From: an uncultured Gammaproteobacteria bacterium
GTDB taxonomy: Bacteria; Pseudomonadota; Gammaproteobacteria; SZUA-229
NCBI GenBank assembly: GCA_963847575.1
Contig: CAWKAL010000027.1
Coordinates: 1 to 61,145, forward strand
Reading direction: 5' to 3'
DNA length: 61,145 nt
Shown: piece after piece, positions 1 through 61,145 of the stretch
Position numbering within the stretch: the first letter of the stretch is position 1
Layout: every line of letters starts with the position of its first letter
The notes under the pieces: model-generated
What the model was told of the DNA's origin: nothing
Databases searched by the model: none
Seen by the model: the letters and a program-made list of their open reading frames with translations, nothing else
Program-made: the position numbers and the translations under genes

Positions 1-215
1 CCAAGGAATTTGAAAACCACATCGGCTTGTCGTGGTAACCGGGGTTTATATATCCGGGTTCCAGCGTTTTAGGCGGTGCTTCGGCCGGTGTCTCCGCGTT
101 GCATGCAACAAGCCCGAGGATCAGCAGCAGGCTAATGGTACCCGCCGCCCGGCCGCGCAGGGCTGTGCAAGAAATGAAAGACAGCGGGAATGATCGTGGA
201 TTCATGAACGCACTC
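1..215 (-). CDS. lipoprotein, N-terminal part (gene runs off the left edge)
   Basis: ATG at 215 opens an uninterrupted minus-strand frame to position 1: MNPRSFPLSFISCTALRGRAAGTISLLLILGLVAC-NAETPAEAPPK... It has a hydrophobic signal plus lipobox LVAC. It is absent from the ORF track because it has no stop inside the window. Confidence 0.35.
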
Positions 216-355
216 GTCTGCATTTCTGCTCGTATTTCTTACCTTAGCACCTGCACAGCATTTCGCCACAGGGCAGGAAACCTTAATCACGGTGTGGATG
301 ACCCGGCCGGCACCCATTTTCCAACAGTCCGGCCCTGTTTATTTGACTGAATCCG

Positions 356-1012
356 TTATGCTGCGCCAGGACAACGGCGGCGCAACACGCATACCTCACA
401 GCGCGGGCGCGTTCGACAGACCTCCTTGGCATGGCGAACGATCAGGGCATGGTATTCGTTATACAGTTCGCTGTCCGGCCCGAGCGCTGCCTCGATGCCA
501 TGTCGCAGGACATCATAGCTTTCATCGCCTTCACAAAGTTCCAGCCGTGAAAACAGCCGCCGGGTATAGGCGTCGATGACAAAGACCGGCCGGTCAAAGG
601 CATACAGCAGGATATCGTCGGCGGTTTCATGGCCGATGCCGTTCACCTCGAGCAGCGCTGCGCGAAGTGCGCCGGTATCGTTTTCTCAAGCCCTGGTACC
701 CGCCCTGCTGCAGATACCAGCGGCAGAAATTCTTCAGCCGCCGGGCCTTGATGTTGAAATAACCCGAGGGCCTCAGCCAGCCCGCCAGCTGCTCGCTGCG
801 CGCAGAGCAATCTCGTCGGGGTCGAGCTTGCCCCGCGCCACCAGGTTGGCAATGGCGCTCTCGACATTCGTCCAGGCCGTATTCTGGGTGAGGACCGCAC
901 CGACCATGATCTCGAACGGGGTGTCGCCCGGCCACCAGTGCTGGGGCCCGTATTGTTCGAACAGGGTGTCGAAGAGTGATTGCAGTTTCCGGCTCGGGAG
1001 CCGCGCGCTCAT
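356..1012 (-). pseudogene. endonuclease III-related HhH-GPD protein, split over three frames
   Basis: N-terminal piece 773-1012 (WWPGDTPFEIMVGAVLTQNTAWTNVE). Middle piece in the 627-1115 frame (RPSGYFNIKARRLKNFCRWYL). C-terminal piece 356-646 (NGIGHETADDILLYAFDRPVFVIDAYTRR ... four-Cys end RPRCEVCVLRRRC). Together they are colinear with one endo-III-like protein, so there are two frameshifts. Confidence 0.75.
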
Positions 1013-1630
1013 GAGCGATGCCGGGCCGGCCTCCCTGACGACTGTGGTTTTTTTCCGGTGTCACGTCGTCTTGCAGGCGGGGGCGCCTCGAGACCAACCG
1101 CACGGTGCAGTGCAACGCTTTCCTGGCGGGTCAATGCCCGGAAATGGCCCGGGGGCAACGGGCGCGGCAAGACAAGCGGGCCGAAGCGGACACGGATCAG
1201 ACGGCTGACCTTCAGCCCCTGTGATTCCCACAGGCGGCGCACTTCACGGTTGCGCCCTTCCCTGAGCGTGACGTGATACCAGTGATTCACGCCGCTGCCC
1301 CCTGCATCCCGGATAGTAGTGAACGCGGCCGGGCCGTCCTCGAGCACGACGCCTCGCTGCAGGCGATCGAGGATCCCCGGTTGCACCCGGCCCGAGTATG
1401 CGCACGGCATATTCCCTTTCGATCTCTGAGGAGGGATGCATGAGACGATTGGCCAGTTCGCCATCGGTGGTGAGAATCAGCACACCCGCGGTGTTCATGT
1501 CGAGACGGCCCACCGCAACCCAGCGACCGGTCTTCATGCGCGGCAGCTTGTCGAAGACGGTCGGACGGCCGTCCGGATCCGAACGGGTGGTCAGTTCACC
1601 TACAGGTTTATGCGCTGCGTAACGTGGATG
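1009..1630 (-). pseudogene. rluB: RluB-type 23S rRNA pseudouridine synthase, 5'-truncated and frameshifted
   Basis: The 1244-1726 frame gives [66 protein letters not shown]. The 1009-1464 frame gives [58 protein letters not shown]. The frameshift lies near 1385-1400. The S4 domain is missing, and homology stops at about 1625. Confidence 0.8.
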
Positions 1631-2253
1631 CAAAACTTCGATTCGAGATGCGGCTGGAATTACCCAGGTTGTTGAAGGACCAGAATGCAACCGTGGTGTA
1701 CGTAACACAAGACTACAAGGAAGCAATGGCCCTGGGAGATAACATTGCGGTTATGAACCACCAGGGTATTCAACAGTTGGGGACACCAGAAGATATTTAT
1801 TTGACGCCTGTTCATATTGAGATTGCACGCCTGTTCGGTGATCCGGTAATCAACCTGCTGGATGTGCGTCCCGAGCAGGGTGAACATGGGGTTCAGGTTC
1901 GCTTATCGGACCAAATCCTGTCTATCGATCAACGGTTTGCATCCGTCGTAGGCAAGGAATGTGTGCTGGGTATTCGGCCGGAGTCAATTCAGTTTGTGGA
2001 TGCAGGAACACCCGGATCCTTTCCCGTGATGGTTGAGGCAGAAACCCCGCTGAATGAAAAGACAGTCACGCTAGCGCTAACCGCAAAAGGACGAGAGATC
2101 ATGGTTTCCCGCCCGGCTGGCAGCCCCGGACCCGCCAGTGGGTCCGCTCATGTAGCAGTGGATTTAAGCAACGTGCTGCTATTTGACAGAAAAAGTGGCG
2201 TACGAATAGACGCGCAAACACATTTCCAGGCGCAAGCGGGGCAAGTAGCATGA
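1612..2253 (+). pseudogene. ABC transporter ATP-binding protein, C-terminal fragment only (MalK/UgpC type)
   Basis: Starts inside the signature/Walker B region (..[45 protein letters not shown]) and is followed by a TOBE-like regulatory domain. Walker A and the Q-loop are absent. Confidence 0.8.
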
Positions 2254-3373
2254 GCGAGATCATGCTGAGACTTGAGAATGTGGACAAATTCTACGGGCCT
2301 ATTGATAAGGGTGTCCATGCGGTCAAGGATGTGAGTATTGAGGTCACCGAAGGGGACATCATTGCATTACTGGGTTCCTCCGGCTGTGGAAAAACCTCCA
2401 TCCTCCGGATGATCGCAGGCTTTGAAAGTACCAGTCGCGGTAAAATTCACCTGGCTGGCCGGAAGTACAAACACTCGCGCCGGTCAAACGTAACGTAGCC
2501 ATGGCTTTTGAAGGTTACTCTCTTTATCCCACCGTTTCGGTACAGGACAATATCGCATTTGCCTTGAAGGCATCCAGCCTGAACACCGGAGAGGTCTCCC
2601 GAAAAGTGAAGGAAATTGCCGAGATGCTGGAAATCACGGATATTCTCGATCGATTCCCTACGTCGATTTCCGGTGGTGAACAGCAGCGCGTCTCACTTGC
2701 CAGGGCGTTGATTCGTGAAGCAGATCTACATCTTCTAGACGAACCCATGGGCCAGTTGGAGCCGCAGCTTCGAACGCTGTTGCGAAGCCGCGTGAAGTAT
2801 TACATCAAAGAGCGCGGCCTTACCGCAATCCTGGTAACACACGACCAGACAGAGGCAAACGCCCTGGCCGACTGGATTGCCGTAATGGAAGACGGGGAAC
2901 TGCAACAGTATGCAAGCCCAGGGGAAATCAAGGACAAACCGGCCAACCTGTTTACCGGTACGTTTGTGGGAGAGCCGCCAATGAACGTGTTTCCTGCCAA
3001 GGTGTCGAGTAACGCCGGGCAGCTACACTTCGACCTTGACGGTGATCTTGCACTGGACTATGCGGAAGCCGCGTTTGCACCACAGGTCAGGGATCAGATA
3101 CTTGCGTTGCAAAATGTCGTGCTGGGTATCAGGCCCTATGCAGTTAAACGCCGCGGTGAAGGAGCCTCTGCGAAAGTCATAGCCAACCAGTGGTTGGGCG
3201 ATCAGACGCATATCGCTGCCGCGTTTGCCAATGGAACGATTGTATTGGTGGAGCATGACAGGGTGCAATTGGCTGATGGTGAATCGATTACCCTGCACTT
3301 TGAACCAGACGACCTGCACGTGTTTAATCCGGCCAACGGCAAAGCGGTTAGCCATGGGACGAGCTTGGCCTGA
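2250..3373 (+). pseudogene. ABC transporter ATP-binding protein (MalK/UgpC type), one frameshift near 2458
   Basis: Walker A GSSGCGKTS lies in ORF 2250-2498. After a 1-nt slip the alternative frame reads EVQTLAPVKRNVAMAFEGYSLYP and continues through ISGGEQQRVSLARAL and LHLLDEP in ORF 2501-3373. Confidence 0.85.
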
Positions 3374-4932
3374 TGCGAAAGGATATTCTCATCGGTGTGG
3401 ATTCAGGGACGTCGGTTGTTAAATCGGTCGCATTTGATCTCACAGGTCAGCAGCTGGCTTCTGCATCTGTTCCAAATCGCTACTTGCAGTTACCCGACGG
3501 CACTGCCAGTCAACCGCTGGCTCAAACCTGGGATGACTGCGTTACAACTCTTCGTGAGCTGGGTGAAAAGATCCAGGATCTCGCCCAGCGAACGGCCGCT
3601 ATGGCTGTCACAGGACAAGGTGACGGCACATGGCTGGTAGGCAAGAATGATGTACCTGTTGGTGACGCGTGGTTATGGCTTGATTCACGCTCAGCGCCCA
3701 CCGTTCAGCAGATGCGAGGCACGGCCGATGATTTACTTCGTTTTGAGAAGACCGGCTCCGGACTGAATTCATGTCAGCAAGGCACTCAACTTGCACACAT
3801 GCAATCTGCGATACCAGAGTTTCTGCAAGGAGTGGAAACGGCGTTTCACTGCAAAGACTGGTTGTACCTGAAGCTGACGGGCGAACGCGTTACGGATCCA
3901 TCGGAAGCGACCTTCACGTTCGGCAACTTTCGTACCCGACAGTACGATGATGATGTCATTGCTCTGCTGGGCTTAGCCGGCAAACGCAGTCTGTTACCGC
4001 CGATTATTGACGGCAGTAAGGACACGCACTCGCTGAGCGCAGACGCGTCGCGGCAAACGGGTTTGCTACAGGGAACTCCGGTGTCGTTGGGCTTTGTCGA
4101 TGTAGTGTGTACCGCAATGGGAGCTGGGATCTATACCCAAGGAGTAGATGCAGGTTGTTCCATCATTGGCAGTACCGGAATGCATATGCGAGTGGTAGCT
4201 GATCGGGATGTCACACTGAACCCGAATAGAACAGGTTATGTGATGGTCTTGCCCGTTCCCGGTATCGTCAGCCAGGCGCAGTCAAACATGGCTGCTACCC
4301 TGAACATTGACTGGATATTGGGGATGGTCTCAGAGCTGCTGACAGACCTGGGCAGCGAGCTGAGCAAATCCCAATTGCTTGACAAGGTTGCTCACTGGGC
4401 GTCATTGAGCAAACCAGGCTCCCTGTTGTATCACCCGTATATATCCGAGGCGGGTGAGCGCGGGCCCTTTGTCAACAACACAGCACGCGCGGGATTTACG
4501 GGCCTGAATACATCACATCGATTCCCGGATATGTTGCGCGCGGTTCTGGAAGGACTCGGTATGGCTGCCAATGATTGCTATTGCGCCATGGGTGACAAGC
4601 CAGCAGAGATTCGACTCACAGGCGGTGCGGCCAGGTCCGATGTTATGCGAGAGATTCTGTCAGCATCAATAGATACCCCGGTGCGCTACTCTTCGAGAGG
4701 CGAGGCAGGAGCCGCAGGCGCTGCCATGATGGCTGCCGTGGCCCTCGGTGCGTTCGACTCCATGGATGCGTGTGTCGATACCTGGGTTACACCCTTGTTG
4801 AGCGAACTGGAGCTACCTGATCCAGGTCTTGCGCAAACCTACAGGAATCTGTTTCCGGAATATCTCGCCATACGAGAAGCCCTGGAACCCGTCTGGAATT
4901 CTATGGCCAGGCTTCAGGAGAGACAATCGTGA
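3373..4932 (+). CDS. FGGY-family carbohydrate kinase
   Basis: 519 aa. N-terminus ILIGVDSGTSVVKSVAFD, later GGAARSDVMREILSA, which are typical FGGY N- and C-domains. Start overlaps the upstream stop (ATGA-type coupling). Confidence 0.8.
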   Translation: MRKDILIGVDSGTSVVKSVAFDLTGQQLASASVPNRYLQLPDGTASQPLAQTWDDCVTTLRELGEKIQDLAQRTAAMAVTGQGDGTWLVGKNDVPVGDAWLWLDSRSAPTVQQMRGTADDLLRFEKTGSGLNSCQQGTQLAHMQSAIPEFLQGVETAFHCKDWLYLKLTGERVTDPSEATFTFGNFRTRQYDDDVIALLGLAGKRSLLPPIIDGSKDTHSLSADASRQTGLLQGTPVSLGFVDVVCTAMGAGIYTQGVDAGCSIIGSTGMHMRVVADRDVTLNPNRTGYVMVLPVPGIVSQAQSNMAATLNIDWILGMVSELLTDLGSELSKSQLLDKVAHWASLSKPGSLLYHPYISEAGERGPFVNNTARAGFTGLNTSHRFPDMLRAVLEGLGMAANDCYCAMGDKPAEIRLTGGAARSDVMREILSASIDTPVRYSSRGEAGAAGAAMMAAVALGAFDSMDACVDTWVTPLLSELELPDPGLAQTYRNLFPEYLAIREALEPVWNSMARLQERQS

Positions 4933-5969
4933 AGCGGCAGGTGACGATCATTGGCGATCACTTCATGTTGCCCGAGGTATTCGAGGAAAAATTAATTGAA
5001 GCCTGCGGCGCCCAGCTTGATGTAAAGACTCGCAAGGACAACTGGCCTGACGAACCGATGGAGCATGGATACCATAACGGGCAGATGGACGGACTAAAGG
5101 AATATTTCGGCACGCCGGATGACGTTGTCGACTTCATCGGCGATGCACAGATCCTGATTACCCACCTGGCACCGATGTCACGCGAAATGTTTACCAGGCT
5201 ACCGGCCCTCGAGTTGATCGCGGTATCCAGAGGCGGGCCGGTCAATATCAACATGCAGGCTGCCCGCGATCACGGCGTTATTGTTGTTAACACTCCCGGT
5301 CGAAACGCCAGCGCAGTGGCGGAATTCACCATCGGCGCGATCCTGGCAGAGACCCGGAAAATCCGTGCAGGTCATGAAGCACTGCGTGCTGGTGTCTGGC
5401 GAGGTGATCTTTATCGGGCTGATATTACCGGCCGAGAACTCAATGAGATGACTGTCGGAGTGATCGGCTATGGCAACATCGGTAAACTTGTTGTGCAGTT
5501 ACTGATCGCCTTTGGGTGCAAGGTACTGGTCAACGACCCGTATGTGCAACTACCACCTGGTGTTGCTGCGCAGGGTGTCGAGTTGGTCAGTCTCGAAACA
5601 GTGCTGGCAGAATCGGATGTATTGTCGCTACACCCCAGGGTGACGGATGAAACTCGTCGCATGATCAATGCCGATACGTTGGCGAAAATGAAACCGGGAG
5701 CATTACTCGTCAATACTGCCCGTGGGCCATTGTGTGACTACGACGCGCTTTATGAGGCATTGGTACAGGGACAGCTCAGCGGTGCGATGCTGGAAACGTT
5801 TGGCGTGGAGCCAGTTCCGCCTGATTGGCCATTACTACAGTTGGAAAACGTCACGCTGACACCGCATATCGCGGGTGCCTCCGTACGCACAGTGACTTTT
5901 GCTGCCGAGCAGGCAGCCGAAGAAGTGCGCAGGTTCATCGCCGGAGAACCTCCGCGTAATCCGTGCTGA
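4929..5969 (+). CDS. D-isomer-specific 2-hydroxyacid dehydrogenase family, NAD-binding
   Basis: 346 aa. GVIGYGNIGKLV Rossmann motif, VNTARGPL, and TPHIAG catalytic His region. Confidence 0.8.
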   Translation: MKRQVTIIGDHFMLPEVFEEKLIEACGAQLDVKTRKDNWPDEPMEHGYHNGQMDGLKEYFGTPDDVVDFIGDAQILITHLAPMSREMFTRLPALELIAVSRGGPVNINMQAARDHGVIVVNTPGRNASAVAEFTIGAILAETRKIRAGHEALRAGVWRGDLYRADITGRELNEMTVGVIGYGNIGKLVVQLLIAFGCKVLVNDPYVQLPPGVAAQGVELVSLETVLAESDVLSLHPRVTDETRRMINADTLAKMKPGALLVNTARGPLCDYDALYEALVQGQLSGAMLETFGVEPVPPDWPLLQLENVTLTPHIAGASVRTVTFAAEQAAEEVRRFIAGEPPRNPC

Positions 5970-5979
5970 GGACCTGATA

Positions 5980-7500
5980 ATGACCATACAACAGAGTATC
6001 GATATAACTGACGTCATCGTTATCGGCGGTGGCGTCAATGGTGCTGGCATAGCGCGTGACGCCGCGGGCAGAGGACTCTCCGTGATCCTGTGCGAGAAGG
6101 ACGACCTTGCACAGGGCACCTCTTCACGTTCAGGAAAGCTGGTGCACGGGGGGCTACGATACCTTGAATATTACGAATTCCGGCTGGTTCGTGAATCGCT
6201 GATCGAACGTGAAGTACTGTTAAACAGTGCAGCTCACATCATATGGCCAATGCGATTTGTACTTCCTCATAGCCCTGAAGATCGACCGGCCTGGCTGATT
6301 CGCCTCGGGCTGTTCCTGTATGACAACCTGGGCGGACGTAAAAAGTTACCGGGCACCCGTACTCTCGATTTGCATCGTGATCCCGAGGGCGCCGCTATCA
6401 AAGACCAGTATCACAAGGGTTTTGAGTATTCCGATTGCTGGGTCGATGATTCCCGGCTGGTGGTTCTCAATGCCATTGATGCGGCTGAAAAGGGTGCACA
6501 GATTCTGACCCGTACCGCTTGCACATCAGCCCGCCGGGAAGATGGCCTGTGGCACGTGGAATTGCTCAATAAACAGACGGGGAAAAAAAACGTCGTCAGG
6601 GCAAGAGCCATCATCAATGCCGGTGGACCCTGGGTCAATGCGATTCTAAATAACATTGCGGGAACCCATTCGAATCGCAAGGTTCGACTCGTAAAAGGTA
6701 GCCATATCATCGTGCCAAAATTCTGGGAAGGCCAGCAGGCCTACCTGGTTCAGAATAACGACAAGAGGGTAATCTTTATCAATCCCTACGAAGGGGACAA
6801 GGCACTGATCGGTACCACAGACATACCCTACGAAGGTTCACCGGAATCGGTCAGTGCCTCTGACGAGGAAATTGACTACCTGATCAGCGCCGTAAACCGA
6901 TACTTCAAGAATGCGCTGCGCAGGCAGGATGTCGTGGACACGTTTTCCGGTGTACGCCCATTGTTTGATGATGGGGCGGGAAATCCCAGCGCAGTTACTC
7001 GCGACTATGTTTTTGATGTAGACGACGAGCAAGGTGCTCCTATCCTGAATGTGTTCGGCGGGAAAATTACGACCTTCAGGAAACTCGCCGAGCACGCCAT
7101 GCAGAAGCTGGCAAGATTTTTCCCCGATATGGGCAACGATTGGACAAACACTGGTGTGTTGCCGGGCGGTGATTTTCCCGCCGCCGACTTTAACCGATTC
7201 CTCGGTGATGTGATGAACCGGTACCCGTGGTTGCCTCGAGAACTTGCATTGCACTACGCTCGGCTGTACGGAACCAGGGTTGAAAAAATAATAGCAACGG
7301 CGGAGTCAGTGGATGAACTGGGAGAATATTTCGGCGGTAATTTCTACGCCGCCGAAGTTCGCTACCTGATGCACAATGAATGGGCCTGTGAAGCCGATGA
7401 CATCCTGTTCAGGCGTACCAAGCACGGGCTTCACATGAGTGCATCAGAAATTGCACGGTTCCGTAGCTGGATGGAGAATGATCTTGCCAAATCCGCTTGA
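5980..7500 (+). CDS. glpD: FAD-dependent glycerol-3-phosphate dehydrogenase
   Basis: Start taken at MTIQQSIDITDVIVIGGGVNGAGIARDAAGRGLSV (ATG at 5980) rather than the upstream in-frame extension. The GlpD-like length and C-terminal domain are retained. Confidence 0.85.
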   Translation: MTIQQSIDITDVIVIGGGVNGAGIARDAAGRGLSVILCEKDDLAQGTSSRSGKLVHGGLRYLEYYEFRLVRESLIEREVLLNSAAHIIWPMRFVLPHSPEDRPAWLIRLGLFLYDNLGGRKKLPGTRTLDLHRDPEGAAIKDQYHKGFEYSDCWVDDSRLVVLNAIDAAEKGAQILTRTACTSARREDGLWHVELLNKQTGKKNVVRARAIINAGGPWVNAILNNIAGTHSNRKVRLVKGSHIIVPKFWEGQQAYLVQNNDKRVIFINPYEGDKALIGTTDIPYEGSPESVSASDEEIDYLISAVNRYFKNALRRQDVVDTFSGVRPLFDDGAGNPSAVTRDYVFDVDDEQGAPILNVFGGKITTFRKLAEHAMQKLARFFPDMGNDWTNTGVLPGGDFPAADFNRFLGDVMNRYPWLPRELALHYARLYGTRVEKIIATAESVDELGEYFGGNFYAAEVRYLMHNEWACEADDILFRRTKHGLHMSASEIARFRSWMENDLAKSA

Positions 7501-8551
7501 CCAAGCACCCGTAGATTTTCAAGCACTCAGGGAAGTGTCCGCTCGGCTGGGTTCTGATCCGATGCTGGTACAGTCTGCTGGTGGTAATACCTCGGTCAAG
7601 GATGGCGAACTTATGTGGATAAAGGCCTCCGGAACACTACTGGCGGACGCCATGTTAAAAGATATCTTCGTGGCAGTAGACCTACCCCGAATGCACAAGG
7701 CAATAACACAGGGAGATCCGTCAGCAGATCAACCACAGCATTTCCTCGGCCTTTCCACCAGCACCCTTCGCCCCTCGATAGAAACAAGTCTACATGCGGT
7801 ACTCCCGCAGCGAGTCGTACTGCATGTGCATTGCATCCACACACTGGCACATGCAGTTCGAAGTGATAGTGATGAATTACTCAAGGACAGACTCTCGGGC
7901 TTGAGCTGGGCGATGGTCCCTTATACAAAGCCGGGAGCTGAACTGGCAATGGCGGTGAGCGAAAGACTGACGGATGAGACGAACGTTGTCATTCTCAGAA
8001 ACCACGGATTGATCGTATCCGGGGACAGCGTTAAGCAAGCGCAGCAGCTGGTCTACGAAGTACACGACAGGCTTGCCATCACCCCCGCCCCGGAATCGAG
8101 GCCTGATACTGATCGCTTGTTAGACTTGACCAGTAACAGTAGCTACCAGTTACCCGATCATAAACCGGTTCATCAACTGGCACTGGACCCAGCGCGTGTT
8201 GAGCAGGCGACAAAAGGAAGCCTGTATCCCGACCACGTCATATTCTGCGGCATTGCGGCCAGTACACTGCCAGGATCCGAATCTCTCAATGAGTATGAAC
8301 ATCGCCTGGCCCAGGACCAGCAAAAGCCACCCGTATTTCTGATTATTCCAGGCGCCGGCGTTGTGATACGCAAGGATGCGAGCAGCGGCGCACTGGCCTT
8401 GATACGCTGTCTTTCGGACGTGCTGGCACGAGTCCCCGGAGACGCAAAACTGTCTTATCTCAGCCATGAACAAAATAGCGAACTGCTTGACTGGGATGCG
8501 GAAAAGTACCGGCAGTCACTAAATTTGGCACAGAGCAAGATAGAGTATTAA
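7478..8551 (+). CDS. class II aldolase/adducin-domain protein
   Basis: SAGGNTSVKDG..WIKASG, LHVHCIHTLA and ILRNHGLIVSG motifs. Start chosen at MILPNPLD (7478), overlapping the glpD stop. Confidence 0.6.
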   Translation: MILPNPLDQAPVDFQALREVSARLGSDPMLVQSAGGNTSVKDGELMWIKASGTLLADAMLKDIFVAVDLPRMHKAITQGDPSADQPQHFLGLSTSTLRPSIETSLHAVLPQRVVLHVHCIHTLAHAVRSDSDELLKDRLSGLSWAMVPYTKPGAELAMAVSERLTDETNVVILRNHGLIVSGDSVKQAQQLVYEVHDRLAITPAPESRPDTDRLLDLTSNSSYQLPDHKPVHQLALDPARVEQATKGSLYPDHVIFCGIAASTLPGSESLNEYEHRLAQDQQKPPVFLIIPGAGVVIRKDASSGALALIRCLSDVLARVPGDAKLSYLSHEQNSELLDWDAEKYRQSLNLAQSKIEY

Positions 8552-9517
8552 AGGGTAAATATTGCATCCCACGTGGTCTGGATGGGGGCTCTCAAATGTG
8601 CCATCACCATCCTCGTCGACTTCCAATTGCACATTGACTGAATCCAGCACGGTGATTTTTTCCTTCGAGCTGTCAGCGCCTGTGACTTCCATTACGCCGA
8701 CTGTAGCGTTGTTGGTATCTGTGCCTGCAAGGAAACCAGAAAACCGTCATTGTGGACATGAAATCGACTGAACCACCGATTTCCTGGCTTGAAATCGTAC
8801 CACTGGAATCCTGCGAATATGCTGGCATAGCGGGATTTGTAAAATCAAAGTTTGTGATTGCATCAAAACTGGATAATGTGCCAAAGTCGCCGGAAACCAG
8901 TTCCGAATAATCGAGAGTTGCTATTTCTACCTGGTTGGTAACATTGACACCATTATCGGTGCTGATAGTAAAAGTTGCACTGCCATTGATCGTCGTGGTT
9001 TCACCTGGCTGGGCAGTAGACAGATCGGTTGAAACAACCTCCAGGGTCAGTGAATAAGGTGGCTGCAGACTGCCAGTCAATTCCTGAACCGTCAGATTCA
9101 AGGTACCTCCCAAGGTAATCCCGTCAAGCTCCGCACAACTTTCATAATCGACCAAAATTGTTCCCCGACCGCCAAACTGCTGAGCGTTGGATCGGCGACA
9201 TCACCGGACAATGTCTGAGTGCCACTGACTCCACAACCAGTTGCCGGAAGCGTGATAACCGCGCGCGCTTGTAGAAATGAAGCGCTATTAACCTGCGGGC
9301 TCAGCAACTCTACTATCGAGCCCAGTCTCTGGGAGAACTCCCCAACGAGCCTGACGGTGGTCATTACCGCACTGGCGACGTCTACGGCGTTATCTTGCGT
9401 AATCTTAACTGTGGTGTCTGCGCCACCATCGTCATCACTACTACTGCTGCACCCACTGAACCCGATACTCATTGTAATCAATCCCACAGAGAGAATGATT
9501 TTTCTAGATGGCTTCAT
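8548..9517 (-). pseudogene. secreted lipoprotein of unknown function, split over three frames (3' end uncertain)
   Basis: MKPSRKIILSVGLITMSIGFSGC lipobox at the 5' end (ORF 9098-9529). It continues in ORF 8673-9155 and then in a third frame (GFLAGTDTNNATVGVMEVTGADSSKEKITVLDSVNVQLEVDEDGDGTFESP). The second slip lies at the A4 run 8740-8743. Confidence 0.5.
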
Positions 9518-10383
9518 GATAACCCTCACCCCAAATTGCCTAAATTAAACTGTTTATTCTTATTTGAATATACGCTTATGAGAGTGTTCTTCGTGTTGAC
9601 CTGAGTCAATTGGAAATTCACTTACTAATACAAGCCTGGTAGTCTTAAACCAGGCGTCAGATATCAGTGGCCGTTCTCCGTAGCCGAGGATGTGCTTGAG
9701 GTTACCGCGCGCAGCAGTGCTGGCAAAGAGACACGGACGGCTACACCATCCAGATGATCAAACCAATGGCTAACCAGAGCAGGAGGCTCAAACACAAGCT
9801 AACGAAAACACCCCTTGCCGCGCGCAGATCGTCTTGGAGTTCGATGTTCTCACCGACCTCGTCGCTATCGGCTTGCGCGTTCTTCGCCATCAGAATCGGC
9901 TCTAACACAATCATCAATTCCCTTTAGCAATAAACGGGAGGTGCGTACCCACTTGAGTGAGATTAATTTTCATACGCTACTACTTAGTAGTTTTGCATTG
10001 ACTGAAATCCTCTTCAACTGCACACCAGGATAGTCGCTGCCCTAAGTGGACCGGAAACTCTCACAGTCACGTCCATAAGATTGTGTTACCGGAACCCAAA
10101 GATTACCAGCTTGGTTCCCATGTTCAATCATAACCAACTCTTCAGCGAGATCGATAGTTACAATCGATAGTTCAACATTACTTGTCGACATCTCAACTGA
10201 CGATCACTGTTAATACCACTATTCCAGCATCATTAGCAAACATGAGCCATATGGCGCCATGGCAGTCAAATTGCCATCACGCTTCATGACATAACAATGA
10301 CACTCATGTGCAAGGATACTACCCGCGCGAATAACCCATCTTATGGCACACTTTTATGACGCACATGTTACTGAAATTGATGA

Positions 10384-11257
10384 CTACTGCTGTTCTCCAG
10401 CCTTACCCGCTTTCAGTATGAAAGTGGTGCCCCATGTATCGATGACAATACTACCCTCCAGTTGCGTATTGCCCTGAGCCACCAGGTCCTGCAAGGTATC
10501 GACCCGCCCGACTGATTCTGCCCATACGGCACGCGTAGCGGGCGAGTTCGCATAGTCCAGAACGCGCCTGCGTTGGCTGAGGAATTCGCTGTTCCACTCT
10601 TGTTCGCTGACTGTTGGATCATTCAGCACCGCGTTAGTCCGCTGGACAAGAGCGGGCAGCCCATCCGGATCGGGACCAAAGCCATGCTGAATCACAGTGT
10701 CATAAAGAATCAGCAACGTCAGTGGCTGTGTAGCTCCTAGCTTGCCGCTGTATTCAACCGCCCGATTGTAGTAAAGCGTATCAACCACCTCATCCTGGAT
10801 CTGATCGAAACAGCGCATCACCGGTGGCGATTTCCCACGCTGAACTCAGACCCGCCAGCGCACGGGTATCTGAACTTCCACTCCTGGCCAGTGACTTCAA
10901 TGACTTCAGAAACGGCTCCAGCACATTGCCGGGTGCCTGTTTGCTGTACAGCAATACCACTTCGTACATATCACCCGTGGCCGACGTAAAACCTGCTCGC
11001 CCGGCTGTAATACCTCGGCCGTCATCCAGCTCCTCTGCATAACCGTACTGCAAAACAGGTGTATTGTTCTCGAACACACTGATTATCTGGTCGGCAATCT
11101 GGCGCTGCGTCTCGGTAAACCGTACGCCCGGTGGACTCATCTCACTCGAGCATGCCGTACTTGCATACACGGCCAGCAGCACTGCGATAATACAAGCAAC
11201 CGTTCTGATTGAAGTTTCCCTGACCAGGAAACTTCCGAGCGAGAAACCCGAAGCCAT
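10384..11257 (-). pseudogene. GH46-type chitosanase (lipoprotein), one frameshift near 10805-10830
   Basis: N-part: FENNTPVLQYGYAEELDDGRGITAGRAGFTSATGDMYEVV. C-part: LYYNRAVEYSG..LILYDTVIQHGFGPDPDGLPALVQRTN ... RVDTLQDLV. These are colinear with the GH46 chitosanase core as I remember it. Signal with Cys (YASTAC). Confidence 0.75.
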
Positions 11258-11264
11258 TTGATTC

Positions 11265-12221
11265 TTATCGCTCGGAATCGATATCGGCAATTTCAATACT
11301 CTCGGGTGCAGGACTGGTAAGCACAGAACGAGTCAGCACCCCACCCTCGCCAACCTCGAGCAACACCGGGGCATAACGAGCATATAGCCCGGCATCCGCC
11401 GGTTTACCGGTGATAACGGCATCCCTGAATCGCCACCAATCGGCCATGCTGCCGACGGTGTCCACATACACCTCGTCATCCTCAGAGACGGTTCTAGCCA
11501 GATACTTTGTCACCTCGAACAGCTCTATCTGATCCATGAACTGTGTATGCAAACTAAAGCTGAACAAGCTATGTGCTTCCCGAATCCAGTCCAGTTCATC
11601 CTGCATGCGGGCAATCGACTTTTTCTTGCCGAGTTTCAGATCGTGCCACAGGTAGAAATCATCGGTGATGCCACGAGGAAACGACACGATGGATTTGTCA
11701 TGCCCCACCGCTCGCTTGATATGTGGTACCTGTGTCACCGTGGAGTTTTCGGCAAACAGGTGCGTCAGGCCGACATTCGCCATGGCCGAAAGAGTATTGG
11801 CGTCATGCGCCTCGGTTGGTGGCCTGAAGCCTGTGGGAACTTGTCCGGTGATTTCCGCAACTACCTTCATGCAGCGCGCCAGTCGCTCTACCTGCCCCTC
11901 CAGCGAATAGCGGGGCATGATGTCATGACTGTCACCGTGACAGGCCATTTCACCGGTCCTGGCCAGTTCACGGGTAATGGCTCGATTGTTGTTGGCCAGG
12001 TTCGACAACACATACCATGTAATCGGCAGTCCCAGTTCACCAAAGAAATCGGATACCTCCCTGGCATTTTGATAACCATCCTCGGTATCTTCTTCAAAGA
12101 AGGCGGCGTAACGTCGTCCCTCGGGCCACGTGGCTAATCCACTGAACTGCTGCTCGGTACCATAACGCACGATACCCGCCAGCAGGCTATCGAAACGTGC
12201 TTTTTCATCACCCTCCATCAT
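11265..12221 (-). CDS. polysaccharide deacetylase (NodB-homology) family protein
   Basis: 318 aa. MACHGDSHD (HxxxH-type metal motif), FRPPTEAHD, an acidic EEDTEDG segment in place of TFDD. No signal peptide is visible. Confidence 0.7.
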   Translation of the reverse strand: MMEGDEKARFDSLLAGIVRYGTEQQFSGLATWPEGRRYAAFFEEDTEDGYQNAREVSDFFGELGLPITWYVLSNLANNNRAITRELARTGEMACHGDSHDIMPRYSLEGQVERLARCMKVVAEITGQVPTGFRPPTEAHDANTLSAMANVGLTHLFAENSTVTQVPHIKRAVGHDKSIVSFPRGITDDFYLWHDLKLGKKKSIARMQDELDWIREAHSLFSFSLHTQFMDQIELFEVTKYLARTVSEDDEVYVDTVGSMADWWRFRDAVITGKPADAGLYARYAPVLLEVGEGGVLTRSVLTSPAPESIEIADIDSER

Positions 12222-12457
12222 CGTGCGAAGGGTTCACACGCTAACTCCTGAGACCTACAAAGGGGCCGCCAATTGCATCCAGCGCACGGCACAGGTGCGA
12301 CAGATTGCGGGTTACTGTGCTTCGATTCTCCCCGATAGGGATGAAACCCGGGGTAGCTGCCGTCGGGGTCTCGTTTGATCTTGGCTTGGCGGCGGTGGCG
12401 GATGAGCCGACTGGCGGCGGCTATGTCGTTGTCGTTTACAAAACAAGCGTCTGGCAT
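12218..12457 (-). CDS. hypothetical small basic protein
   Basis: AGGAGG lies 6 nt upstream of the ATG at 12457 (MPDACFVNDNDIAAASRLIRHRRQAKIKRDPDG...). The stop overlaps the deacetylase start in an ATGA. Confidence 0.3.
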   Translation of the reverse strand: MPDACFVNDNDIAAASRLIRHRRQAKIKRDPDGSYPGFHPYRGESKHSNPQSVAPVPCAGCNWRPLCRSQELACEPFAR

Positions 12458-12544
12458 GTGGGCCTCCTGAGTCTCTTGTGCCGACGCCATTCGTCAGCTA
12501 CATTCGAACGTCACGGACTCCCGTACCCTAATCAGAATCTCAAC

Positions 12545-12570
12545 GCCCTCGTTTTCGAGGGCTTCTTTTT
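12545..12570. terminator. GC hairpin with T tract (orientation ambiguous)
   Basis: GCCCTCG-TTTT-CGAGGGC followed by TTCTTTTT on the plus strand. It sits immediately 3' of the minus-strand ORF ending at 12572. Confidence 0.35.
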
Positions 12571-12571
12571 G

Positions 12572-12905
12572 TCAGCCAGCTGCAGCGATCACGTTAGCCA
12601 GCGCGACGTGCTTATGTTCACCGATCTTTGCTCTTGCCGTCAGCATCAACACGGCAAAGGCCGAATGCTCGTCACCGAAGACTTCCAACAGGTTGTTCTG
12701 AGTCTCTTCGTCCAGCTTGGGCATGCTGCGGTTCAGAACAGTGACGCATGCGCGCACGACCTCCATGTCATGCTCGAGCATGTTCGCCACACTTGGAGAG
12801 AGCCCGAAGTGCGTCAGTGGCTGAGATGAACGGGTCGTTGTCAGCAGCTGGCGGTGGTGGGCTCACTGTCGGACGCAGCTCAAAGACGTTGCTCGTGGTG
12901 TTCAT
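12572..12905 (-). pseudogene. hypothetical protein, frameshifted near 12775-12790
   Basis: AGGAG lies 8 nt upstream of the ATG at 12905 (MNTTSNVFELRPTVSPPPPAADNDPFISATDALRAL). The reading continues in ORF 12572-12790 (ANMLEHDMEVVRACVTVLNRSMPKLDEE...). Confidence 0.35.
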
Positions 12906-12930
12906 TGTTGTGCTCCTGAAAGTAGTGTTC

Positions 12931-13222
12931 TTATTTGGGTTCTTCTTTTCTCTGTGCTCGTAAAGCACATACGACGACTGCGAGTAAAGCAGTGCTAACT
13001 CCCAAATGCTCCATGCCTCCTTGGCCAAGCCCTCCACCGTCATTTCCTCGAGAACGTCGTCGCAGCAAAGAAGTAGCTTTGTGACTCGATCACGAAGCTC
13101 ATACATATTATTGCTCAACCCCGACATTTCATAGATTCCGAGTCCCAATTCCCTCGCAGGCTCCGCAGATAGGCGTCGATGTTGACAAGCCCCTCACAGG
13201 CGCCCAACAGCTCGTTGACCAT
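12931..13222 (-). pseudogene. hypothetical protein, frameshifted; ends uncertain
   Basis: ATG at 13222 (MVNELLGACEGLVNIDAYLRSLRG) slips into the frame of ORF 12768-13148 (LGLGIYEMSGLSNNMYELRDRVTKLLLCCDDVLEEM...). An alternative-frame TAA lies at 12931. Confidence 0.25.
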
Positions 13223-13337
13223 CTTGCGACCCCTTAGCGAAATTGAAGACTGTAAAGCCCCTCCGCGATCCAAAGCAGTCGAAGTTCAATGCTGTCGCCG
13301 GGTGTGTCTACCTGCAGCGGCTTGGTTGCGATTGCGC

Positions 13338-13836
13338 TCACGGCGTACCTCCGTTCTCAATAATAGGTTGTTCCGTTGCCGCTGACGATAACAAAGTCAA
13401 CTGCTCGATGGCCTCCCACGGCGTGGTATCGGGAAAACGCACCTGCAGCATAGCCAAGGGCACTTTCATTCGTCGGGGGGCAAGTCCGATGAAGACACTC
13501 CAGTCCTCTTTCAACCCGTTGTGCCACTCCTCAAGCACGGCCTCGACGTCCTCCTCACTGCCCTCAAACTGCCAGATGCCCAGCTCTCTGACACGTACCT
13601 GGGCTCTGCGCTCCCGATGCTTGGTTGAATGCCGACACGCCCTGTAGGCGCCTCTTAGCGACTGCCACGCTTGCGCAGGCAGGCTATCTACCCAGTCAGC
13701 AACAGCAGAGGCGTCATCCCAGCGTGCTCGCGCAGACCCGCCAAGACCGAGACACCACGTCCGTGCTGGATGTGCCGTCATTGATTGCTTGGCTGAGCAG
13801 GTCGATTGCGTCCTGGATGCGGTTGTCTGTTCCCAT
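13338..13836 (-). pseudogene. hypothetical protein (about 166 aa), frameshifted near 13750
   Basis: Strong RBS AAAGGAGACGATC-ATG at 13836 (MGTDNRIQDAIDLLSQAINDGTSSTDVV). The reading continues in ORF 13338-13781 (..WDDASAVADWVDSLPAQAW...IWQFEGSEEDVEAVLEEWHNGL). Confidence 0.35.
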
Positions 13837-13847
13837 GATCGTCTCCT

Positions 13848-14182
13848 TTAAAGTCTGAGCTGTTTCGCGGCAGCATGGGTTTGTTGGGTGATGTAGTCGC
13901 CCAGCGACTGGCCGTTCTTCTTGGCGACGTCTCTCAGTCGCTCAGCGGCGTTGGCGCTCAAGCTGGCACTGACCATCCCAGTGCGTGGCCCCGAGGGCAC
14001 CTTTACCACGCCTTTCTCGAGCACAAACTCGTATGCCCACAGCCGAAGCATGTCAGGCATTGTGATGCCGCGTGCCTCGGCGACAGCAGCCAGTAGGTCG
14101 GCGGTGCGTTCAGTGACCCGTGCCGACACCGTGGTGTCACGTTTCTCGCGAATGAGTTGGACGCGATCGCTAGCGGGTCCAT
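13848..14182 (-). pseudogene. tandem ribbon-helix-helix (CopG/Arc-like) DNA-binding protein, frameshifted near its 5' end
   Basis: Two beta-strand-plus-helix units: TTVSARVTERTADLLAAVAEARGITMPDMLRL and GMVSASLSANAAERLRDVAKKNGQSLGDYITQ. The ATG at 14182 is coupled (TGATG) to a 37-codon upstream ORF. The track ORF uses the GTG at 14129. Confidence 0.5.
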
Positions 14183-14275
14183 CAGTCCTCCTCGGCGGCC
14201 ATCATCACCAGAGACATTCGGGCAAGCTCTGCCCGGGCGGCTTCTTCGGCGGCTTCGCCTACTGTCTTCGCGGCA

Positions 14276-14476
14276 TTATCCAGCTGGAACCCCATCACGC
14301 TTACCCCCACTGCCGCGTTTTCGGCCGTAACGGTCGCTCCATGCTTGGTTGATCATTTGTTCAACCAGATCGGCTTGGGACATGTCGCCGCGTTCGGCCA
14401 GTTTTCTGGCTTTTTCAGCGTGCTCCGGTGAAATTTTTGTATTGAACGCCCGGGTGCGTATGGCCTTTCTAGGCAT
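14276..14476 (-). CDS. ribbon-helix-helix (CopG/MetJ/Arc-type) regulator
   Basis: 66 aa: RAFNTKISPEHAEKARKLAERGDMSQADLVEQMINQAW. First gene of the leftward operon, directly abutting the operator region. Confidence 0.55.
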   Translation of the reverse strand: MPRKAIRTRAFNTKISPEHAEKARKLAERGDMSQADLVEQMINQAWSDRYGRKRGSGGKRDGVPAG

Positions 14477-14494
14477 TGGGTTTCCCTTCGTGTT

Positions 14495-14580
14495 GTGTCT
14501 AGTAGATATGCTAGCACTATTTTTCGCAAATCGATGTGCTTCTTATTGACTGCTAGCAGAATCGCTAGTATTGTAGTCAG
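14495..14580. promoter_or_regulatory. divergent switch region: sigma70-like promoter with palindromic operators
   Basis: TTGACT (14546-14551), a 17-nt spacer, then TATTGT (14569-14574) reading rightward. The perfect 8-bp palindrome TGCTAGCA occurs twice (14509-14516 and 14551-14558), plus CGCTAGTA within the spacer. Confidence 0.45.
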
Positions 14581-14604
14581 GCAATCGCATTAGGAGACCG
14601 CGAA

Positions 14605-14900
14605 ATGCCAACTGTAACTCACGACTATCACATGACGCTGGCCGAGGTGGCCCGAGAAATCGGTGTCAGCCCAGCACGTGTGGGCAAATCGAACGGGTCG
14701 CACTGAACAAACTGCGCATCAACGCGAGGGCGCTTGGCCTCCATGTTGAGGATGTGTTCCTCGAACTCGGCCGCGAAAACGGGGGGTTCGATACGAGCAC
14801 TAAGCAACGCATGCTTCTTATTGATGCACTCATCGTTGCCGCACAAGCGATGCTGCTTGCAGCGGCGTACTTCGCCGGCTTCCACGCTGCATTGAATTGA
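14605..14900 (+). pseudogene. sigma-70 region-4-like HTH protein, frameshifted near 14685
   Basis: AGGAGA RBS 7 nt upstream. MTLAEVAREIGVSPARVG, then in the next frame QIERVALNKLRINARAL, which together form the classical region-4 HTH signature. The antisense 85-aa ORF is judged spurious. Confidence 0.45.
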
Positions 14901-14927
14901 GCCCGACTACTCAAAAGGAGACCGAAA

Positions 14928-15164
14928 ATGATTTCTGAAAAAGCACTGGTTGCCCGTATCAACCGCCGACTGGCGCATCGAGGGTTGTGCTTGCGCAAAA
15001 TGCGCTGGCCGACCACCAACGAGCTCGGCGAGTTCGTGCTGGTAGATACCTACACAAACGCCATTCAAGAAACTCATCAAGACCTGTCTTACCTGGCGAA
15101 GACCGAGCACGTATTCAGCACTCGCGATTTGCTACTCGGCAAGAACGAAGGGTGGCGCTGTTAG
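14928..15164 (+). CDS. hypothetical protein (78 aa)
   Basis: GGAGACCGAAA-ATG RBS, nearly identical to that of the preceding gene. Same-strand operon position. Confidence 0.45.
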   Translation: MISEKALVARINRRLAHRGLCLRKMRWPTTNELGEFVLVDTYTNAIQETHQDLSYLAKTEHVFSTRDLLLGKNEGWRC

Positions 15165-15204
15165 AGTCCGTCAAATCGACGGGCACTGGCCCAAGGAGGG
15201 TCTG

Positions 15205-16068
15205 ATGAAAAAGACAACACGGGTACGCGGGTTCGCTGATTGGAAGCCGACGGCTGCTTCAATTGAGGTGGTGGAGCAGATCGACAATGTCCTGGCCCAA
15301 TACCAGCAGCACTTGCCACTGACGCTCCGGCAGGTTTTCTATCGGCTGGTCGGTACTGTTGGCTACGCCAAGACGGAGAAGGCGTACAAAACAGCTCGGC
15401 GAGAAGGCCAAGCGGGGGCGGCGGGCGGGGATGATCGCCATGGACAGCTTGCGTGACGACGGTGTATTGCGCCATGGCGTGACTGCATTCGATTCCGAAG
15501 ACGCTTTCCTGGCCAGCATCAAGCAGCAGGCTGCTGACTTCCGTCTCGACCGGCAAGCCGGACAGGCACAACGCCTCTATTAAGTATGCGAGGCCGGCGG
15601 CATGGTGCCGCAGCTCGCCAGCGTGGGGGCTGACTATGGTGTGGACGCCGTCTCGACCAGCGGTTTCGACTCCGTGACGTTCAAGCACAACCTCAGTCTT
15701 GAGGCCGAGCGGTTGATTATCCTGCACGTGGGCGACCACGACCCGTCTGGGGTGCTATCGCCAGCTCACTGGGTGAGGATGTCGCGGCGTTCGGGCTGGC
15801 CTACGGGCACGACATCACCCTGGAACGGGTAGCTGTCCTGCCGGCCCACATCACCACTTACGGGCTGCCCACGGCGCCGCCCAAAAAGACTGACAAGCGG
15901 GCTTTCGCTGGCAACCAGACGGTGCAGGCTGAAGCCCTGGACCCCGGTGTGCTGGCGCAGCTCGTTGAAGACGCCATCGTGCGGCACATTGATGAGGGGA
16001 TACGCCTTGGCGTAATCGCTGATGAGGCACAGATACGGACCGATCTGATTCGCCGAATAGGCAAGTAG
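15205..16068 (+). pseudogene. winged-helix + Toprim protein (TopoVI-A/Spo11/JetD-CTD-like), with two frameshifts and one in-frame TAA
   Basis: AGGAGGG RBS. N-terminus LPLTLRQVFYRLVGTVGYAKTEKAYK (candidate 5Y-CAP tyrosine). Toprim Glu in VCEAGGM and DxD in ILHVGDHDPSG. C-terminus YGLPTAPPKKTDKRAFAGNQTVQAEALDP. Slips lie near 15385-15395 and at the G4 run 15749-15752. TAA at 15581-15583. Confidence 0.45.
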
Positions 16069-16287
16069 TAAACACTTATTCATGCCCGTTTTATGTACGG
16101 CGGGCACTGCTCAAATACGTGTGTACGTTATGAGTATAACTTACTCATTTCACCCCATTCTGCATGCGCTGAAACGCTATTCATTGCTGTGAAGGTGTTA
16201 CCAGGAAGAAGTGCTTGGGACAAGTCAATTAGTGTGCTACAAAAGATTCAGAGGCTATCGGTTGAGAACATTCTCGAGAGGACAGAC

Positions 16288-16595
16288 ATGAGCAACGAAC
16301 TGCCTAGTTCAATCGCATCGCGGTTCTGGAAGGCGGCACTGGATTCGCTGTGGACGCGCGCGAGGAGACCGCAGTCATTTTGATCCGCAACGTTCTCTGG
16401 CTCAGCAAACAGAAGCTGCCAGCCGCACGCTATGCCGCCAACGGCCGCATCATGTATTCCGGCCGCACGATCCAACACGTTTTTAATCGCATGAACGCCG
16501 GCAAGCTCGATACGCTGCATACGGCCGAGTTGGGCGACGAAATCATCGAGTCGCCAAGCCGCGTAGAACCCGCTGGCCGCGAAGAGGCCGCGTAA
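16288..16595 (+). pseudogene. hypothetical protein, frameshifted near 16365 (strand assignment uncertain)
   Basis: GAGAGGA RBS before the ATG at 16288 (MSNELPSSIASRFWKAALDSLW). It continues in ORF 16350-16595. A 136-aa antisense ORF (16248-16658) competes with it. Confidence 0.25.
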
Positions 16596-16772
16596 TGGAT
16601 TTCCTGTCCCGGGGACGCCGGGCAGTAATGCCTGCGGAGCAAGCAGCGTGAGCTGCACGCCGATGAAGCAGGGGAAGATTCTCGCGCCGTTTAGGCGGGG
16701 AAGGAGTCAAGTATCGATGAGAACGCATGAGGAAATTGTGCGCCGCGTCTGCGGCATTGGGGGGTGGAGAGC

Positions 16773-17301
16773 ATGAAGGTTTATCTGGCCGGGAAAGTTG
16801 ATAAGGCCGGCACTCGCGACGAACCCTCCTGTGGCAGCAAGTGGGACGTGATTGAGCCGCTGGCTGAGTATCATCAGTTCGTTGCTGTGGATGGTGGTGA
16901 GGACTTCCAGCCAGAACACTGCGGCGGTTCCAGCTATAAGGAGGCGTGGCTCGAGGTGTCTCTTGACCCAGGCAATACAAACCCCGAGCCGGCTTTTGCA
17001 TCCGAGAAAGCAGTTGAAAGTACTGGCCGCCTGCGATGCACTGGTCGCCTACCTGGACACGCCTGACTCGTATGGCTCAGTTGCAGAGATCGCATGGGCT
17101 GCTGCAAAAGGGCTTCCCTGTTTGGTCGTGCTACGAGGGGTTCGTGCGGGTGTGAAGTCGCATGATGAGCAGATGGCAGATGCCTACTGGTTCGTTGCGC
17201 AGTTGCCGCATGTGGACGCCGAGGTAGTGGAGAACCGTGACGAGACCGTGGGCGTGATCGCGCGGTTCCTGTCTGCAGTCAAGAGAGAGGCAGCGGCGTG
17301 A
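16773..17301 (+). pseudogene. nucleoside 2-deoxyribosyltransferase-like (SLOG-superfamily) protein, frameshifted near 17000
   Basis: MKVYLAGKV... N-terminus, and ACDALVAYLDTPDSYGSVAEIAWAAAKGLPCLVVL (the family's Glu-containing motif) in the second frame. Confidence 0.5.
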
Positions 17302-17750
17302 GAAGCCAAACATCCCAGCGTAGCCCGCTTTTTGAGGGCACGGGCAGTGCCGAAGTGGAGCGGCTGAATGATGCCATCCTCACAGGGAGTGCTGAGGAAA
17401 TCGAATAAGCAGCGGCATAAGCCGCACAAAATAAGACCCTGCCAAAGTAGCGGGGTCGAGGATAAATACACAGCAACTGTGCAACCAAGCGTGGGGCACC
17501 AGCCGGAAGCGCATCTTTAGGAGCAATGAAATCAAACAGTTTTACTACTCAGGCGTTTCAGGCCAAAAACGATGCATTTCCATTGTAGCCCGATTCGCCT
17601 CTCGACCAAAGTTTTAGAGGTGATTTCATGTCCACACCATTCGGTCCAGACGACCTTAACCAGAAAGAACTGGCAGCCGCACGCGGCGTAAAGCAAGGCC
17701 AGCTGCAGAAGAAGCAGTCATGAGGTTTTGTCGAGTTCAAGCCTGACGAC

Positions 17751-20063
17751 GTGCCGGAGATCATGCGCAGCACACCGCGTTGGTGCGTATGGCGATACAT
17801 ACAGAAGAAAGGCAAGTTGAAGCCCGACAAAGTCCCGTGTGATGCCAGCGGCAAGCTCGTGGGGTATGGCGAGGCCGGGACAATGGCCTTCGACGACGCA
17901 GTTGCCCGCTTCAAATCGGACCCGAACATGTTCGCTGGCATCGGCCTCGCCCTGTCACCAGACGACGACATTCAGTGCATCGACCTGGACCGCGTTATCC
18001 AGCGCGCCGAAGGCAAGGCAAGCATCGCGGACGCAGATGCCGAACGTATCGTCAAGCAGGCGAGGGCAGAGGGCGCCTGGACCGAAATCAGCCCCTCGGG
18101 TATTGGCCTCCACATCTGGGTTCGTGGGCAGTTGTCCGGCAGCCCTTCGTCAAAACAGACGGGGCATAATGGCGCAGTCCTCGAGGCGTTCAGCTCGGGC
18201 CGATTCATCGCAGTGACGGGCAAGCAGTTGGGCGCCACTGGTGGTGTAGTTTACTCACAAGGCCTCATCGACACGACGCTCGACGCGATCAAGCGGCGTG
18301 GTGGCAACGTCACATCAGCACCACCGGCTACTGATGATGACTTTTTCGAAGAGGCCTCGGTTGACGGGCCATCAGCCAAAGTTACTCAGCGCCGGATGTT
18401 TTCAAAGACACCAACAACCTGAGCGCGGGGATTGAAGCGTCCCGGTGGGACTCCCTGCCTGGTGAGGACAAGGACAAACTGCTCGCCATCATCCTCGCAG
18501 CTGCTCCAAAAAAGGCGTGGTTCAACAAGCCTAATGGCGGCGGCATCGACCCTTGGCTGACGTTGCTTTCAGGCCGCAGCGCGCTCGGGGGCTCCTCGTG
18601 CCTACGAGATATTCCGTGCCTTCTCATATAAAGACGGCGACCCGCGCACTGGCTTTAACGAGAGGGAGATACGAAGCCGCTGGCAGAACGCCCTCAAGAC
18701 AGCGGATGACCCCAAGGCAGTCACCATTGGCAGCCTTATTCGCTATGCCAGGGAGTGGATACCCGAGTGGTCCTGGGATTCCTGGGGCCAGTCCAAGCCA
18801 GCTTTGGTACAGAAGTCCACAGGGGGCGGCACAGACCTTTTCAACGAGCCGGCCATAGGAGAGACCCGTACGCCCGAAGAAAGGCACACGAGCCTCTTCG
18901 ACACAGCGAAGCCCCTATCGGTTCGTGACGCCATGGCCCCGCCGCCCCGTGACTGGGTGGTCGATGACCACTTTGCAGCGGGCACGCTGGCCGTCCTGGG
19001 CGGCTTCGGCGGCACCAGTAAGACCATGCTGGCACTGCAACTCGGCGTCGGCCTTGCCATCGCCCACAAGCCGCACAAGCCCTACCACACCGCCCCAGCC
19101 GTGGCCGCAGGGATGGACATCCCCAAAGCTGGCAACTCACTCATCATTCTGGGGGAGGAAGACGCTGGGGAGCGTGACCGCCGTGTGGGGGCTATCCACC
19201 AACACATCACCGAGGGCTATCCGAACTTCGTCAAACGCCGCTACCTGAACCTTATTAAGAAGCACTGCGAGACCATCCCCGCTGCCGGTAGGCGGATTTC
19301 TCTGACTAAGCTGGCGAACGGCAACCTGACCTGGACCCCTCTGGTTCAGGACACTATCGACCGTGCAAAATCCCTCGCGGCCAAAACCGGCAGCCCAACC
19401 CGCCTGATTGTTTTCGACCACGCACGTCTGATCGCCGGTGGGGGCGAACTGAACAGCGCCGAAGACGCCACGGTATTGACAACGGCCCTGACCCACATCG
19501 CCCAGGAGACCGGCGCTTGTGTCCTGCTACTGGCGCACAGCCCCAAGTCCAGCATGGGCGACGCTGGGAAGAACGCCGACCACGGCTCAATCGCACACTC
19601 CACGGCGTTCGTGGACAACGCTCGTGCTGCCTTCGTCCTACGGACGATGGACGAGAAAACCGCCGCCAAACTCGACCTCGGCAGCAAGGACCGACACTCT
19701 TTCGTGCAGTTGATGACGGTGAAGAACAACTACGCCGGATACCAAGAGCACTGGCTCGAGCGAGTCAGCATCTCCAGCCACCACGTCAGCCTGCTGGATA
19801 GCTGGGATGCCCCGATGAAGCAGAAAGACACTGGTCCGTCGCAGCAGGATGTGGCGGACGACGCCATGGCCCGACAAATAGCCAGAGATTTGGTGGCCAA
19901 GTCACCCGGCCGCTGGACGGCCACGAAGCTAAAGGAAGAGGTGAAGGCGCAGGCCAAACTGCCACAGCGCGATGCTAACCGAGTGGTTGATGACATGCTC
20001 GATGGGGGAGAGCTGGCGTCACGGACGATCACTCAGGAGGATCGCAAAGCATACCGTCGTTAG
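17751..20063 (+). pseudogene. fused primase-polymerase (prim-pol) / primase C-terminal region / AAA_25 RepA-DnaB-like helicase, with two compensating frameshifts
   Basis: Prim-pol: RWCVWRY..KPDKVP..GIGLAL..IQCIDLDRV..WTEISPSGIGLHIWVRG..GRFIAVTG. Linker, read in another frame between about 18365-18420 and the G5 run at 18587-18591. Helicase: WVVDDHFAAGTLAVLGGFGGTSKTMLALQLG (Walker A), LIVFDHARL (Walker B), CVLLLAHSPKS. Confidence 0.75.
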
Positions 20064-20208
20064 CCACGACCAAGAAAGGGCGGGTGCTGGAGTTGCCCAG
20101 TATTGGACCGGGAGTGGCCCCGGTGGCCGAGGGAGATGAGGGCGACCTAAATGACCTCGAACTGGAATGAGCTGCCCCCCATCCGGGGGTATTAAATAAG
20201 GACCAGAC

Positions 20209-20240
20209 GGCCGAGGACACCCCTCGGCCTGTTTGTTTTT
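20209..20240 (+). terminator. rho-independent terminator after the primase-helicase gene
   Basis: GGCCGAGG-ACACC-CCTCGGCC followed by TGTTTGTTTTT. Confidence 0.55.
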
Positions 20241-20736
20241 GGCCGTAGAGTGCTAGTAGTTAAGGCGAGAATTCAGCCGTGGTGTGAGTAACTTATGAGT
20301 ATTTTTTGGCCCAAAAAAGGCCAAAATGCTGCCTTTTGCGCCAACGGTAGAATGCGGGCTCAGAAGCATCACGATTTTTGAATTTTTAAAGTTGATTTTT
20401 TAATCTGATGTTTTTGAGGCCTTGCGACGTGAGGAGCTAGAAGTTCTAGTTTATTGTACTTTGAAGTTACTATTTGAGTGTTTATGTTTCTTTTGAACCT
20501 TGAGGCATAAGGGCTCTGAAAAACACGATTAAGCATCACTGAAATTACCTCCCTCTGATGCTTCTAGGCTTTGAGGCATAAGAGTTAAAAAAGAACATCA
20601 AACGAATCGACGTCCCCTTCAGGACGATTCGCGCATGGAGCGCGAAGACATGGCCGCCCGCTGTTGGCGAGGGGACTTGGCGACAGTTCGTTGCTAGTAG
20701 TGAGAAAAAATATTGTATGTATGAATGAGTAAAATG

Positions 20737-20880
20737 TGTTTGGGTGACGTCGTGACAGGGAGGTGGTGCGACGTTATGACAAAGAAGCTGGGTGACAGTG
20801 TGGCGTCATAGCTTGGTGACAGGAAGGTAGAGGGGCAGGGTGACGCCATGGCTTGGTGGCGGTGTGACCCGGTGTTAACA
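20737..20880 (+). repeat. six iterons with (T/G)GGTGAC core at exact 24-bp spacing
   Basis: TGAC/CGAC cores begin at 20745, 20769, 20793, 20817, 20841 and 20865. Four units carry perfect GGTGAC, and two carry GGTGCGAC / GGTGTGAC. The array ends at the ATG of the next gene. Confidence 0.6.
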
Positions 20881-22560
20881 ATGACCCGGTGTATTGGCTC
20901 CGATCCATCGATTCGATTGATGGTGCGCCATGTTCTTGAGTCGGAAGATTTTGATATCATCGAAGCTGCAGATGGCCTGGAAGCCATCAAGGCTGTCGAA
21001 AAACATAACCCGGCATTGATCCTGCTTGATGCCGTCATGCCCGGCCTGGATGGATTTACCACCTGCCAGCAAATCAAGGACAAAGGTTTCAAGGACATTC
21101 CGGTGATCATGATTACCGGCCTGGATGATGATGCCTCTGTCGAACGTGCCTACGAAGTCGGTGCAATCGACTTTATAACCAAACCTATCAAATGGGCCGT
21201 GCTCAAACACCGGGTACGTTCAGTCGTTGCCAAGGTGGTCGCCGAGCGCAAGGTCAAACTGCTTGCCTATCGTGACACGCTCACCCAGTTACCCAATCGC
21301 CTGTTGTTTGCTGATCGCCTTGAACAGGCCGTGATACGCGCCGAACGAAATCGCGAAGCGATGGCATTAATGCTGATTGATCTGGATGATTTTAAACTGG
21401 TGAACGATTCATTCGGCCACGAAGCCGGTGACAAATTGATCAAGGCAATTGGGCAGTTGCTGTCCAGCTCACTACGTCGTGCCGATACTGTCGCGCGACT
21501 GGGTGGGGATGAATTCGCTGTTATTGTAGAGAGTATCGATGATGCCGACGACGCAATTTCGATCGCGGATAATCTCACTACAATTCTCGAACATAATGTC
21601 AAACTCGATGATCAGGAAACCTTTACCAGTGCCAGCGTGGGAATCGCGGTGTATCCCTATGACGGTAAAGATGCACGTACACTTTTGAAAAACGCTGACA
21701 CCGCGATGTTCCGTGCCAAGGAAAAAGGCCGCCACTGTTTCCAGTTTTATAAACCGGAAATGAGTGTGACTGCAATGGAGCGGCTTGATCTTGAAAACAG
21801 CATGCGCCGGGCGCTGCAGAATGATGAGTTCGTGGTGCATTACCAGCCGGTGGTCGATTTACACCGAAATGAAGTCGCTGGTGTGGAAGCACTGATACGC
21901 TGGCAGCATCCCGATAAAGGCATCATTATTCCCAATGACTTTATCCCACTGGCGGAAGACTGCGGTTTAATTATTCCAATCGGTGAGTGGCTGATCAGCA
22001 CGGTGTGTCGCCAGCTTAAACAATGGCATGAAGCCGGTCTGGAACAACATAATGTATCGATCAATATCGGTGCGCGTCAATTCCGCGATCAGGATCTTGT
22101 TGGCCTGTTTAAACGTGAACTGGCGGATAACAATATCGATGCAGCCAATATCACCATCGAAGTGACTGAAAGTACCTTGATCGAAAACGTGGGTGAAGTT
22201 GAAAAAGTGCTGATTAAGCTTCACGAGATGGGTATGACCATATCCCTCGATGATTTTGGAACCGGTTTTGCATCGCTGGCTTATCTAAAGGACTTTCCCG
22301 TAGAAATAGTCAAGATTGATCGCGAATTCATCGCCGGCATTCCTGACAGCGAAACCGACTCGGCGATTGTCTCGGCCATTGCCGGACTGACGCGCGGGCT
22401 GAAATTAAAGTTGCTGGCTGAAGGCGTTGAAAATGACCGTCAGCTGGAAATGCTCAAGGGGCTCGGTTGCCAGCTGGGACAGGGTTTTTACTGGAGCAAG
22501 GCACTGCCGCCCGATCAGTATGAGCAATTTTATCTCAACCGCTTTTATAATCTCGGATAA
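20881..22560 (+). CDS. response-regulator receiver + GGDEF + EAL protein
   Basis: LILLDAVMPGLDG (phospho-acceptor Asp), RLGGDEFAV, EALIRWQHP, DDFGTG. Start taken at MTRCIGSDPSIRLM (ATG at 20881). Confidence 0.85.
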   Translation: MTRCIGSDPSIRLMVRHVLESEDFDIIEAADGLEAIKAVEKHNPALILLDAVMPGLDGFTTCQQIKDKGFKDIPVIMITGLDDDASVERAYEVGAIDFITKPIKWAVLKHRVRSVVAKVVAERKVKLLAYRDTLTQLPNRLLFADRLEQAVIRAERNREAMALMLIDLDDFKLVNDSFGHEAGDKLIKAIGQLLSSSLRRADTVARLGGDEFAVIVESIDDADDAISIADNLTTILEHNVKLDDQETFTSASVGIAVYPYDGKDARTLLKNADTAMFRAKEKGRHCFQFYKPEMSVTAMERLDLENSMRRALQNDEFVVHYQPVVDLHRNEVAGVEALIRWQHPDKGIIIPNDFIPLAEDCGLIIPIGEWLISTVCRQLKQWHEAGLEQHNVSINIGARQFRDQDLVGLFKRELADNNIDAANITIEVTESTLIENVGEVEKVLIKLHEMGMTISLDDFGTGFASLAYLKDFPVEIVKIDREFIAGIPDSETDSAIVSAIAGLTRGLKLKLLAEGVENDRQLEMLKGLGCQLGQGFYWSKALPPDQYEQFYLNRFYNLG

Positions 22561-22595
22561 GTGCTCGAATAAACAGCCGTGTGCTACCAGGCATA

Positions 22596-23633
22596 TTAAT
22601 CTGCATCGCTCGATAATGGCCGTATCGGGCGGTGCATTTTCATAGCTTTAAACTGATTTTTCTTCATTGATCGCAGTTGCCGATCAATTGCTTCCTTCCA
22701 GTGAATTTCGGCTGAATAGCCAATCAGCGCATGTGCCTGCGCGTTATTCGCATGGGTTTCTTCCAGCAGGTGAATAATACTGCGTGTGACCAGTGGTTCC
22801 CAGGGTACCAGCCGGTCGAGGGTTTCCATCAGCCAGGCAAAGCTGTACGCGAGCGGGAAGGGCACACTGAATAACGGTTTGGGGTACTGGTAATTGTCGC
22901 AAATATAGTTAACCACTTCGCGCGCTGTGGGGACTTCCGGGCCGACAATATTGACTGCGGTGTATGCCATTTCCAGTGGCGCAAGGGCTGCGCGCACCAC
23001 GGCCTGGCCGATATCCCTGCCATCAATCATGGGCAATCCAGTGTTGCCTGCTTTTACCCAGGGTACCAGCCGGGTTTTCAAACGCGGCAATAAAATCGGT
23101 AATAGTCCAAGCGCATATCGCTCGCCGGCGAATAATCCACAACGCAGGTTCACCATGGCCATTCCACGATGGGCATTTTCCCGCATCGCGTTTTCAATCT
23201 TGATGACATTATTAAGGTGTGGCCAATACCGCCGGGGAATGCCAGGGCTCAATGCTTCGTGAGAATGTTCGGGTGCGGCGGCGCTGGTTGTACTGATGAA
23301 AACAAAACGTTTAAGTTTCCATTCCAGTGCTGTCTGGATCAGCTTAAGTGAGGGCTGCAGGAACAGCTCATCGGATTCTTTGCGCTTTCCCCAGAGAGAT
23401 GTCCATGCTGCACAGTGACACACTATATCGGCACCTGTGAGTACACGCGCGAGATAATCGGGATCACGTAAATCACCTTGGCGAATTTCACCGTCAAAAC
23501 CTGCAATCAGCTTTCGCCGATCGCGACAGGCTGCGATAATGCGCAGGTCGTGATGACCGATACGGTTGAGTTCTTCGAGTACGTGGCTGCCGACAAAACC
23601 GGTGGCGCCGGTGACCACAATCGTATGGGGCAT
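22596..23633 (-). CDS. NAD-dependent epimerase/dehydratase family protein
   Basis: IVVTGATGFVGSHVLEEL Rossmann motif. 345 aa. Confidence 0.8.
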   Translation of the reverse strand: MPHTIVVTGATGFVGSHVLEELNRIGHHDLRIIAACRDRRKLIAGFDGEIRQGDLRDPDYLARVLTGADIVCHCAAWTSLWGKRKESDELFLQPSLKLIQTALEWKLKRFVFISTTSAAAPEHSHEALSPGIPRRYWPHLNNVIKIENAMRENAHRGMAMVNLRCGLFAGERYALGLLPILLPRLKTRLVPWVKAGNTGLPMIDGRDIGQAVVRAALAPLEMAYTAVNIVGPEVPTAREVVNYICDNYQYPKPLFSVPFPLAYSFAWLMETLDRLVPWEPLVTRSIIHLLEETHANNAQAHALIGYSAEIHWKEAIDRQLRSMKKNQFKAMKMHRPIRPLSSDAD

Positions 23634-23722
23634 GAGACACTTCCATAATCAGACGATTGTATGACTATTGCATGTTTTGTCTGATCAGGCAAGCGCGGCA
23701 GTGCGTTAAACGGGGGCTAGCT

Positions 23723-24415
23723 ATGAATCTGTTAATTACCGGAACCAGTCGCGGCATTGGGCTTGAAATGGTGCGTGTCAGCGTGGAGCGGGGCTGGCGC
23801 GTGTTTGCCTGTTGTCGCCATCCACAACAGGCCGAGGCTTTGCTCGGACTGGCTACGCTCGCGCCTGGCAAGGTCAGCGTACACATTGCTGATATGCGTG
23901 AACTCGCCACCCTGCAGTCGCTGGCCTACGAACTTCGTAATGAGTCGATTGACATGTTGATCAATAATGCCGGTGTCTATGGCCCTGATCAGAATCAGTT
24001 TGGTGAAGTCGATGTCGCCGGCTGGCAGGATGCCTTCCTGGTGAACTGCATTGCGCCGTTGAAACTGGCCGAGCTTATGCTTGGCCAACTGCAGGGTGGT
24101 CGGCAAAAAATTATCGCCTGTCTCAGCAGCAAAATGGCCAGCATGGCGGATAACGGCTCGGGCGGAAGTTATATCTATCGATCAAGCAAGGCTGCTTTGA
24201 ATGCCGTGGTTAAAAGTATGTCGGTAGACCTGGCAGCCCGGGACATCAAGGCAGTTGCGCTTCATCCGGGCTGGGTGAAAACCGATATGGGCGGGCCGAA
24301 TGCTGAAATATCGGTGCGCGAAAGTGTTAATCGCTTATTTGAAATATTGCTGGCACTCGAGGCGAGTGACAGCGGACGTTTTATTGATATAGATGGTAAA
24401 GATATTCCCTGGTAA
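23723..24415 (+). CDS. short-chain dehydrogenase/reductase (SDR)
   Basis: Start at MNLLITGTSRGIGLEM. NNAGV. YRSSKAALN catalytic YxxxK. Confidence 0.8.
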   Translation: MNLLITGTSRGIGLEMVRVSVERGWRVFACCRHPQQAEALLGLATLAPGKVSVHIADMRELATLQSLAYELRNESIDMLINNAGVYGPDQNQFGEVDVAGWQDAFLVNCIAPLKLAELMLGQLQGGRQKIIACLSSKMASMADNGSGGSYIYRSSKAALNAVVKSMSVDLAARDIKAVALHPGWVKTDMGGPNAEISVRESVNRLFEILLALEASDSGRFIDIDGKDIPW

Positions 24416-24419
24416 ACAA

Positions 24420-25208
24420 ATGCATACAGACCTGGAAACACTCACTAAAATTGTCAGGCTGGCAGCGCAGGAAGAACTGCTGCCCGGGTTCGGTAATCAC
24501 GAATTCAGTTACAAGGAAGATGACAGCATTATCACTGCTGCTGACACAGCCATGCAACTGCGACTGCAAACAGAAATGGCAGATGTCTGGCCGGACATTC
24601 CCGTACTCGGAGAAGAAATGTCTGTTGATCAACAGCACGCGGTGATTGATCGAGGCAAAGAGTACTGGTGCATCGATCCGCTCGATGGCACTAACAATTA
24701 TGCTACTGGCATGCCGTGTTTTGCCGTCTCGGTAGCACTGGTCAGAAATGCCGAGACGGTGCTCGCACTGATTCATGATCCGATACGAGATGAAACATTT
24801 ACCGCGATAAAAGCTGAAGGCGCGCACCTCAATGGTGTACCACTGGAGAGGAAACCGGCCGCGGAAGAATTACATCGAGTCATCGCCGAGATAGATATGA
24901 AACGATTACCGCGTGATCTATGTCTGCGGCTGGTGACCGAAGCGCCTTATTCATCGCAGCGCAATATTGGGTCTTCAGCGCTTGACTGGTGCTGGCTCGC
25001 AGCAGGTCGTTATAATATTTATCTGCACGGCGGTCAGAAACTGTGGGATTATGCGGCCGGACACCTGGTTTTGCACGAGGCCGGTGGGGTTTCGATTTCG
25101 CTGGATAATCTGCCGGTATTTCGCAATCAGCTTGAAACACGCTCTGTGCTGGCGTCGCTCGACGCGGACCTGTTCCAGTACTGGAAAGAATGGATCGGGA
25201 TTGTGTAA
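24420..25208 (+). CDS. inositol monophosphatase family protein
   Basis: LGEEMS, WCIDPLDGTNNY, and a WDYAAG C-terminal motif. Confidence 0.8.
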   Translation: MHTDLETLTKIVRLAAQEELLPGFGNHEFSYKEDDSIITAADTAMQLRLQTEMADVWPDIPVLGEEMSVDQQHAVIDRGKEYWCIDPLDGTNNYATGMPCFAVSVALVRNAETVLALIHDPIRDETFTAIKAEGAHLNGVPLERKPAAEELHRVIAEIDMKRLPRDLCLRLVTEAPYSSQRNIGSSALDWCWLAAGRYNIYLHGGQKLWDYAAGHLVLHEAGGVSISLDNLPVFRNQLETRSVLASLDADLFQYWKEWIGIV

Positions 25209-25211
25209 TAC

Positions 25212-25247
25212 AAAAAAATAACGAGGCCAGGGCCTCGTTATTTTTTT
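25212..25247. terminator. bidirectional intrinsic terminator
   Basis: An A run, then AACGAGGCC/GGCCTCGTT hairpin, then a T7 run, lying between convergent genes. Confidence 0.6.
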
Positions 25248-25274
25248 AGTGATTAGAACAAGCAATTCACAGCA

Positions 25275-25781
25275 TTATTTTTTGGCCAGCATGCCTGTGC
25301 CGATCAGCTGCTTGATGTTTTTTTCAAGTTCGTCCTTGTCTTCGCTGTGAAAACCGACATGTCGGTAAACCAGTTCACCTCTCTTGTTAATCAAAAAAGA
25401 GCTTGGCATGGCTTTCAGCTTGTAAGCTTCGGCGGTGCGACCCAGTGGATCGTAAGCAATATCGAAGGATGCAGGGATTTTCTCCAGAAATGTTCTTGCT
25501 GCGTCACGTGATTCATCGAGGTTAATCGCAATGATACTGAATTTTTCTTCACCATACAGCGACTGCATTTTATTCATGAATGAAAATGAACGACGGCAGG
25601 GATCACACCAGGATGCCCAGAAGTCGACGTATACAACCCTGCCTTTGTAATTACTGAGCTGGATTTTCTTGTTATCGCCCTGCAGCACAAACTGGGGCGC
25701 TTTTTCAGCGCTGGCGTTTGACGGAGCGATAAAACCATAGATGGCGATAACAGGAATAAGAATGCGCAGAATTGATCTCAA
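25275..25781 (-). CDS. TlpA/ResA-family periplasmic thiol:disulfide oxidoreductase
   Basis: Signal peptide. VDFWASWCDPCRRSF (CxxC thioredoxin fold). Confidence 0.8.
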   Translation of the reverse strand: MRSILRILIPVIAIYGFIAPSNASAEKAPQFVLQGDNKKIQLSNYKGRVVYVDFWASWCDPCRRSFSFMNKMQSLYGEEKFSIIAINLDESRDAARTFLEKIPASFDIAYDPLGRTAEAYKLKAMPSSFLINKRGELVYRHVGFHSEDKDELEKNIKQLIGTGMLAKK

Positions 25782-26160
25782 AATAATACCCTCGTTTGTG
25801 AACCCAAATGATAAATGGCAGTCATAGCGAGTCTGCTATGGCACTGCGCGCTAGTAGGATTAATACGTCTGGTTTTTGATCAATTCAAGAATTTGTGACC
25901 GGGTTTCGAATATCCCTGCGACCACATGATGAAATATAGCAGAACTGTAAAAAATTCTTACAGATTTTCGATAAAACTCTCGTAGAAATCTGCGAAATAT
26001 TATGCGCTTTTTAAAAGAGTTCTGTAACTTCTTGTTAATTATGAATAATATATTTTTTATAAAAATCTACCGTTCGTCTATTTATGAATAATTTTTACTC
26101 ATCTTTCATCTACACTTTTCCAATGTACTGTTCTATGTCTTCAGCCAATGGAGTGAACCC

Positions 26161-27861
26161 GTGATATTTAATAACAAACCATTCATTATCAGCTCCTTGC
26201 TCGCAGCAAGCTTTCTACTCGGCTGTGACCCTGGTGCACCGAGTGGATCCACTGAATTTACTGCGGGTGGATTCGCAAGGCCGATGTCGCAGCAAGAATA
26301 TAACCAGTTAGCGCCCGAGCAACAGTATCAGGTTGCTAACAAGCTATTGGCGACAATATATAGGGGTAAGACTGCAGGAGAATTTTTTGATTTCAGTAAT
26401 GGCACCAACGTACTTGTGCCTCGAGACACAAAGTTTTTAGATAACATGAAAGCCAGCATGAGAACAGATCTCAGCCAGGTTGAAATTGCTGTTTACGATA
26501 CTGAGATTGATGGCCTCGATAGCGAGGGCAATCCAGTGCAAGCGGATGCAAAGTATCGGTTTGACACCAATGGCGATGCAGAATCTAACCAGCGCCCAAG
26601 ACAGCTGCCACTCGCGCGAATCAAGGAATACCCGGTCAGTCGTACCCAGTTCGTACACTGGATGGCTTATTTCCTGGCTAATACCATCATGTTTTCGCCT
26701 GCCGAGGAAATGGAAAGCACCGACATGAATGATGTACAGAACATGTACCGCTTCCTGGTCAAGAGCCTCGAAGATGATCTCAGTGTCAGGCAGATTGTAC
26801 GTTCAAATTTACCCTCACTGGCGCGCTGGCGTGTATCGCGTTCCCCGGAAAACCATGCGCTCGAAGCCTACGAGTTATACCTGGGGCTGTTTGAAACCGA
26901 AGAAGATTCATTACGTGGTGGCATCGCCTGTAAAGATCTTTACCTGACCGACGAGGATGATGGCTACCTGATTCGCCGCACTGATTTCCCCAACTCGGTA
27001 CCGCAGTTAATCCTGGGTACAAATTATGTTACCACCTGTGATGATTTGTACGATGTCATCGCCGGCCATCCTTTGTTGATGCCACGTGTCACTGAAGTGA
27101 TTCTGAACTACCTGATGGCTGGGCGTTCACTCAATGACCGACTGGCGATGAACGCAGCCATCAATGCGAGCAACCCGGAGACGTTCGAGGATATTTTCAA
27201 GGCGATTATTTTCTCGAAAGAATACCTGGTCAACACCGAGCGCCCAAGATCATATGAAGAAAACCTGATGTCATTGCTCGATACGCTCAAGTGGAATCCA
27301 CGTGATAACAATGCGGGTGAACTGGACGAGGCCGTGTTTATTCGGATGACATCAAATAATATTAATGATCGTATCGCCTTGCCTGCCAAAGGTGCGGCGA
27401 ACATGTCCTATAAAATTGGACGTCTGCCCGATGTACCTATGGATGGCGTCAGTTTTGCCAGTTATCACAAGGGACTGCGTGAAGAGTTTCTGGTGAGAGC
27501 AGGTAATGCGCCGAATAGCGGTTATAACAACACGGCCTACCAGGGCGGCAACGGCACTGATGGTCTGTTCTATGACGCCGATGGTGATGTTCAGCCTGAT
27601 GTTGCCGATCTGTCGCCCGAAGAGTTCCTGGATTTTCTGTTCCTCAACGCGCTACAACGCAAACCGAGCAGTGATGAAATCACGGACCTGCTGGAGATTA
27701 TTCGCGACGAGAATGGTGACATGAATCAATCTGACAGCCATCTTCAAACCGTCGATGGTGTAGAAGTCATTCGCGCGGGTCGTTATGACAACATCGCTCG
27801 AATAACATTTGACTATATATCCAGGTTGTCAGAATTTTATTACTTTAAGGCAGTGAGCTGA
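26161..27861 (+). CDS. large lipoprotein of unknown function, genetic partner of the DUF1501 gene
   Basis: 566 aa. GTG start. SSLLAASFLLGC lipobox. Immediately precedes the Tat-signal DUF1501 gene. I did not see the DUF1800 motifs. Confidence 0.55.
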   Translation: MIFNNKPFIISSLLAASFLLGCDPGAPSGSTEFTAGGFARPMSQQEYNQLAPEQQYQVANKLLATIYRGKTAGEFFDFSNGTNVLVPRDTKFLDNMKASMRTDLSQVEIAVYDTEIDGLDSEGNPVQADAKYRFDTNGDAESNQRPRQLPLARIKEYPVSRTQFVHWMAYFLANTIMFSPAEEMESTDMNDVQNMYRFLVKSLEDDLSVRQIVRSNLPSLARWRVSRSPENHALEAYELYLGLFETEEDSLRGGIACKDLYLTDEDDGYLIRRTDFPNSVPQLILGTNYVTTCDDLYDVIAGHPLLMPRVTEVILNYLMAGRSLNDRLAMNAAINASNPETFEDIFKAIIFSKEYLVNTERPRSYEENLMSLLDTLKWNPRDNNAGELDEAVFIRMTSNNINDRIALPAKGAANMSYKIGRLPDVPMDGVSFASYHKGLREEFLVRAGNAPNSGYNNTAYQGGNGTDGLFYDADGDVQPDVADLSPEEFLDFLFLNALQRKPSSDEITDLLEIIRDENGDMNQSDSHLQTVDGVEVIRAGRYDNIARITFDYISRLSEFYYFKAVS

Positions 27862-27873
27862 GGAGAAGGAAAC

Positions 27874-29393
27874 ATGAATCGCAGAGATTTTCTCAAATAC
27901 GCAGGTATTAGTGGTGCATCAGTATTTGTGCCTTCTTCATTAAACCTGGTGTCGTTATACAAAAACGCTAGTGCGGCTGTCCAGTATGATCAGGCCAGCA
28001 TTATGACTCCACCGGCGGTGATGCCGCAGGTGATTAATATATTTCTCTATGGAGGCCCTTCAGAGCTCGCGGGCAACCTGACTAATATCGCTGACATTGA
28101 AAACAATTCGCAGAATTCATATGAAAATGTTTTCAATGGTATTACCCAGCCGACGTCGGGTGGTGGTCTGATTACGCCGAATGGTTTCTGGTCGGGTGCC
28201 GGGGGCGATGAAATGGAATTCATGCTCAACAGACAACTATATGAGCGCGTATCGTACCCTGCACAAGGTAAAGGACGGTACCCGTTCGCATCGTGAGAGT
28301 ATCCTGATGAGCATTAAAGGCTCGCTGGACATCGATACCAGCGCCGGTGTCGGCACTCGCATGGCGGCGCTTCTGATGACCCATGCTTCGAAGTATGAAG
28401 CCAGTACTTTGCTTGCAGATAATTCACCTATTGCCAGTGTGAACAACCTGGTGTTGCCCTTTGTTTCATTCGAAGGTGAGAGCCGCATTTTCGCGCAGGA
28501 TCCGGACACAACAATACCACTCGCCTTCCGTGGTACTACGCTGGATGATAATTTTGATAATCCGTTCACCCGTAACAGTAATAACAACGCTACACGGATG
28601 GACGCGCTGGTCGACAAGGCGATGGGCGCAGCCGAGCGCGCACGGTTCTCAGGCGCTGTCGATGCGTTCACCACGCGTGCACAGCTTGAAGGCCAGATTG
28701 GTTCTTTGAGAGATGCAAACGATGAAGGGCTTACACCGTTGCCTACGCTCGCAGGCGCTGATGCGACAGAAAATGGTGGTGGAACATTCTCATACCCCGA
28801 TAACGGCTTTGGCGATACTGTGAAAGCTGCAGTGACACTGGCGATACATAATCCCAGCAGCCTGTTTATCTCCGTGGGTGGTTCACTGGGTGGCTGGGAT
28901 GACCATAACAACGGTATTGATAGATATCCTGATCGTATGACCAACGTGATGCAGACCCTGAGAGCGGCGATGTGGCACATCAAATACATGAACGGCCAGA
29001 CGATTGCCAGTGGCAACACTCGAGCCACCACGGATAATATCGTTATCAACGTTTTTGGCGACTTTGGCCGCCGCGTCAATCTCAACAACTCGATGGGCTG
29101 GGACCACGGCAACAACCAGAACCTGTACACCTTTGGCGGTGCTGGCGTGACGATCTGCGGCGTTTGCTGCTAACAGGCAGCTTGGCAAGGTTGTTGGTAC
29201 GACTGCGTGGACGGGTAGTGCAGGGACGAATAACCAGTTCACCGAACCGGCACCGGGAAGTTACCAGTTTGAGCCCATGTCGATTGCAGCCAGCCTGTAC
29301 AGTTACATGGGTGTTGAAAATCCCGAAATACTGACCAGCGATGAGGAGCGAAATCCGACGGGTGACCCGGCGATAGACGAAACCGCGACTTGA
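27874..29393 (+). pseudogene. DUF1501 (sulfatase/alkaline-phosphatase-fold) protein with Tat signal, two frameshifts
   Basis: MNRRDFLKYAGISGASVFV twin-arginine signal. INIFLYGGPSELAG. GGWDDHNN. VFGDFGRRVNLNNSMGWDHGNNQNLYTFGGAG. Frame changes near 28235-28280 and 29150. Stop at 29391-29393. Confidence 0.7.
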
Positions 29394-29418
29394 TTGGTTG
29401 TTAATAGTAAAGCAAAAA

Positions 29419-29447
29419 GAGGCCCCGAAAGCTCGGGGCTTTTTTTT
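29419..29447 (+). terminator. rho-independent terminator
   Basis: GCCCCGA-AAGC-TCGGGGC followed by T8. Confidence 0.6.
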
Positions 29448-29530
29448 GCGTACAGATTATGGTTGATCGAGTCTGTAAGAGTTGCTGTGTGACAAACGGC
29501 AGCCTCGTGTATGCAGATTTTGCATGCAAA

Positions 29531-29831
29531 GTGAACCTCAATAACTCAAAGAGCTGGGGCCGGGGCAATTACCAGAACCTGTTTACACTGGCTGGTACGG
29601 GTCTGCCGTAAGCGGGTTCGGTGCTACCAGGCAGCCAGGTAACGTGTGCACCACACTCTACACAGGAGATTCGGATTCATATGTTCAGTACATTCAGCCG
29701 GTACCTCGCAGCAACGTAATTGAACAGTGTCGGTAGTATCAAGCCTGTAAATCATCGGGGGGCACTTCTGAGTTAATGACCTGGAATGATGTAATCCAGA
29801 GCGTGACCCTGCTGTAGACGAAAACGTATGA
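29531..29831 (+). pseudogene. degenerate 3' remnant of a second DUF1501 paralogue
   Basis: VNLNNSKSWGRGNYQNLFTLAGTGLP parallels RRVNLNNSMGWDHGNNQNLYTFGGAGV of the intact copy. The end ..RDPAVDENV* parallels ..GDPAIDETAT*. Several stops and frame changes lie between. Confidence 0.5.
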
Positions 29832-29850
29832 ACAGGTATTAATAGTCAGG

Positions 29851-29886
29851 CAAAAAAAGACCCCGTTAGCTCGGGGTCTTTTTTGT
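29851..29886. terminator. bidirectional terminator (near-copy of the 29419-29447 one)
   Basis: A7, then GACCCCG-TTAGCT-CGGGGTC, then T6. It lies 3' of both the remnant and the minus-strand DUF3570 gene. Confidence 0.55.
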
Positions 29887-29932
29887 GTGCGCAATACCAG
29901 GGACGGGTCCTGGTAGTCTGTGTCGGCTGAGG

Positions 29933-31159
29933 CTAGAATTTTTTCGAGTAACTCACCTGGAAGACCAGTGCCTTATTGGTATCGTATTCAGAGTTATCAA
30001 AACTCTGATGTATATATTCCAGGCGGGTGCGCAGTTTGCCATCACCTGCAAAATACTGGCCCAGTGTCATCCCTGCCGTCAGTGATATCATGTCATCCAG
30101 TCGATAGTCCGCACTTGCGAACTCAGGCAATGCTGCTGAGATTGGCGCAGGGTCTGTCGGATCCTTGAAAATAGAATTATTATAAAAGAAGGCTTTCGAT
30201 TGCGTGTAAGCCCTGAAGTGCGGAATCAGATGTGTTTTGTCACTCAGGTTGACGCGATAGAGCACATCAAATGTATGCGACTTTACTTCCCAGTCGTCGG
30301 TGTAGTAGCGATATGAAAAATTCAGTATGTGATTCTCTGGATACAGCTGGTGATTCAGGTTCAGCACAATGCTCGTGCGCGTGCGGCTGTTCGGGCGCGC
30401 TTCGTAATACTGGTCAAATTCGATACCATTCACATCCACGATGCTGAAAATTTTGTACGGGTCATTTAGATAGCCTTTGACCGTACCAGCTGCGAGATTG
30501 AGCTGTAAAACAGTGCGTTTATTGACTATGTGCGTCATTCCCGCGATCAATTCAACCGTATTCTTGGTGCCCTCACCATACGACAGACCATCGCTGACTT
30601 CGCTCAGCGGGACAGGTGTGGCCTTGGTACCAATGACGAATATCTGGTCAGTTGTGCCAGCAGCGCCCAGTGTGAACTCGTAGGCACGATTTTCGGTTGA
30701 TTTCGTGAATGTTGCACCCGCACTGAATGAACGATAATCATTTTCGACCGAGAACGCACCGTTATAGGTGACGTTGAGCAGACGATTGAATTCGTGATTC
30801 CAGTCCAGCGAGAGGCCGACGCGAGTATCATCAAACTTCGCAAGTGATGACACCTGGCCACCGGCGGCAATGCTGCCACCTGAAGCCCCTGTGAACGCCA
30901 GGTTGGTCTGTATTACGCTGCCTGAAGGTGTCGGTCCCGACATCGTGTCTAAAACCACTTTCAGGTCGGCCGTGTCTGCGTCAGAAACCACGCCTTTTAC
31001 ATCTGCAATTGCCTTGTAGACGGTAATGCGATCTGTTTCGCTGTAATACAACGCAGAGGAGTCTATCTCCCACGCATTGTCTATTTCAGTAGCAGCGCCG
31101 GCATGTTGGGAAAGCAGGCCACAGGTGGCCAGTGAAAGCTTGTTACGTATGTTTTTCAT
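29933..31159 (-). CDS. DUF3570-like outer-membrane beta-barrel protein
   Basis: Signal peptide (LSQHAGA). Alternating beta-strand pattern. Terminal aromatic residue (..VSYSKKF). Adjacent to a DUF4266-type gene, as is typical. Confidence 0.6.
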   Translation of the reverse strand: MKNIRNKLSLATCGLLSQHAGAATEIDNAWEIDSSALYYSETDRITVYKAIADVKGVVSDADTADLKVVLDTMSGPTPSGSVIQTNLAFTGASGGSIAAGGQVSSLAKFDDTRVGLSLDWNHEFNRLLNVTYNGAFSVENDYRSFSAGATFTKSTENRAYEFTLGAAGTTDQIFVIGTKATPVPLSEVSDGLSYGEGTKNTVELIAGMTHIVNKRTVLQLNLAAGTVKGYLNDPYKIFSIVDVNGIEFDQYYEARPNSRTRTSIVLNLNHQLYPENHILNFSYRYYTDDWEVKSHTFDVLYRVNLSDKTHLIPHFRAYTQSKAFFYNNSIFKDPTDPAPISAALPEFASADYRLDDMISLTAGMTLGQYFAGDGKLRTRLEYIHQSFDNSEYDTNKALVFQVSYSKKF

Positions 31160-31182
31160 AGGATATTGAGTTACAGCGAGGA

Positions 31183-31416
31183 TTAGTTACAGCCGCAGCC
31201 ACCGCCGCCGACTCCGTTGCCGCCAGTCGAGGCTTCTTTACTGAAGTAGATATGGTCATCAGAGTAGGCGTGCATTTTGTCTGGCGGGATTTGCATGCCA
31301 TCCTGGGCGAGAATATCGCGCTCCCAGGGTTTAACCGCTTCTCTCGCGGTAATTCCCTGCCACAGGCTGCAGCCAGAACAAAGTGAAATAATAAGTAGTA
31401 GAAGTATTTTATGCAT
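31183..31416 (-). CDS. DUF4266-type small lipoprotein
   Basis: 77 aa. LCSGC lipobox. Characteristic C-terminal GGNGVGGGGCGCN. Confidence 0.65.
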   Translation of the reverse strand: MHKILLLLIISLCSGCSLWQGITAREAVKPWERDILAQDGMQIPPDKMHAYSDDHIYFSKEASTGGNGVGGGGCGCN

Positions 31417-31473
31417 GACAGGAAGATAGCAGACAATCTTATGCCCGCAAGTATATTCCGTCAGTCCAGAAAA

Positions 31474-32091
31474 TTAATCTACACTCGCCCATAAGTACCA
31501 GCTGGCAATCGTACGGTAGGGTCGCCAGCCCTGTGCCAGGCGGTGATATTCGGCGGGTGTTGCGTTGTCTGCGATCGGGTAGTGCCGACTGAACGCCTTG
31601 CGCAGGGCCAGGTCACCCACGGGCAGGATGTCGAGCCGTGCGAGTGAAAACATCAGGTACATATCCGCAGTCCAGGGGCCGATGCCGGGCAGTGCGGTGA
31701 GGACTTCGGTGACACGTTCGCTGCTGTCAGCTGCAAGGCCATCCAGTTGTAATGTGCGCGTGTTTACCGCGTCGCAGAGGGCGCGCAGATAGCGAATTTT
31801 CTGCCTGGAGAGACCGCAGGCTGCGAGTTGCGCATCACTCAGTGCAGCAATTCGCCTGGCGGTAAATTCCTGCGCGCGATGCTGCTTCAGCAGTTTAATC
31901 TCGATGCTTTTCGCCGACGCCACTGACAGCTGCTGGTTGATAATCGCCCAGGCCAGCACGTGGAAGCCTGGTTTGTGGATCAGTGCGTTGCCATCAAATA
32001 ATGTGCACGGCCCATGCTGTTCGATGAGACCGGCGAGCACGCTGTCGGTTTTAATCAAATGTCGTTCGGCTTTTTTGACGAGTTGTTTCAT
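31474..32091 (-). CDS. DNA-3-methyladenine glycosylase II-like HhH-GPD protein
   Basis: Start at MKQLVKKAERHL (ATG at 32091). QQLSVASAKSI, LPGIGPWTADMYLMFSL, VGDLAL. Confidence 0.7.
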   Translation of the reverse strand: MKQLVKKAERHLIKTDSVLAGLIEQHGPCTLFDGNALIHKPGFHVLAWAIINQQLSVASAKSIEIKLLKQHRAQEFTARRIAALSDAQLAACGLSRQKIRYLRALCDAVNTRTLQLDGLAADSSERVTEVLTALPGIGPWTADMYLMFSLARLDILPVGDLALRKAFSRHYPIADNATPAEYHRLAQGWRPYRTIASWYLWASVD

Positions 32092-32186
32092 ATTCGCAGA
32101 GTATTGCCTTATTGGCCCTGTTCTGGCTTGTTCTGTGAGCGAAAACCGGTATGATTGCGCCTTATATTCCACCCGTAGTTCATTCC

Positions 32187-32936
32187 ATGGCACCAGTCTT
32201 ACTCGATCAACGACGACAATTACAAATAATTGCAGGTATGCTGCTTGCCCTGGTGATCGCCTATGGTGCTGGCTATTCTACCGGCGTCAACAAGGCTGAG
32301 GACAGCCGCGCGCTGGCTGCTGACCGCGTCGCGTTGACACTTCCGGAACCCATCGCTGCTGACAGTATCGATCCAGTGGTGCCTGAAGTCATAGCGCCCG
32401 GTGCAGAAATAGATGTCGACCTGCCCGATGATACGACGCAGGTATCAGCAGTCACACAGGCAGATCCCGTTCCGCCCCGGCCTGCGCCGACTAAGCCTGC
32501 GGCCGCGAAATCACCTGGACCGGCTGTGCAGGCTGCGGTTGCCAGTAATCAGCAGGCGCCTGAAATCGCAGCTGTTGTCGAGCCAGCCGTCGAAGCCGGT
32601 CTCGCTATCGGAGGCCCGGCGCCGGATCCGCAGGAAAACGAGGCACTGGCGTCACTTGCTGTGATTGACGATGCTACCGCAGAAGATGCGCTCTATAGTA
32701 TCCAGGTGGCTATCTACGGCAGTTTCAACAATGCCCAGCGCCATGTCGATGAACTCAGCGAACAAAATCTCAGCGCCAGGCTCGACGAATATCTGAACAA
32801 GGACAACCAGACCCGCTATAACGTGCGTTTCGGTTATTTTGCCAGCCGTGCCAGCGCGGTCGCGGCGCTCGAAGCCTGGCAATCAACCGCCCAACCGAAG
32901 TCAGGCAGCGGTTACGTGGTGCGCCTGTCGCGATAA
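32187..32936 (+). CDS. SPOR-domain membrane protein
   Basis: N-terminal TM helix, a Pro/Ala-rich linker, and a C-terminal SPOR fold (YSIQVAIYGSFNNAQRHVDEL...YNVRFGYFASRASA). Confidence 0.65.
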   Translation: MAPVLLDQRRQLQIIAGMLLALVIAYGAGYSTGVNKAEDSRALAADRVALTLPEPIAADSIDPVVPEVIAPGAEIDVDLPDDTTQVSAVTQADPVPPRPAPTKPAAAKSPGPAVQAAVASNQQAPEIAAVVEPAVEAGLAIGGPAPDPQENEALASLAVIDDATAEDALYSIQVAIYGSFNNAQRHVDELSEQNLSARLDEYLNKDNQTRYNVRFGYFASRASAVAALEAWQSTAQPKSGSGYVVRLSR

Positions 32937-32945
32937 AGTCTTCCG

Positions 32946-33638
32946 GTGGCTGTAAAACTGCTCTGTTTTGACCTGGACGACACCCTCTGGCCGTGCAGCG
33001 CAACAATCATGGCGGCGGAAAACAAGTTGTATCACTGGATGCAGCAGCATGTGCCGCAAATCACCGAGCAACACGATATCAACAGCCTGCGTGACTTGCG
33101 CATCGCGTTTATGCGCGAACATCCCGCTATCGCCCACGATCTCACGCACATGCGGCTGGCTTCGATGCGTTCGCTCGCTGATGAATTTGGACTGGCGCAC
33201 GACTGGGTCGAGCCGGCGTTTGAGCTGTATTACCAGGCACGCCAGCAGGTCACACTCTACGCCGACGTGGCGCCGACGCTGGATACGCTGCATCGACGCT
33301 TTCGACTGGCGGCCATTACCAATGGTAATGCCGATATTCATCTGACCGGGGTGGGGCACTGGTTCGAGTTTGCCGTCAGTGCTGCGGGCGTGGGTAAGGC
33401 GAAACCTCACCCGGCCATTTTCGAAGCGCTGCTCGACCAGGCCAGTGTGAACGCGGCCGAAACCGTTCTCATCGGCGATGACCCGCAGCGCGATATTTTC
33501 GGCGCCTGCCAGCTCGGCATGCGCACTGTCTGGGTCAATCGCGCGCAACAGGACTGGACGCATCCTCACTGCCAGCCCGATGCGCAAGTGACAAATTTTA
33601 ATGATCTGGCCGATATTCTTCGCCAGTTAGAGGCATGA
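32946..33638 (+). CDS. HAD-superfamily hydrolase
   Basis: LLCFDLDDTLW motif I. ITNGN. IGDDPQRDI motif IV. Confidence 0.75.
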   Translation: MAVKLLCFDLDDTLWPCSATIMAAENKLYHWMQQHVPQITEQHDINSLRDLRIAFMREHPAIAHDLTHMRLASMRSLADEFGLAHDWVEPAFELYYQARQQVTLYADVAPTLDTLHRRFRLAAITNGNADIHLTGVGHWFEFAVSAAGVGKAKPHPAIFEALLDQASVNAAETVLIGDDPQRDIFGACQLGMRTVWVNRAQQDWTHPHCQPDAQVTNFNDLADILRQLEA

Positions 33639-33698
33639 GCTCAAATTATATATAATGCGGTTATTAATCAGCCCCCATTCGTTGCGTGAGCACTTTAA

Positions 33699-34778
33699 AT
33701 GAAGTTTAAGACAGACGATGTAAGAATCTCCGGCCTGCAGGAAGTGGTACCTCCGGGTGAGCTCCATGCCGAGTTTCCGATGGATGAGCACGCCTCCGAG
33801 ACTGTCTATCACACACGCCACGCGATCCATAATATTCTACATGGCCAGGATGAACGGCTGGTCGTTGTCGTGGGTCCGTGTTCAATTCATGATCCAGCAG
33901 CTGCGCGTGAATACGCGGGCAAGCTCACGCCACTGATTGACGAACTCGATGATGAGCTCTGTATCGTGATGCGCGTATATTTCGAAAAACCGCGCACCAC
34001 GGTGGGCTGGAAAGGCCTGATTAACGATCCGGACATGGATGAAAGCTTTCACATCAACAAGGGATTGCAGCTGGCGCGCAGCCTGTTGCTCGACCTGGCG
34101 AAACAGGGCGTACCCGCGGGTACCGAATTTCTCGACCTGATCAGCCCGCAATACATCGCTGACCTGGTCAGCTGGGGCGCGATCGGTGCGCGCACCACCG
34201 AAAGCCAGGGCCATCGCGAACTCGCGTCCGGACTGTCCTGCCCGATCGGTTTCAAGAACAGCACCGATGGCGGTTTCAAAATTGCGATCGATGCAGTGCA
34301 TGCCGCATCGCGTCCGCATGTGTTCATGTCACTGACCAAGCAGGGGCATTCGGCGATTTTTTCGACCACAGGAAATGAAGATTGTCACATTATCCTGCGC
34401 GGTGGCGGCAACCAGCCGAACTATGATAGCGACAGTGTAAAACACGCCGCCGACCAGTTACAGAAAAACGGCCTGCGTCCGCAACTGATGGTGGATTGCT
34501 CACACGCCAACAGCAACAAGGATTACCGTCGCCAGGTGGATGTATGCCGCGATGTTGCCGCACAGCTCAGGCACGGTGAAAACCGCATTATCGGCGTGAT
34601 GATAGAAAGCCACCTGGTCGAAGGCCGCCAGGATGTGATGCCCGACCAGGCGCTCACCTACGGCCAGAGCGTCACCGACGCCTGCATTGCCTGGGAAACG
34701 ACTGAAGGCTTATTGCGCGAACTTGCGGATGCCGTGAAACAGCGACGTAAAATTAATTCACAGAAAGCGACTGCTTGA
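33699..34778 (+). CDS. class I 3-deoxy-7-phosphoheptulonate (DAHP) synthase
   Basis: 359 aa. RLVVVVGPCSIHD, KPRTTVGWKGLINDP, MVDCSHANS. Confidence 0.9.
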   Translation: MKFKTDDVRISGLQEVVPPGELHAEFPMDEHASETVYHTRHAIHNILHGQDERLVVVVGPCSIHDPAAAREYAGKLTPLIDELDDELCIVMRVYFEKPRTTVGWKGLINDPDMDESFHINKGLQLARSLLLDLAKQGVPAGTEFLDLISPQYIADLVSWGAIGARTTESQGHRELASGLSCPIGFKNSTDGGFKIAIDAVHAASRPHVFMSLTKQGHSAIFSTTGNEDCHIILRGGGNQPNYDSDSVKHAADQLQKNGLRPQLMVDCSHANSNKDYRRQVDVCRDVAAQLRHGENRIIGVMIESHLVEGRQDVMPDQALTYGQSVTDACIAWETTEGLLRELADAVKQRRKINSQKATA

Positions 34779-34965
34779 AAATAATTATTATCCACGGATG
34801 AACGCAGATGAACACGGATTAAAGCAAAAAAAGTATTGTTTTAGTTAAACACGCTGCGCGTGTAACAGTGTCTCTACATAACAATAAGCGCCATTCCCGT
34901 AAACATTCGACAACTTAATTTTTATCCGTGTTCATCTGCGTTCATCTGTGGACAATTATTATTTA
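34779..34965. repeat. MITE-like element: about 45-bp terminal inverted repeats around an approximately 97-bp core
   Basis: Left arm ..AATTATTATCCACGGATGAACGCAGATGAACACGGAT.. (34779-34823) is the near-perfect reverse complement of the right arm (34921-34965). It fills the gap between convergent genes. Confidence 0.55.
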
Positions 34966-35735
34966 TACCCAAACACACTCTTCAGTATATCGGTAGTTCT
35001 TTCCGCGGGATTTTCGCGAATGCTCTTTTCCTGCTGTGCAATCATGGTGAACAGGCCATCCATGGTTTTCTGCGTGACATAGCTGTCGACGTTGTAGTCT
35101 TCGAGGTTTAAATATTTTCCGGCAAAACCGAGTTTGCCATACATGTTTTTATACATGCTGGTGACGCCGGCTTTTGCCGTAGCATCCTGCACGATGGGTG
35201 AAATTTGTGCGTTGAGCTTGTCGCTGCCGACTTTTTTCAGATATTGTGTGGCAGCATCATCGGGGCCGTGCAGAATGTTTTTTGCATCATCGATGCTCAT
35301 ATTGGCAATGCCTTCCTTGACCACGTTCAGGGTTAAGGGCACGGCAGATTCCGCAGCACGGTTCATGGTGGTCACAAATTCATCAGCGTATTTATCCTGA
35401 CCTGCCTTGCGCAACAGCGATTCGACTTTTTCTAGTTTATCTGGCATCGGGATTTTGACATCATTGTTTTTCAGAAAACCGTCAGCCTTGCCGAGATTAT
35501 TCACTGCATAGCCCGCGCCCTTGTTGAGGGCTTCTTTCAGTCCGGCGACGATGTCTTCATTGCTGAGTGCATTTTTGACAGTATCGCCGGCGCTGCTGTT
35601 TTTGACCGTGTCTTTAATTTCTTCAACCTTATCCTTGATTTCATCCGAGCCGCCGAACATGTCGGAAAACCAGCCCGCGTTGGCAGATGTCGTATAGGCA
35701 ACAAGTGCGAATGCTGCTATGGTTTTGATGTTCAT
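34959..35735 (-). CDS. DUF4197-family secreted protein
   Basis: Start at MNIKTIAAFALVAYTTSANA (GGAGAAAG RBS). IVAGLKEALNKG, MNRAAESAVP, DGLFTMIAQQEKSIRENP. Confidence 0.65.
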   Translation of the reverse strand: MNIKTIAAFALVAYTTSANAGWFSDMFGGSDEIKDKVEEIKDTVKNSSAGDTVKNALSNEDIVAGLKEALNKGAGYAVNNLGKADGFLKNNDVKIPMPDKLEKVESLLRKAGQDKYADEFVTTMNRAAESAVPLTLNVVKEGIANMSIDDAKNILHGPDDAATQYLKKVGSDKLNAQISPIVQDATAKAGVTSMYKNMYGKLGFAGKYLNLEDYNVDSYVTQKTMDGLFTMIAQQEKSIRENPAERTTDILKSVFGYK

Positions 35736-35808
35736 TCTTTCTCCTGGTGTTATTAAAATCATTATGATCAGTTTGGATAGCGAGCCGATGCGCTGACGTT
35801 TCGATTTA

Positions 35809-37050
35809 TTACTGACTATTTTTGCTTGAGTAAGTGCGCTCAATATAGTGGTTGATCAAAACCTGAAACTCGTCTGCAATATGGTCGCCTTTAAGTGTTA
35901 CGGTTTTTTCACCGTCTTCATACACCGGTGCCACCGGGCGTTCGCCGGTGCCGGGCAGGCTGATGCCGATATTGGCATGCTTGCTTTCGCCGGGGCCGTT
36001 GACCACGCAGCCCATCACCGCCACCGACATATTTTCTACGCCGTGATAGCGTTTCTCCCACTGTGGCATTTGCTTGCGTAAATAATCCTGTATTTGCGAT
36101 GCCAGGGTTTGAAAGTAGGTGCTGGTGGTGCGGCCACAGCCGGGGCAGGCCGTGACCAGAGGTACAAATGAGCGCAGGCCCATGGTCTGCAGAATTTCCT
36201 GCGCAACAATGACTTCCTTGCAGCGGTCTGCGCCGGGTTCGGGTGTGAGCGAGACACGTATGGTGTCGCCAATACCATCGTGCAATAAAATACCCAGTGC
36301 AGCGGTAGATGCAACGATTCCTTTCGAGCCCATGCCGGCTTCGGTCAGGCCAAGATGTAATGCATAATCACTGCGCTGTGCGAGTGAACGGTAAACTGAA
36401 ACCAGGTCCTGCACCACGCTCATTTTGCACGACAGAATTATTTTGTTTTTCGCCAGTCCGAGTTCCTCGGCCTGTGCCGCACTTTGCAGCGCGGAACGAA
36501 TCACGGTTTCTTTCATGACATCGTGCGCGTCATGCGGTTGCTTGCGAGCTGCGTTTTCGTCCATCAGGCTGGCGAGCAGCGCCTGGTCCATGCTGCCCCA
36601 GTTAACCCCGATGCGGACCGCCTTGTTGTGGCGGCAGGCGTGTTCAATCATGGTGGCAAACTGGCTGTCGCGTTTTTTGCCCTTGCCGACATTACCGGGA
36701 TTGATGCGGTACTTGGCCAGCGCTTCGGCGCACGCCGGATGGTCGTTCAACAATTTATGGCCATTGAAATGAAAATCACCGACGATGGGTACGCAACAGT
36801 TTTTAGCGGCGAGGGCATCACGTATCGGCGCGACCGCGGCAGCTGCCCGATCATCATTGACAGTAATGCGCACCAGTTCAGAACCGGCGCTGGCGAGTTG
36901 CAGGATTTGCTCGGTGGTGGCGCTGATATCAGCCGTGTCGGTATTGGTCATCGACTGGATCACCACTGGCGCGCCTCCGCCTACGGTGACACCGTTGATA
37001 TCGACTGCGACTGTCTCGCGTCGAGGCTTGTAAACGTCGGGATATTCCAT
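35809..37050 (-). CDS. ispG: 4-hydroxy-3-methylbut-2-enyl diphosphate synthase
   Basis: Start at [46 protein letters not shown]. Confidence 0.9.
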
Positions 37051-37214
37051 ACAGATGGGATGCTCATTCACCAGGCGGATCGAGATTTTAACACTGCTGA
37101 TGCCTGCTACGTAGCCCCGTTGTCGCTTAAATCTGCAACAGGCTCCCGCGATGAGAATCACGCATGGCAAGAATGTTTAGCCTGTCTGCGCCGTGACGGC
37201 TAGAATGCGACACC

Positions 37215-38351
37215 ATGAAACTCGGTCTGATCATAAACCCGCTGGCTGGCATTGGCGGCAGTGTTGCGCTCAAGGGCAGCGACGGTGCGGCGATTGTCGA
37301 ACAGGCGCTGGCGCTTGGCGCGAAGCCGATGGCGGGTGAGCGCACGCTGGCAGCCATGCATAGCCTGGCAGGCAAAGCTGGCGTGACGCTAAAAACCGCT
37401 GGCGATGCCATGGGTGAGGATGTCCTCAGGCAGCTCGGGATGGGCTGCGAGGTGGTGTATCGCGCAGCAGATAATAACCACACCTCGGCACAGGATACCC
37501 AGGCTGCGGTGCGCGCCCTGCTGGTTTCGGGCATCGATCTGCTGGTGTTTGCTGGCGGAGACGGTACCGCGCGCGATGTGCTCAATGCGCTGAGTGCTGA
37601 CGAAGCCGCCACCTTGCCGGTGATCGGTATTCCCGCCGGCTGTAAAATTCACTCCGCGGTGTACGCAGTTACGCCACAGCAGGCGGGTGAGCTGCTGGCG
37701 CTGATTGCCGCCGGCTCGCCGGTGACGCTGCACGCGGTCGAAGTCATGGATCTTGACGAAAATGCATTTCGTGCCGGCCAGGTGAAAGCCAGCTGTTATG
37801 GATATTTGCGCGTGCCGGTGGATGACACGCGCATGCAGGTCATCAAGCAGGGCGGCGTTGACCACGAGGCCATGGCGGTGCAGGACATAGCCAGTGACGT
37901 GGTGGAAAACATGGAGCACGATGTTTTATATTTCATTGGCTCAGGCTCGACCACCGCTGCAATCATGCAGCAGCTTGGCCTGGACAACACCCTGCTCGGT
38001 ATCGATGTGGTGCGCAATCATGCTTTGCTGGCGAGTGATGTTGATGCGCGTACAATGCTGGATCTGCTTGCAAAGCATCCTGCAAGAATTGTGGTCACGG
38101 CGATCGGCGGGCAGGGGCATGTGTTCGGCCGTGGCAACCAGCAGTTCAGCCCGGCGCTGATTCGCAAAGTTATTGATCAGAATCAACCTGACAATATTCT
38201 GCTAGTGGCGAGCAACGAAAAATTGCGTACGCTAAACAGCAGGCCGATGATTGTCGACACGGGCGATGTTGAGCTGGATACCAGGCTCGCGGGGATGGTG
38301 CAGGTAATCACCGGCTACGAGCAACGTACACTTTATAAACTTGGATACTGA
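37215..38351 (+). CDS. ATP-NAD kinase family protein
   Basis: [47 protein letters not shown]. Confidence 0.65.
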
Positions 38352-38356
38352 CGAAC

Positions 38357-39665
38357 ATGCAAGATTCAGAATATATTGCAGGCTTACTGGAATTTTTAAA
38401 AAATTCACCAACACCGTTTCACGCAGTCGAGCAGATGGTACAACAGCTCGAACAGGCCGGATTCAAACGCCTGCGTGAAGCCGATGCATGGCAGCTGGAT
38501 GCCGCCGGCAAATATTTTGTGACGCGCAATGATTCTTCGATTATTGCCTTTACCCTGGCGGGCAATCCGGTTGACAGTGGATTTCGCATGGCAGGCGCAC
38601 ATACCGACAGCCCGTGTCTTAAAGTCAAACCGAAACCGGAACTGGCGCAGTCGGGCTATTATCAGCTCGCGGTGGAAGTATATGGCGGTGCCTTGCTCAA
38701 TCCATGGTTCGATCGTGATCTTTCACTGGCCGGGCGCGTGAGTTATCTCGATAACACCGGCGAAGTGCGCAATGCGCTGATTGATTTTGAACAACCGATT
38801 GCGACAATCCCGAGCCTGGCGATACATCTCGACCGCGAAGCCAATGAAATCCATGCCATTAACAAGCAACTGCATTTGCCACCGGTGATACTCAAGTTGC
38901 CGGATGAACCCGAAGGCACCACCGGCACCGAAGTTGTCACGCCGCAGTTTCGCGATCTACTGCTCAAACTGCTGCGCAAGCAACACGCGGATGCGCAGCG
39001 CGTGCTGGATTATGAACTGAGCTTCTATGATACCCAGCCACCGGCGGTGATTGGCCTGCACCAGGATTTTATCGCCAGCGCACGCCTCGATAACCTGCTG
39101 AGCTGTTACACCGGACTGGTGAGTTTGCTCAGGTCGGGCGAAGGCCATAATGCCCTGCTGGTGTGTAATGACCACGAGGAAGTCGGCAGCATGTCGGCAG
39201 CGGGCGCGCAGGGGCCATTTCTGCAATCAGTGCTGCAACGCATCACCGGCACAGGCGAAGCACTGGCACGCGTGGTCGACCGTTCCATCATGGTCTCGGC
39301 CGACAATGCGCACGGCATACATCCAAACTTTGCAGACAAGCACGATGCCAATCACGGACCTTTGCTCAACCAGGGGTCCGGTGATCAAGCTCAACCACAA
39401 CCAGCGCTATGCCACCAGCGGCGAAACCAGCGCGATTTTCAGAAATCTGTGCGAGAAGGCCGATGTACCGGTGCAGTCATTCGTGGTGCGCAGCGATATG
39501 GGCTGCGGCAGTACCATCGGCCCGATCACCGCCAGTGTGATCGGTGTACGCACGCTGGATATCGGCGTGCCGACCTTCGCCATGCACTCGATCCGCGAGC
39601 TGGCAGGGCGCTGGGACGGGTATTATCTTTACCGGGTACTGCGTGAGTTTTTTGCTCACGCCTGA
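38357..39665 (+). pseudogene. apeB: M18-family aspartyl aminopeptidase, one frameshift near 39370-39380
   Basis: [30 protein letters not shown]. After the slip, [14 protein letters not shown] ... [11 protein letters not shown] ... [13 protein letters not shown] continues in ORF 39150-39665. Confidence 0.8.
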
Positions 39666-39806
39666 GCAGACGCGCGCTAATTCCATACAAAATTCATCTT
39701 GACTCAGCTTGCTGTCTGATTATGCTGGTGGTACGCACTGGCCAGGTGTGTTCTGCGTTTCGAACCCCCGCCAGGCGATCAACCCACGCGAGTGGTGGAG
39801 GTGTTC

Positions 39807-40310
39807 ATGTTACGCCGACTGTTCTATCTGTTCCCGGATGAAGCCCACGCCCAGAAGGTGGTCAACGAGCTTGGCCTGAAAGCGGTGGATATCAGGCGAA
39901 TGCATGCCATCGCGCATGGGGTAGAGCTCAAAACCCTGCCAAGGGCTACCGAGCGCCAGCTGAGAGATACCAGTTTCCGGCTCGAGCGTAGTCTCTGGCT
40001 GGGGAATCTGCTGCTGTTTCTGAGCGCGCTGGTGATCTTCCTGGTGATGCTGGCAGCGGGTGAAATCATGTGGTCGGTGATGGCGCTGGCTGTAATGCTG
40101 GCCTGTTTTGTCGCCGGGGAGCAGTTTGTAGTGCATGTCCCCAATGTGCATCTCAGCGAATTTACCGATGCGCTGGCCCATGGTGAGGTACTGCTGATGG
40201 TCGACGTGCCCGCTTACCGGGTGGCCGAGATCGACGAGTTTGTGCATCGCCATCATCCAGAAGTGGTTTCTGGCGGGGTAGGCTGGACTTTGGGTTGCTT
40301 TGGTATCTGA
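39807..40310 (+). CDS. hypothetical membrane protein
   Basis: Start at MLRRLFYLFPDE. Two central TM helices. No family recognised. Confidence 0.45.
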   Translation: MLRRLFYLFPDEAHAQKVVNELGLKAVDIRRMHAIAHGVELKTLPRATERQLRDTSFRLERSLWLGNLLLFLSALVIFLVMLAAGEIMWSVMALAVMLACFVAGEQFVVHVPNVHLSEFTDALAHGEVLLMVDVPAYRVAEIDEFVHRHHPEVVSGGVGWTLGCFGI

Positions 40311-40447
40311 AATTGAATTAAGGTGATTTGAATCAGGATTTTCAGATATTCGGCTATTTTCAGATCAGCCGTCCGCCTCTAGAATAGCCTGCATCCCGTT
40401 TGGATTTAGGTGGTGAGGATCTTTTGAATCATCCCTTGTGTGAGCTT

Positions 40448-40474
40448 AACCGGCCCTGTGCCGGTTATTTTTTT
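40448..40474 (+). terminator. rho-independent terminator in an intergenic region, 140 nt beyond the upstream stop
   Basis: AACCGG-CCCTGTG-CCGGTT followed by ATTTTTTT. Confidence 0.55.
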
Positions 40475-40567
40475 GTGCACAATAAATTGCTTGCTGCGTT
40501 TTCCCGGTATGCGTATATACTTGGAAGTATTATTCAGACTATTTTATAACGTGTTGAAAAACAACAA

Positions 40568-41782
40568 ATGAGAACTGTTAAGAAATCACTTAAACTGACT
40601 GATGTCTGCTATGACATTCGCGGCCCGGTGCTGCGCGAGGCGCGTCGCCTGGAGGAAGAAGGCCACAAGATTCTGAAGCTCAATATTGGCAATCCATCGC
40701 CCTTCGGCTTTGATGCGCCAGAAGAAATTGTCCAGGACATGATTTACAACGTTCCGGTATCGCAGGGCTACAGTGACTCCAAGGGGCTGTTCTCAGGCCG
40801 CAAGGCAGTGATGCACTACTGCCAGCAAAAGAACATCCGCCACGTCGAAATCGACGACATATACCTCGGCAACGGCGTCAGTGAAATGATCGTGATGTCG
40901 ATGCAGGCACTACTCAATAATGGTGATGAAATCCTGATCCCGGCCCCGGACTATCCATTGTGGACCGCAGCGGTGAGTCTGTCTGGCGGCAGCCCGGTAC
41001 ATTACTTGTGTGACGAGCAGGCCGACTGGTACCCCGACATCGCCGATATCGAGCGCAAGATCACCACCAATACGCGCGGCATCGTGATTATTAATCCGAA
41101 TAATCCGACCGGCGCAGTCTATCCGGATGAAGTCTTGCTGGAAATCATCGAGCTTGCACGCAAGCACGATCTGATTATTTTTTCTGACGAAATATACGAC
41201 AAGATACTTTATGATGACGTCACCCATACCTCGACTGCTTCGCTGGCCGATGATGTGCTGTTTGTCACTTTCAATGGCCTGTCCAAGTCGTATCGTGTTG
41301 CGGGCTTTCGTGCCGGCTGGATGGTGATCAGTGGTGCCAAGCTCAAAGCCACTGATTACATCGAAGGCATCGAGTTACTGGCGTCGATGCGTCTGTGTTC
41401 TAATGTTCCCGGGCAGCACGCCATACAGACAGCGCTGGGCGGTTATCAAAGTATCAATGACCTGGTCAAACCGGGCGGTCGCCTGCGCCGTCAACGTGAT
41501 CTCGCATACGAACTGGTCACGCAAATACCCGGTGTCAGCTGTGTCAAACCCAAGGGCGCAATGTACCTGTTTCCAAAAATGGATCCGGCGGTGCTTAAAT
41601 TTGATGATGATGAAAAAATGGCGCTCGATCTGTTGTTAGAAGAACGTATTCTGATAGTGCAGGGGTCTGCGTTCAACTGGCCGGCGAGTGATCACTTCCG
41701 CATTGTGTTTTTGCCCTACGAAGATGAATTGCGCGATGCCATGGCGCGCATAACCAGGTTCTTTTCACATTACGTCCCCTGA
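40568..41782 (+). CDS. alaA: glutamate-pyruvate (alanine) aminotransferase, class I PLP enzyme
   Basis: Near-colinear with E. coli AlaA as remembered: VCYDIRGPVL.EA.RLEEEG.K.LKLNIGNP.PFGFDAP, NPNNPTGAVY, FNGLSKSYRVAGFR. Confidence 0.85.
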   Translation: MRTVKKSLKLTDVCYDIRGPVLREARRLEEEGHKILKLNIGNPSPFGFDAPEEIVQDMIYNVPVSQGYSDSKGLFSGRKAVMHYCQQKNIRHVEIDDIYLGNGVSEMIVMSMQALLNNGDEILIPAPDYPLWTAAVSLSGGSPVHYLCDEQADWYPDIADIERKITTNTRGIVIINPNNPTGAVYPDEVLLEIIELARKHDLIIFSDEIYDKILYDDVTHTSTASLADDVLFVTFNGLSKSYRVAGFRAGWMVISGAKLKATDYIEGIELLASMRLCSNVPGQHAIQTALGGYQSINDLVKPGGRLRRQRDLAYELVTQIPGVSCVKPKGAMYLFPKMDPAVLKFDDDEKMALDLLLEERILIVQGSAFNWPASDHFRIVFLPYEDELRDAMARITRFFSHYVP

Positions 41783-41783
41783 T

Positions 41784-42482
41784 ATGTTGCATAACCTGCT
41801 CACTGTCAGGCGGCAGATTGCCGCCGCAGCTGAAAGCGCAGGTCGAAACACAGGTGATATTCAGTTGATCGCGGTCAGCAAAACGCGCACGCTCGCTGAA
41901 GTGCAGCAGTTATACGCATACGGACAAAGGGTTTTTGCAGAGAACCAGGTGCAGGATGCGCTCAGCAAGATTCCTGGACTGGCTCATCCGCAGGCCGACT
42001 GGCATTTTATCGGGCATTTGCAGTCCAATAAAGTCAAAAACATTCCCGGAAATTTTCAATGGCTGCATACGCTCGACAGTCTCAAGCTGGCAGAAAAACT
42101 CAATACAGCAATGCAGCAGGCTGGCGAGTCCGAGCCACTCAACTGTTTGTTACAGGTAAATGTATCCGCTGAAAAATCCAAGGCAGGCGTTGCTGTCAGC
42201 TGCGTTGGCGAAATGCTTTCACAATTGCTCGAGCAGTCATACCCGTTGTTAAAATACCGTGGTTTGATGACCATCGGTGTGCGTGCAGATGCGCTGCAGA
42301 CACGAGATGCTTTTGCGCAACTGCGGGATTTGCGCGATAGTTGCCGCGAACGTTTTGGGCTGGCCGAGTTTGATCAGCTTTCCATGGGAATGTCTGATGA
42401 TTTTAAAATCGCGATTGAAGAAGGTTCGACAATGGTGCGAATTGGAACACGTATTTTCGGGCAACGTAAAAAAGAACACTAA
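41784..42482 (+). CDS. yggS: YggS-family PLP-homeostasis protein
   Basis: LIAVSKT (PLP Lys), WHFIGHLQSNK, SMGMSDDF, VRIGTRIFG. Confidence 0.85.
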   Translation: MLHNLLTVRRQIAAAAESAGRNTGDIQLIAVSKTRTLAEVQQLYAYGQRVFAENQVQDALSKIPGLAHPQADWHFIGHLQSNKVKNIPGNFQWLHTLDSLKLAEKLNTAMQQAGESEPLNCLLQVNVSAEKSKAGVAVSCVGEMLSQLLEQSYPLLKYRGLMTIGVRADALQTRDAFAQLRDLRDSCRERFGLAEFDQLSMGMSDDFKIAIEEGSTMVRIGTRIFGQRKKEH

Positions 42483-42530
42483 AGCCGGGCGACGCAGCTG
42501 GATTTAGCTGAACTCTGAAAAAAAATCACA

Positions 42531-42572
42531 AAAAAACAGGGGCGATGCATTTGCATTCGCCCCTGTTTTTTG
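42531..42572. terminator. bidirectional intrinsic terminator
   Basis: An A7 run, a 12-bp stem CAGGGGCGATGC/GCATTCGCCCCTG, then T6, lying between convergent genes. Confidence 0.6.
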
Positions 42573-42604
42573 TAACGTGCTAATCGTAAAGAATAATTAG
42601 CGGT

Positions 42605-43024
42605 TTATCGCATTCTGTTTTTGTTCATGCGTTCTTCAGATTCTTTGCGGCGTTCTTCAGCCATCTTCTGCATTTCTTCGCTATTTTTGTTCATACGTTC
42701 TTCAGATTCTTTGCGACGTGCTTCAGATTGCTGCTGCATTTCTTCGCGCGTCATCGGTTTATATTCTGAATCTTTATCACCGCTACGTGAAGCTTCACGA
42801 TTTTTCTTCATTTCCTCTTTGCGGGCATTACGCTCTTCTTCCCTGGCCTGCTTGCGAGCTTCGTGTTCCTGCTTGCGTTTTTCTCGTTCGGCCTCAACTT
42901 CGGCCTGGCGATTTTTGACCCATTCGGGTTTTTCCGGCGTGGCAGGTGGGTCAATCGCGAGGGCAAACTGGCTGAAACTGGCGGTAAACAGCGCAGCCAG
43001 AACGAGGGTTAAAAATTTTGACAT
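42605..43024 (-). CDS. secreted Lys/Glu/Arg-rich repeat protein
   Basis: Signal MSKFLTLVLAALFTASFSQFALA. Internal repeat ARRKESEERMNKN x2 and a charged helical composition. Confidence 0.6.
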   Translation of the reverse strand: MSKFLTLVLAALFTASFSQFALAIDPPATPEKPEWVKNRQAEVEAEREKRKQEHEARKQAREEERNARKEEMKKNREASRSGDKDSEYKPMTREEMQQQSEARRKESEERMNKNSEEMQKMAEERRKESEERMNKNRMR

Positions 43025-43124
43025 TTGATGTGCTCCGTTAGTCGGTATTTAATGTGGGCGCTATTACGCCATAAACGGCCCTGTTCTACCATTGATTTCT
43101 ATCATGAAATGGCTAATTACCGCC

Positions 43125-43169
43125 GAAAACACAAATAAAGCGGGCGCGATGGCCTGAGCCACCGCGCCC
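43125..43169 (-). terminator. rho-independent terminator (minus strand)
   Basis: 11-bp stem GGGCGCGATGG/CCACCGCGCCC with one mismatch, followed on the minus strand by GCTTTATTTGTGTTTTC. Confidence 0.5.
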
Positions 43170-43312
43170 TAGCAGCGCATGATTGCCGCTAAACTGTTTG
43201 GAAATCTGTGCAACTGATGTATCCAGACTCCCTAGATTCGCAATCATGCCAGGCGTTCAGTCAGCGTCCCGGTTCAGCAGGGAGGACGCTTTATCAAACT
43301 GTGCCTCAACTA

Positions 43313-43933
43313 TCAGCTCTTTTCAGCTTGAGTTGCAGGTGCAGCTTCAGTCGTACGCGCTTCATTCATTTTCTTCATGAATTCTTCGTGACGTTTTTCT
43401 GATTCTATGCGACGCTCGTCCATCAGCTTTCTCATTTCAGCACGACGTGCTTCGATTTCTGCCGGTAACTGGAAAGGAGCAGGTGCAGCGTAGGCAGGCG
43501 CTGGCTGCTGCTGGACGTTCTTCATGAACTCAGCGTGACGCTCATAGGCTTCTTTCTGGGCTTTTTCAAACGCGGCCTGCTGGGCTTTCATCTGCTCTTC
43601 TGTCAGCGCAGGTGGCGGCGCATAGGCGTATGGGCCATAGCCATTCTGGTAACCGTTGTAACCACGGTATTCGTTGACACCACGGTAACTGTTGTAGCCC
43701 GAGCCATTACCACGACCGTGACCACGACCGCTCATGTTGAATGAGAAGCTGGAATCGAAATCGCCATCAACGTCACCGGAACCGGAACCGGAACCATCGC
43801 TGTATCCATAGCCATCACCGCGATAGTTGTTATCGTTATAACCATTGTCATTGTCGAAAGGTCCCCACCATGCGTTTGCCGATGTGGATACAGTGAGTAC
43901 AGCGATTGCTGCGATTGTGTTAAGAGTTTTCAT
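43313..43933 (-). CDS. secreted Gly/Tyr-rich (sulfur-globule-protein-like) module fused to a charged helical C-terminal module
   Basis: [82 protein letters not shown], then EEQMKAQQAAFEKAQKEAYERH...RRAEMRKLMDERRIESEKRHEEFMKKM. A GAGG RBS favours the second ATG. Confidence 0.6.
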   Translation of the reverse strand: MKTLNTIAAIAVLTVSTSANAWWGPFDNDNGYNDNNYRGDGYGYSDGSGSGSGDVDGDFDSSFSFNMSGRGHGRGNGSGYNSYRGVNEYRGYNGYQNGYGPYAYAPPPALTEEQMKAQQAAFEKAQKEAYERHAEFMKNVQQQPAPAYAAPAPFQLPAEIEARRAEMRKLMDERRIESEKRHEEFMKKMNEARTTEAAPATQAEKS

Positions 43934-44316
43934 GTTTTGCCTCATTTAATTGTGTGTACAGCTAAGTTTCATGCGCTTCTGATTCTGACGAATCAAGGAG
44001 TATTATAATATTAGAAAACAATAATATTGTCAATGTATATGGGCGTTGCAAGGGTCTAGCCTGTGATAGAGACCAGCAGTTTTTTACTTGAATTGCACTG
44101 TTCAGCTATTAAGAATCTTTACGCAATGATCTGCATGGCAGTGAAAGCACGGCAACGGGTTTGCTAGAAATAGCCTGTCTGGATTGTCGAGGATCCTGGA
44201 GATATTATCGCTAACAACAGTCGAATGTGTTTGCTCAGTTGCATTCCAGGCTGAGGGGGTAGTTGAGGGGAACCAGCTCAATAGGTGAATTCAGGTTTGT
44301 TTGCCAATCTGGAACC

Positions 44317-44353
44317 GAAAAAAAGCTGGCCACCGTAAGGTGGCCAGCTTTTT
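44317..44353 (-). terminator. rho-independent terminator (minus strand)
   Basis: AGCTGGCCACC-GTAA-GGTGGCCAGCT, with T7 following on the minus strand. Confidence 0.6.
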
Positions 44354-44374
44354 ATGCTAAATACTGAAACAGTA

Positions 44375-44785
44375 TTATTTAGCTGGAGCTGCTGCAGGCG
44401 GCGCTTGTGGCGCTGCATACGGGCCAGGACCATAACCAGGACCAGGACCATAACCGTAGCCTGGGCCAGGACCGTAACCACGGTTATAACGGTTATAACC
44501 GTCATAACCACGGTAGTCATTGTAGCCTGAGCCATAGCCGGAACCACGGTAGCTGTTGTTACCACGGCCAGAACCACGACCTGAACCACGACCGCTCATA
44601 CCAAATGAGAAATCGCCATCCATATCACCGGAACCGTCACCATAGCCATCGCCGTAGCCATCGCCATAACCAGAGCCGCGGTTATCCCAACGACCTGAAT
44701 TGTTGCCATTGTCGCCCCACCATGCATTAGCGGAGGTAGAAGCAACAAGAATTGCAGCAGCTGCAAGTACTTTCAAAGTTTTCAT
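44375..44785 (-). CDS. secreted Gly/Tyr-rich protein (sulfur-globule-protein-like)
   Basis: MKTLKVLAAAAILVASTSANA-WWGDNGNN..GYGDGYGDGYGDGSGDMDGDFSFGMSGRGSGRGSGRG..GYGPGPGYGYGPGPGYGPGPYAAPQAPPAAAPAK. Confidence 0.6.
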   Translation of the reverse strand: MKTLKVLAAAAILVASTSANAWWGDNGNNSGRWDNRGSGYGDGYGDGYGDGSGDMDGDFSFGMSGRGSGRGSGRGNNSYRGSGYGSGYNDYRGYDGYNRYNRGYGPGPGYGYGPGPGYGPGPYAAPQAPPAAAPAK

Positions 44786-45043
44786 GTAATTAAGTCCTCA
44801 TCGAGAGAATGAATACAATGGCAACTTAGCATGACTTGCAACCGGGTTGGTATAAACAAACGTCTATAAGTACATCGGCAGCTCACATGGGCAGTTAGCC
44901 ATGAACGAGCAATACTAAAACTGTTGTCGACGCGTGTAAACAACCATTTGAGCGGTGCGTTAAAGCAGATTAGCACGGAAGAGTTCCGTCATGCTGCGGT
45001 ATTTCTGGCAGAATGAATGGTTATTGACGCATGTCAATAATGC

Positions 45044-45068
45044 AAAAGCCGGGATTCACCCGGCTTTT
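45044..45068. terminator. small bidirectional hairpin terminator
   Basis: AAAA-GCCGGG-ATTCA-CCCGGC-TTTT. Lies 3' of the minus-strand gene ending at 45101. Confidence 0.45.
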
Positions 45069-45100
45069 GTTAACACTTGCCTGCCATTGTGTGGCGGTGG

Positions 45101-45955
45101 TTAGATTCGCTCGAGGCTACGATCACGGGCTTCCTGCATGCGTTTTATGGATGCGGCACGCATTTCGTAAGCATCCTGATTACGTACGCGCATCTGCTCG
45201 ATAATGTCCTGTTGACGTGTAATTTGCTGGCGCATCATTTCAATCATTTTTTGCTGACTGGCTTTGAAGTTTTCGAGACTCCTGGTGTCGAGGGAATCAA
45301 GGTAACTGTTGCGATCTGCAATACGTGCCTGCATGGATGCTTTTAAAGAATCAATTCTTGAAACAGGTGTCAGGCTACTGGCAGCTGCCTGGCTGGGAGT
45401 CTGCTTCGGTTGTGTGCTACTGGTTACGATCTGCTCAGATGGTTGTAACTGAGCAGTCGCAGTATCTTCAGCTTTTGCAACAACTTCAACTGCGATGCTT
45501 GTAGCTGGGGAAGTGCCAGTGCCAGTGCCAGTGCTAGTGTCACTATCTTGCGTTTGTGTTGCCTCGACTGGCGCATTCACTTCGATGGCATTTGCTGTCT
45601 CAACAGTTTGATTGCCATGGTTGATTTCCTCGGCAGTTGTTGCATCGGTATCAGCGACCAGGTTCTCAGCATCATCTGCTGCAGCTGCAAACTCGGATAC
45701 AGTGTCTGTTTCAGCCTGGTTTGTTTCGGCTTCAATTAACTCGTTGGCATCAGCAAGTTCAGCTTTAAGGCTGGCTATGTCCTGGTCAATTGTATTGAGC
45801 TCACGATCAAGCATAATTGTAGTGGTAACAATGATGCTTGCCATAATGACGGCGACTGCAGCATATTTAGCCAGGGGCGCAAGGATTAGCTTAGCGTCGT
45901 TACTTTTTTGTTCAGCAGTTTGTGCTTCGTTATCATTATTATTTTCAATGGTCAT
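45101..45955 (-). CDS. single-pass membrane protein with acidic Thr/Ala/Glu-rich linker and charged coiled-coil C-terminus
   Basis: 284 aa. TM helix YAAVAVIMASIIVTTTIML. C-terminus KASQQKMIEMMRQQITRQQDIIEQMRVRNQDAYEMRAASIKRMQEARDRS resembles the charged modules of 42605-43024 and 43313-43933. Confidence 0.55.
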   Translation of the reverse strand: MTIENNNDNEAQTAEQKSNDAKLILAPLAKYAAVAVIMASIIVTTTIMLDRELNTIDQDIASLKAELADANELIEAETNQAETDTVSEFAAAADDAENLVADTDATTAEEINHGNQTVETANAIEVNAPVEATQTQDSDTSTGTGTGTSPATSIAVEVVAKAEDTATAQLQPSEQIVTSSTQPKQTPSQAAASSLTPVSRIDSLKASMQARIADRNSYLDSLDTRSLENFKASQQKMIEMMRQQITRQQDIIEQMRVRNQDAYEMRAASIKRMQEARDRSLERI

Positions 45956-46094
45956 TTTTATACCTGATAAAGAGTTAGGTGGCAGCTAGCCTGTATATGA
46001 TGAATCTTTACGATGGCAATAGTTAAATACTTGACAACCACTGGCCATCAGCATCTCAGCCATTAGAGGCCGGTCAGCGCGTTTTGTTTCAATA

Positions 46095-46487
46095 TTATTT
46101 ATTTTGCGCGGGCGCCGCAGGTGCTACAGGTGCGGGCCTGGCTCCGTAGGGTGCATAGCCATACGGTGGAGGTGCATAACCGTAGGGTGCATAACCATAT
46201 GGGCGATACCCATAACCGTTATAACCGCGATAATAATTATTACCATAACCACGGCCATAGCCGCGCCCAACACCATCGCCTCGGCCACGACCTGACGCGC
46301 GTGCTTTCACTGTGAAAGTGAAATCAGCATCGCCAAACATATCGCCCAGGAAATCGCCAAACAGGTCATTATCCCAGCTGTTGTTTCCATAACCGCGGTG
46401 CCGATCATTATCAAATGGTCCCCAGGCACTGGCTGAGGTTGATATGGTGAGTACAACTGCTACAGCTATTAATTTGAATATGTTCAT
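46095..46487 (-). CDS. secreted Gly/Tyr-rich protein (sulfur-globule-protein-like)
   Basis: [100 protein letters not shown]. Confidence 0.6.
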
Positions 46488-46743
46488 TACATAAGCCTCG
46501 TATCAGTAGTCAGCAAATCTTGATGCGCCCGGGCTGAATCAGCCAGAAAACATACTATTAAAGAATCCAGATGCGTTCAACCGCCCATCGCCCGGCTGGC
46601 GCCCAGAGCAACACTATAATCGAAATTACGACACCAGCGGCTCATGTTAACGCCTAATTATGCTGCTGATGTAACTGATCAATACAAGTTTGACGGGTAT
46701 CAAGAACTGCACTGTCACGCTGGCGAAACCTCATTGAACAGAC

Positions 46744-46778
46744 AAAAAAAAGCCGGACACCTGCGTGTCCGGCTTTAT
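46744..46778 (-). terminator. rho-independent terminator (minus strand)
   Basis: AGCCGGACAC-CTGC-GTGTCCGGCT, with T8 on the minus strand. Confidence 0.6.
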
Positions 46779-46798
46779 TCACTATTGTGCGACCTGTA

Positions 46799-47182
46799 TT
46801 ACTTGGTTTCAGTGACAGGAGCAGCTGGAACCTGTGCAGGTGCTACTGGCGCATAGCCATATGGAGCGTAGCCATGTGGGCCGTAACCATTCTGGTAACC
46901 ATTGTAACCACGGTAGTCATTGTAGCCATAGCCATTACCACGACCTTCGCCACGACCGTGACCACGACCAGATGCTTTCATGCCGAAATTGAAGCTGGAG
47001 TCAAAATCACCATCAACGTCACCAGAACCATCGCTATAGCCATTGCCATAACCATTGCCTGAACCATTGTTGTAGCCATTGTTGTAACCATCATCATTCC
47101 AGTCGAACGGACCCCAGAACGCGTTAGCTGATGTAGAAGCAGCGAGTATTGCAGCAGCAGCGATTGCTTTAAAAGTTTTCAT
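46799..47182 (-). CDS. secreted Gly/Tyr-rich protein (sulfur-globule-protein-like)
   Basis: [112 protein letters not shown]. Confidence 0.6.
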
Positions 47183-47351
47183 TTCATTTCCTCAAATAGA
47201 GTTAAACAGCTTGTTTCATGCGCTTGGCCAGTACGACCAATGGCGAAAGTATATTATCAAATTCTAATATTGTCAATTACTAATATAGAGGAAAGTTCAA
47301 TCACCTTATTCACTTTTTTAACTTACTTGTTATTATTCAGTAAGATACAAG

Positions 47352-48785
47352 TTAAATTTTAATCTGCTCGGCGTAATTGATGAGCGCTTCGAGCATCACC
47401 AGTTGCATTCCAGTGGTGTCCGGAGCTGCTTGCAGGGTTTCAATATCGGCGAGGAAACGGTTCAGGGTGCGTGGGCTGGCGGCCGGGTCGGTAAAACGCT
47501 GGTGCCTGTAGGCGTCCCATGTTTCGCGTTCCCGGGGACTCAAAGTGTGCGGATAGTTGCGTGCCCGGTAGCGGAACAGCATTTCAGGCAGGCGTTTGTC
47601 GTCGAATGTCAGGTTCAGGCTGGAAAGGTCTTCAGCGCGGCTGTTGCGGATAGTGTCCATGCGTGCATTATCAGCATCACTGAAAAAGCCGCCTGAATAG
47701 AGTTGTAGATCAGGATCCGTTGTCGCTGGAAATGCCTGGTCGGAAAATATCGCCCGGGTCTTTGCTGCCAGCGAGTCGATATGTTCGAGCAGCAAAGATC
47801 GATGCTGCTCACACTCATCGATATTTATGTTTAATCGCTCTGCGCTTGCGGCGTCCATGGTTTTGAGCGGCACCACCACCGGGCATTTGTTCAGGTGTAC
47901 GACTTTGAGGGGGATGCGCGGCGCGTCCTCGGGCAACTCGGCAGCGCGGGTATAGAGTCGGGCGGCTATTTCTTCTGCATCAGTCGCAATGAAATCATCA
48001 GGCGAAGTTGCCAGGTCATAGACCACGACGCCGTTTTTATTCACCGGGTGCATGCAAATCGGCATGACCATTGCAATTGCGCCACGCTCGGCCGAATAGC
48101 GTGATGAAGCATGCAGTGCCGCCTCGTGGGTGCGTAAATTCAGCAGGGCGCTCACTGCCTGTTTTTTTCTGAGTGGATACATATAGTCGTACAGCCGCGG
48201 CTGTTTTTCACGAATCAGTTTCGCCAGTGCAATCGTTGCATACACATCTGACATTGCATCATGCGCGGCCTCGTGCGAAATGTTGTTCGCTGCAGTCAGC
48301 AGTTCGAGTCGGATACTCGGATAGCCGCTATCGTCCTTCGGCCATTCGATACCCTCGGGGCGCAGTGCGCGTGTCAGGCGTACGATATCGATCAGGTCCC
48401 AGCGCGAATTACCGTGTTGCCATTCGCGGGAATACGGATTGAAAAAATTCCGGTACAACGTGTTGCGGGTAAATTCATCATCAAACCGAATATTGTTATA
48501 GCCGGCAACGCAGGTGCCCGGGCGGGAAAATTCGCGGTGAATGCTCGCAATGAATTCGGCTTCTACAAGGCCTTCAGCAAGTGCTTTTTGCGGCGTGATG
48601 CCGGTCACCATGCAGGCATACGGATCCGGTAATACGTCATCGGCAGGTTTGCAGAAAATCACCAGTGGATCACTAATGATGTTCAGGTCTTCATCTGTGC
48701 GCAGACCGGCGAACTGAACAATACGGTCCTGTCGTGGATCAATGCCGAAGGTTTCGTAGTCGTACCAGTAGATGCTGTTGCTCAT
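47352..48785 (-). CDS. sbcB: exodeoxyribonuclease I
   Basis: 477 aa. YWYDYETFG (DEDD ExoI motif), NNIRFDDEFTR, HDAMSDVYATIALAKL. Confidence 0.9.
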   Translation of the reverse strand: MSNSIYWYDYETFGIDPRQDRIVQFAGLRTDEDLNIISDPLVIFCKPADDVLPDPYACMVTGITPQKALAEGLVEAEFIASIHREFSRPGTCVAGYNNIRFDDEFTRNTLYRNFFNPYSREWQHGNSRWDLIDIVRLTRALRPEGIEWPKDDSGYPSIRLELLTAANNISHEAAHDAMSDVYATIALAKLIREKQPRLYDYMYPLRKKQAVSALLNLRTHEAALHASSRYSAERGAIAMVMPICMHPVNKNGVVVYDLATSPDDFIATDAEEIAARLYTRAAELPEDAPRIPLKVVHLNKCPVVVPLKTMDAASAERLNINIDECEQHRSLLLEHIDSLAAKTRAIFSDQAFPATTDPDLQLYSGGFFSDADNARMDTIRNSRAEDLSSLNLTFDDKRLPEMLFRYRARNYPHTLSPRERETWDAYRHQRFTDPAASPRTLNRFLADIETLQAAPDTTGMQLVMLEALINYAEQIKI

Positions 48786-48800
48786 GTTTCGTCCCTGTGG

Positions 48801-49207
48801 TTAGCGTGATGTCAGTCGTCGGTAAATGTCAGATACGTTTAATGGCAGTTGTGCACTATCATCTATTACTGCGTAGTTTGCAGCAGCGTACATGTGCGGT
48901 AAATAATCGCGCGCGGTTTCATCGATGCTGATGCAGAACGAATGTATTCCCTGTTGCCGGGCTTCGTACAGTGCCTGGCGTGTATCTTCAACCCTGTATT
49001 CGCCGCGACAGGTATCGTAATCATCGGGTGTGCCGTCAGACAGGGTGATCAGCAGCGGGTTTTGCCGCAACCGGTCGGCCCTTTGAGCAATACCGGCAGG
49101 CATTACGCATAGGCGGCTTCGAATACCGCGATTTCTTCACCCACGGGCTGATAATAAGGCTCATCTTTGACGAAGTATTCTTCGGGCTTGAGGGCTTTGG
49201 ATTGCAT
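48801..49207 (-). pseudogene. deletion scar: 5' end of a cbbQ/norQ-type AAA+ gene fused to the 3' end of a cbbO/norD-type VWA gene
   Basis: From the ATG at 49207: MQSKALKPEEYFVKDEPYYQPVGEEIAVFEAAYA, then (shifted) MPVLLKGPTGCGKTR, the MoxR-type Walker A. From about 49050 the other frame reads LLITLSDGTPDDYDTCRGEYRVEDTRQALYEARQQGIHSFCISIDETARDYLPHMY...IYRRL, which is the NorD/CbbO C-terminus. Confidence 0.6.
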
Positions 49208-49380
49208 ATTTTCAGCACACGGGTGAATTTAAACGACCGGCTATTTCAACAAATCACGGCGGGCTTGTCGAATCAACCCGGCTGATTATATAAAGCCACA
49301 CATACCCAAGGTGATTGTATGTGTATGTCTCAGGGTGCGCGTTGTAATATGCGCCAAACATATTTCAGGATAGCCTTTCC

Positions 49381-49623
49381 ATGCAGCCAGAAGAAGTAAA
49401 AAAATTAATCGAGACCGGCATTCCCGGTGCAGACGTCACTGTCACCGCGGACAGCGGTAAATACATTGCAGTCGTGGTGTCGCCAGCCTTTGAAGGTAAA
49501 ACCATGATCGCTGAACAGAAAATGGTATATGCCACGGTCAACGAACATATACAAAGCGGCGCGATCCACGCGCTCACCATCAAGGCGTACACGCCCGAAG
49601 AGTTCAGCCAGATCAAAGCCTGA
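49381..49623 (+). CDS. BolA-family protein (IbaG-like)
   Basis: 80 aa. SGKYIAVVVSPAFEGKTMIAEQKMVYATV...IHALTIKAYTPEE. Confidence 0.75.
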   Translation: MQPEEVKKLIETGIPGADVTVTADSGKYIAVVVSPAFEGKTMIAEQKMVYATVNEHIQSGAIHALTIKAYTPEEFSQIKA

Positions 49624-49639
49624 CAGGCGTAACTGTCTG

Positions 49640-50447
49640 CTAGCGTTTCGCGTAATCGCTGTTGCTGACAATCGGATGAATCAGTTTCAGCATCGCCGGG
49701 TAGACTTTAGGGCTGGCGGCAAGAATATCGCCGTTGCTGCATAAAGTTTTCGCCCCCGCTTAAATCCGACACTATGCCACCGGCTTCGCGCACCAGCAGC
49801 ACGCCGGCGGCAATATCCCAGGGCTTGAGATTAAATTCCCAGAATCCATCGGTACGACCGGCTGCACACCAGGCCAGGTCGAGCGCGGCAGAACCCGGTC
49901 GGCGGATGCCGGCACTTTCTGTCATCAATGCTTTCATGGTGGCCAGGTAGGTATCGAGGTAGCTCTGGTCATAATACGGGAAGCCGGTCGAGAGCAAAGC
50001 GCCCTCCAGTCCCTTGCGGCCAGACACACGGATGCGTTTATCATTCAGCTGTGCACCTTCGCCCCGCGCCGCGGTGAACAATTCCTGTGATACCGGATCG
50101 TAGACCACGCCGACTTCCAGCCGGTTTTTAACGCGTAATGCAATCGACACCGAGAATTGCGGAAAACCGTGGAGGAAATTTGTCGTGCCGTCGAGCGGAT
50201 CAATAATCCACTGGTGCTCGGAGGCCTCTTTTTGCTGGCCGCTTTCTTCGGCCAGAATGCCATGATCCGGGTAGGCCTGGCGCAGCACATCGATAATCGC
50301 CTGCTCCGCCTTGTGGTCGACTTCGCTGACAAAATCATTGTTGCGCTTGCTGGCAATGGTGAGTCGGTCGAGCCGATCCATGTTGCGCGTGATAATATTT
50401 CCCGCCGCGCGCGCAGCACGCACCGCGATATTGACTACTGGATTCAT
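49640..50447 (-). pseudogene. suhB: inositol-1-monophosphatase SuhB, frameshift near 49735 affecting the last 30 or so codons
   Basis: NIAVRAARAAGNII, WIIDPLDGTTNF, GSAALDL, PWDIAAG. The C-terminus (Q)GDILAASPKVYPAMLKLIHPIVSNSDYAKR* is readable only after removing one base. Stop at 49640-49642. Confidence 0.85.
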
Positions 50448-50546
50448 GACAGATTTTTTAAAGAACGTTGACAGGGATGGCCCGGTGGCTGCGGATAATA
50501 GCAGAATCCCACGGCAGACACACTACGCACAGGTGACCACAGGACC

Positions 50547-51326
50547 ATGGATAAATTAAATAAAACCCAGCAGGCGATGCTTGACCGTATGCGTATCGTG
50601 CTGGTCAATACCTCGCATCCTGGCAATATCGGCGCCACTGCGCGCGCCATGAAAAACATGGGGCTGGGCAGGCTGGTGCTGGTTGAGCCCAGGCAGCACC
50701 CCAGCTTTGAAGCCTACAGCCGGGCCGCCGGTGCCGATGATGTGCTGGCCGCCGCGGTGGTGGTGCCCGACCTGGCAGCAGCACTCGAAGGCTGTGCCTG
50801 GGTGGCGGGAAGCAGTGCGCGCCTGCGCAGTGTGAAGTGGCCCGTGCACCCGCCGCGCGAATCCGCCCGCCATGCCGCCGACAATAGCCTTGATGGTGAC
50901 GTCGCAATCGTCTTCGGGCGTGAGCGCACCGGCCTCACCAATGAAGAGCTGGAACTGTGCAATGCACTTGTGCATATACCGACCAATCCGGAGTACAGCT
51001 CCCTGAACGTAGCCGCTGCAGTACAGGTGTTGTGTTACGAGTTAAGGCTGGCAGCGATGGCCGAACTGACAACTAACACCAGCACCAGCAGAAAACACAA
51101 AGACGATGTGCCGGCGAATTCCGAACTGATGCAGGCCATGTACGAGCATCTCTACCAGATGCTGGATGACGTGCGGTTTTTTGGCACCAGTAATCCAGAC
51201 ATTATTATGCGTCGCCTCAAGGGCCTGTTTAATCGTGCCCAGACCACGCGGCGCGAGGTGGCAATATTGCGTGGCATATTTTCTGCAGCGCAGGGTAAAA
51301 AAGCTGCGCGCAGTCAAAAGACATAA
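50547..51326 (+). CDS. trmJ: tRNA (cytidine/uridine-2'-O)-methyltransferase
   Basis: RIVLVNTSHPGNIGATARAMKNMG, FGRERTGLTNEEL, IPTNPEYSSLNVAAAV (SPOUT). Confidence 0.85.
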   Translation: MDKLNKTQQAMLDRMRIVLVNTSHPGNIGATARAMKNMGLGRLVLVEPRQHPSFEAYSRAAGADDVLAAAVVVPDLAAALEGCAWVAGSSARLRSVKWPVHPPRESARHAADNSLDGDVAIVFGRERTGLTNEELELCNALVHIPTNPEYSSLNVAAAVQVLCYELRLAAMAELTTNTSTSRKHKDDVPANSELMQAMYEHLYQMLDDVRFFGTSNPDIIMRRLKGLFNRAQTTRREVAILRGIFSAAQGKKAARSQKT

Positions 51327-51363
51327 TTATGTAAACCCCAGGCGGCAGGCCTTATTCGCATGC

Positions 51364-51747
51364 TTATCGTCGCAACATGTGCCAGGCCAGCACAGACCAT
51401 GCCAGCAAAAAGCACACGCCGCCGATGGGTGTGATTGCCCCCAGCCAGCGCAGACCTGTTACGCTGAGCAGATACAGGCTGCCGCAAAAAATCAGTATAC
51501 CGACTAGCATCAGGTATGCACTCAGCCTGAGCCTGAAATGGTCATCGTTGCGTGCAAGCAGGCCGCATAGCATCAGGCCGAGTGAATGATAAAACTGGTA
51601 TTCAACCGCAGTGTGATACACCGCCAGCATATCGATAGCGAGATAAGGTTTCAGCCCATGCGCACCAAAGGCGCCGGCGGCGACAGCCAGAAACATACTG
51701 ATTGCGCCCGCGCCAATAATGCGTTTATCGGTAAACATGTTTGACAT
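51364..51747 (-). CDS. DUF423 membrane protein
   Basis: 127 aa, four TM helices. GAFGAHGLK and HSLGL motifs. Confidence 0.7.
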   Translation of the reverse strand: MSNMFTDKRIIGAGAISMFLAVAAGAFGAHGLKPYLAIDMLAVYHTAVEYQFYHSLGLMLCGLLARNDDHFRLRLSAYLMLVGILIFCGSLYLLSVTGLRWLGAITPIGGVCFLLAWSVLAWHMLRR

Positions 51748-51804
51748 TATGTCCCTGATGTTTTTTGATATGTCCCAATTGTAATTGAATGCACGGAGTA
51801 CTAC

Positions 51805-52287
51805 ATGCCTACTTTTGATGTCGTTTCAGAAATTGATAAACACGAATTGAGTAATGCAATAGACCAGGTCAACCGCGAAATAACCACGCGATTCGATTTC
51901 AAGGGCAGCGATTCAAAAATTGAATTAAAAGATACCACGCTGACGCTCGAAGCCACCAGTGATTTCCAGATCAAACAGATCCACGACATCATGTACAAAA
52001 AGCTGATTGGTCGCGGCATTGATACGCGTTGCCTCGATTTTGGCAAAATCCAGCCCAAGGGTTTGCGCGTGGCGCAGGTGGTGACGGTGCGTGAAGGCAT
52101 AGATAAGGAGCTGGCAAAGAAAGTCGTGGCGCTGATCAAGGAATCAAAACTGAAAGTGCAGGCGGCGATTCAGGGTGAACAGGTCAGGGTGACCGGCAAG
52201 AAACGTGATGACCTGCAATCTGTTATGTCGTTATTGAAAGCATCCGAGATCGAGATGCCGTTGCAGTTTAATAATTTCAGGGACTAG
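51805..52287 (+). CDS. yajQ: YajQ-family nucleotide (c-di-GMP)-binding protein
   Basis: MPTFDVVSEIDKHELSNAIDQVNREITTRFDFKGS. 160 aa. Confidence 0.85.
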   Translation: MPTFDVVSEIDKHELSNAIDQVNREITTRFDFKGSDSKIELKDTTLTLEATSDFQIKQIHDIMYKKLIGRGIDTRCLDFGKIQPKGLRVAQVVTVREGIDKELAKKVVALIKESKLKVQAAIQGEQVRVTGKKRDDLQSVMSLLKASEIEMPLQFNNFRD

Positions 52288-52335
52288 TTTTATAGTGGGT
52301 GTTCAGGGTGCGCTGGATCAACAGCAAGCTGGCTG

Positions 52336-52914
52336 TTACATCAGTAAACTGGTCACACTAAACGCGATCACGGAAGCGACGATGCCGCCCGCCAGGCAGG
52401 TATAACTCAACCTCAGGTTGCGGTATTTTTTCTGAAGTACCTGGCCGATCTGGTATATATCTTTAATCATCATCTCGCGCGCATCTGCATTGGTGGCCAG
52501 GTTGGCTGTCATTTGTTCCAGGTACTGGTCCTGTGACAGTCGGCTGAAGCTGCCAAAGAACATCAGGTTGGCCGGGGGCGTGCCTTTGATGACTTTTTTA
52601 TCGCGAAACCGTGGTGCGATTACCAGCAGGGCAAAAATGGCGGCAATGGTGTAACCGATGGTCAGCACCCAGATCGGTACTGACAGGTTGTCATTGGTCT
52701 TGAGGATGCTTTGGGTCACGGTTATGAAGACCAGGAACGAGCCGAGTACGATGTTGGCTTTCTGGTCGGCAATCAGCCCGAGCTGGACATGGTGCTGCTG
52801 CGCGGTACGCAGCACCTGGATGACATCGACCTGGTGAATCGATGGCTGAGGGGCTGGCTGCAGCACCGGGCTCACGTCCGGCTTAACATCGTTCAATTGT
52901 GATTTCTGATCCAT
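52336..52914 (-). CDS. three-TM membrane protein resembling the DUF5706 / Pycsar-effector domain
   Basis: Start at MDQKSQLND, just after the rsmJ stop. The segment QHHVQLGLIADQKANIVLGSFLVFITV plus two further TM helices fits my memory of the family. No cyclase partner is nearby. Confidence 0.4.
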   Translation of the reverse strand: MDQKSQLNDVKPDVSPVLQPAPQPSIHQVDVIQVLRTAQQHHVQLGLIADQKANIVLGSFLVFITVTQSILKTNDNLSVPIWVLTIGYTIAAIFALLVIAPRFRDKKVIKGTPPANLMFFGSFSRLSQDQYLEQMTANLATNADAREMMIKDIYQIGQVLQKKYRNLRLSYTCLAGGIVASVIAFSVTSLLM

Positions 52915-52921
52915 TTCCGCA

Positions 52922-53695
52922 TTATATCTTTTCAATGACATAAATGTCATAACGTGTTTTCTTGCTGCTGATGCTGGTTGATGGCGCAATCGTGCCTACG
53001 GTCTCGGCATGCGCCGGCCGTTTTACCACGACCCGCTTGCGCGCACAGGCGAGGGCGGCTGTCAGCAGGGCCTCGGCATTGTCATCTTTGCCCAGCAGGC
53101 GTTGCAGGATCTGCATGTCCTTTTTTACCAGTGCAGATTTCTTGCGTTCCGGGTACATCGGATCGATATAAATCACTTCGGGCCGGGCGGCTTCATCAAG
53201 CTGTTGCATATAGGCGACCGAATCGCGTTGCACCAGGCTGAAGTTGTGCGCCAGGATCTGCGTCCCGATCGCATCATGGCGTGCGCGGGTGATACCGTCA
53301 TTGATGAGCGCAGCCAGTACTGCTGAGCGTTCGACCAGGGTGACGCGGCATCCCAGGCTTGCCAGGATCCAGGCGTCGCGCGCAAGCCCGGCGGTGACAT
53401 CGAGTATGCTCGGGGTCTTGCCGTGCTTGAGTCCGATAGCACGGGCAATCGCCTGGCCGCGGCCACCGCCGAACTGCTGACGATGGCCGAGCGCGCCTTC
53501 GACAAAATCAACATGTATGGCGGTGTTTAACTCGCGATCAAATAATTCAATTTTTTCAACACCAAAACACAGTTGCAAATCATACGCATGGTTTTTTTCT
53601 GCAGTCAGGCAGAGCTTATGTTGTTCGGCAAATTGTCTGGCCGCCGACATCGTGCCCGGGTGACTGCAAACCACGCATAGTGTTGGGGTACCCAT
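52922..53695 (-). CDS. rsmJ: 16S rRNA (guanine1516-N2)-methyltransferase
   Basis: ILDVTAGLARDAWILASLGCRVTLVERS, VIYIDPMYP. Confidence 0.8.
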   Translation of the reverse strand: MGTPTLCVVCSHPGTMSAARQFAEQHKLCLTAEKNHAYDLQLCFGVEKIELFDRELNTAIHVDFVEGALGHRQQFGGGRGQAIARAIGLKHGKTPSILDVTAGLARDAWILASLGCRVTLVERSAVLAALINDGITRARHDAIGTQILAHNFSLVQRDSVAYMQQLDEAARPEVIYIDPMYPERKKSALVKKDMQILQRLLGKDDNAEALLTAALACARKRVVVKRPAHAETVGTIAPSTSISSKKTRYDIYVIEKI

Positions 53696-53762
53696 AGGCT
53701 GAGATTAAACCTCGGTGCTTGTGTAATAACGCGATTGCTGACAGCTGCTATCATAACGCAGC

Positions 53763-54557
53763 ATGACAGAGTACATCGATATTGGCGTTAATCTTACCGG
53801 TAGTTCGTTTAGTCACGACCTGCCCGATGTGATCGAACGTGCGCGTGCAGCGAATGTGCATCGCATGATTGTCACCGGAACGGACATTCACCACAGTACG
53901 CTGGCAAATACGCTTTGCCTGGAGTATCCGGGTATTTTGCATGCAACCGCGGGTGTGCATCCGCATCATGCCAGTGATTTTAATGCAGCCTCGGTTGACG
54001 CACTGCGGCAGCTTGCAGGCAATGCGCAGGTCGTGGCTATCGGTGAATGCGGGCTTGATTACAACCGCAATTATTCAACACCGCTGGCGCAGCGTCATGC
54101 GTTTGAGGCGCAGTTACAGCTTGCCTGTGAGCTGAAGTTGCCGGTGTTTCTCCACCAGCGAGATGCGCACGCCGATTTTGTCGCCATGCTCGACACCTGT
54201 CGGCATGAACTGGTCGCGGGTGTTGCACATTGTTTTACCGAGAACGAAGACATAGCGCAGGAATATGTCGAGATGGGATTGCACCTGGGGATTACCGGCT
54301 GGATATGCGATGAGCGCCGCGGTGCCGATTTACGCCGCGCGGTGAAATCAATACCGCTCGACAGGCTCATGCTGGAAACCGATGCGCCCTACCTGTTACC
54401 GCGCGACCTCACAGTGTTGCCGCGTGACAAACGTCGCAACGAACCATGTTACCTGCCACATATTGCCGTGGTCACGGCGCGGTGTATGCAGCTCGAGCTG
54501 CAGACGCTGGCACAGGCGGTGCTGATGAATACTGAAAAATTTTTCGGCCTGAAGTGA
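53763..54557 (+). CDS. TatD-family metal-dependent hydrolase
   Basis: IDIGVNL, GVHPHH, IGECGLDY, FLHQRDA, ETDAPYL. Confidence 0.85.
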   Translation: MTEYIDIGVNLTGSSFSHDLPDVIERARAANVHRMIVTGTDIHHSTLANTLCLEYPGILHATAGVHPHHASDFNAASVDALRQLAGNAQVVAIGECGLDYNRNYSTPLAQRHAFEAQLQLACELKLPVFLHQRDAHADFVAMLDTCRHELVAGVAHCFTENEDIAQEYVEMGLHLGITGWICDERRGADLRRAVKSIPLDRLMLETDAPYLLPRDLTVLPRDKRRNEPCYLPHIAVVTARCMQLELQTLAQAVLMNTEKFFGLK

Positions 54558-54661
54558 AGGCGGGCATTGCAGTATTTGCGCTCGGTTAACAGAATCGTTA
54601 TTCTCGGGCAGCAGGCGCATATCGCTGCCATAATAAATATAAACGCTACGGGAACCACGGC

Positions 54662-55396
54662 TTGAATTCTTCTATACGCGCATTTCTGGATTCCATGATG
54701 GGCAGCGTGCGCGATTTGTTACCGATTATCCTGGTGATTGCATTTTTCCAGATCGTGGTGCTGCAGCAGCCGCTGGAGAATGTCGGCAGCCTGATATCAG
54801 GTGTGTTCTTCGTTATCCTCGGGCTCACTTTCTTTATATATGGCCTGGAAATGGGCCTGTTCCCGATTGGCGAATCCATGGCGCGGGCGTTCGCGCACAA
54901 GGGCAGCGTGTTCTGGTTACTGAGTTTTGCTTTTGCTCTGGGATTTGGCACCACGATTGCTGAGCCCGCATTAATCGCAGTCGCTAATGAAGCGGCACGC
55001 GTCGCCGCAGATGGGGGCCATATCGAAAACAGCGAACCGGCCCTGAAAACCTATGCTGACAGTTTACGCTTTGTCGTAGCGCTATCGGTGGGGGTCGCGA
55101 TCGTTGTGGGCGTGCTGCGTATTTTATTGAACTGGCCTATCCATATAATGATTATGGCCGGTTATTTGCTGGTGATTACATTAACCACTCTTGCGCCGGC
55201 TGAGATTATCGGCATAGCCTATGATTCGGGGGGTGTCACAACATCGACTATTACCGTGCCACTGGTGACTGCGCTGGGGATCGGGCTGGCGTCGTCAATT
55301 AATGGCCGCAATCCTATGCTCGATGGTTTTGGGCTGATTGCTTTTGCTTCCCTGATGCCGATTATTTTTGTGCTGCTCTATGGCATTGCGCAATGA
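54662..55396 (+). CDS. DUF1538 membrane protein (first of a pair)
   Basis: Polytopic. [40 protein letters not shown]. Start (TTG 54662 or ATG 54695) is uncertain. Confidence 0.7.
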
Positions 55397-56199
55397 ACGA
55401 ATTTTTCAGTAATCTTCTGAACTTGTTGTATTCCACCCTGCTGGATGTGCTGCCCATTGCTGCGATCATATTTGGCTTTCAGTTTCTGGTCATTCGTAAA
55501 CGCGTGCACAATCTTCGAAAGGTCCTCATTGGCATGGCGTATGTGCTGATCGGGATTACACTGTTTCTGCTCGGCCTTGAGCAGGCGTTGTTCCCGCTTG
55601 GCCGCTCTATGGCAGAGCAACTGACGGCGCCCGAGTTTCTTGACAGCATGCGTATTAGCGCCGGTGGTCTGCAATGGGTGGATTATTACTGGGTGTATTT
55701 ATTTGCGTTTTGTCTTGGTATTGGCACCACTATTGCAGAACCTGCACTCATGGCGGTTGCGATCAAGGCCAACGAAGTGTCGGGTGGTGCTATCGGTGTG
55801 CAGGGTTTACGCATTGCAGTTGCCATCGGTGTAGCGATCGGTCTGGCACTGGGAACATTTCGCATTGTGTCTGGTGTGCCGCTGCACTATTTTATAATCG
55901 CGGCCTATGTCGTAGTGGTGGTGCAGACTTATTTTGCACCTCGAATAATAGTTCCGCTGGCGTATGATTCGGGTGGTGTGACTACTTCGACTGTAACGGT
56001 GCCGCTGGTCGCTGCGCTGGGCCTGGGACTGGCTGAGGCGGTGCCGGACAGGAGCGCCTTGCTCGATGGCTTTGGTTTGATTGCATTTGCCTGCTTGTTC
56101 CCGATTATATCGGTTCTGGCTTATGCACAATTATCTAATTTTAAAATCAAGAAGCAATCTAAAAAAGATTTATTGGAACATCCGGAAAAAGATGAGTGA
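55393..56199 (+). CDS. DUF1538 membrane protein (second of the pair)
   Basis: Paralogous motifs: [44 protein letters not shown] overlap with the first gene. Confidence 0.7.
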
Positions 56200-56261
56200 G
56201 GTCGTTATGACTATATATAAGTTCGCTATTCGCTGTGATCGGTCGACTGGAGGCTATGGCT

Positions 56262-56612
56262 ATGCACTTTAAACTAATCCTGGCATTTGTAGAGGATAGC
56301 AAGACTGACAAGGTTATGAACGCGGCACGCGAATCTGGCGCCACCGGTGCAACCATCATTAATAATGCGCGCGGTGAAGGCATGCAGCTGAAAAAAACCT
56401 TCTTCGGATTGTCGCTTGAAACCCAGCGAGACGTGGTGCTGTTCCTGGTGGAAGAACATCTCAGCCGGCATATTCTCGAAAAAATTTGTGTGATTGGCGA
56501 GTTCGATACTGAACCTGGTACCGGCATAGCCATTCAAATAGATGTAGAAGACGCCGTCGGCGTCGCAGCCCAGATAGAAAAATTGACTGATGTGGTGGAG
56601 GATAGATTATGA
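56262..56612 (+). CDS. P-II-like signal-transduction protein
   Basis: MHFKLILAFVEDSKTDKVMNAARESGATGATIINNARGEG..., a ferredoxin-like PII pattern. Start chosen at MHFKLI. Confidence 0.6.
   Translation: MHFKLILAFVEDSKTDKVMNAARESGATGATIINNARGEGMQLKKTFFGLSLETQRDVVLFLVEEHLSRHILEKICVIGEFDTEPGTGIAIQIDVEDAVGVAAQIEKLTDVVEDRL

Positions 56613-61145: not shown

Follow-up and report, generated by a model that had tools for sequence, protein, structure and literature searches.

A probable fragment of a phage- or satellite-type integrative element, acquired horizontally, on a gammaproteobacterial contig

The alpha protein of P4 combines a Toprim (DnaG-type) primase with a D5-type helicase. To our knowledge, no member of the Topo Mini-A family has a known activity. 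Members of this family are type IIB topoisomerase A-subunit-like proteins that are encoded, without a B subunit, by free or integrated viruses (Takahashi et al. 2019, PMC7671362). They have approximately 300 amino acids, the second half of 5Y-CAP with the motif R-x-x-(Y/F)-Y, a Toprim domain with conserved E and DxDxxG, and a C-terminal T2BI box, xWELDAL (PMC7671362).

In this study an 8.7-kb segment encoding a protein of this type and a primase-helicase was analyzed. It occupies positions 12228-20899, between two 5'-truncated genes, of a window of 61,145 nt from an uncultured Gammaproteobacteria bacterium; the window is an entire metagenome-assembled contig, and both junctions are known from the assembly only. 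Our analysis favors, with moderate confidence, an origin in a phage- or satellite-type integrative element: the segment would be a fragment gained by horizontal transfer that comprises the element's regulation and replication module and lies in a strain-specific part of the chromosome.

Gene content and candidate origin

Two ribbon-helix-helix (RHH) proteins and three ORFs without a family match run leftward from a divergent control region (approximately 14476-14605), while a sigma-region-4 HTH protein, a Topo Mini-A-type protein, a nucleoside 2-deoxyribosyltransferase (NDT)-like protein and a prim-pol/PriCT-2/AAA_25 primase-helicase follow one another rightward. A terminator, an AT-rich tract and six phased GGTGAC boxes lie 3' of the primase-helicase (Table 1). 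Pfam and PHROG matches agree with the gene order and domain assignments of a preliminary description of this DNA, and the domain calls together with tetranucleotide usage agree with its view of the segment as foreign DNA with a mobile-element replication and regulation module.

Table 1. Features of the segment and its flanks (window positions)
Feature	Position	Strand	Basis or remark
Polysaccharide-deacetylase-family gene (left flank), 5'-truncated	11265..12227	-	PF01522 E 2.4e-15
90-aa ORF, Cys-rich C-terminus, last leftward gene	12218..12490	-	ORF list
~218-aa reading frame	12497..13148	-	Frame walk; frameshift ~12800, in-frame stop ~12573
~168-aa protein, HTH-like N-terminus	13338..13836	-	Frame walk; frameshift near 13720
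Tandem RHH protein, 93 aa	13848..14129	-	RHH_1 E 7.9e-4
RHH protein, 66 aa, first leftward gene	14276..14476	-	RHH_1 E 0.027
Sigma-70-region-4-type HTH protein, ~98 aa, first rightward gene	14605..14900	+	Sigma70_r4; frameshift ~14683
78-aa ORF	14928..15164	+	ORF list
Topo Mini-A-type protein (5Y-CAP winged helix + Toprim), ~287 aa	15205..16068	+	phrog_6247, motifs, homologs
~103-aa reading frame	16288..16595	+	Frame walk; frameshift ~16360
NDT-like protein, ~178 aa	16773..17301	+	PF05014, phrog_355; frameshift ~17015
Prim-pol/PriCT-2/AAA_25 primase-helicase, ~780 aa	17720..20063	+	phrog_13901, PriCT_2, AAA_25
Intrinsic-terminator-like hairpin (8 pairs, 7 GC), then T tract	20209..20239	+	Hairpin 20209-20229
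AT-rich tract with short repeats	20290..20600	.	GC 0.43-0.48 over 20200-20799
Iteron-like array, six KGYGAC (mostly GGTGAC) boxes	20743..20868	+	Exact 24-nt spacing, 20743 to 20863
Right junction	20899..20901	.	Homology to six related contigs begins here
REC-GGDEF-EAL gene (right flank)	20901..22560	+	Pfam; lacks REC strand beta-1 and acidic pair

The RHH proteins described earlier as heading a leftward operon were recovered by RHH_1 matches, both marginal: the tandem protein scored 19.7 bits against a cut-off of 20.5, and the 66-aa protein (E 0.027) had in addition a weak match to RepB-RCR_reg (E 0.038) and a sequence pattern that agrees with RHH. Among the remaining leftward frames, the 90-aa ORF had no Pfam, PHROG or PADLOC match and the ~218-aa frame no credible family match in Pfam or PHROG. 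A JetD-like match of the ~168-aa protein is weak (E 4e-4) and probably spurious.

At the head of the rightward operon, the sigma-region-4 HTH assignment was upheld by 29.4 bits to Sigma70_r4 on the frame-corrected ORF, over the cut-off of 24.1; a promoter-like site ahead of the gene (14546-14574) was not above chance. No family match was found for the 78-aa ORF (Pfam, PHROG, PADLOC) or for the ~103-aa frame. The NDT-like protein of the preliminary description does match PF05014 (Nuc_deoxyrib_tr; E 1.8e-4) and phrog_355 (E 8e-4), but its 22 bits fall under the Pfam cut-off of 28.8, and the assignment, weak at the sequence level, serves as a lead only.

The winged-helix/Toprim protein noted earlier is, by its sequence, a member of the described Topo Mini-A family. 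It matches phrog_6247 ('DNA topoisomerase') at E 1.9e-32 and has more than 2500 homologs of 289-300 aa at approximately 50% identity; the family profile matches Topo VI A (1d3y) at E 5.5e-4, with the Toprim domain aligned to 1d3y. The 5Y-CAP residues R42-Q-V-F45-Y46 and the Toprim residues E129 and D177-H-D179-P-S-G182 are invariant across nine homologs. Pfam and PHROG searches found no GHKL protein (B subunit) near the gene. Homologs were located in prophages, in islands that carry an integrase and in 39 IMG/VR contigs; the homolog in one phage fragment (L098) is directly followed by a prim-pol. Three lesions interrupt the reading frame: an extra A at ~15390, a TAA stop (15581-15583) at a position that is leucine in most homologs, and a lost G at ~15752.

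Matches to phrog_13901 (DNA primase/helicase; E 1.8e-25), PriCT_2 (E 1.7e-3) and AAA_25 (E 1.6e-20) bear out the prim-pol/helicase fusion, previously put at ~770 aa. Its three frameshifts (extra T at ~17727, ~18370 and ~18570) all fall within the first 860 nt, and 18570-20063 is intact; no NrS-1 HBD domain was detected with Pfam. The best relatives show 33% identity in a word-index search and 43% in a full HMMER search. Searching the flanks of relatives had been proposed as a check, and the helicase relatives whose neighborhoods were read (33-43% identity) lie beside tyrosine integrases.

The terminator, AT-rich tract and iterons reported 3' of the primase-helicase are all present. The AT-rich tract, 150-450 nt upstream of the boxes, contains TTGAGGCATAAG twice and the inverted pair AGAAGCATCA / TGATGCTTCT. 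The boxes gave four overlapping triple matches versus 0 in 100 shuffles, and TGACCCGGTGT occurs twice after the array, at 20865 and 20882. Short phased direct repeats near an AT-rich stretch and an initiator gene constitute the architecture of an iteron origin, and from this arrangement an origin 3' of the primase-helicase gene is likely. In an intact copy the RHH and HTH proteins would set a regulatory switch; the primase-helicase would bind the phased boxes, open the adjacent AT-rich DNA, load itself as helicase and then prime synthesis; and the Mini-A protein would act on replication intermediates by DNA cleavage and rejoining.

Composition, boundaries and mobility genes

A GC content of 68-70%, as given earlier, was not reproduced. 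The segment has 57.3% GC versus 52.0% for the rest of the window, the highest 300-nt window reaches 0.653, and 0.70 is attained by just one 200-nt window. Tetranucleotide usage is clearly foreign despite this modest GC shift: 12222-20900 correlates at 0.65 with the host part, whereas equally sized host windows give 0.925 +/- 0.017, with switch points at ~11.5-12.2 kb and ~20.5 kb.

The earlier bounds of 12222-20880 were kept in outline and adjusted at both ends. At the left end, now ~12228, the deacetylase gene is missing at least 145 N-terminal residues: two homologs (P0201, 441 aa; P0202, 413 aa) are alignable only up to 12227, and nothing upstream of the gene corresponds to the N-terminal 145-292 residues that they share. 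The right end, moved to 20899/20900, comes from the proposed comparison with relatives lacking the island, in which six empty-site contigs (85-97.5% identity) are colinear with the window only from 20901 rightwards. The join removes the first 25 codons of a GGDEF/EAL response-regulator gene, whose frame remains open from a chance ATG at 20848; the relatives encode 577 aa and have pepN adjoining. Five nucleotides, CGATC, are common to the segment end and the empty site. In the relatives a tRNA-Pro(GGG) lies ~3 kb beyond the break.

The absence of an integrase, excisionase, capsid or packaging genes and att duplication, noted earlier, held in all searches of the window. No integrase was found by Pfam in the ORFs and frame-corrected proteins of the window, and tblastn of the window with six integrases gave nothing below E 0.1. 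Terminase, capsid and packaging genes had no PHROG or Pfam match, and tblastn with a terminase-like protein was negative; Pfam and PHROG found no excisionase between the two boundaries. The junction sequence has no repeat elsewhere in the window, and direct and inverted repeats at the segment ends did not exceed those in shuffles; no att or terminal repeat was found, which counts against the acquired-fragment reading. In its present form in the contig the fragment is unable to move or replicate alone, given the interruptions in most frames and the lack of an integrase, att sites and any packaging genes.

These absences between the boundaries agree with the earlier proposal of a small integrative replicon that is complete without an integrase, represents an undescribed type and is now decaying. 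So does the primase-helicase, whose identity to the proteins of the public collections searched does not go beyond 33-43%. We consider this very improbable: both ends are truncation points of unrelated genes without terminal or direct repeats, and sequence searches recovered neither a second copy of the whole module nor a relative of it. The label 'undescribed type' was not sustained either, because each recognizable part falls in a described family (Topo Mini-A, phage-type prim-pol, AAA_25 helicase, RHH/HTH) with relatives in integrase-bearing elements. The segment, which has a truncated gene on either side, is a fragment and not a complete 'integrase-less' element.

The left 20.9 kb of the window is entirely non-syntenic with the relatives, and four left-part proteins tested had no relatives at >=90% identity; both points count against the acquired-fragment reading. 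They would suit an alternative in which the segment is the right end of an island measuring at least 21 kb, with the 5' end of the GGDEF/EAL gene as its insertion point. Its integrase and attL would then lie outside the contig on the left, perhaps on the contig carrying pepN. Such an island would also account for left-part proteins being singletons and for lesions and remnants throughout 1-20900, and it gains from the tRNA-Pro(GGG) of the relatives and from helicase and Mini-A relatives that normally travel with an integrase. We judge it unlikely, since composition changes sharply at ~12 kb, the target gene is not restored by the inserted DNA and the junction sequence occurs only once in the window. 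Moreover, the deacetylase gene is cut exactly at the composition change, which indicates that 1-12227 and the replication module were not originally one unit.

Frame lesions and the assembly

Frame lesions in nearly every gene, as described earlier, are present in the island sequence (~12; ~1.4 per kb) but are not confined to it and occur outside on both sides. Two housekeeping genes in the syntenic part of the contig, folD and suhB, are broken by single-base insertions outside homopolymers, and two more insertions lie there in a conserved Tat-signal gene (505 aa). Because these genes are likewise broken, the lesions are not specific evidence of decay; they are real in the sequence, but the term 'decaying' is unsafe. 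The indels comprise ~13 insertions versus ~5 deletions, a bias that suggests consensus error, and the island's 'decay' may partly be sequencing error.

This bias and the insertions in folD, suhB and the Tat-signal gene speak for a further explanation, a possible though doubtful one that resembles the mis-join named in the preliminary description as refuting: that the left 20.9 kb or the 8.7-kb segment was joined through a chimeric or minority-strain low-coverage path, so that the lesions are consensus errors and the element, really intact, may belong to another replicon or organism. It is in keeping with a window that is a MAG contig, with synteny to six relatives stopping abruptly inside a gene, with island protein domains all still full length and family-invariant residues all kept, and with atypical tetranucleotide usage all through the left part (z from -2 to -16). 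The pepN gene, 98% identical to that of the relatives, lies on a separate 7116-bp contig, a placement equally compatible with strain mixture, a mis-join or an insertion. However, two gene-cutting junctions would require two mis-joins, and lesions are unevenly spread, with none in the 5.2 kb of 3373-8551, unlike uniform low coverage. This unevenness counts for an acquired fragment. A substitution that yields a stop codon accounts for at least one lesion, and five of seven indels relative to one related contig (L001) are intergenic, as expected of real divergence. Remnants that base errors cannot create, an OB-only MalK remnant and a norQ/norD-type remnant elsewhere on the contig, point to real decay in this genome.

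Comparison with described elements

The recognizable parts of the segment are of known kinds, and we regard it as an unexceptional piece of an already known type of element. In the replication module of SaPI/PICI-type phage satellites, pri-rep precedes an iteron/AT-rich ori and repression is divergently organized. Like these satellites, the segment appears to have divergently transcribed small DNA-binding regulators (RHH leftward from 14476, HTH rightward from 14605), and it has a primase-helicase gene, the putative initiator, directly followed by a terminator, AT-rich tract and short phased repeats, without phage structural genes. It differs from these satellites in having no integrase, att sites, packaging or capsid-redirection genes, in a putative initiator that joins an AEP prim-pol to an AAA_25 helicase, and in repeats on one side of the AT-rich tract only.

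As in P4, a single large primase-helicase would recognize short repeated boxes near its own gene, and the box GGTGAC(A) may resemble the complement of the P4 ori/crr octamer. The domains differ from those of an alpha-type primase-helicase, being prim-pol and AAA_25. Searches of the window with tblastn and PHROG found no P4-type integrase (Arm-DNA-bind_3), AlpA or sid/psu/delta genes, and tblastn with a Toprim_3/DUF927 protein (L092) gave no match.

The N-terminal 170 aa of the primase-helicase match phrog_13901, 1829 and 3022, as in NrS-1-type phage prim-pols, and this N-terminal part shows 27% identity to the protein with an NrS-1 HBD encoded after Mini-A in L098; the C-terminal part is AAA_25, not DUF3631. 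The Mini-A-type protein agrees with its family in length (~290 aa), 5Y-CAP R-x-x-F-Y, Toprim E and DxDxxG, the lack of a B subunit nearby and a mobile-element context. It differs in the three lesions of its gene and in the C-terminal box, TVQAEAL, which in homologs is (T/W)Q(A/I)EA(L/I) (family consensus xQAEAL) and is similar, not identical, to the published xWELDAL.

The closest helicases, at 33-43% identity over the whole helicase part, belong to integrase-linked AAA_25 islands (L008-L011 and the P0205 contig), small mobile elements of Proteobacteria. These islands carry a tyrosine integrase and often AlpA, and L008-L010 a terminase-like gene, none of which occurs in the window, whereas the segment has both a Mini-A and an NDT-like gene that the islands lack.

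Extent and composition of the segment

The window is the entire MAG contig, and its junctions and base calls are known from the contig sequence alone. The first gene used for comparison, an epimerase gene adjoining the segment on its right side, has relatives of at least 90% identity on six contigs from other samples. These contigs are colinear with the window from position 20901 rightward (85-97.5% nucleotide identity), none of the six is colinear leftward, and no synteny with them was found anywhere left of 20900. All six carry a 577-aa REC-GGDEF-EAL gene followed by pepN; beyond pepN the longest of them (L002) carries tRNA-Pro(GGG), merR, ihfA and pheTS. In the window, island sequence replaces the first 74 nt of the REC-GGDEF-EAL gene, and the 25 codons lost include receiver strand beta-1 and the acidic pair. 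At this right join the island and related-contig sequences have only CGATC (5 nt) in common. A restriction-ligation artefact was considered for this junction because it lies at a GATC. On the left, the match of a deacetylase ORF (11265-12221) to its only two homologs ends at 12227, and the N-terminal domain common to both homologs (145-292 residues) has no upstream counterpart, even at E <50. The right-side limit of synteny and the cut deacetylase therefore place the segment at approximately 12228-20899, between two 5'-truncated, unrelated genes. The preliminary description had placed the ends close by, at 12222-20880, and these have been refined by the related contigs and the deacetylase cut; it had also proposed a comparison with strains lacking the island, and the six contigs provide this, defining the right end at 20899/20900.

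Consistent with the absence of a clear att duplication claimed in that description, neither direct nor inverted repeats at the segment ends were above chance in comparison with shuffles. A direct match of 15/16 (TGGCTTGGYGGCGGTG) at 12382-12397 and 20849-20864 was rejected as att owing to its wrong distance from the ends; it only equals the best of 200 shuffles and is probably due to chance. An insertion site in common with another locus, L011, was also rejected: an aldolase II gene lies upstream in both, with only approximately 50% identity and in different operons. The tRNA-Pro(GGG) of L002 (9978-10054, between pepN and merR) lies approximately 3 kb past the window's synteny break and may be an integration hot spot relevant to the missing part. 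A second proline tRNA, tRNA-Pro(TGG), occurs in the window at 58829-58905. Its 5' part is also present as two incomplete copies ahead of it (58517-58552; 58610-58668, the latter at 29.7 bits in Rfam), and a PD-(D/E)XK endonuclease gene (58979-59458) comes after it; the arrangement may be the scar of another insertion, or a duplication.

A GC content of 68-70%, reported earlier for the segment, was not recovered: GC is 57.3% in 12222-20880 against 52.0% in the rest of the window, the top 300-nt window in the segment is at 0.653 and just one 200-nt window is at 0.70. The segment is still foreign by composition, its tetranucleotide correlation with the syntenic right part (20901 onward) being 0.65, against 0.925 +/- 0.017 for equally sized host windows. 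No match to the 8.7 kb was found among plasmids and phages by megablast. The sliding profile switches at approximately 11.5-12.2 kb and 20.5 kb. Membership of the segment in a larger island, with its integrase outside the contig, is improbable: both the change in composition and the truncation of the deacetylase at 12.2 kb argue that 1-12227 and the module were not one unit.

A different alternative is that the contig is mis-joined or follows a low-coverage path from a minority strain. Relatives of at least 90% identity were found for none of four left-part proteins looked up, against three of four right-part proteins. A pepN gene (P0026) lies on a separate 7116-bp contig and is 98% identical to the pepN of the related contigs; a pepN scan of the genome contigs for the other side of the break gave 58% identity as the best among the matches listed. 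A mis-join or minority path accounts for the abrupt loss of synteny, for this separate pepN contig and for the atypical composition across the whole left part, but it requires two junctions. We regard it as possible, though rather unlikely.

Gene content and candidate origin

Tracking of reading frames through the lesions bore out the gene content put forward in the preliminary description. The features are listed in the table.

Features of the segment and genes with frame lesions or truncations elsewhere on the contig
Feature	Position	Direction or strand	Family match or content	Lesions
RluA-like pseudouridine synthase fragments	within 600-3373	-		
Two MalK-like ABC ATPase pieces	within 600-3373	+	One with OB domain only, the other without Walker A	
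Lipoprotein gene (lipobox GFSGC)	8594-9517	-	No family match; frames by eye	Two apparent frame changes
GH46 chitosanase	10384-11296	-		Two ORFs, one-base shift at ~10805
Three ORFs (including the 168-aa protein and 218-aa frame listed below)	reaching 12218	leftward	No family matches	
Tandem ribbon-helix-helix (RHH) protein, 93 aa	14129-13848	leftward	19.7 bits (cut-off 20.5)	
RHH protein, 66 aa	14476-14276	leftward	Weak	
Sigma-70-region-4 HTH protein	14605-14900	rightward	29.4 bits (cut-off 24.1)	1
78-aa ORF	between sigma-type HTH gene and Mini-A	rightward		
Winged-helix/Toprim protein (Mini-A)	15205-16068	rightward		3: extra A, TAA where homologs mostly have Leu, lost G
~103-aa reading frame	after Mini-A	rightward		1
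Nucleoside-deoxyribosyltransferase-like (NDT-like) protein	16773-17301	rightward	Weak: 22 bits (cut-off 28.8); phrog_355 at 8e-4	1
Primase-helicase, ~780 aa	17720-20063	rightward	Prim-pol, PriCT-2-like, AAA_25	3, in first 860 nt
168-aa protein				1
218-aa frame				2
Hairpin with T tract	20209-20239			
Six KGYGAC boxes	20743-20863			
Conserved 505-aa Tat-signal (twin-arginine) protein	27874-29391	+		Single-base insertions at ~28232 and ~29151, three frames
suhB-like inositol monophosphatase	49643-50447	-		Extra C at ~49736 (CAG[C]AAC)
folD	57407-58259	-		Extra T at ~58028 (GAA[T]CAC), non-homopolymer, two ORFs

The reported absence of an integrase and of capsid or packaging genes also stands: the whole window contains no integrase remnant, and no packaging or capsid gene was found in the segment. 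PADLOC identified no defence systems except a weak JetD-like match, regarded as spurious.

Over 2500 proteins of 289-300 aa were identified as homologs of the winged-helix/Toprim protein, with approximately 50% identity. The protein matches phrog_6247 'DNA topoisomerase' at 1.9e-32, and its family profile finds Topo VI subunit A (1d3y), through the Toprim domain, at 5.5e-4. Takahashi et al. defined Mini-A, a type IIB topoisomerase-like family that is found in free as well as integrated viruses and has no known activity, by R-x-x-F-Y, the Toprim glutamate and DxDxxG (PMC7671362). All three motifs are kept here, and the sole departure from the published family is the C-terminal box, QAEAL instead of WELDAL. 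Judged by these motifs, the protein is a member of the already described Mini-A family. Homologs occur on 39 IMG/VR contigs, within a prophage (L093) and on an island that also carries a P4-type integrase plus a primase-helicase of Toprim/DUF927 type (L092). Comparison of 45 mobile-element loci revealed no conserved multi-gene module; only one of them, the phage fragment L098, pairs Mini-A with a prim-pol, of NrS-1 type and directly after it. The presence of Mini-A in one operon with a prim-pol helicase, beside a candidate origin, constitutes a lead for Mini-A function.

The primase-helicase begins with a phage-type prim-pol (phrog_13901, 1.8e-25), continues with a PriCT-2-like region (E 1.7e-3) in its middle and ends in an AAA_25 helicase (E 1.6e-20). 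The best helicase relative was 33% identical in a word-indexed search and 43% identical in a full HMMER scan of 1.84 billion representatives, of which 79 match below 1e-30; viral contigs gave no helicase relative in the scan. On sequence identity, the protein represents a remote branch, sharing no more than 43% identity with the public sequences found. Where the neighbourhood of a helicase relative could be read, it contained an adjacent tyrosine integrase together with AlpA and, in some cases, a terminase-like gene. This search for relatives and their flanks, proposed in the preliminary description, thus points away from the integrase-less small replicon of a new type favoured there. With Mini-A in a described family and helicase relatives beside integrases, an undescribed replicon type has little support, and we consider it extremely unlikely. 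The segment belongs to a known kind of element.

Past the end of the primase-helicase gene come a strong hairpin and its T tract, then DNA of 43-48% GC that contains small repeats, then six KGYGAC boxes (mostly GGTGAC) at an exact 24-nt spacing, in agreement with the terminator, AT-rich tract and iterons first noted from the sequence. The three-box pattern has four matches here and none in 100 shuffles of the window. Tandem Repeats Finder misses the array because only a 6-8-nt head is conserved per unit, and Rfam gave zero matches for 20000-21000 with a threshold as loose as E 1.

Frame lesions across the contig

About twelve lesions lie inside the segment, eleven of them placed at approximately 12800, 13720, 14683, 15390, 15581, 15752, 16360, 17015, 17727, 18370 and 18570. 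Despite these, every domain is full length and all family-invariant Mini-A residues are kept. Frame lesions also occur outside the island, on both sides, and remnants are frequent near the contig's left end (600-3373). The 505-aa Tat-signal gene is intact in two related loci (L001 and L007). The extra C in suhB replaces the conserved C-terminal approximately 35 residues, with the proper continuation open in another frame. The extra T in folD is probably a consensus error, as the gene has a housekeeping role and lies where the contig is syntenic with its relatives. The genes carrying right-part lesions are normally indispensable or well conserved. All four of these lesions (two in the 505-aa gene, one each in suhB and folD) are insertions outside homopolymers, and approximately 13 insertions against 5 deletions were counted over the contig. 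Such insertions in such genes, together with this bias, therefore indicate consensus error. Other observations argue against consensus error: lesions are distributed very unevenly, and among the indels relative to L001, five of seven are intergenic.

Some remnants, too, are truncated in a way that base errors could not produce, namely the deacetylase, the OB-only MalK piece and, at 49014-49189 (-), a norQ/norD-type remnant. In the last, a NorQ/CbbQ-type AAA+ ATPase is reduced to approximately 50 N-terminal residues, interrupted by an in-frame stop, which adjoin the final 100 residues of a NorD/CbbO-type VWA protein (motifs by eye); this resembles what a deletion would leave of a two-gene unit. 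At 42605-47182 (-), six consecutive small secreted proteins measure 127-284 aa, and four of them (210, 136, 130 and 127 aa) are Gly/Tyr/Asn-rich with near-identical signal peptides, an unusual paralogous cluster.

Overall, true decay and consensus error probably both contribute. The segment had been called decaying; the lesions in its frames are confirmed, but decay does not follow from the frames alone, folD and suhB being hit too. A mis-join or minority path would cover the insertion errors and leaves unexplained the uneven lesion density, lesions being absent from 3373-8551 (5.2 kb). Decay claims from pseudogenes on MAG contigs need read support.

Predicted working and relation to known elements

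The segment as present in the contig is a non-autonomous fragment without recombinase, att sites or packaging, and with interrupted frames. Its predicted mechanism is drawn from the generally known SaPI/PICI and P4-type arrangement. By analogy with those elements, the divergent RHH and HTH genes would form a switch. The primase-helicase would recognise the phased boxes, melt the neighbouring AT-rich DNA, load as helicase and prime, and Mini-A and the NDT-like protein would assist DNA metabolism.

It is also conceivable, though very unlikely, that Mini-A, the NDT-like gene, the prim-pol helicase and the iterons form a portable replication unit, intact in the cell with its lesions being consensus errors, that spreads by illegitimate, microhomology-mediated joining and needs no site-specific recombinase. 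Such spread would account for ends that cut unrelated genes and for the CGATC overlap at the right junction; if it were true, Mini-A would be functionally tied to prim-pol-driven replication. For the non-autonomous fragment, the practical value is modest: a boundary-mapped replication module of a mobile element from an uncultured gammaproteobacterium. The segment differs from PICI and P4 in being without their integrase, att sites and packaging genes and in having another type of primase-helicase, whereas its replication module is like those of phage satellites and small integrative elements in predicted working.

What the first reader, a model, noticed from the sequence alone, without database searches (positions are those of the whole stretch)
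20209..20880. Putative origin of replication: terminator, an approximately 25% GC tract, then six iterons with perfect 24-bp phasing
Directly 3' of the replicase gene come a terminator (20209-20240) and a very AT-rich stretch (20381-20420 is 9/40 GC by my count). That stretch contains repeated TTGAGGCATAAG(G/A)G (20503 and 20571) and several short hairpins. Then comes an array in which TGAC/CGAC cores recur at 20745, 20769, 20793, 20817, 20841 and 20865. Four units read GGTGAC and two read GGTG(C/T)GAC. Exact 24-bp phasing of a conserved hexamer with variable spacers is the hallmark of initiator-binding iterons. The core also resembles the reverse complement (GGTGAACA) of the P4 type I iteron TGTTCACC as I remember it. 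Iterons plus an AT-rich unwinding region next to a pri-rep gene is the SaPI/PICI ori layout.
Basis: partly seen in the sequence, partly recalled or inferred. Interest (0 to 1): 0.65.

Follow-up and report, generated by a model that had tools for sequence, protein, structure and literature searches.

The report
Probable replication origin cut by a breakpoint
The repeat array is real and most likely belongs to the replication origin of a small foreign replicon that encodes its own primase-helicase, but it ends at a breakpoint inside the neighbouring gene, probably an assembly misjoin, so the origin may be incomplete.

Summary
There is a terminator-like hairpin at 20209-20240 and AT-rich tracts down to 24% GC. 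TGAC/CGAC cores sit at exactly the six stated positions. That phasing is far beyond chance (about 0.002 such runs expected in 61 kb; 0 of 5000 shuffles).

Three new facts change the picture.
- The array has an 8-bp base period (about 19 units nnGTGRCn), with every third unit best kept.
- It runs up to a synteny breakpoint at 20900/20901. All 68 relatives of the REC-GGDEF-EAL gene, and contigs 100% identical to the window's right side, carry 24 more codons there. They carry none of window 1-20900.
- The block holds no integrase or transposase domain in 12218-17200, no att repeat, and 1-nt indel errors. The "broken" replicase is probably an assembly artefact.

The gene at 17751-20063 is an AEP primase fused to an RSF1010 RepA-type helicase. 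Its 35-41% relatives carry clustered short repeats directly 3' of the gene. The closest clade uses GGTGTG/TTGGTGTGAC motifs like the window's core.

Best reading (0.5): origin iterons plus an unwinding region, analogous to SaPI, IncQ and pRN1 origins, and possibly truncated. Rivals are element-end recombinase sites, sites for a gene lost beyond the break, and a functionless repeat. It is not a host regulatory array. Interest is modest.

The parts
17751..20063 (+). Replicase gene: AEP-type primase (N-terminus), PriCT-like linker, RSF1010 RepA-type SF4 helicase (AAA_25) and a small helical C-terminal domain. It is one reading frame, apart from a short out-of-frame stretch at about 18380-18560 that creates two in-frame stops.
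   Evidence: In-frame translation. PHROG DNA primase/helicase E 1e-25 for the N-terminal part. Pfam AAA_25 E 1.6e-20. PDB 1G8Y RepA E 7e-33 by profile. Foldseek 1NLF/1G8Y TM 0.79. C-terminal domain: best fold matches are HTH/winged-helix proteins, but none is significant.
20209..20240 (+). Intrinsic-terminator-like hairpin with a T-run, 146 nt after the replicase stop codon
   Evidence: z = -3.9
20350..20600 (.). AT-rich tract 1 (24-44% GC) with its own short repeats: TTGAGGC x3 (20413, 20500, 20571) and AAGCATCA x3 (20364+, 20531+, 20556-)
20416..20443 (+). Outlying copy resembling array unit 2 (71% over 28 nt; core GCGACGT), on the far side of most of AT-rich tract 1
   Evidence: (family D2)
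20601..20692 (.). GC-rich, 92-nt imperfect stem-loop with a perfect inner hairpin TTCGCGC-ATGGA-GCGCGAA (20628-20646). It also holds CGACGTCCCC (20608, inverted relative to unit 1) and CTTGGCGACAGT (20676, unit-like).
   Evidence: z = -3.1 on the + strand, -2.7 on the - strand; D4, I10
20696..20741 (.). AT-rich tract 2 (about 30% GC), directly abutting the array; candidate unwinding element
20742..20900 (+). Repeat array: six 24-bp units (20742-20885) with conserved GnG(T/C)GAC...RTG. It is built on about 19 tandem 8-bp units nnGTGRCn that continue to the breakpoint. All units are direct, and the + strand is G-rich.
20900..20901 (.). Synteny breakpoint: foreign ...TATTGGCTC | CGATCCATCG... host gene. 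The wild-type sequence reads ...GCCGATGA | CGATCCATCG.
20901..22560 (+). 5'-truncated REC-GGDEF-EAL gene. It lacks the first 24 codons, including the conserved DD of LADDDPSIRL. The apparent ATG at 20848 lies in the foreign DNA.

Best explanation
Window 20209-20900 is the 3' non-coding tail of a foreign replication module (block about 12218-20900). The module's single large gene fuses an AEP primase, an SF4 RepA-type hexameric helicase and a small C-terminal helical domain. I take the region to be that module's replication origin.

Inferred mechanism: the replicase binds the short GTGAC-core repeats (about 19 8-bp units, every third best conserved), probably through its C-terminal domain. It assembles as a hexamer and opens the adjacent AT-rich DNA (20696-20741 and/or 20350-20600). 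It then loads itself and primes with its own primase. No DnaA box is present, which fits a self-loading initiator. The 92-nt stem-loop at 20601-20692 may be a priming or loading signal, like the stem-loop origin of pRN1.

Shown here: the anatomy, the statistics, the protein domains, and the presence of repeat clusters 3' of the gene in relatives. Inferred: binding, melting and origin activity.

The array stops at a breakpoint (20900/20901) that is probably an assembly misjoin between two genomes. A second, oppositely oriented half of the origin could therefore be missing.
For: 1. Position: the region is non-coding and 3' of the primase-helicase gene.
2. The array is highly non-random and unique in the window.
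3. Its 8-bp base period excludes a coding repeat. Conservation is in blocks (GTGAC, then RTG), as in protein-binding sites.
4. AT-rich tracts flank it.
5. Unit-like copies also lie at 20416-20443, 20608 and 20676.
6. Relatives at 35-41% identity show the same logic. L215/L216 and L217 have 6-8 copies of AAGCCGCC/GGCGGCTT in both orientations around an A-rich centre, starting at the rep stop codon. L075 has TCGCTCGCC x4 plus GGCGAGCGA x2.
7. The clade closest in architecture (P0003 and P0005; loci L069-73 and L214) concentrates GTGGTGTG, TTGGTGTGAC and TTGGTGTGGGG within 160 nt of the stop codon. In L069, 3 of the 4 GGTGTG in 7.4 kb lie there. This resembles the window core CTTGGTGAC / GGTGTGACC.
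8. There is no DnaA box (up to 1 mismatch), IHF site or GATC. That is compatible with a self-loading helicase origin as described for SaPIs (PMC9371898).
9. pRN1 precedent: its origin is a terminator plus a 100-nt stem-loop 3' of a primase-helicase gene (PMC4234260).
10. The array is absent upstream of the GGDEF-EAL gene in the 33 relatives inspected, and no locus matches window 1-20900.
Against: - In the relatives the repeats begin within about 30 nt of the stop codon, occur in both orientations, are irregularly spaced and span about 200 nt. In the window, 20064-20208 has no such repeats and a terminator intervenes.
- The array starts 680 nt after the stop codon and is strictly unidirectional.
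- A 24-bp spacing is 2.3 helical turns, so it is not face-aligned. Plasmid Rep cooperativity is sensitive to helical phase (PMC4980987).
- No close relative of the block exists anywhere searched, so the array's conservation cannot be tested.
- The winged-helix assignment of the C-terminal domain is not significant.
- The array sits at the very edge of the block, which is equally what element-end sites would look like.
- There is no experimental evidence of any kind.
Confidence: 0.5

Rival explanations
1. The repeats are binding sites for a protein whose gene lay beyond the breakpoint in the true source genome. Three versions fit. (a) A classical plasmid-type origin, ordered AT-rich element, then direct iterons, then a rep gene. 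(b) A centromere-like partition site in front of par genes. (c) an operator array of a repressor.
For: The order AT-rich tract (20696-20741), then evenly spaced direct repeats all in one orientation, then [sequence ends], is the canonical iteron-plasmid or parC-like arrangement (for the general features). It is unlike the bidirectional repeats next to the relatives' rep genes. The 8-bp pattern runs right up to the break, so something has probably been cut off. From memory only, the F-plasmid RepE iteron core is TGTGACA; I could not verify this in the library.
Against: No Rep_3, Par or repressor gene is visible, and none can be, because the sequence ends. There are no DnaA boxes. A 24-bp or 8-bp period is atypical for 17-22-bp plasmid iterons. 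The nearest replication gene is the primase-helicase, and the repeats of its closest clade share the GGTG core.
Confidence: 0.2
2. The junction at 20900/20901 is a real insertion end. The terminal 160 bp would then be an array of recombinase-binding sites, either arm-type sites of a tyrosine integrase or subterminal transposase sites, and not an origin.
For: The array occupies exactly the last 160 bp of the foreign block. Related islands are compact: a P4-like integrase with an arm-binding domain, then a few ORFs, then rep. In L217 the first host-type gene (an HU-like gene) begins 676 nt after the rep stop. A 15/16 direct match to 20849-20864 lies near the block's left edge at 12382-12397, together with GGTGCGAC at 12294.
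Against: Six-frame Pfam finds no integrase or transposase domain in 12218-17200, and the rest of the block is the replicase. There is no tRNA fragment or att-type direct repeat, and no inverted copy of the array anywhere in the window. The displaced 5' end of the REC gene is absent from the contig. The left flank belongs to a lineage that does not co-occur with the right flank. In the one relative whose ends are defined (L215), the repeats next to rep are 3.3 kb from the att site.
Confidence: 0.15
3. The array is a functionless expansion of a short tandem repeat (an 8-mer or 24-mer minisatellite), or is partly shaped by long-read assembly noise, in an otherwise ordinary intergenic region.
For: The 8-bp base period and about 50% unit identity look like an old, decaying tandem duplication. 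The contig carries indel errors. No homologue is available to show conservation.
Against: Decay is not uniform. Positions 3-7 of every third unit (GTGAC) are nearly invariant while the rest is free, which suggests selection on a motif. Unit-like copies occur outside the tandem block. The closest replicase clade has a related motif at the equivalent place.
Confidence: 0.1
4. The array is a host regulatory array (promoter/operator) of the REC-GGDEF-EAL gene.
For: Only its position immediately 5' of the gene's conserved part, and an in-frame ATG at 20848.
Against: All 68 relatives match the window only from residue 19 on. The 33 whose upstream sequence was printed, including one at 98% amino-acid identity, have unrelated upstream DNA plus 24 extra N-terminal codons (MxNVVxLFxDxQKYEERPxVxLADD). 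No locus matches window 1-20900. Contigs 100% identical to the window's right side continue with that wild-type 5' end. The window's version lacks the receiver domain's first strand and its DD acidic pair.
Confidence: 0.02

Closest known systems
SaPI / PICI replication origins (Staphylococcus aureus pathogenicity islands; Ubeda et al. 2007 and 2012, as summarised in PMC9371898)
   Same: The origin lies 3' of a primase/helicase-initiator gene. It is made of 6-12 short (5-6 nt) closely spaced iterons plus an AT-rich region. No host initiator boxes are needed, because the helicase loads itself through a C-terminal DNA-binding domain.
   Different: SaPI iterons start immediately after rep and flank a central AT-rich region in opposite orientations. 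Here the array is 680 nt away and unidirectional. By the paper's own contrast with SF4 relatives, SaPI Rep is not an SF4 helicase, whereas this one is SF4 RepA-type. Six-frame Pfam of 12218-17200 finds no integrase, and no packaging or repressor module was recognised in the block.
IncQ plasmids (RSF1010) oriV with RepA helicase, RepB' primase and RepC initiator
   Same: The helicase is a clear structural and sequence relative of RSF1010 RepA (profile E 7e-33, TM 0.79). From my own knowledge, IncQ oriV also combines tandem direct iterons with GC-rich and AT-rich segments and hairpin priming signals (ssiA/ssiB). The window has direct repeats, a GC-rich stem-loop and AT-rich tracts.
   Different: IncQ has three separate proteins, and iterons of 20-22 bp in 3.5 copies bound by RepC. 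Here primase and helicase are fused, the primase is AEP-type, no RepC homologue was seen, and the repeat period is 8/24 bp.
Satellite phage P4 ori/crr and alpha protein
   Same: One multifunctional protein (primase + helicase + origin binding) acts on octamer iterons. The 8-bp unit size is similar.
   Different: From my own knowledge, P4 alpha is a DnaG-like primase plus an SF3 helicase, which are different families. The P4 octamer TGTTCACC (sequence from memory, not verifiable in the library) has no match with up to 1 mismatch in 20064-20900.
pRN1 (Sulfolobus) origin
   Same: A prim-pol/helicase replicase is followed by a terminator and then a stem-loop of about 100 nt that is the origin (PMC4234260). 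The window has a terminator at 20209 and a 92-nt stem-loop at 20601-20692 (z = -3.1).
   Different: pRN1 is an archaeal plasmid with an SF3 helicase, and no iteron array is described. Here the stem-loop is only one of several features.
Uncharacterised tRNA-integrating islands that encode the homologous AAA_25 replicase (loci L214, L215, L217; proteins P0005, P0018, P0010)
   Same: The replicase family is the same (34-39% identity), and repeat clusters lie 3' of the gene.
   Different: Those islands have a P4-like integrase. In L215 a 48-bp tRNA-Thr att repeat is also present. Their repeats are bidirectional and abut the stop codon. The window block has none of these features.

Membership tests
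SaPI/PICI-type origin | Iterons located immediately downstream of the rep ORF | tested here: not met
   The rep stop codon is at 20063. 20064-20208 has no repeats, a terminator lies at 20209, and the array starts at 20742.
SaPI/PICI-type origin | Six to twelve short (penta/hexanucleotide) iterons | tested here: met
   Six well-kept G(T/C)GAC cores, and 12 of the first 17 8-bp units have T-G at positions 4-5.
SaPI/PICI-type origin | A central AT-rich region with at least 2 iterons on each side pointing in opposite directions | tested here: not met
   The position-weight-matrix scan finds all array copies on the + strand and no inverted copy in 20064-20900. Only a weak inverted 10-mer lies at 20608. 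Caveat: the sequence is cut at 20900.
SaPI/PICI-type origin | Rep of the SaPI helicase type with a C-terminal winged-helix domain | tested here: not met
   The helicase core is RSF1010 RepA / DnaB-like SF4. The C-terminal domain's fold matches are HTH/winged-helix-like but not significant (E at least 0.6).
SaPI/PICI-type origin | Rep binds and melts the origin, and the origin supports replication | not testable with these tools
   Needs EMSA, footprinting and a replication assay.
PICI / P4-like integrative island | An integrase gene and att direct repeats bounding the element | tested here: not met
   Six-frame Pfam of 12218-17200 gives no integrase or transposase. There is no att-like repeat and no tRNA nearby.
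P4 ori | Type I octamer iterons TGTTCACC | tested here: not met
   No match with up to 1 mismatch in 20064-20900. The octamer sequence itself is from memory (one search found no source).
P4 ori | An alpha-type replicase (DnaG-like primase + SF3 helicase) | tested here: not met
   The gene encodes an AEP-type primase (PHROG) plus an SF4 RepA-like helicase.
IncQ-type replicon | A RepA-family hexameric helicase | tested here: met
   1G8Y profile E 7e-33. Foldseek TM 0.79. tblastn finds 28% identity to plasmid RepA genes.
IncQ-type replicon | 20-22-bp tandem iterons bound by a separate RepC initiator, plus ssiA/ssiB | tested here: not met
   The period is 8/24 bp. No DNA similarity to any plasmid was found. 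No RepC-like domain was found in the block. ssi function is not testable.
Classical iteron plasmid origin (Rep_3 / RepA-pi-RepE type) | Tandem direct repeats at regular spacing next to an AT-rich unwinding element | tested here: met
   Six units at exactly 24 bp abut the 30%-GC tract 20696-20741.
Classical iteron plasmid origin (Rep_3 / RepA-pi-RepE type) | DnaA box(es) in the origin | tested here: not met
   No TTATCCACA with up to 1 mismatch in 20064-20900.
Classical iteron plasmid origin (Rep_3 / RepA-pi-RepE type) | An adjacent gene for a winged-helix Rep initiator | not testable with these tools
   The source sequence is interrupted at 20900, and no public run or contig holds the block.

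The most novel reading that the evidence does not exclude
The junction at 20900/20901 is real. A replicative element without a recognisable integrase or transposase has inserted into codon 24 of a response-regulator gene. Its terminal 8-bp/24-bp repeat array would then serve both as the origin's initiator-binding sites and as the end recognised for insertion. That would make it an element whose primase-helicase-bound terminus mediates both replication and integration.
Probability: 0.06. Interest if true: 0.6.

Novelty: new member of a known kind. Interest (0 to 1): 0.3.

Why it matters
If confirmed, this would be one more example of a self-contained replicon: a fused primase-helicase with an adjacent short-iteron origin. 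It comes from an uncultured sediment bacterium, in a replicase clade with no characterised member and no close relative in public data. The comparison with relatives suggests a general rule for this AAA_25/RepA-type family: short repeats directly 3' of the gene, with clade-specific motifs. That rule could help annotate origins in many small tRNA-integrating islands.

There is also a practical lesson. The apparent "island next to a GGDEF-EAL gene" is not a clean biological insertion. The gene is truncated, and the two sides of position 20900 do not occur together elsewhere. Any functional story built on that adjacency, such as regulation of c-di-GMP signalling or island boundaries, would be unsafe until raw reads are checked.

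Tried and rejected
- **Host regulatory array: rejected.** All 68 relatives of the gene match only from residue 19. The 33 whose upstream sequence was inspected lack the array and have 24 extra N-terminal codons.
- **att or target-site duplication, or an inverted terminal copy of the array in the window: none.** Only a 15/16 direct match at 12382, of uncertain meaning.
- **Integrase or transposase in the block: none.** Six-frame Pfam of 12218-17200. PHROGs on the ORFs gave only primase, helicase, a weak Toprim hit and a deoxyribosyltransferase.
- **Rfam over 12000-21500:** nothing near a gathering score.
- **Public runs holding the block:** none. An exact 24-mer of the array in JGI metagenome contigs gave no match. 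The junction could therefore not be verified with reads.
- **Exact-protein look-ups for window genes:** not on record.
- **Pattern GGTGAC-N18-GGTGAC-N18-GGTGAC in viral contigs:** more than 120 hits. None encodes a replicase homologue, so they look like unrelated repeats. Dead end.
- **Replicase relatives in viral contigs:** only 23-28% identical over most of the protein, too distant to compare origins.
- **Plasmid database:** no DNA similarity to 20209-20900.
- **Coding repeat: rejected.** One minus-strand frame is open through the array (68 codons, 'SP' every 8 aa). However, the base period is 8 nt and conservation is in blocks, not codon-like.
- **'Two error regimes' as proof of a chimera: weakened.** The right part also has frameshifts, at about 28235, 29150 and 39370.
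- **tRNA-like pseudo-att site at the junction (TGG-N13-ATTCGA):** considered and dropped as post hoc. The ATTCGA is simply the Ile-Arg codons of the REC gene.
- **Winged-helix fold of the replicase C-terminal domain:** the fold search was inconclusive.
- **Literature check of the P4 and F iteron sequences:** not found in the library.
Full report
**1. What is in the sequence**

- An 8-bp G+C-rich hairpin at 20209-20229 is followed by TGTTTGTTTT (DNA fold z = -3.9).
- GC falls to 24% in 20375-20424 and 26% in 20450-20499. It falls again to 32-36% in 20675-20749.
- TTGAGGCATAAG(G/A)G occurs at 20500 (not 20503) and at 20571.
- TGAC/CGAC cores lie at 20745, 20769, 20793, 20817, 20841 and 20865.

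GGTGAC occurs four times in this stretch, and no other cluster exists on either strand of the 61-kb window. A run of six in-phase GAC at one period is found only here and in a 12-nt coding repeat at 47028. By my own arithmetic about 0.002 such runs are expected in 61 kb. Autocorrelation at lag 24 is 0.525, against a shuffle maximum of 0.384 +/- 0.021 (0 of 5000).

Two refinements follow.
- All strong lags are multiples of 8 (16, 24, 32, 40, 48, 56). The array is about 19 tandem 8-bp units nnGTGRCn, of which every third is best kept (consensus of the 24-mers: GnG(T/C)GAC...RTG).
- An 8-nt period excludes a coding repeat, even though one minus-strand frame happens to be open through the array.

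Unit-like copies also lie outside the tandem block, at 20416-20443, 20608 (inverted) and 20676. Between the two AT-rich tracts there is a 92-nt imperfect stem-loop at 20601-20692 (z = -3.1), with a perfect inner hairpin. There are no DnaA boxes, IHF consensus sites or GATC sites, and no Rfam match.

**2. The gene next to it**

17751-20063 is a single reading frame. A short out-of-frame stretch at about 18380-18560 produces two in-frame stops.
- The N-terminus is a phage/plasmid-type DNA primase (PHROG E 1e-25).
- The C-terminal 419 residues carry AAA_25. They match the RSF1010 RepA hexameric helicase by profile (1G8Y, E 7e-33) and by predicted fold (TM 0.79).
- The last ~75 residues (from about 347 of the 419-aa ORF) form a small helical domain. 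Its best fold matches are HTH/winged-helix DNA-binding domains, but none is significant.

The contig carries 1-nt indel errors throughout.
- Related short-read contigs differ by single-base indels at 2462, 8589 and 8744.
- X1 contigs, from a run holding the same strain, differ by single-base indels at 29153 and 42518.
- Relatives reveal frameshifts at about 28235, 29150 and 39370.

The "broken" replicase is therefore most likely an assembly artefact and not a pseudogene.

**3. The surroundings: a breakpoint, not an island next to an intact gene**

I fetched 68 loci that encode relatives of the REC-GGDEF-EAL protein. All of them match only from the window ORF's residue 19 onward. The best locus, L001, is 98% identical in protein and 93% in DNA.

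In the 33 relatives whose upstream sequence I printed, the gene begins 24 codons earlier (M-x-NVV-x-LF-x-D-x-QKYEERP-x-V-x-LADD | DPSIRLM). DNA homology to the window starts at 20901. Nothing in up to 10 kb upstream of any relative matches window 1-20900, at DNA or protein level.

Assembled contigs from four public sediment runs settle the wild-type state. These include two runs (X1, X4) that are 100% identical to the window from 20901 rightwards. All continue leftwards with ...AGAGCGCCCTATTGTAATTCTTGCCGATGA, which is the wild-type 5' end. The window's gene therefore lacks the first strand and the DD acidic pair of its receiver domain. Its apparent ATG at 20848 lies in foreign DNA.

The origin of the two sides:
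- No public run holds 17700-20890, and no JGI metagenome contig holds a 24-mer of the array.
- The left part, 2001-12217, is an erythritol-type catabolic locus. Its best protein hits are 64-69% identical, in Hyphomicrobiales, Rhizobiaceae and Granulosicoccus.
- That left part occurs at 95-99% identity in runs X11 and X12. One X12 contig leaves the window at 12217.
- Run X1 covers the right part evenly at depth 2-4 but covers none of the left part.
- The block 12218-20900 differs in tetranucleotide usage from both flanks (r about 0.6).
- Six-frame Pfam finds no integrase or transposase domain in 12218-17200. There is no att-like repeat and no nearby tRNA.

My reading is that 20900/20901 is more likely a misjoin in a noisy long-read metagenome assembly (roughly 60-65%) than a real rearrangement or insertion. 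I could not test this, because the source reads are not available. Either way, the array sits at the very edge of the block and may be truncated.

**4. Comparative evidence on function**

The replicase has no close relative in 5.8 billion proteins; the best is 41% identical. The array itself therefore cannot be traced. The family can still be examined.
- In L215/L216 (P0018) and L217 (P0010), the rep stop codon is followed at once by 6-8 copies of AAGCCGCC/GGCGGCTT, in both orientations around an A-rich centre.
- In L075 (P0002) it is followed by TCGCTCGCC x4 and GGCGAGCGA x2.
- In L069-73 (P0003) and L214 (P0005) it is followed by GTGGTGTG, TTGGTGTGAC and TTGGTGTGGGG motifs in both orientations, then a conserved hairpin.
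- In L069, 3 of the 4 GGTGTG in 7.4 kb lie within 350 nt of the stop codon.

That motif shares its GGTG core with the window's CTTGGTGAC and GGTGTGACC. These elements are small islands with a P4-like integrase. L215 is bounded by a 48-bp tRNA-Thr repeat, and its repeat cluster is internal, 3.3 kb from the att site.

This is the SaPI logic: 6-12 short iterons 3' of rep, an AT-rich centre and a self-loading helicase (PMC9371898). Here it is realised with an unrelated SF4 helicase.

The window differs from its relatives in three ways. Nothing repeat-like follows the stop codon directly. A terminator intervenes. The array is 680 nt away, strictly direct and evenly spaced.

**5. Explanation and rivals**

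- **Best reading (0.5).** This is the origin region of the primase-helicase replicon. The GTGAC repeats are initiator-binding iterons, the abutting AT-rich DNA is the unwinding element, and the stem-loop is a possible priming or loading signal (compare pRN1, PMC4234260). The origin is possibly incomplete because of the break.
- **Rival 1 (0.2).** The repeats are sites for a gene lost beyond the break. This could be a classical iteron origin in front of a rep gene, a partition centromere or an operator array. The layout AT-rich, then direct evenly spaced repeats, then [cut] fits this at least as well as it fits the relatives' bidirectional pattern.
- **Rival 2 (0.15).** The junction is a genuine element end and the repeats are recombinase-binding sites.
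- **Rival 3 (0.1).** The array is a decaying tandem repeat without function.
- **Host regulatory array (0.02).** This is refuted.

**6. Comparison with known systems**

The region works like a SaPI/PICI or P4 origin: one multifunctional replicase with short iterons beside its gene. It is not a member of either family.
- The helicase is SF4 RepA (IncQ) type.
- The primase is AEP-type.
- The P4 octamer is absent with up to 1 mismatch in 20064-20900.
- The SaPI hallmarks of immediate adjacency and opposed iteron sets are not met in the available sequence.

It shares the helicase with IncQ plasmids, but not their 20-22-bp iterons or a RepC initiator. It has no DNA similarity to any plasmid in PLSDB.

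**7. Verdict**

I rate it a new member of a known kind, of modest interest (0.3).

Noticed in passing
window 20848-22560: The REC-GGDEF-EAL ORF is a fusion. Its first 18 codons (MAWWRCDPVLTMTRCIGS) come from the foreign block. The true gene's first 24 codons, including the receiver domain's DD pair, are missing, so the gene as assembled is probably non-functional.
   Followed up: yes
window 2462, 8589, 8744, ~18380-18560, ~28235, ~29150, ~39370, 42518: Single-base indels or frameshifts relative to short-read contigs and relatives occur all along the contig. At least two lie next to homopolymers. This is the signature of a noisy long-read assembly, so several 'split' genes (ABC ATPase, GH46 chitosanase, replicase) are probably intact in reality.
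   Followed up: partly
window 1-12217: The left flank holds sugar-ABC ATPase fragments, an FGGY kinase annotated as erythritol kinase in relatives (64-69% identical to Hyphomicrobiales, Rhizobiaceae and Granulosicoccus), a 2-hydroxyacid dehydrogenase, a GlpD-like oxidoreductase, a class II aldolase, a GH46 chitosanase and a polysaccharide deacetylase. It is found in runs X11 and X12 but not in X1, which holds the right flank.
   Followed up: partly
window 15205-16100: A gene spread over three frames carries a GDHDPSG Toprim-like motif (weak PHROG topoisomerase hit, E 5e-4). Its function in the block is unknown.
   Followed up: no
window 16852-17301: A nucleoside 2-deoxyribosyltransferase-like ORF (Pfam E 3.5e-4, PHROG E 7e-5) lies just upstream of the replicase.
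   Followed up: no
window 20596-20610 and 20908-20922: A 15-nt inverted repeat (14/15 complementary) has one arm in the foreign block and the other in the REC gene, straddling the breakpoint. By my estimate about 0.01 such pairs are expected by chance in this 750-nt region. Its meaning is unknown.
   Followed up: no
window 12382-12397 vs 20849-20864: A 15/16 direct match (TGGCTTGG(C/T)GGCGGTG) links the left edge of the block and the array. GGTGCGAC also occurs at 12294 and 20765. This could be chance or a remnant of end-related sites.
   Followed up: partly
window 44389-44557, 46129, 47010-47090, 42641, 60385-60600: Other periodic arrays (periods 12, 15, 18, 24, 27, 33 and 36 nt) overlap listed ORFs and are probably repeat-containing proteins. 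The ORFs were not examined further.
   Followed up: no
window 45343-45999 and 34671-35337: Depth is extremely high in all four metagenome runs (up to about 1240x against 0-5x elsewhere). These stretches are shared by many organisms or are multicopy (a very conserved gene or a mobile sequence).
   Followed up: no
L215 5741-15187: A 9.4-kb island (P0018 is named Rhodoferax sp. by NCBI) is bounded by a 48-bp tRNA-Thr direct repeat. Its order is P4-like integrase, HigBA, small ORFs, AAA_25 replicase, then a bidirectional AAGCCGCC repeat cluster at 11690-11900. A second 21-bp repeat (GCTTACATCCGCCGTTACATC) lies near both ends.
   Followed up: partly
L069 5360-5400 and L214 3825-3870: A conserved hairpin (CCCGTCCCTTGCGGGAC) lies 3' of the repeat cluster in two replicase relatives. 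The window has a similar GTCC-loop-GGAC hairpin at 20612-20626.
   Followed up: no
window 58829-61087: A tRNA cluster (Pro-TGG, His-GTG, Lys-CTT, Leu-TAG) lies at the right end of the contig. It is unrelated to the block.
   Followed up: no

Follow-up and report, generated by a model that had tools for sequence, protein, structure and literature searches.

Four minus-strand genes in the window (the whole 61,145-nt stretch of DNA analysed here, from an uncultured gammaproteobacterium) encode small, exported Gly/Tyr-rich proteins that we interpret as structural proteins (Sgp) of a sulfur-globule envelope, within a six-gene unit that would also supply helper proteins and leader-based control. We put the probability of this reading at roughly 0.78. 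The comparisons that follow establish that the proteins belong to the family, carry an export signal, are paralogous and under coding constraint, and are encoded in a conserved cluster; the roles of the partner proteins and of the RNA motif are proposals built upon them.

Four sgp paralogues and their family

The sequence-only reading had placed four paralogous genes here, and all four open reading frames (ORFs) were found at those positions on the minus strand. These are P4 at 46799-47182 (127 aa, 106 of them in the mature protein, which has a mass of 11.2 kDa and a pI of 4.6), P3 at 46095-46487 (130 aa; mature pI 9.1), a divergent basic member with its own 11-letter box, P2 at 44375-44785 (136 aa; mature pI 6.3), the Gly-richest paralogue at 31%, and P1 at 43313-43933 (206 aa), in which an Sgp core (residues 22-108) precedes a charged two-helix module (residues ~112-196). 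The P1 ORF itself spans 43313-43945; the preferred start, ATG 43933 with GAGG 8 nt upstream, yields the 206-aa protein. Sec-type signal peptides and their cleavage sites, called by eye, follow one pattern in all four: the n-region contains K, the hydrophobic core is 13 aa long and positions -3 to -1 read A-N-A or A-S-A, the peptides ending STSANA in P1, P2 and P4 and STSASA in P3. The mature proteins then open with WWGPFD (P1), FWGPFD (P4), WGPFD (P3) or WWGD (P2) and continue into an acidic G/D/Y/N half (8-9 D/E vs 1-4 K/R), a 17-letter box, which P1 and P4 match exactly and P2 and P3 have in degenerate form, and, after this box, G/Y/N/R repeats. At the C-terminus, YAPYGYAP and a Pro/Ala tail are clear in P3 and P4, while P1 reads YAYAPPP and P2 GPGPGYG. 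The mature cores are Cys-free, 11.2-12.0 kDa in size and contain 20-31% Gly and 12-14% Tyr, P1 being larger (20.7 kDa) because of its fused helical module; mature pI values range from 4.3 to 9.1. Codon use in the sgp genes is skewed to GGT, CGT, GCT and CCT, a bias with which high expression would be compatible.

The likeness to Sgp proteins that composition and layout had suggested was borne out by profile comparison. Against PF17228 (Sulphur globule protein), P3 scored 46.8 bits (E 5.6e-12), P4 46.6 bits (E 6.5e-12), P1 30.0 bits, with a match covering residues 26-119, and P2 29.5 bits; the Sgp reading is supported because all four exceed the curated gathering score of 26.7 bits. Database relatives of the four proteins are nearly all PF17228 proteins, P4 homologues being 56-71% identical. 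Among the relatives with names are 'sulfur globule protein CV1' from symbionts of Solemya velum and Seepiophila jonesi and the PGAP 'sulfur globule family protein'. The similarity extends beyond composition, as pairwise local alignments of the mature cores gave z = 13-24 vs 500 composition-preserving shuffles. Sequence comparison identifies the proteins themselves as ordinary members of the known Sgp envelope family.

True PF17228 members could nonetheless serve another role in a host without intracellular sulfur, coating a different periplasmic or extracellular deposit or acting as general Gly/Tyr-rich envelope or matrix proteins. Allochromatium and Thiocapsa are the only hosts in which the function of PF17228 has been put to the test (PMC10386293, PMC8877833), and the closest relatives are without the cluster at this site. 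Moreover, the ORFs that were scanned within the 61 kb window included no gene for sulfur oxidation (sox, dsr, sqr, fcc, apr or soe), so that sulfur storage by the host is something we infer rather than demonstrate. We nevertheless regard a different role as unlikely, since every named relative is either derived from a thiotrophic symbiont or annotated as Sgp, and since Sgp tracks intracellular sulfur storage among purple sulfur bacteria, being present in the sulfur-storing Chromatiaceae and missing from the sulfur-excreting Ectothiorhodospiraceae and Halorhodospira (PMC8877833). The provenance of the DNA points the same way: the samples that contain it are sediment and marine-sediment metagenomes, and a metagenome contig from a hydrothermal vent carries a related cluster.

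A nearby cbbQ/cbbO scar, which the sequence-only reading had found fitting for a sulfur-storing host, is a true deletion remnant of ambiguous CbbQ/NorQ assignment. The cbbO-like fragment (48801-49103) shares 75-86% identity with the C-terminal end of ORFs of 700-715 aa, which come after a CbbQ_C/AAA_5 protein in relatives, where the site reads rlmM, CbbQ/NorQ-type AAA protein, 700-aa VWA protein. The Pfam family also includes NirQ/NorQ, the family takes in NorQ/NorD as well, and in relatives the CbbQ/NorQ-VWA pair has no RuBisCO gene next to it; the scar is therefore weak support for autotrophy.

Less probable than a different role for true family members is that the proteins belong to an unrelated secreted low-complexity family that passes the Pfam cut-off through its Gly, Tyr, Asn and Arg content. 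In this low-complexity family P1 and P2 clear the cut-off by only ~3 bits, an NCBIfam scan of the Sgp proteins gave no match, and AlphaFold2 predicts the Sgp core of P1 to be disordered, so that fold cannot arbitrate family identity. However, the 46-47 bits of P3 and P4 are already bias-corrected by HMMER (E ~6e-12), and P3 aligns to positions 2-88 of the 93-position model. The order of motifs is also fixed across the window proteins and the symbiont proteins annotated as Sgp, running from signal peptide through W-G, acidic block, F.F.M and RG block to a 10-letter tail, and a profile search with the motif-sharing proteins retrieves almost exclusively PF17228 members, A. vinosum SgpA/B/C not being among the 120 matches listed. 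Mere compositional resemblance is, on this evidence, very hard to credit. Finally, the notion that short tandem DNA repeats have produced spurious ORFs with no real genes, in a region that is full of 6-36 bp tandem repeats and of overlapping ORFs in other frames, is effectively refuted by conservation and the indel pattern, given the signal peptides, Shine-Dalgarno sites, promoters and terminators, the Pfam matches and orthologues in ~30 genomes, and a sister strain (the ~95% identical contig of run X2, an independent sediment metagenome) in which, among the indels listed, those within ORFs are all multiples of three (-12 in P1, -9 in P2, +12 in the 284-aa TMcc gene) and those of 1 nt are all intergenic.

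A six-gene unit at a conserved site

The sgp genes form part of a unit of ~4.7 kb (42531-47276) that holds six genes in the order P4, P3, TMcc, P2, P1 and KE139. The four-gene cluster first described was too small, as TMcc and KE139 also belong. An sgp cluster occupies the same site between sbcB and yggS in ~30 related uncultured gammaproteobacterial genomes, with 1-6 sgp genes in 30 of 80 related loci. A TMcc homologue lies inside 24 of these 30 sgp-bearing loci, complete clusters also carry a helical-module gene, and Sgp ORFs comparably divergent to P3 recur in most related clusters. Among loci with DNA beyond sbcB, the closest relatives by SbcB identity (75-81%: L002, L003, L013 and L046) are missing the cluster at this site, which indicates that it is dispensable or mobile. 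The set had been thought to go beyond those described; its copy number does not, given the 1-6 sgp genes per genome (PMC10386293) and 1-5 in Chromatiaceae genomes (PMC8877833) already known, but neither tandem sgp clustering nor the fusion of Sgp to a helical domain was found described in the literature. The organisation of the cluster, with its conserved site, helper proteins and common RNA leader, appears to be new.

TMcc (45101-45955, minus strand; 284 aa) begins with a short N-tail and a single TM helix, continues through a disordered linker of ~100 aa that is acidic and rich in T/E/A, and ends in a conserved helix of 87 aa (residues 197-283, AlphaFold2 pLDDT >96), with a predicted N-in, C-out topology that places the C-terminus in the periplasm. 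It has no match in Pfam; its family comprises 121 representative clusters in 1.84 billion proteins, and none of the 10 sampled is named.

The fusion of P1 to a charged helical domain was upheld by AlphaFold2, which places two helices (residues 112-141 and 158-196) after the Sgp core. Comparable Sgp-helix fusions number ~20 among 126 homologues, and the P1 orthologue P0005 is 99% identical across the module. KE139 (42605-43024, minus strand; 139-aa ORF), a charged helical protein with a Sec signal (..FALA, followed by IDPP) and a 22-aa tandem repeat, encoded by a 66-bp repeat in two copies, is by sequence a stand-alone copy of the P1-type module. An hhalign comparison of the fused module with the stand-alone proteins marks them as homologous (probability 94%, E 1.2e-7), and the N-terminus of KE139, PEKPEWVKN..AEREKR, matches the repeat unit of long fusions in three related loci (L040, L027 and L028). 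A profile search with the module, which needs shared 5-residue words, returned 74 proteins, all of them unnamed metagenomic or MAG entries; Allochromatium and other named organisms contributed none. Both accessory families lack a name as well as a model in Pfam.

Leaders, terminators and an RNA element at the cluster end

A consensus scan located promoter-like sites on the minus strand for P4 (47248-47276, TTGACA-17-TATACT) and P1 (44005-44033, TTGACA-17-TATTAT), each with 11/12 matches, and the same layout, TTGAC(T/A)TATATTAG..TAATATA, lies upstream of sgp genes in related loci. Covariance model R1 identifies a leader on the same strand for both genes, at 47213-47245 for P4 (40.2 bits, E 1.2e-8) and at 43966-44001 for P1 (37.8 bits, E 6.7e-8). 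In the P4 leader, the hairpin TTGGTCG-tac-TGGCCAA (47240-47224) is followed by the invariant AGCGCATGA (47224-47216) and then by box 2, GCTGT; in the P1 leader, the hairpin TTGATTC-gtca-GAATCAG precedes AGCGCATGA (43977-43969). Such a leader, in which a covarying hairpin leads into the invariant AGCGCAUGA, precedes most sgp genes, and helix covariation was seen across 39 leaders.

Downstream of P4 lies a minus-strand intrinsic terminator with a 12-bp stem and T-run (46749-46776). Terminators read from the letters follow P2 (44318-44350, minus strand; AAGCTGGCCACC-ttac-GGTGGCCAGCTT-TTTTT) and TMcc (45044-45064, minus strand; GCCGGG-tgaat-CCCGGC-TTTT), and one at 42531-42565, with T-runs either side, serves both KE139 on the minus strand and yggS on the plus strand. 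Between P3 and the next gene no terminator can be recognised, and P3 is probably co-transcribed with TMcc, 139 nt downstream. The earlier claim of a separate terminator for each sgp gene thus holds for three of the four, and three of the four have both a promoter-like site and a terminator of their own. Searched for matching transcripts, two metatranscriptomes gave only fragments <90% identical.

A further RNA element marks the end of the cluster (43132-43206, strand unassigned; model R2, 80.6 bits, with helix covariation and a terminator call). It joins a 9-12 bp covarying hairpin (43142-43169) to an adjoining 25-nt invariant block, CCCTAGCAGCGCATGATTGCYGC. Model R2 finds the element once per source in 20 sources that bear the cluster, and nowhere else, and each complete cluster holds a single inverted copy of the leader beside a terminator. 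Read on the sgp strand, the element runs GCGGCAAUCAUGCGCUGCUA, hairpin, U-rich tail, and would then be the P1 terminator preceded by an exact complement of the leader boxes; this position suggests mRNA stabilisation and/or coordinated base-pairing control, and the inverted copy may act as an sRNA or 3'UTR seed. At the gathering threshold, Rfam returned only tRNAs across the whole window, and a permissive scan of 43000-43400 gave only chance-level matches (E of at least ~1). Gammaproteobacteria employ both 5' stabilising stem-loops, as in the ompA leader, and 3'UTR-derived base-pairing sRNAs such as CpxQ and DapZ. The sgp leader resembles the former in setting a hairpin at the predicted 5' end of an abundant structural-protein mRNA, and the cluster-end element resembles the latter in its conserved single-stranded block, complementary to the leaders, directly before an intrinsic terminator. 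Neither the leader nor the cluster-end element matches an Rfam family.

A proposed envelope and its known counterparts

In the sulfur-globule envelope that we propose, each Sgp would be cleaved after ANA or ASA to release a ~11-12 kDa mature protein, Cys-free, intrinsically disordered, Gly/Tyr-rich and with an N-terminal Trp or Phe-Trp, and these proteins would jointly build a thin envelope round periplasmic globules of zero-valent sulfur that arise during sulfide or thiosulfate oxidation. The chains may stack electrostatically by means of their acidic N-half and basic RG block, with the Tyr/Pro-rich tail turned towards the sulfur, and the differently charged paralogues may have partly separate roles, as do SgpA/B and SgpC in Allochromatium vinosum. 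TMcc is predicted to be bitopic, and its long periplasmic helix could anchor globules to the cytoplasmic membrane or nucleate them there; the module of charged helix, Pro-linker and helix, fused in P1 and alone in KE139, plausibly fills the job of the unrelated helical SgpD; and P4 and P1 would be expressed from their near-consensus promoters via the conserved leader of 5' hairpin and AGCGCAUGA. Gene neighbourhood and sequence logic are what suggest these roles for TMcc, for the helical module and for the RNA motif.

A wider and distinctly speculative extension, which we think doubtful as a whole, would have an uncultured marine lineage carry, in the sbcB-yggS island, a self-contained module for a 'sulfur-globule organelle', combining an Sgp shell, the membrane-anchored coiled-coil tether TMcc (with a second such protein in relatives), a charged helical scaffold replacing SgpD and post-transcriptional coordination by a cluster-end sRNA. 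Transcription of the cluster-end element on the sgp strand would then yield an sRNA, either independent or derived from a 3'UTR, that arose by inverted duplication of a leader. Through its invariant seed, CAGCAAUCAUGCGCU, this sRNA would base-pair with both conserved leader boxes (AGCGCAUGA ... UUGCUG) of sgp mRNAs.

The counterparts of the window proteins in A. vinosum are described as Gly/Tyr-rich proteins of 11-13 kDa that are targeted to the periplasm (PMC10386293; PMC8877833). As judged from published descriptions and the Pfam model, SgpA and SgpB (CV1 and CV2; Alvin_1905 and Alvin_0358; PF17228) resemble the window proteins in their Sec signal, repetitive Gly/Tyr-rich sequence and small mature size (12.6-13 kDa vs ~11-12 kDa here). 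In both systems there are several partly redundant paralogues per genome, most of their genes standing alone with their own promoter and terminator. However, the window genes are arranged in tandem within a single cluster of 4.7 kb, whereas those of A. vinosum have distant locus tags and separate transcription units, and the host, unlike A. vinosum, is an uncultured, apparently non-phototrophic marine-sediment gammaproteobacterium. The window proteins also differ from SgpA and SgpB in their conserved W(W)GPFD N-terminus, acidic-then-basic layout and one helical extension, and their GRAVY values of -1.0 to -1.3 are hydrophilic, whereas A. vinosum Sgp have been called extremely hydrophobic (PMC10386293). 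P3, the divergent basic paralogue, may be likened, by analogy only, to SgpC (CV3, Alvin_1325), a divergent paralogue needed for globule expansion. SgpD (Alvin_2515, UniProt D3RP35) is Sec-exported and globule-bound, with a mature N-terminal Trp, and its AlphaFold model has two confident helices with low-confidence Pro-rich loops between them; the P1 module and KE139 likewise read helix, Pro-rich linker, helix. As SgpD is reported to be nearly confined to Chromatiaceae and the module search gave no Allochromatium match, this relation is an analogy at best. The Sgp literature likens these proteins to glycine-rich structural proteins (PMC10386293), and cytoskeletal keratins and plant cell-wall GRPs have regularly spaced Gly and aromatics as Sgp do, a likeness of composition and not of homology.

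The sgp genes and their family

Sulfur globules are a classic bacterial inclusion, and to our knowledge detailed study of their envelope has been limited essentially to Allochromatium vinosum. The four minus-strand ORFs that a sequence-only reading had singled out as secreted paralogues resembling sulfur globule (Sgp) proteins lie where it placed them, at 46799-47182 (P4), 46095-46487 (P3), 44375-44785 (P2) and 43313-43945 (P1). For P1 we prefer the ATG at 43933, since a GAGG stands 8 nt upstream of it and the longer version would begin within that ribosome-binding site. Alignment bears out the single plan claimed for all four, although P2 and P3 retain the plan and not all of its motifs: a 21-residue signal peptide ending STSANA or STSASA leads into a mature start W(W)GP(F)D, an acidic G/D/Y/N half and a GDF..F.F.M..SGRG.GRG box, followed by G/Y/N/R repeats, a YAPYGYAP-like stretch and a Pro/Ala tail. 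Local alignments of the mature cores score above 500 residue shuffles (z = 13-24); composition does not account for the similarity. The genes are also under coding constraint. An independent sediment-metagenome contig, ~95% identical, covers the entire sgp region, and among the indels listed those within genes are -12, -9 and +12 nt, with all single-base indels intergenic.

All four proteins score above the curated threshold (26.7 bits) of PF17228 ('SGP, Sulphur globule protein'), P3 and P4 at 46.8 and 46.6 bits and P1 and P2 only narrowly, at 30.0 and 29.5 bits. A single-sequence search with P4 returned 37 relatives and a profile search 211; among the profile matches listed, nearly all carry PF17228 and nearly all are metagenomic. 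Few relatives bear names: those from the gill symbiont of Solemya velum and the endosymbiont of Seepiophila jonesi are annotated 'sulfur globule protein CV1', and there are also a protein from a symbiont of Lamellibrachia satsuma and PGAP's 'sulfur globule family protein'. An exact-sequence look-up of P4 found no identical record, and NCBIfam holds no model for any of the six cluster proteins, one of which, KE139, gives a weak Asr-like compositional match only. In the literature the family forms the periplasmic envelope of sulfur globules, and its paralogues are partly redundant. Sgp proteins are small and carry Sec signal peptides that target the periplasm, genomes hold from one to five or six sgp genes, and in A. 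vinosum SgpA and SgpB are interchangeable while SgpC controls globule expansion (PMC10386293; PMC8877833). P1-P4 agree with the published proteins in size, in their Cys-free, Gly/Tyr-rich make-up and in Sec targeting. Given the PF17228 scores, the relatives and this fit, we accept P1-P4 as members of the Sgp family, as the sequence-only reading had proposed, and an envelope around periplasmic sulfur is most likely their function. As members of a known family they are new but unremarkable; automatic annotation would call them 'sulfur globule family protein'. No sulfur-oxidation genes were found among the scanned ORFs of the 61 kb window. The Ectothiorhodospiraceae and Halorhodospira, purple sulfur bacteria that excrete sulfur, are without Sgp proteins (PMC8877833).

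The mature proteins weigh 11.2-12.0 kDa and contain 20-31% Gly and 12-14% Tyr. Each chain carries 8-9 D/E in its acidic N-terminal half, ahead of a basic RG block, and the pI values of the paralogues are 4.3, 4.6, 6.3 and 9.1. The charge dipole of each chain could drive lateral self-assembly, and paralogues of differing net charge may co-assemble.

Each sgp gene of A. vinosum has its own promoter and terminator (PMC10386293; PMC8877833). A terminator per gene had been claimed for the four genes here; intrinsic terminators do follow P4 (46749-46776), P2 (44318-44350) and P1 (43142-43169), but none follows P3, where the next gene begins 139 nt downstream. Between 42605 and 47182 the sgp genes favour GGT, CGT, GCT/GCA and CCT/CCA far above the neighbouring housekeeping genes (GGT 55%, CGT 67%; GC3 0.41 vs 0.59), a bias that would fit either high expression or foreign origin. 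Short in-frame tandem repeats of 6-66 bp occur in the cluster genes (42618-47091), among them a 66-bp repeat present twice in KE139 (42618-42747), and a sister strain shows in-frame length changes within P1, P2 and the 284-aa gene of the cluster.

An island between sbcB and yggS with two unannotated partner families

The neighbouring exonuclease I gene sbcB (47352-48785) was used to fetch 80 related loci from species-representative genomes. Every close relative is a MAG of an uncultured gammaproteobacterium, in some cases under the label Thiotrichaceae or Thiotrichales. A contig from a hydrothermal-vent metagenome (L081) carries a related cluster, and the DNA of the window itself turns up in sediment and marine-sediment metagenome runs. 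The locus extends the Sgp family to an abundant, uncultured marine-sediment group of Gammaproteobacteria. The shared backbone runs spoU, suhB, bolA, [rlmM, cbbQ/norQ-like, cbbO/norD-like], sbcB, [island], yggS, aminotransferase, M18 peptidase, NAD kinase and ispG, and in 30 loci the island carries between one and six Sgp-like ORFs, on the same strand as sbcB. The site is variable across relatives: yggS directly abuts sbcB in four loci without the cluster (L007, L013, L046 and L076), and in another, L002, the sbcB-yggS interval (11545-15718) holds opgGH-like genes instead. Relatives with 75-81% SbcB identity and a contig extending past sbcB all lack the cluster at this site, and the contig of the 96% match, L001, stops at sbcB.

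In the window the unit consists of six genes (42605-47182), the four sgp genes and two minus-strand partners, TMcc (45101-45955, 284 aa) and KE139 (42605-43024, 139 aa), both from families that cluster with sgp genes across relatives. The sequence-only reading had held that the set goes beyond those described. Copy number does not, as four lies within the published range; the multi-gene cluster, the fusion of an Sgp core to a helical domain with its stand-alone kin, the membrane-anchored partner and the RNA motif treated below do go beyond the literature searched. Two families without annotation, kept beside sgp genes in ~30 genomes, offer a compact candidate parts list.

TMcc has a homologue in 24 related clusters. 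A short N-terminal tail precedes one TM helix (GPLGKYAvvAViMVSIIVTTAIML) and a poorly conserved, acidic linker rich in Thr, Glu and Ala; conservation is good over the final ~85 residues, the last three of which are NRI. The charges flanking the TM helix, +2 before and -2 after, predict an N-in, C-out topology, and AlphaFold2 models the linker as disordered and one 87-residue helix at pLDDT > 96. TMcc has no Pfam match; among 1.84 billion representatives, exhaustive scanning with HMMER picked out 121 clusters only, and none of the ten looked up bears a name. With such a build, TMcc might tether globules to the membrane or nucleate them there. Many relatives' clusters encode another bitopic membrane protein (250-490 aa; for example L010 15424-16434, L027 15483-16274 and L040 15136-15891), similar in build to TMcc, with an N-terminal tail and TM helix followed by an acidic linker and charged helices at the C-terminus; a search of the window for this protein found none.

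The second partner family is a charged module of two helices joined by a Pro-rich linker and ending ..RR..E.RH.EFMKK... In P1 it stands behind the Sgp core, as the earlier claim of a fusion to a charged helical domain had it, and AlphaFold2 predicts helices at 112-141 and 158-196 with the core disordered. The same fusion, with a conserved junction PAxE(M/L)TEEQ, occurs in ~20 of the 126 collected Sgp homologues, one of which lies by itself in unrelated genomic surroundings (CP070738.1). Many clusters instead encode the module as a separate protein with its own signal peptide, represented in the window by KE139. Fused and stand-alone modules match each other in hhalign (probability 94%, E 1.2e-7), and the N-terminus of KE139, PEKPEWVKN..AEREKR, is the repeat unit of long fusions in loci L027, L028, L035 and L040. 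The module profile gathers 74 proteins, all unnamed or 'hypothetical' and all metagenomic or MAG-derived, and for the module itself those that are not Sgp fusions match no Pfam model. Homology between the C-terminal helix of TMcc and the module was rejected (hhalign probability 1-4%).

In architecture (Sec-exported, two confident helices, Pro-rich loops) the module resembles SgpD, the most abundant globule protein in A. vinosum, which is reported to be almost confined to Chromatiaceae (PMC10386293). The profile search found no link by sequence, giving unnamed metagenomic or MAG proteins only; because of this, and of the near restriction of SgpD to Chromatiaceae, we treat the resemblance as an analogy. 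By that analogy, the module might form an SgpD-like outer or scaffold layer.

A structured sgp leader and a cluster-end element

The regions upstream of P4 and P1 each match the sigma-70 consensus at 11 of 12 positions and have AAGCGCATGAAAC in common. Across loci, the 9-mer AGCGCATGA lies upstream of 55 of 96 Sgp ORFs, and it occurs 96 times in 1.26 Mb against ~10 expected. A hairpin of 4-8 bp ends 0-5 nt before the 9-mer in ~46 of 54 distinct leaders (mean z -2.4), and its stem varies with pairing retained (GGUC/GRCC, GAUUC/GAAUC, GGUUC/GAACC, GAUCC/GGAUC). In an alignment of 39 leaders, 94.4% of cells are paired vs 84% in shuffles, with none of 500 shuffles as high; double changes occupy 28 cells vs 9 expected, and slid controls pair at 10-47%. 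In 31 of 55 leaders a second box, (UU)GCUGU (box 2), stands no more than 45 nt downstream, vs a background of 11%. A leader therefore starts with a near-consensus promoter and continues with the hairpin and the invariant AGCGCAUGA; box 2 often comes next, ahead of the ribosome-binding site. A covariance model of the leader (R1) gives ~60 matches at E < 0.01, all on the sgp strand within sgp clusters (loci L006-L045 and the window), and none in cluster-less loci. Its window matches, both on the minus strand, are the leaders of P4 (47213-47245) and P1 (43966-44001), with no match for P2 or P3. The leader hairpin might stabilise abundant mRNAs.

We considered whether hairpin and 9-mer could instead form a DNA recombination or cassette site; this is unlikely, as a conserved -35/-10 pair precedes them, covariation in the stem preserves pairing alone and no integrase or recombinase was seen among the cluster genes. 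A leader peptide opening at the AUG within AGCGCAUGA is unsupported: its ORFs run from ~4 to 25 codons with no conserved frame and no Shine-Dalgarno sequence.

Each complete cluster also has, at its yggS-proximal end, one copy of a related element in the opposite orientation. In the window it lies between P1 and KE139 (43132-43206, readable on either strand); there is one copy per locus in 19 related loci (e.g. L027 17464-17538, L010 17344-17418). Its hairpin of 9-12 bp covaries at five pairs, and beside it a 25-nt block, CCCTAGCAGCGCATGATTGCYGC, is near-constant across 19 sequences (23 invariant columns) in loci whose SbcB is ~66-73% identical to that of the window. The covariance model of this element (R2) matches exactly once per source in 20 cluster-bearing sources and nowhere else. 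Rfam has no family for either the leader or the cluster-end element.

Two readings of the cluster-end element are possible. Along the sgp strand it runs ...CAGCAAUCAUGCGCUGCUA, hairpin, GCCUUUUAUUU, a perfect complement of both leader boxes immediately ahead of an intrinsic terminator; in the window its hairpin is the P1 terminator. Along the yggS strand it resembles a leader in which box 1 and box 2 are joined. We slightly prefer the sgp-strand reading, because the conserved A-run beyond the hairpin makes sense only as a terminator U-tail. Read as complement, the element would pair with the leader through AGCGCAUGA and UCAUGCGCU. The predicted duplex of the 25-nt block reaches -27.9 kcal/mol with the P4 leader (shuffled leaders -14.8 ± 3.1) and -21.8 kcal/mol with the P1 leader (shuffled leaders -12.6 ± 3.2). 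Judged from this complementarity, the element may act as an sRNA or 3'UTR seed, and it could coordinate the sgp mRNAs. Two RNA runs yielded only fragments < 90% identical, from other strains. So sharply defined a cis-element, a hairpin and invariant 9-mer with one complementary copy per cluster, makes sgp regulation testable, and cluster and RNA motif together could mark intracellular sulfur storage in MAGs.

The 'cbbO scar' and other features of the window

The 'cbbQ/cbbO scar' noticed near the cluster (48801-49103, minus strand) is a real deletion remnant; its assignment is less secure, the CbbQ/NorQ family being ambiguous and no RuBisCO gene adjacent in relatives. An ORF of 100 aa is what is left, at the C-terminal end, of a CbbO/NorD-like VWA protein of ~700 aa. 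At this site (window 48786-49380) relatives have rlmM, then a CbbQ/NorQ AAA+ gene and the VWA gene at full length; a ~3.9 kb deletion, common to the window and the 96%-identical L001, took out the first two and most of the third.

The region ~12800-20100, with G+C of 0.55-0.61 vs ~0.50 beyond and almost no recognisable genes, may be a degraded mobile element; its sole domain match is AAA_25 at 18804-20063. At 1624-3373 and 10790-11296 several ORFs cover Pfam domains only partly (ABC_tran from profile position 65, two MalK OB-fold pieces, half of GH46), which suggests frameshifts, pseudogenes or assembly errors. A tRNA cluster, Pro-TGG, His-GTG, Lys-CTT and Leu-TAG, occupies 58610-61087, with a borderline tRNA-like match at 58610-58681.
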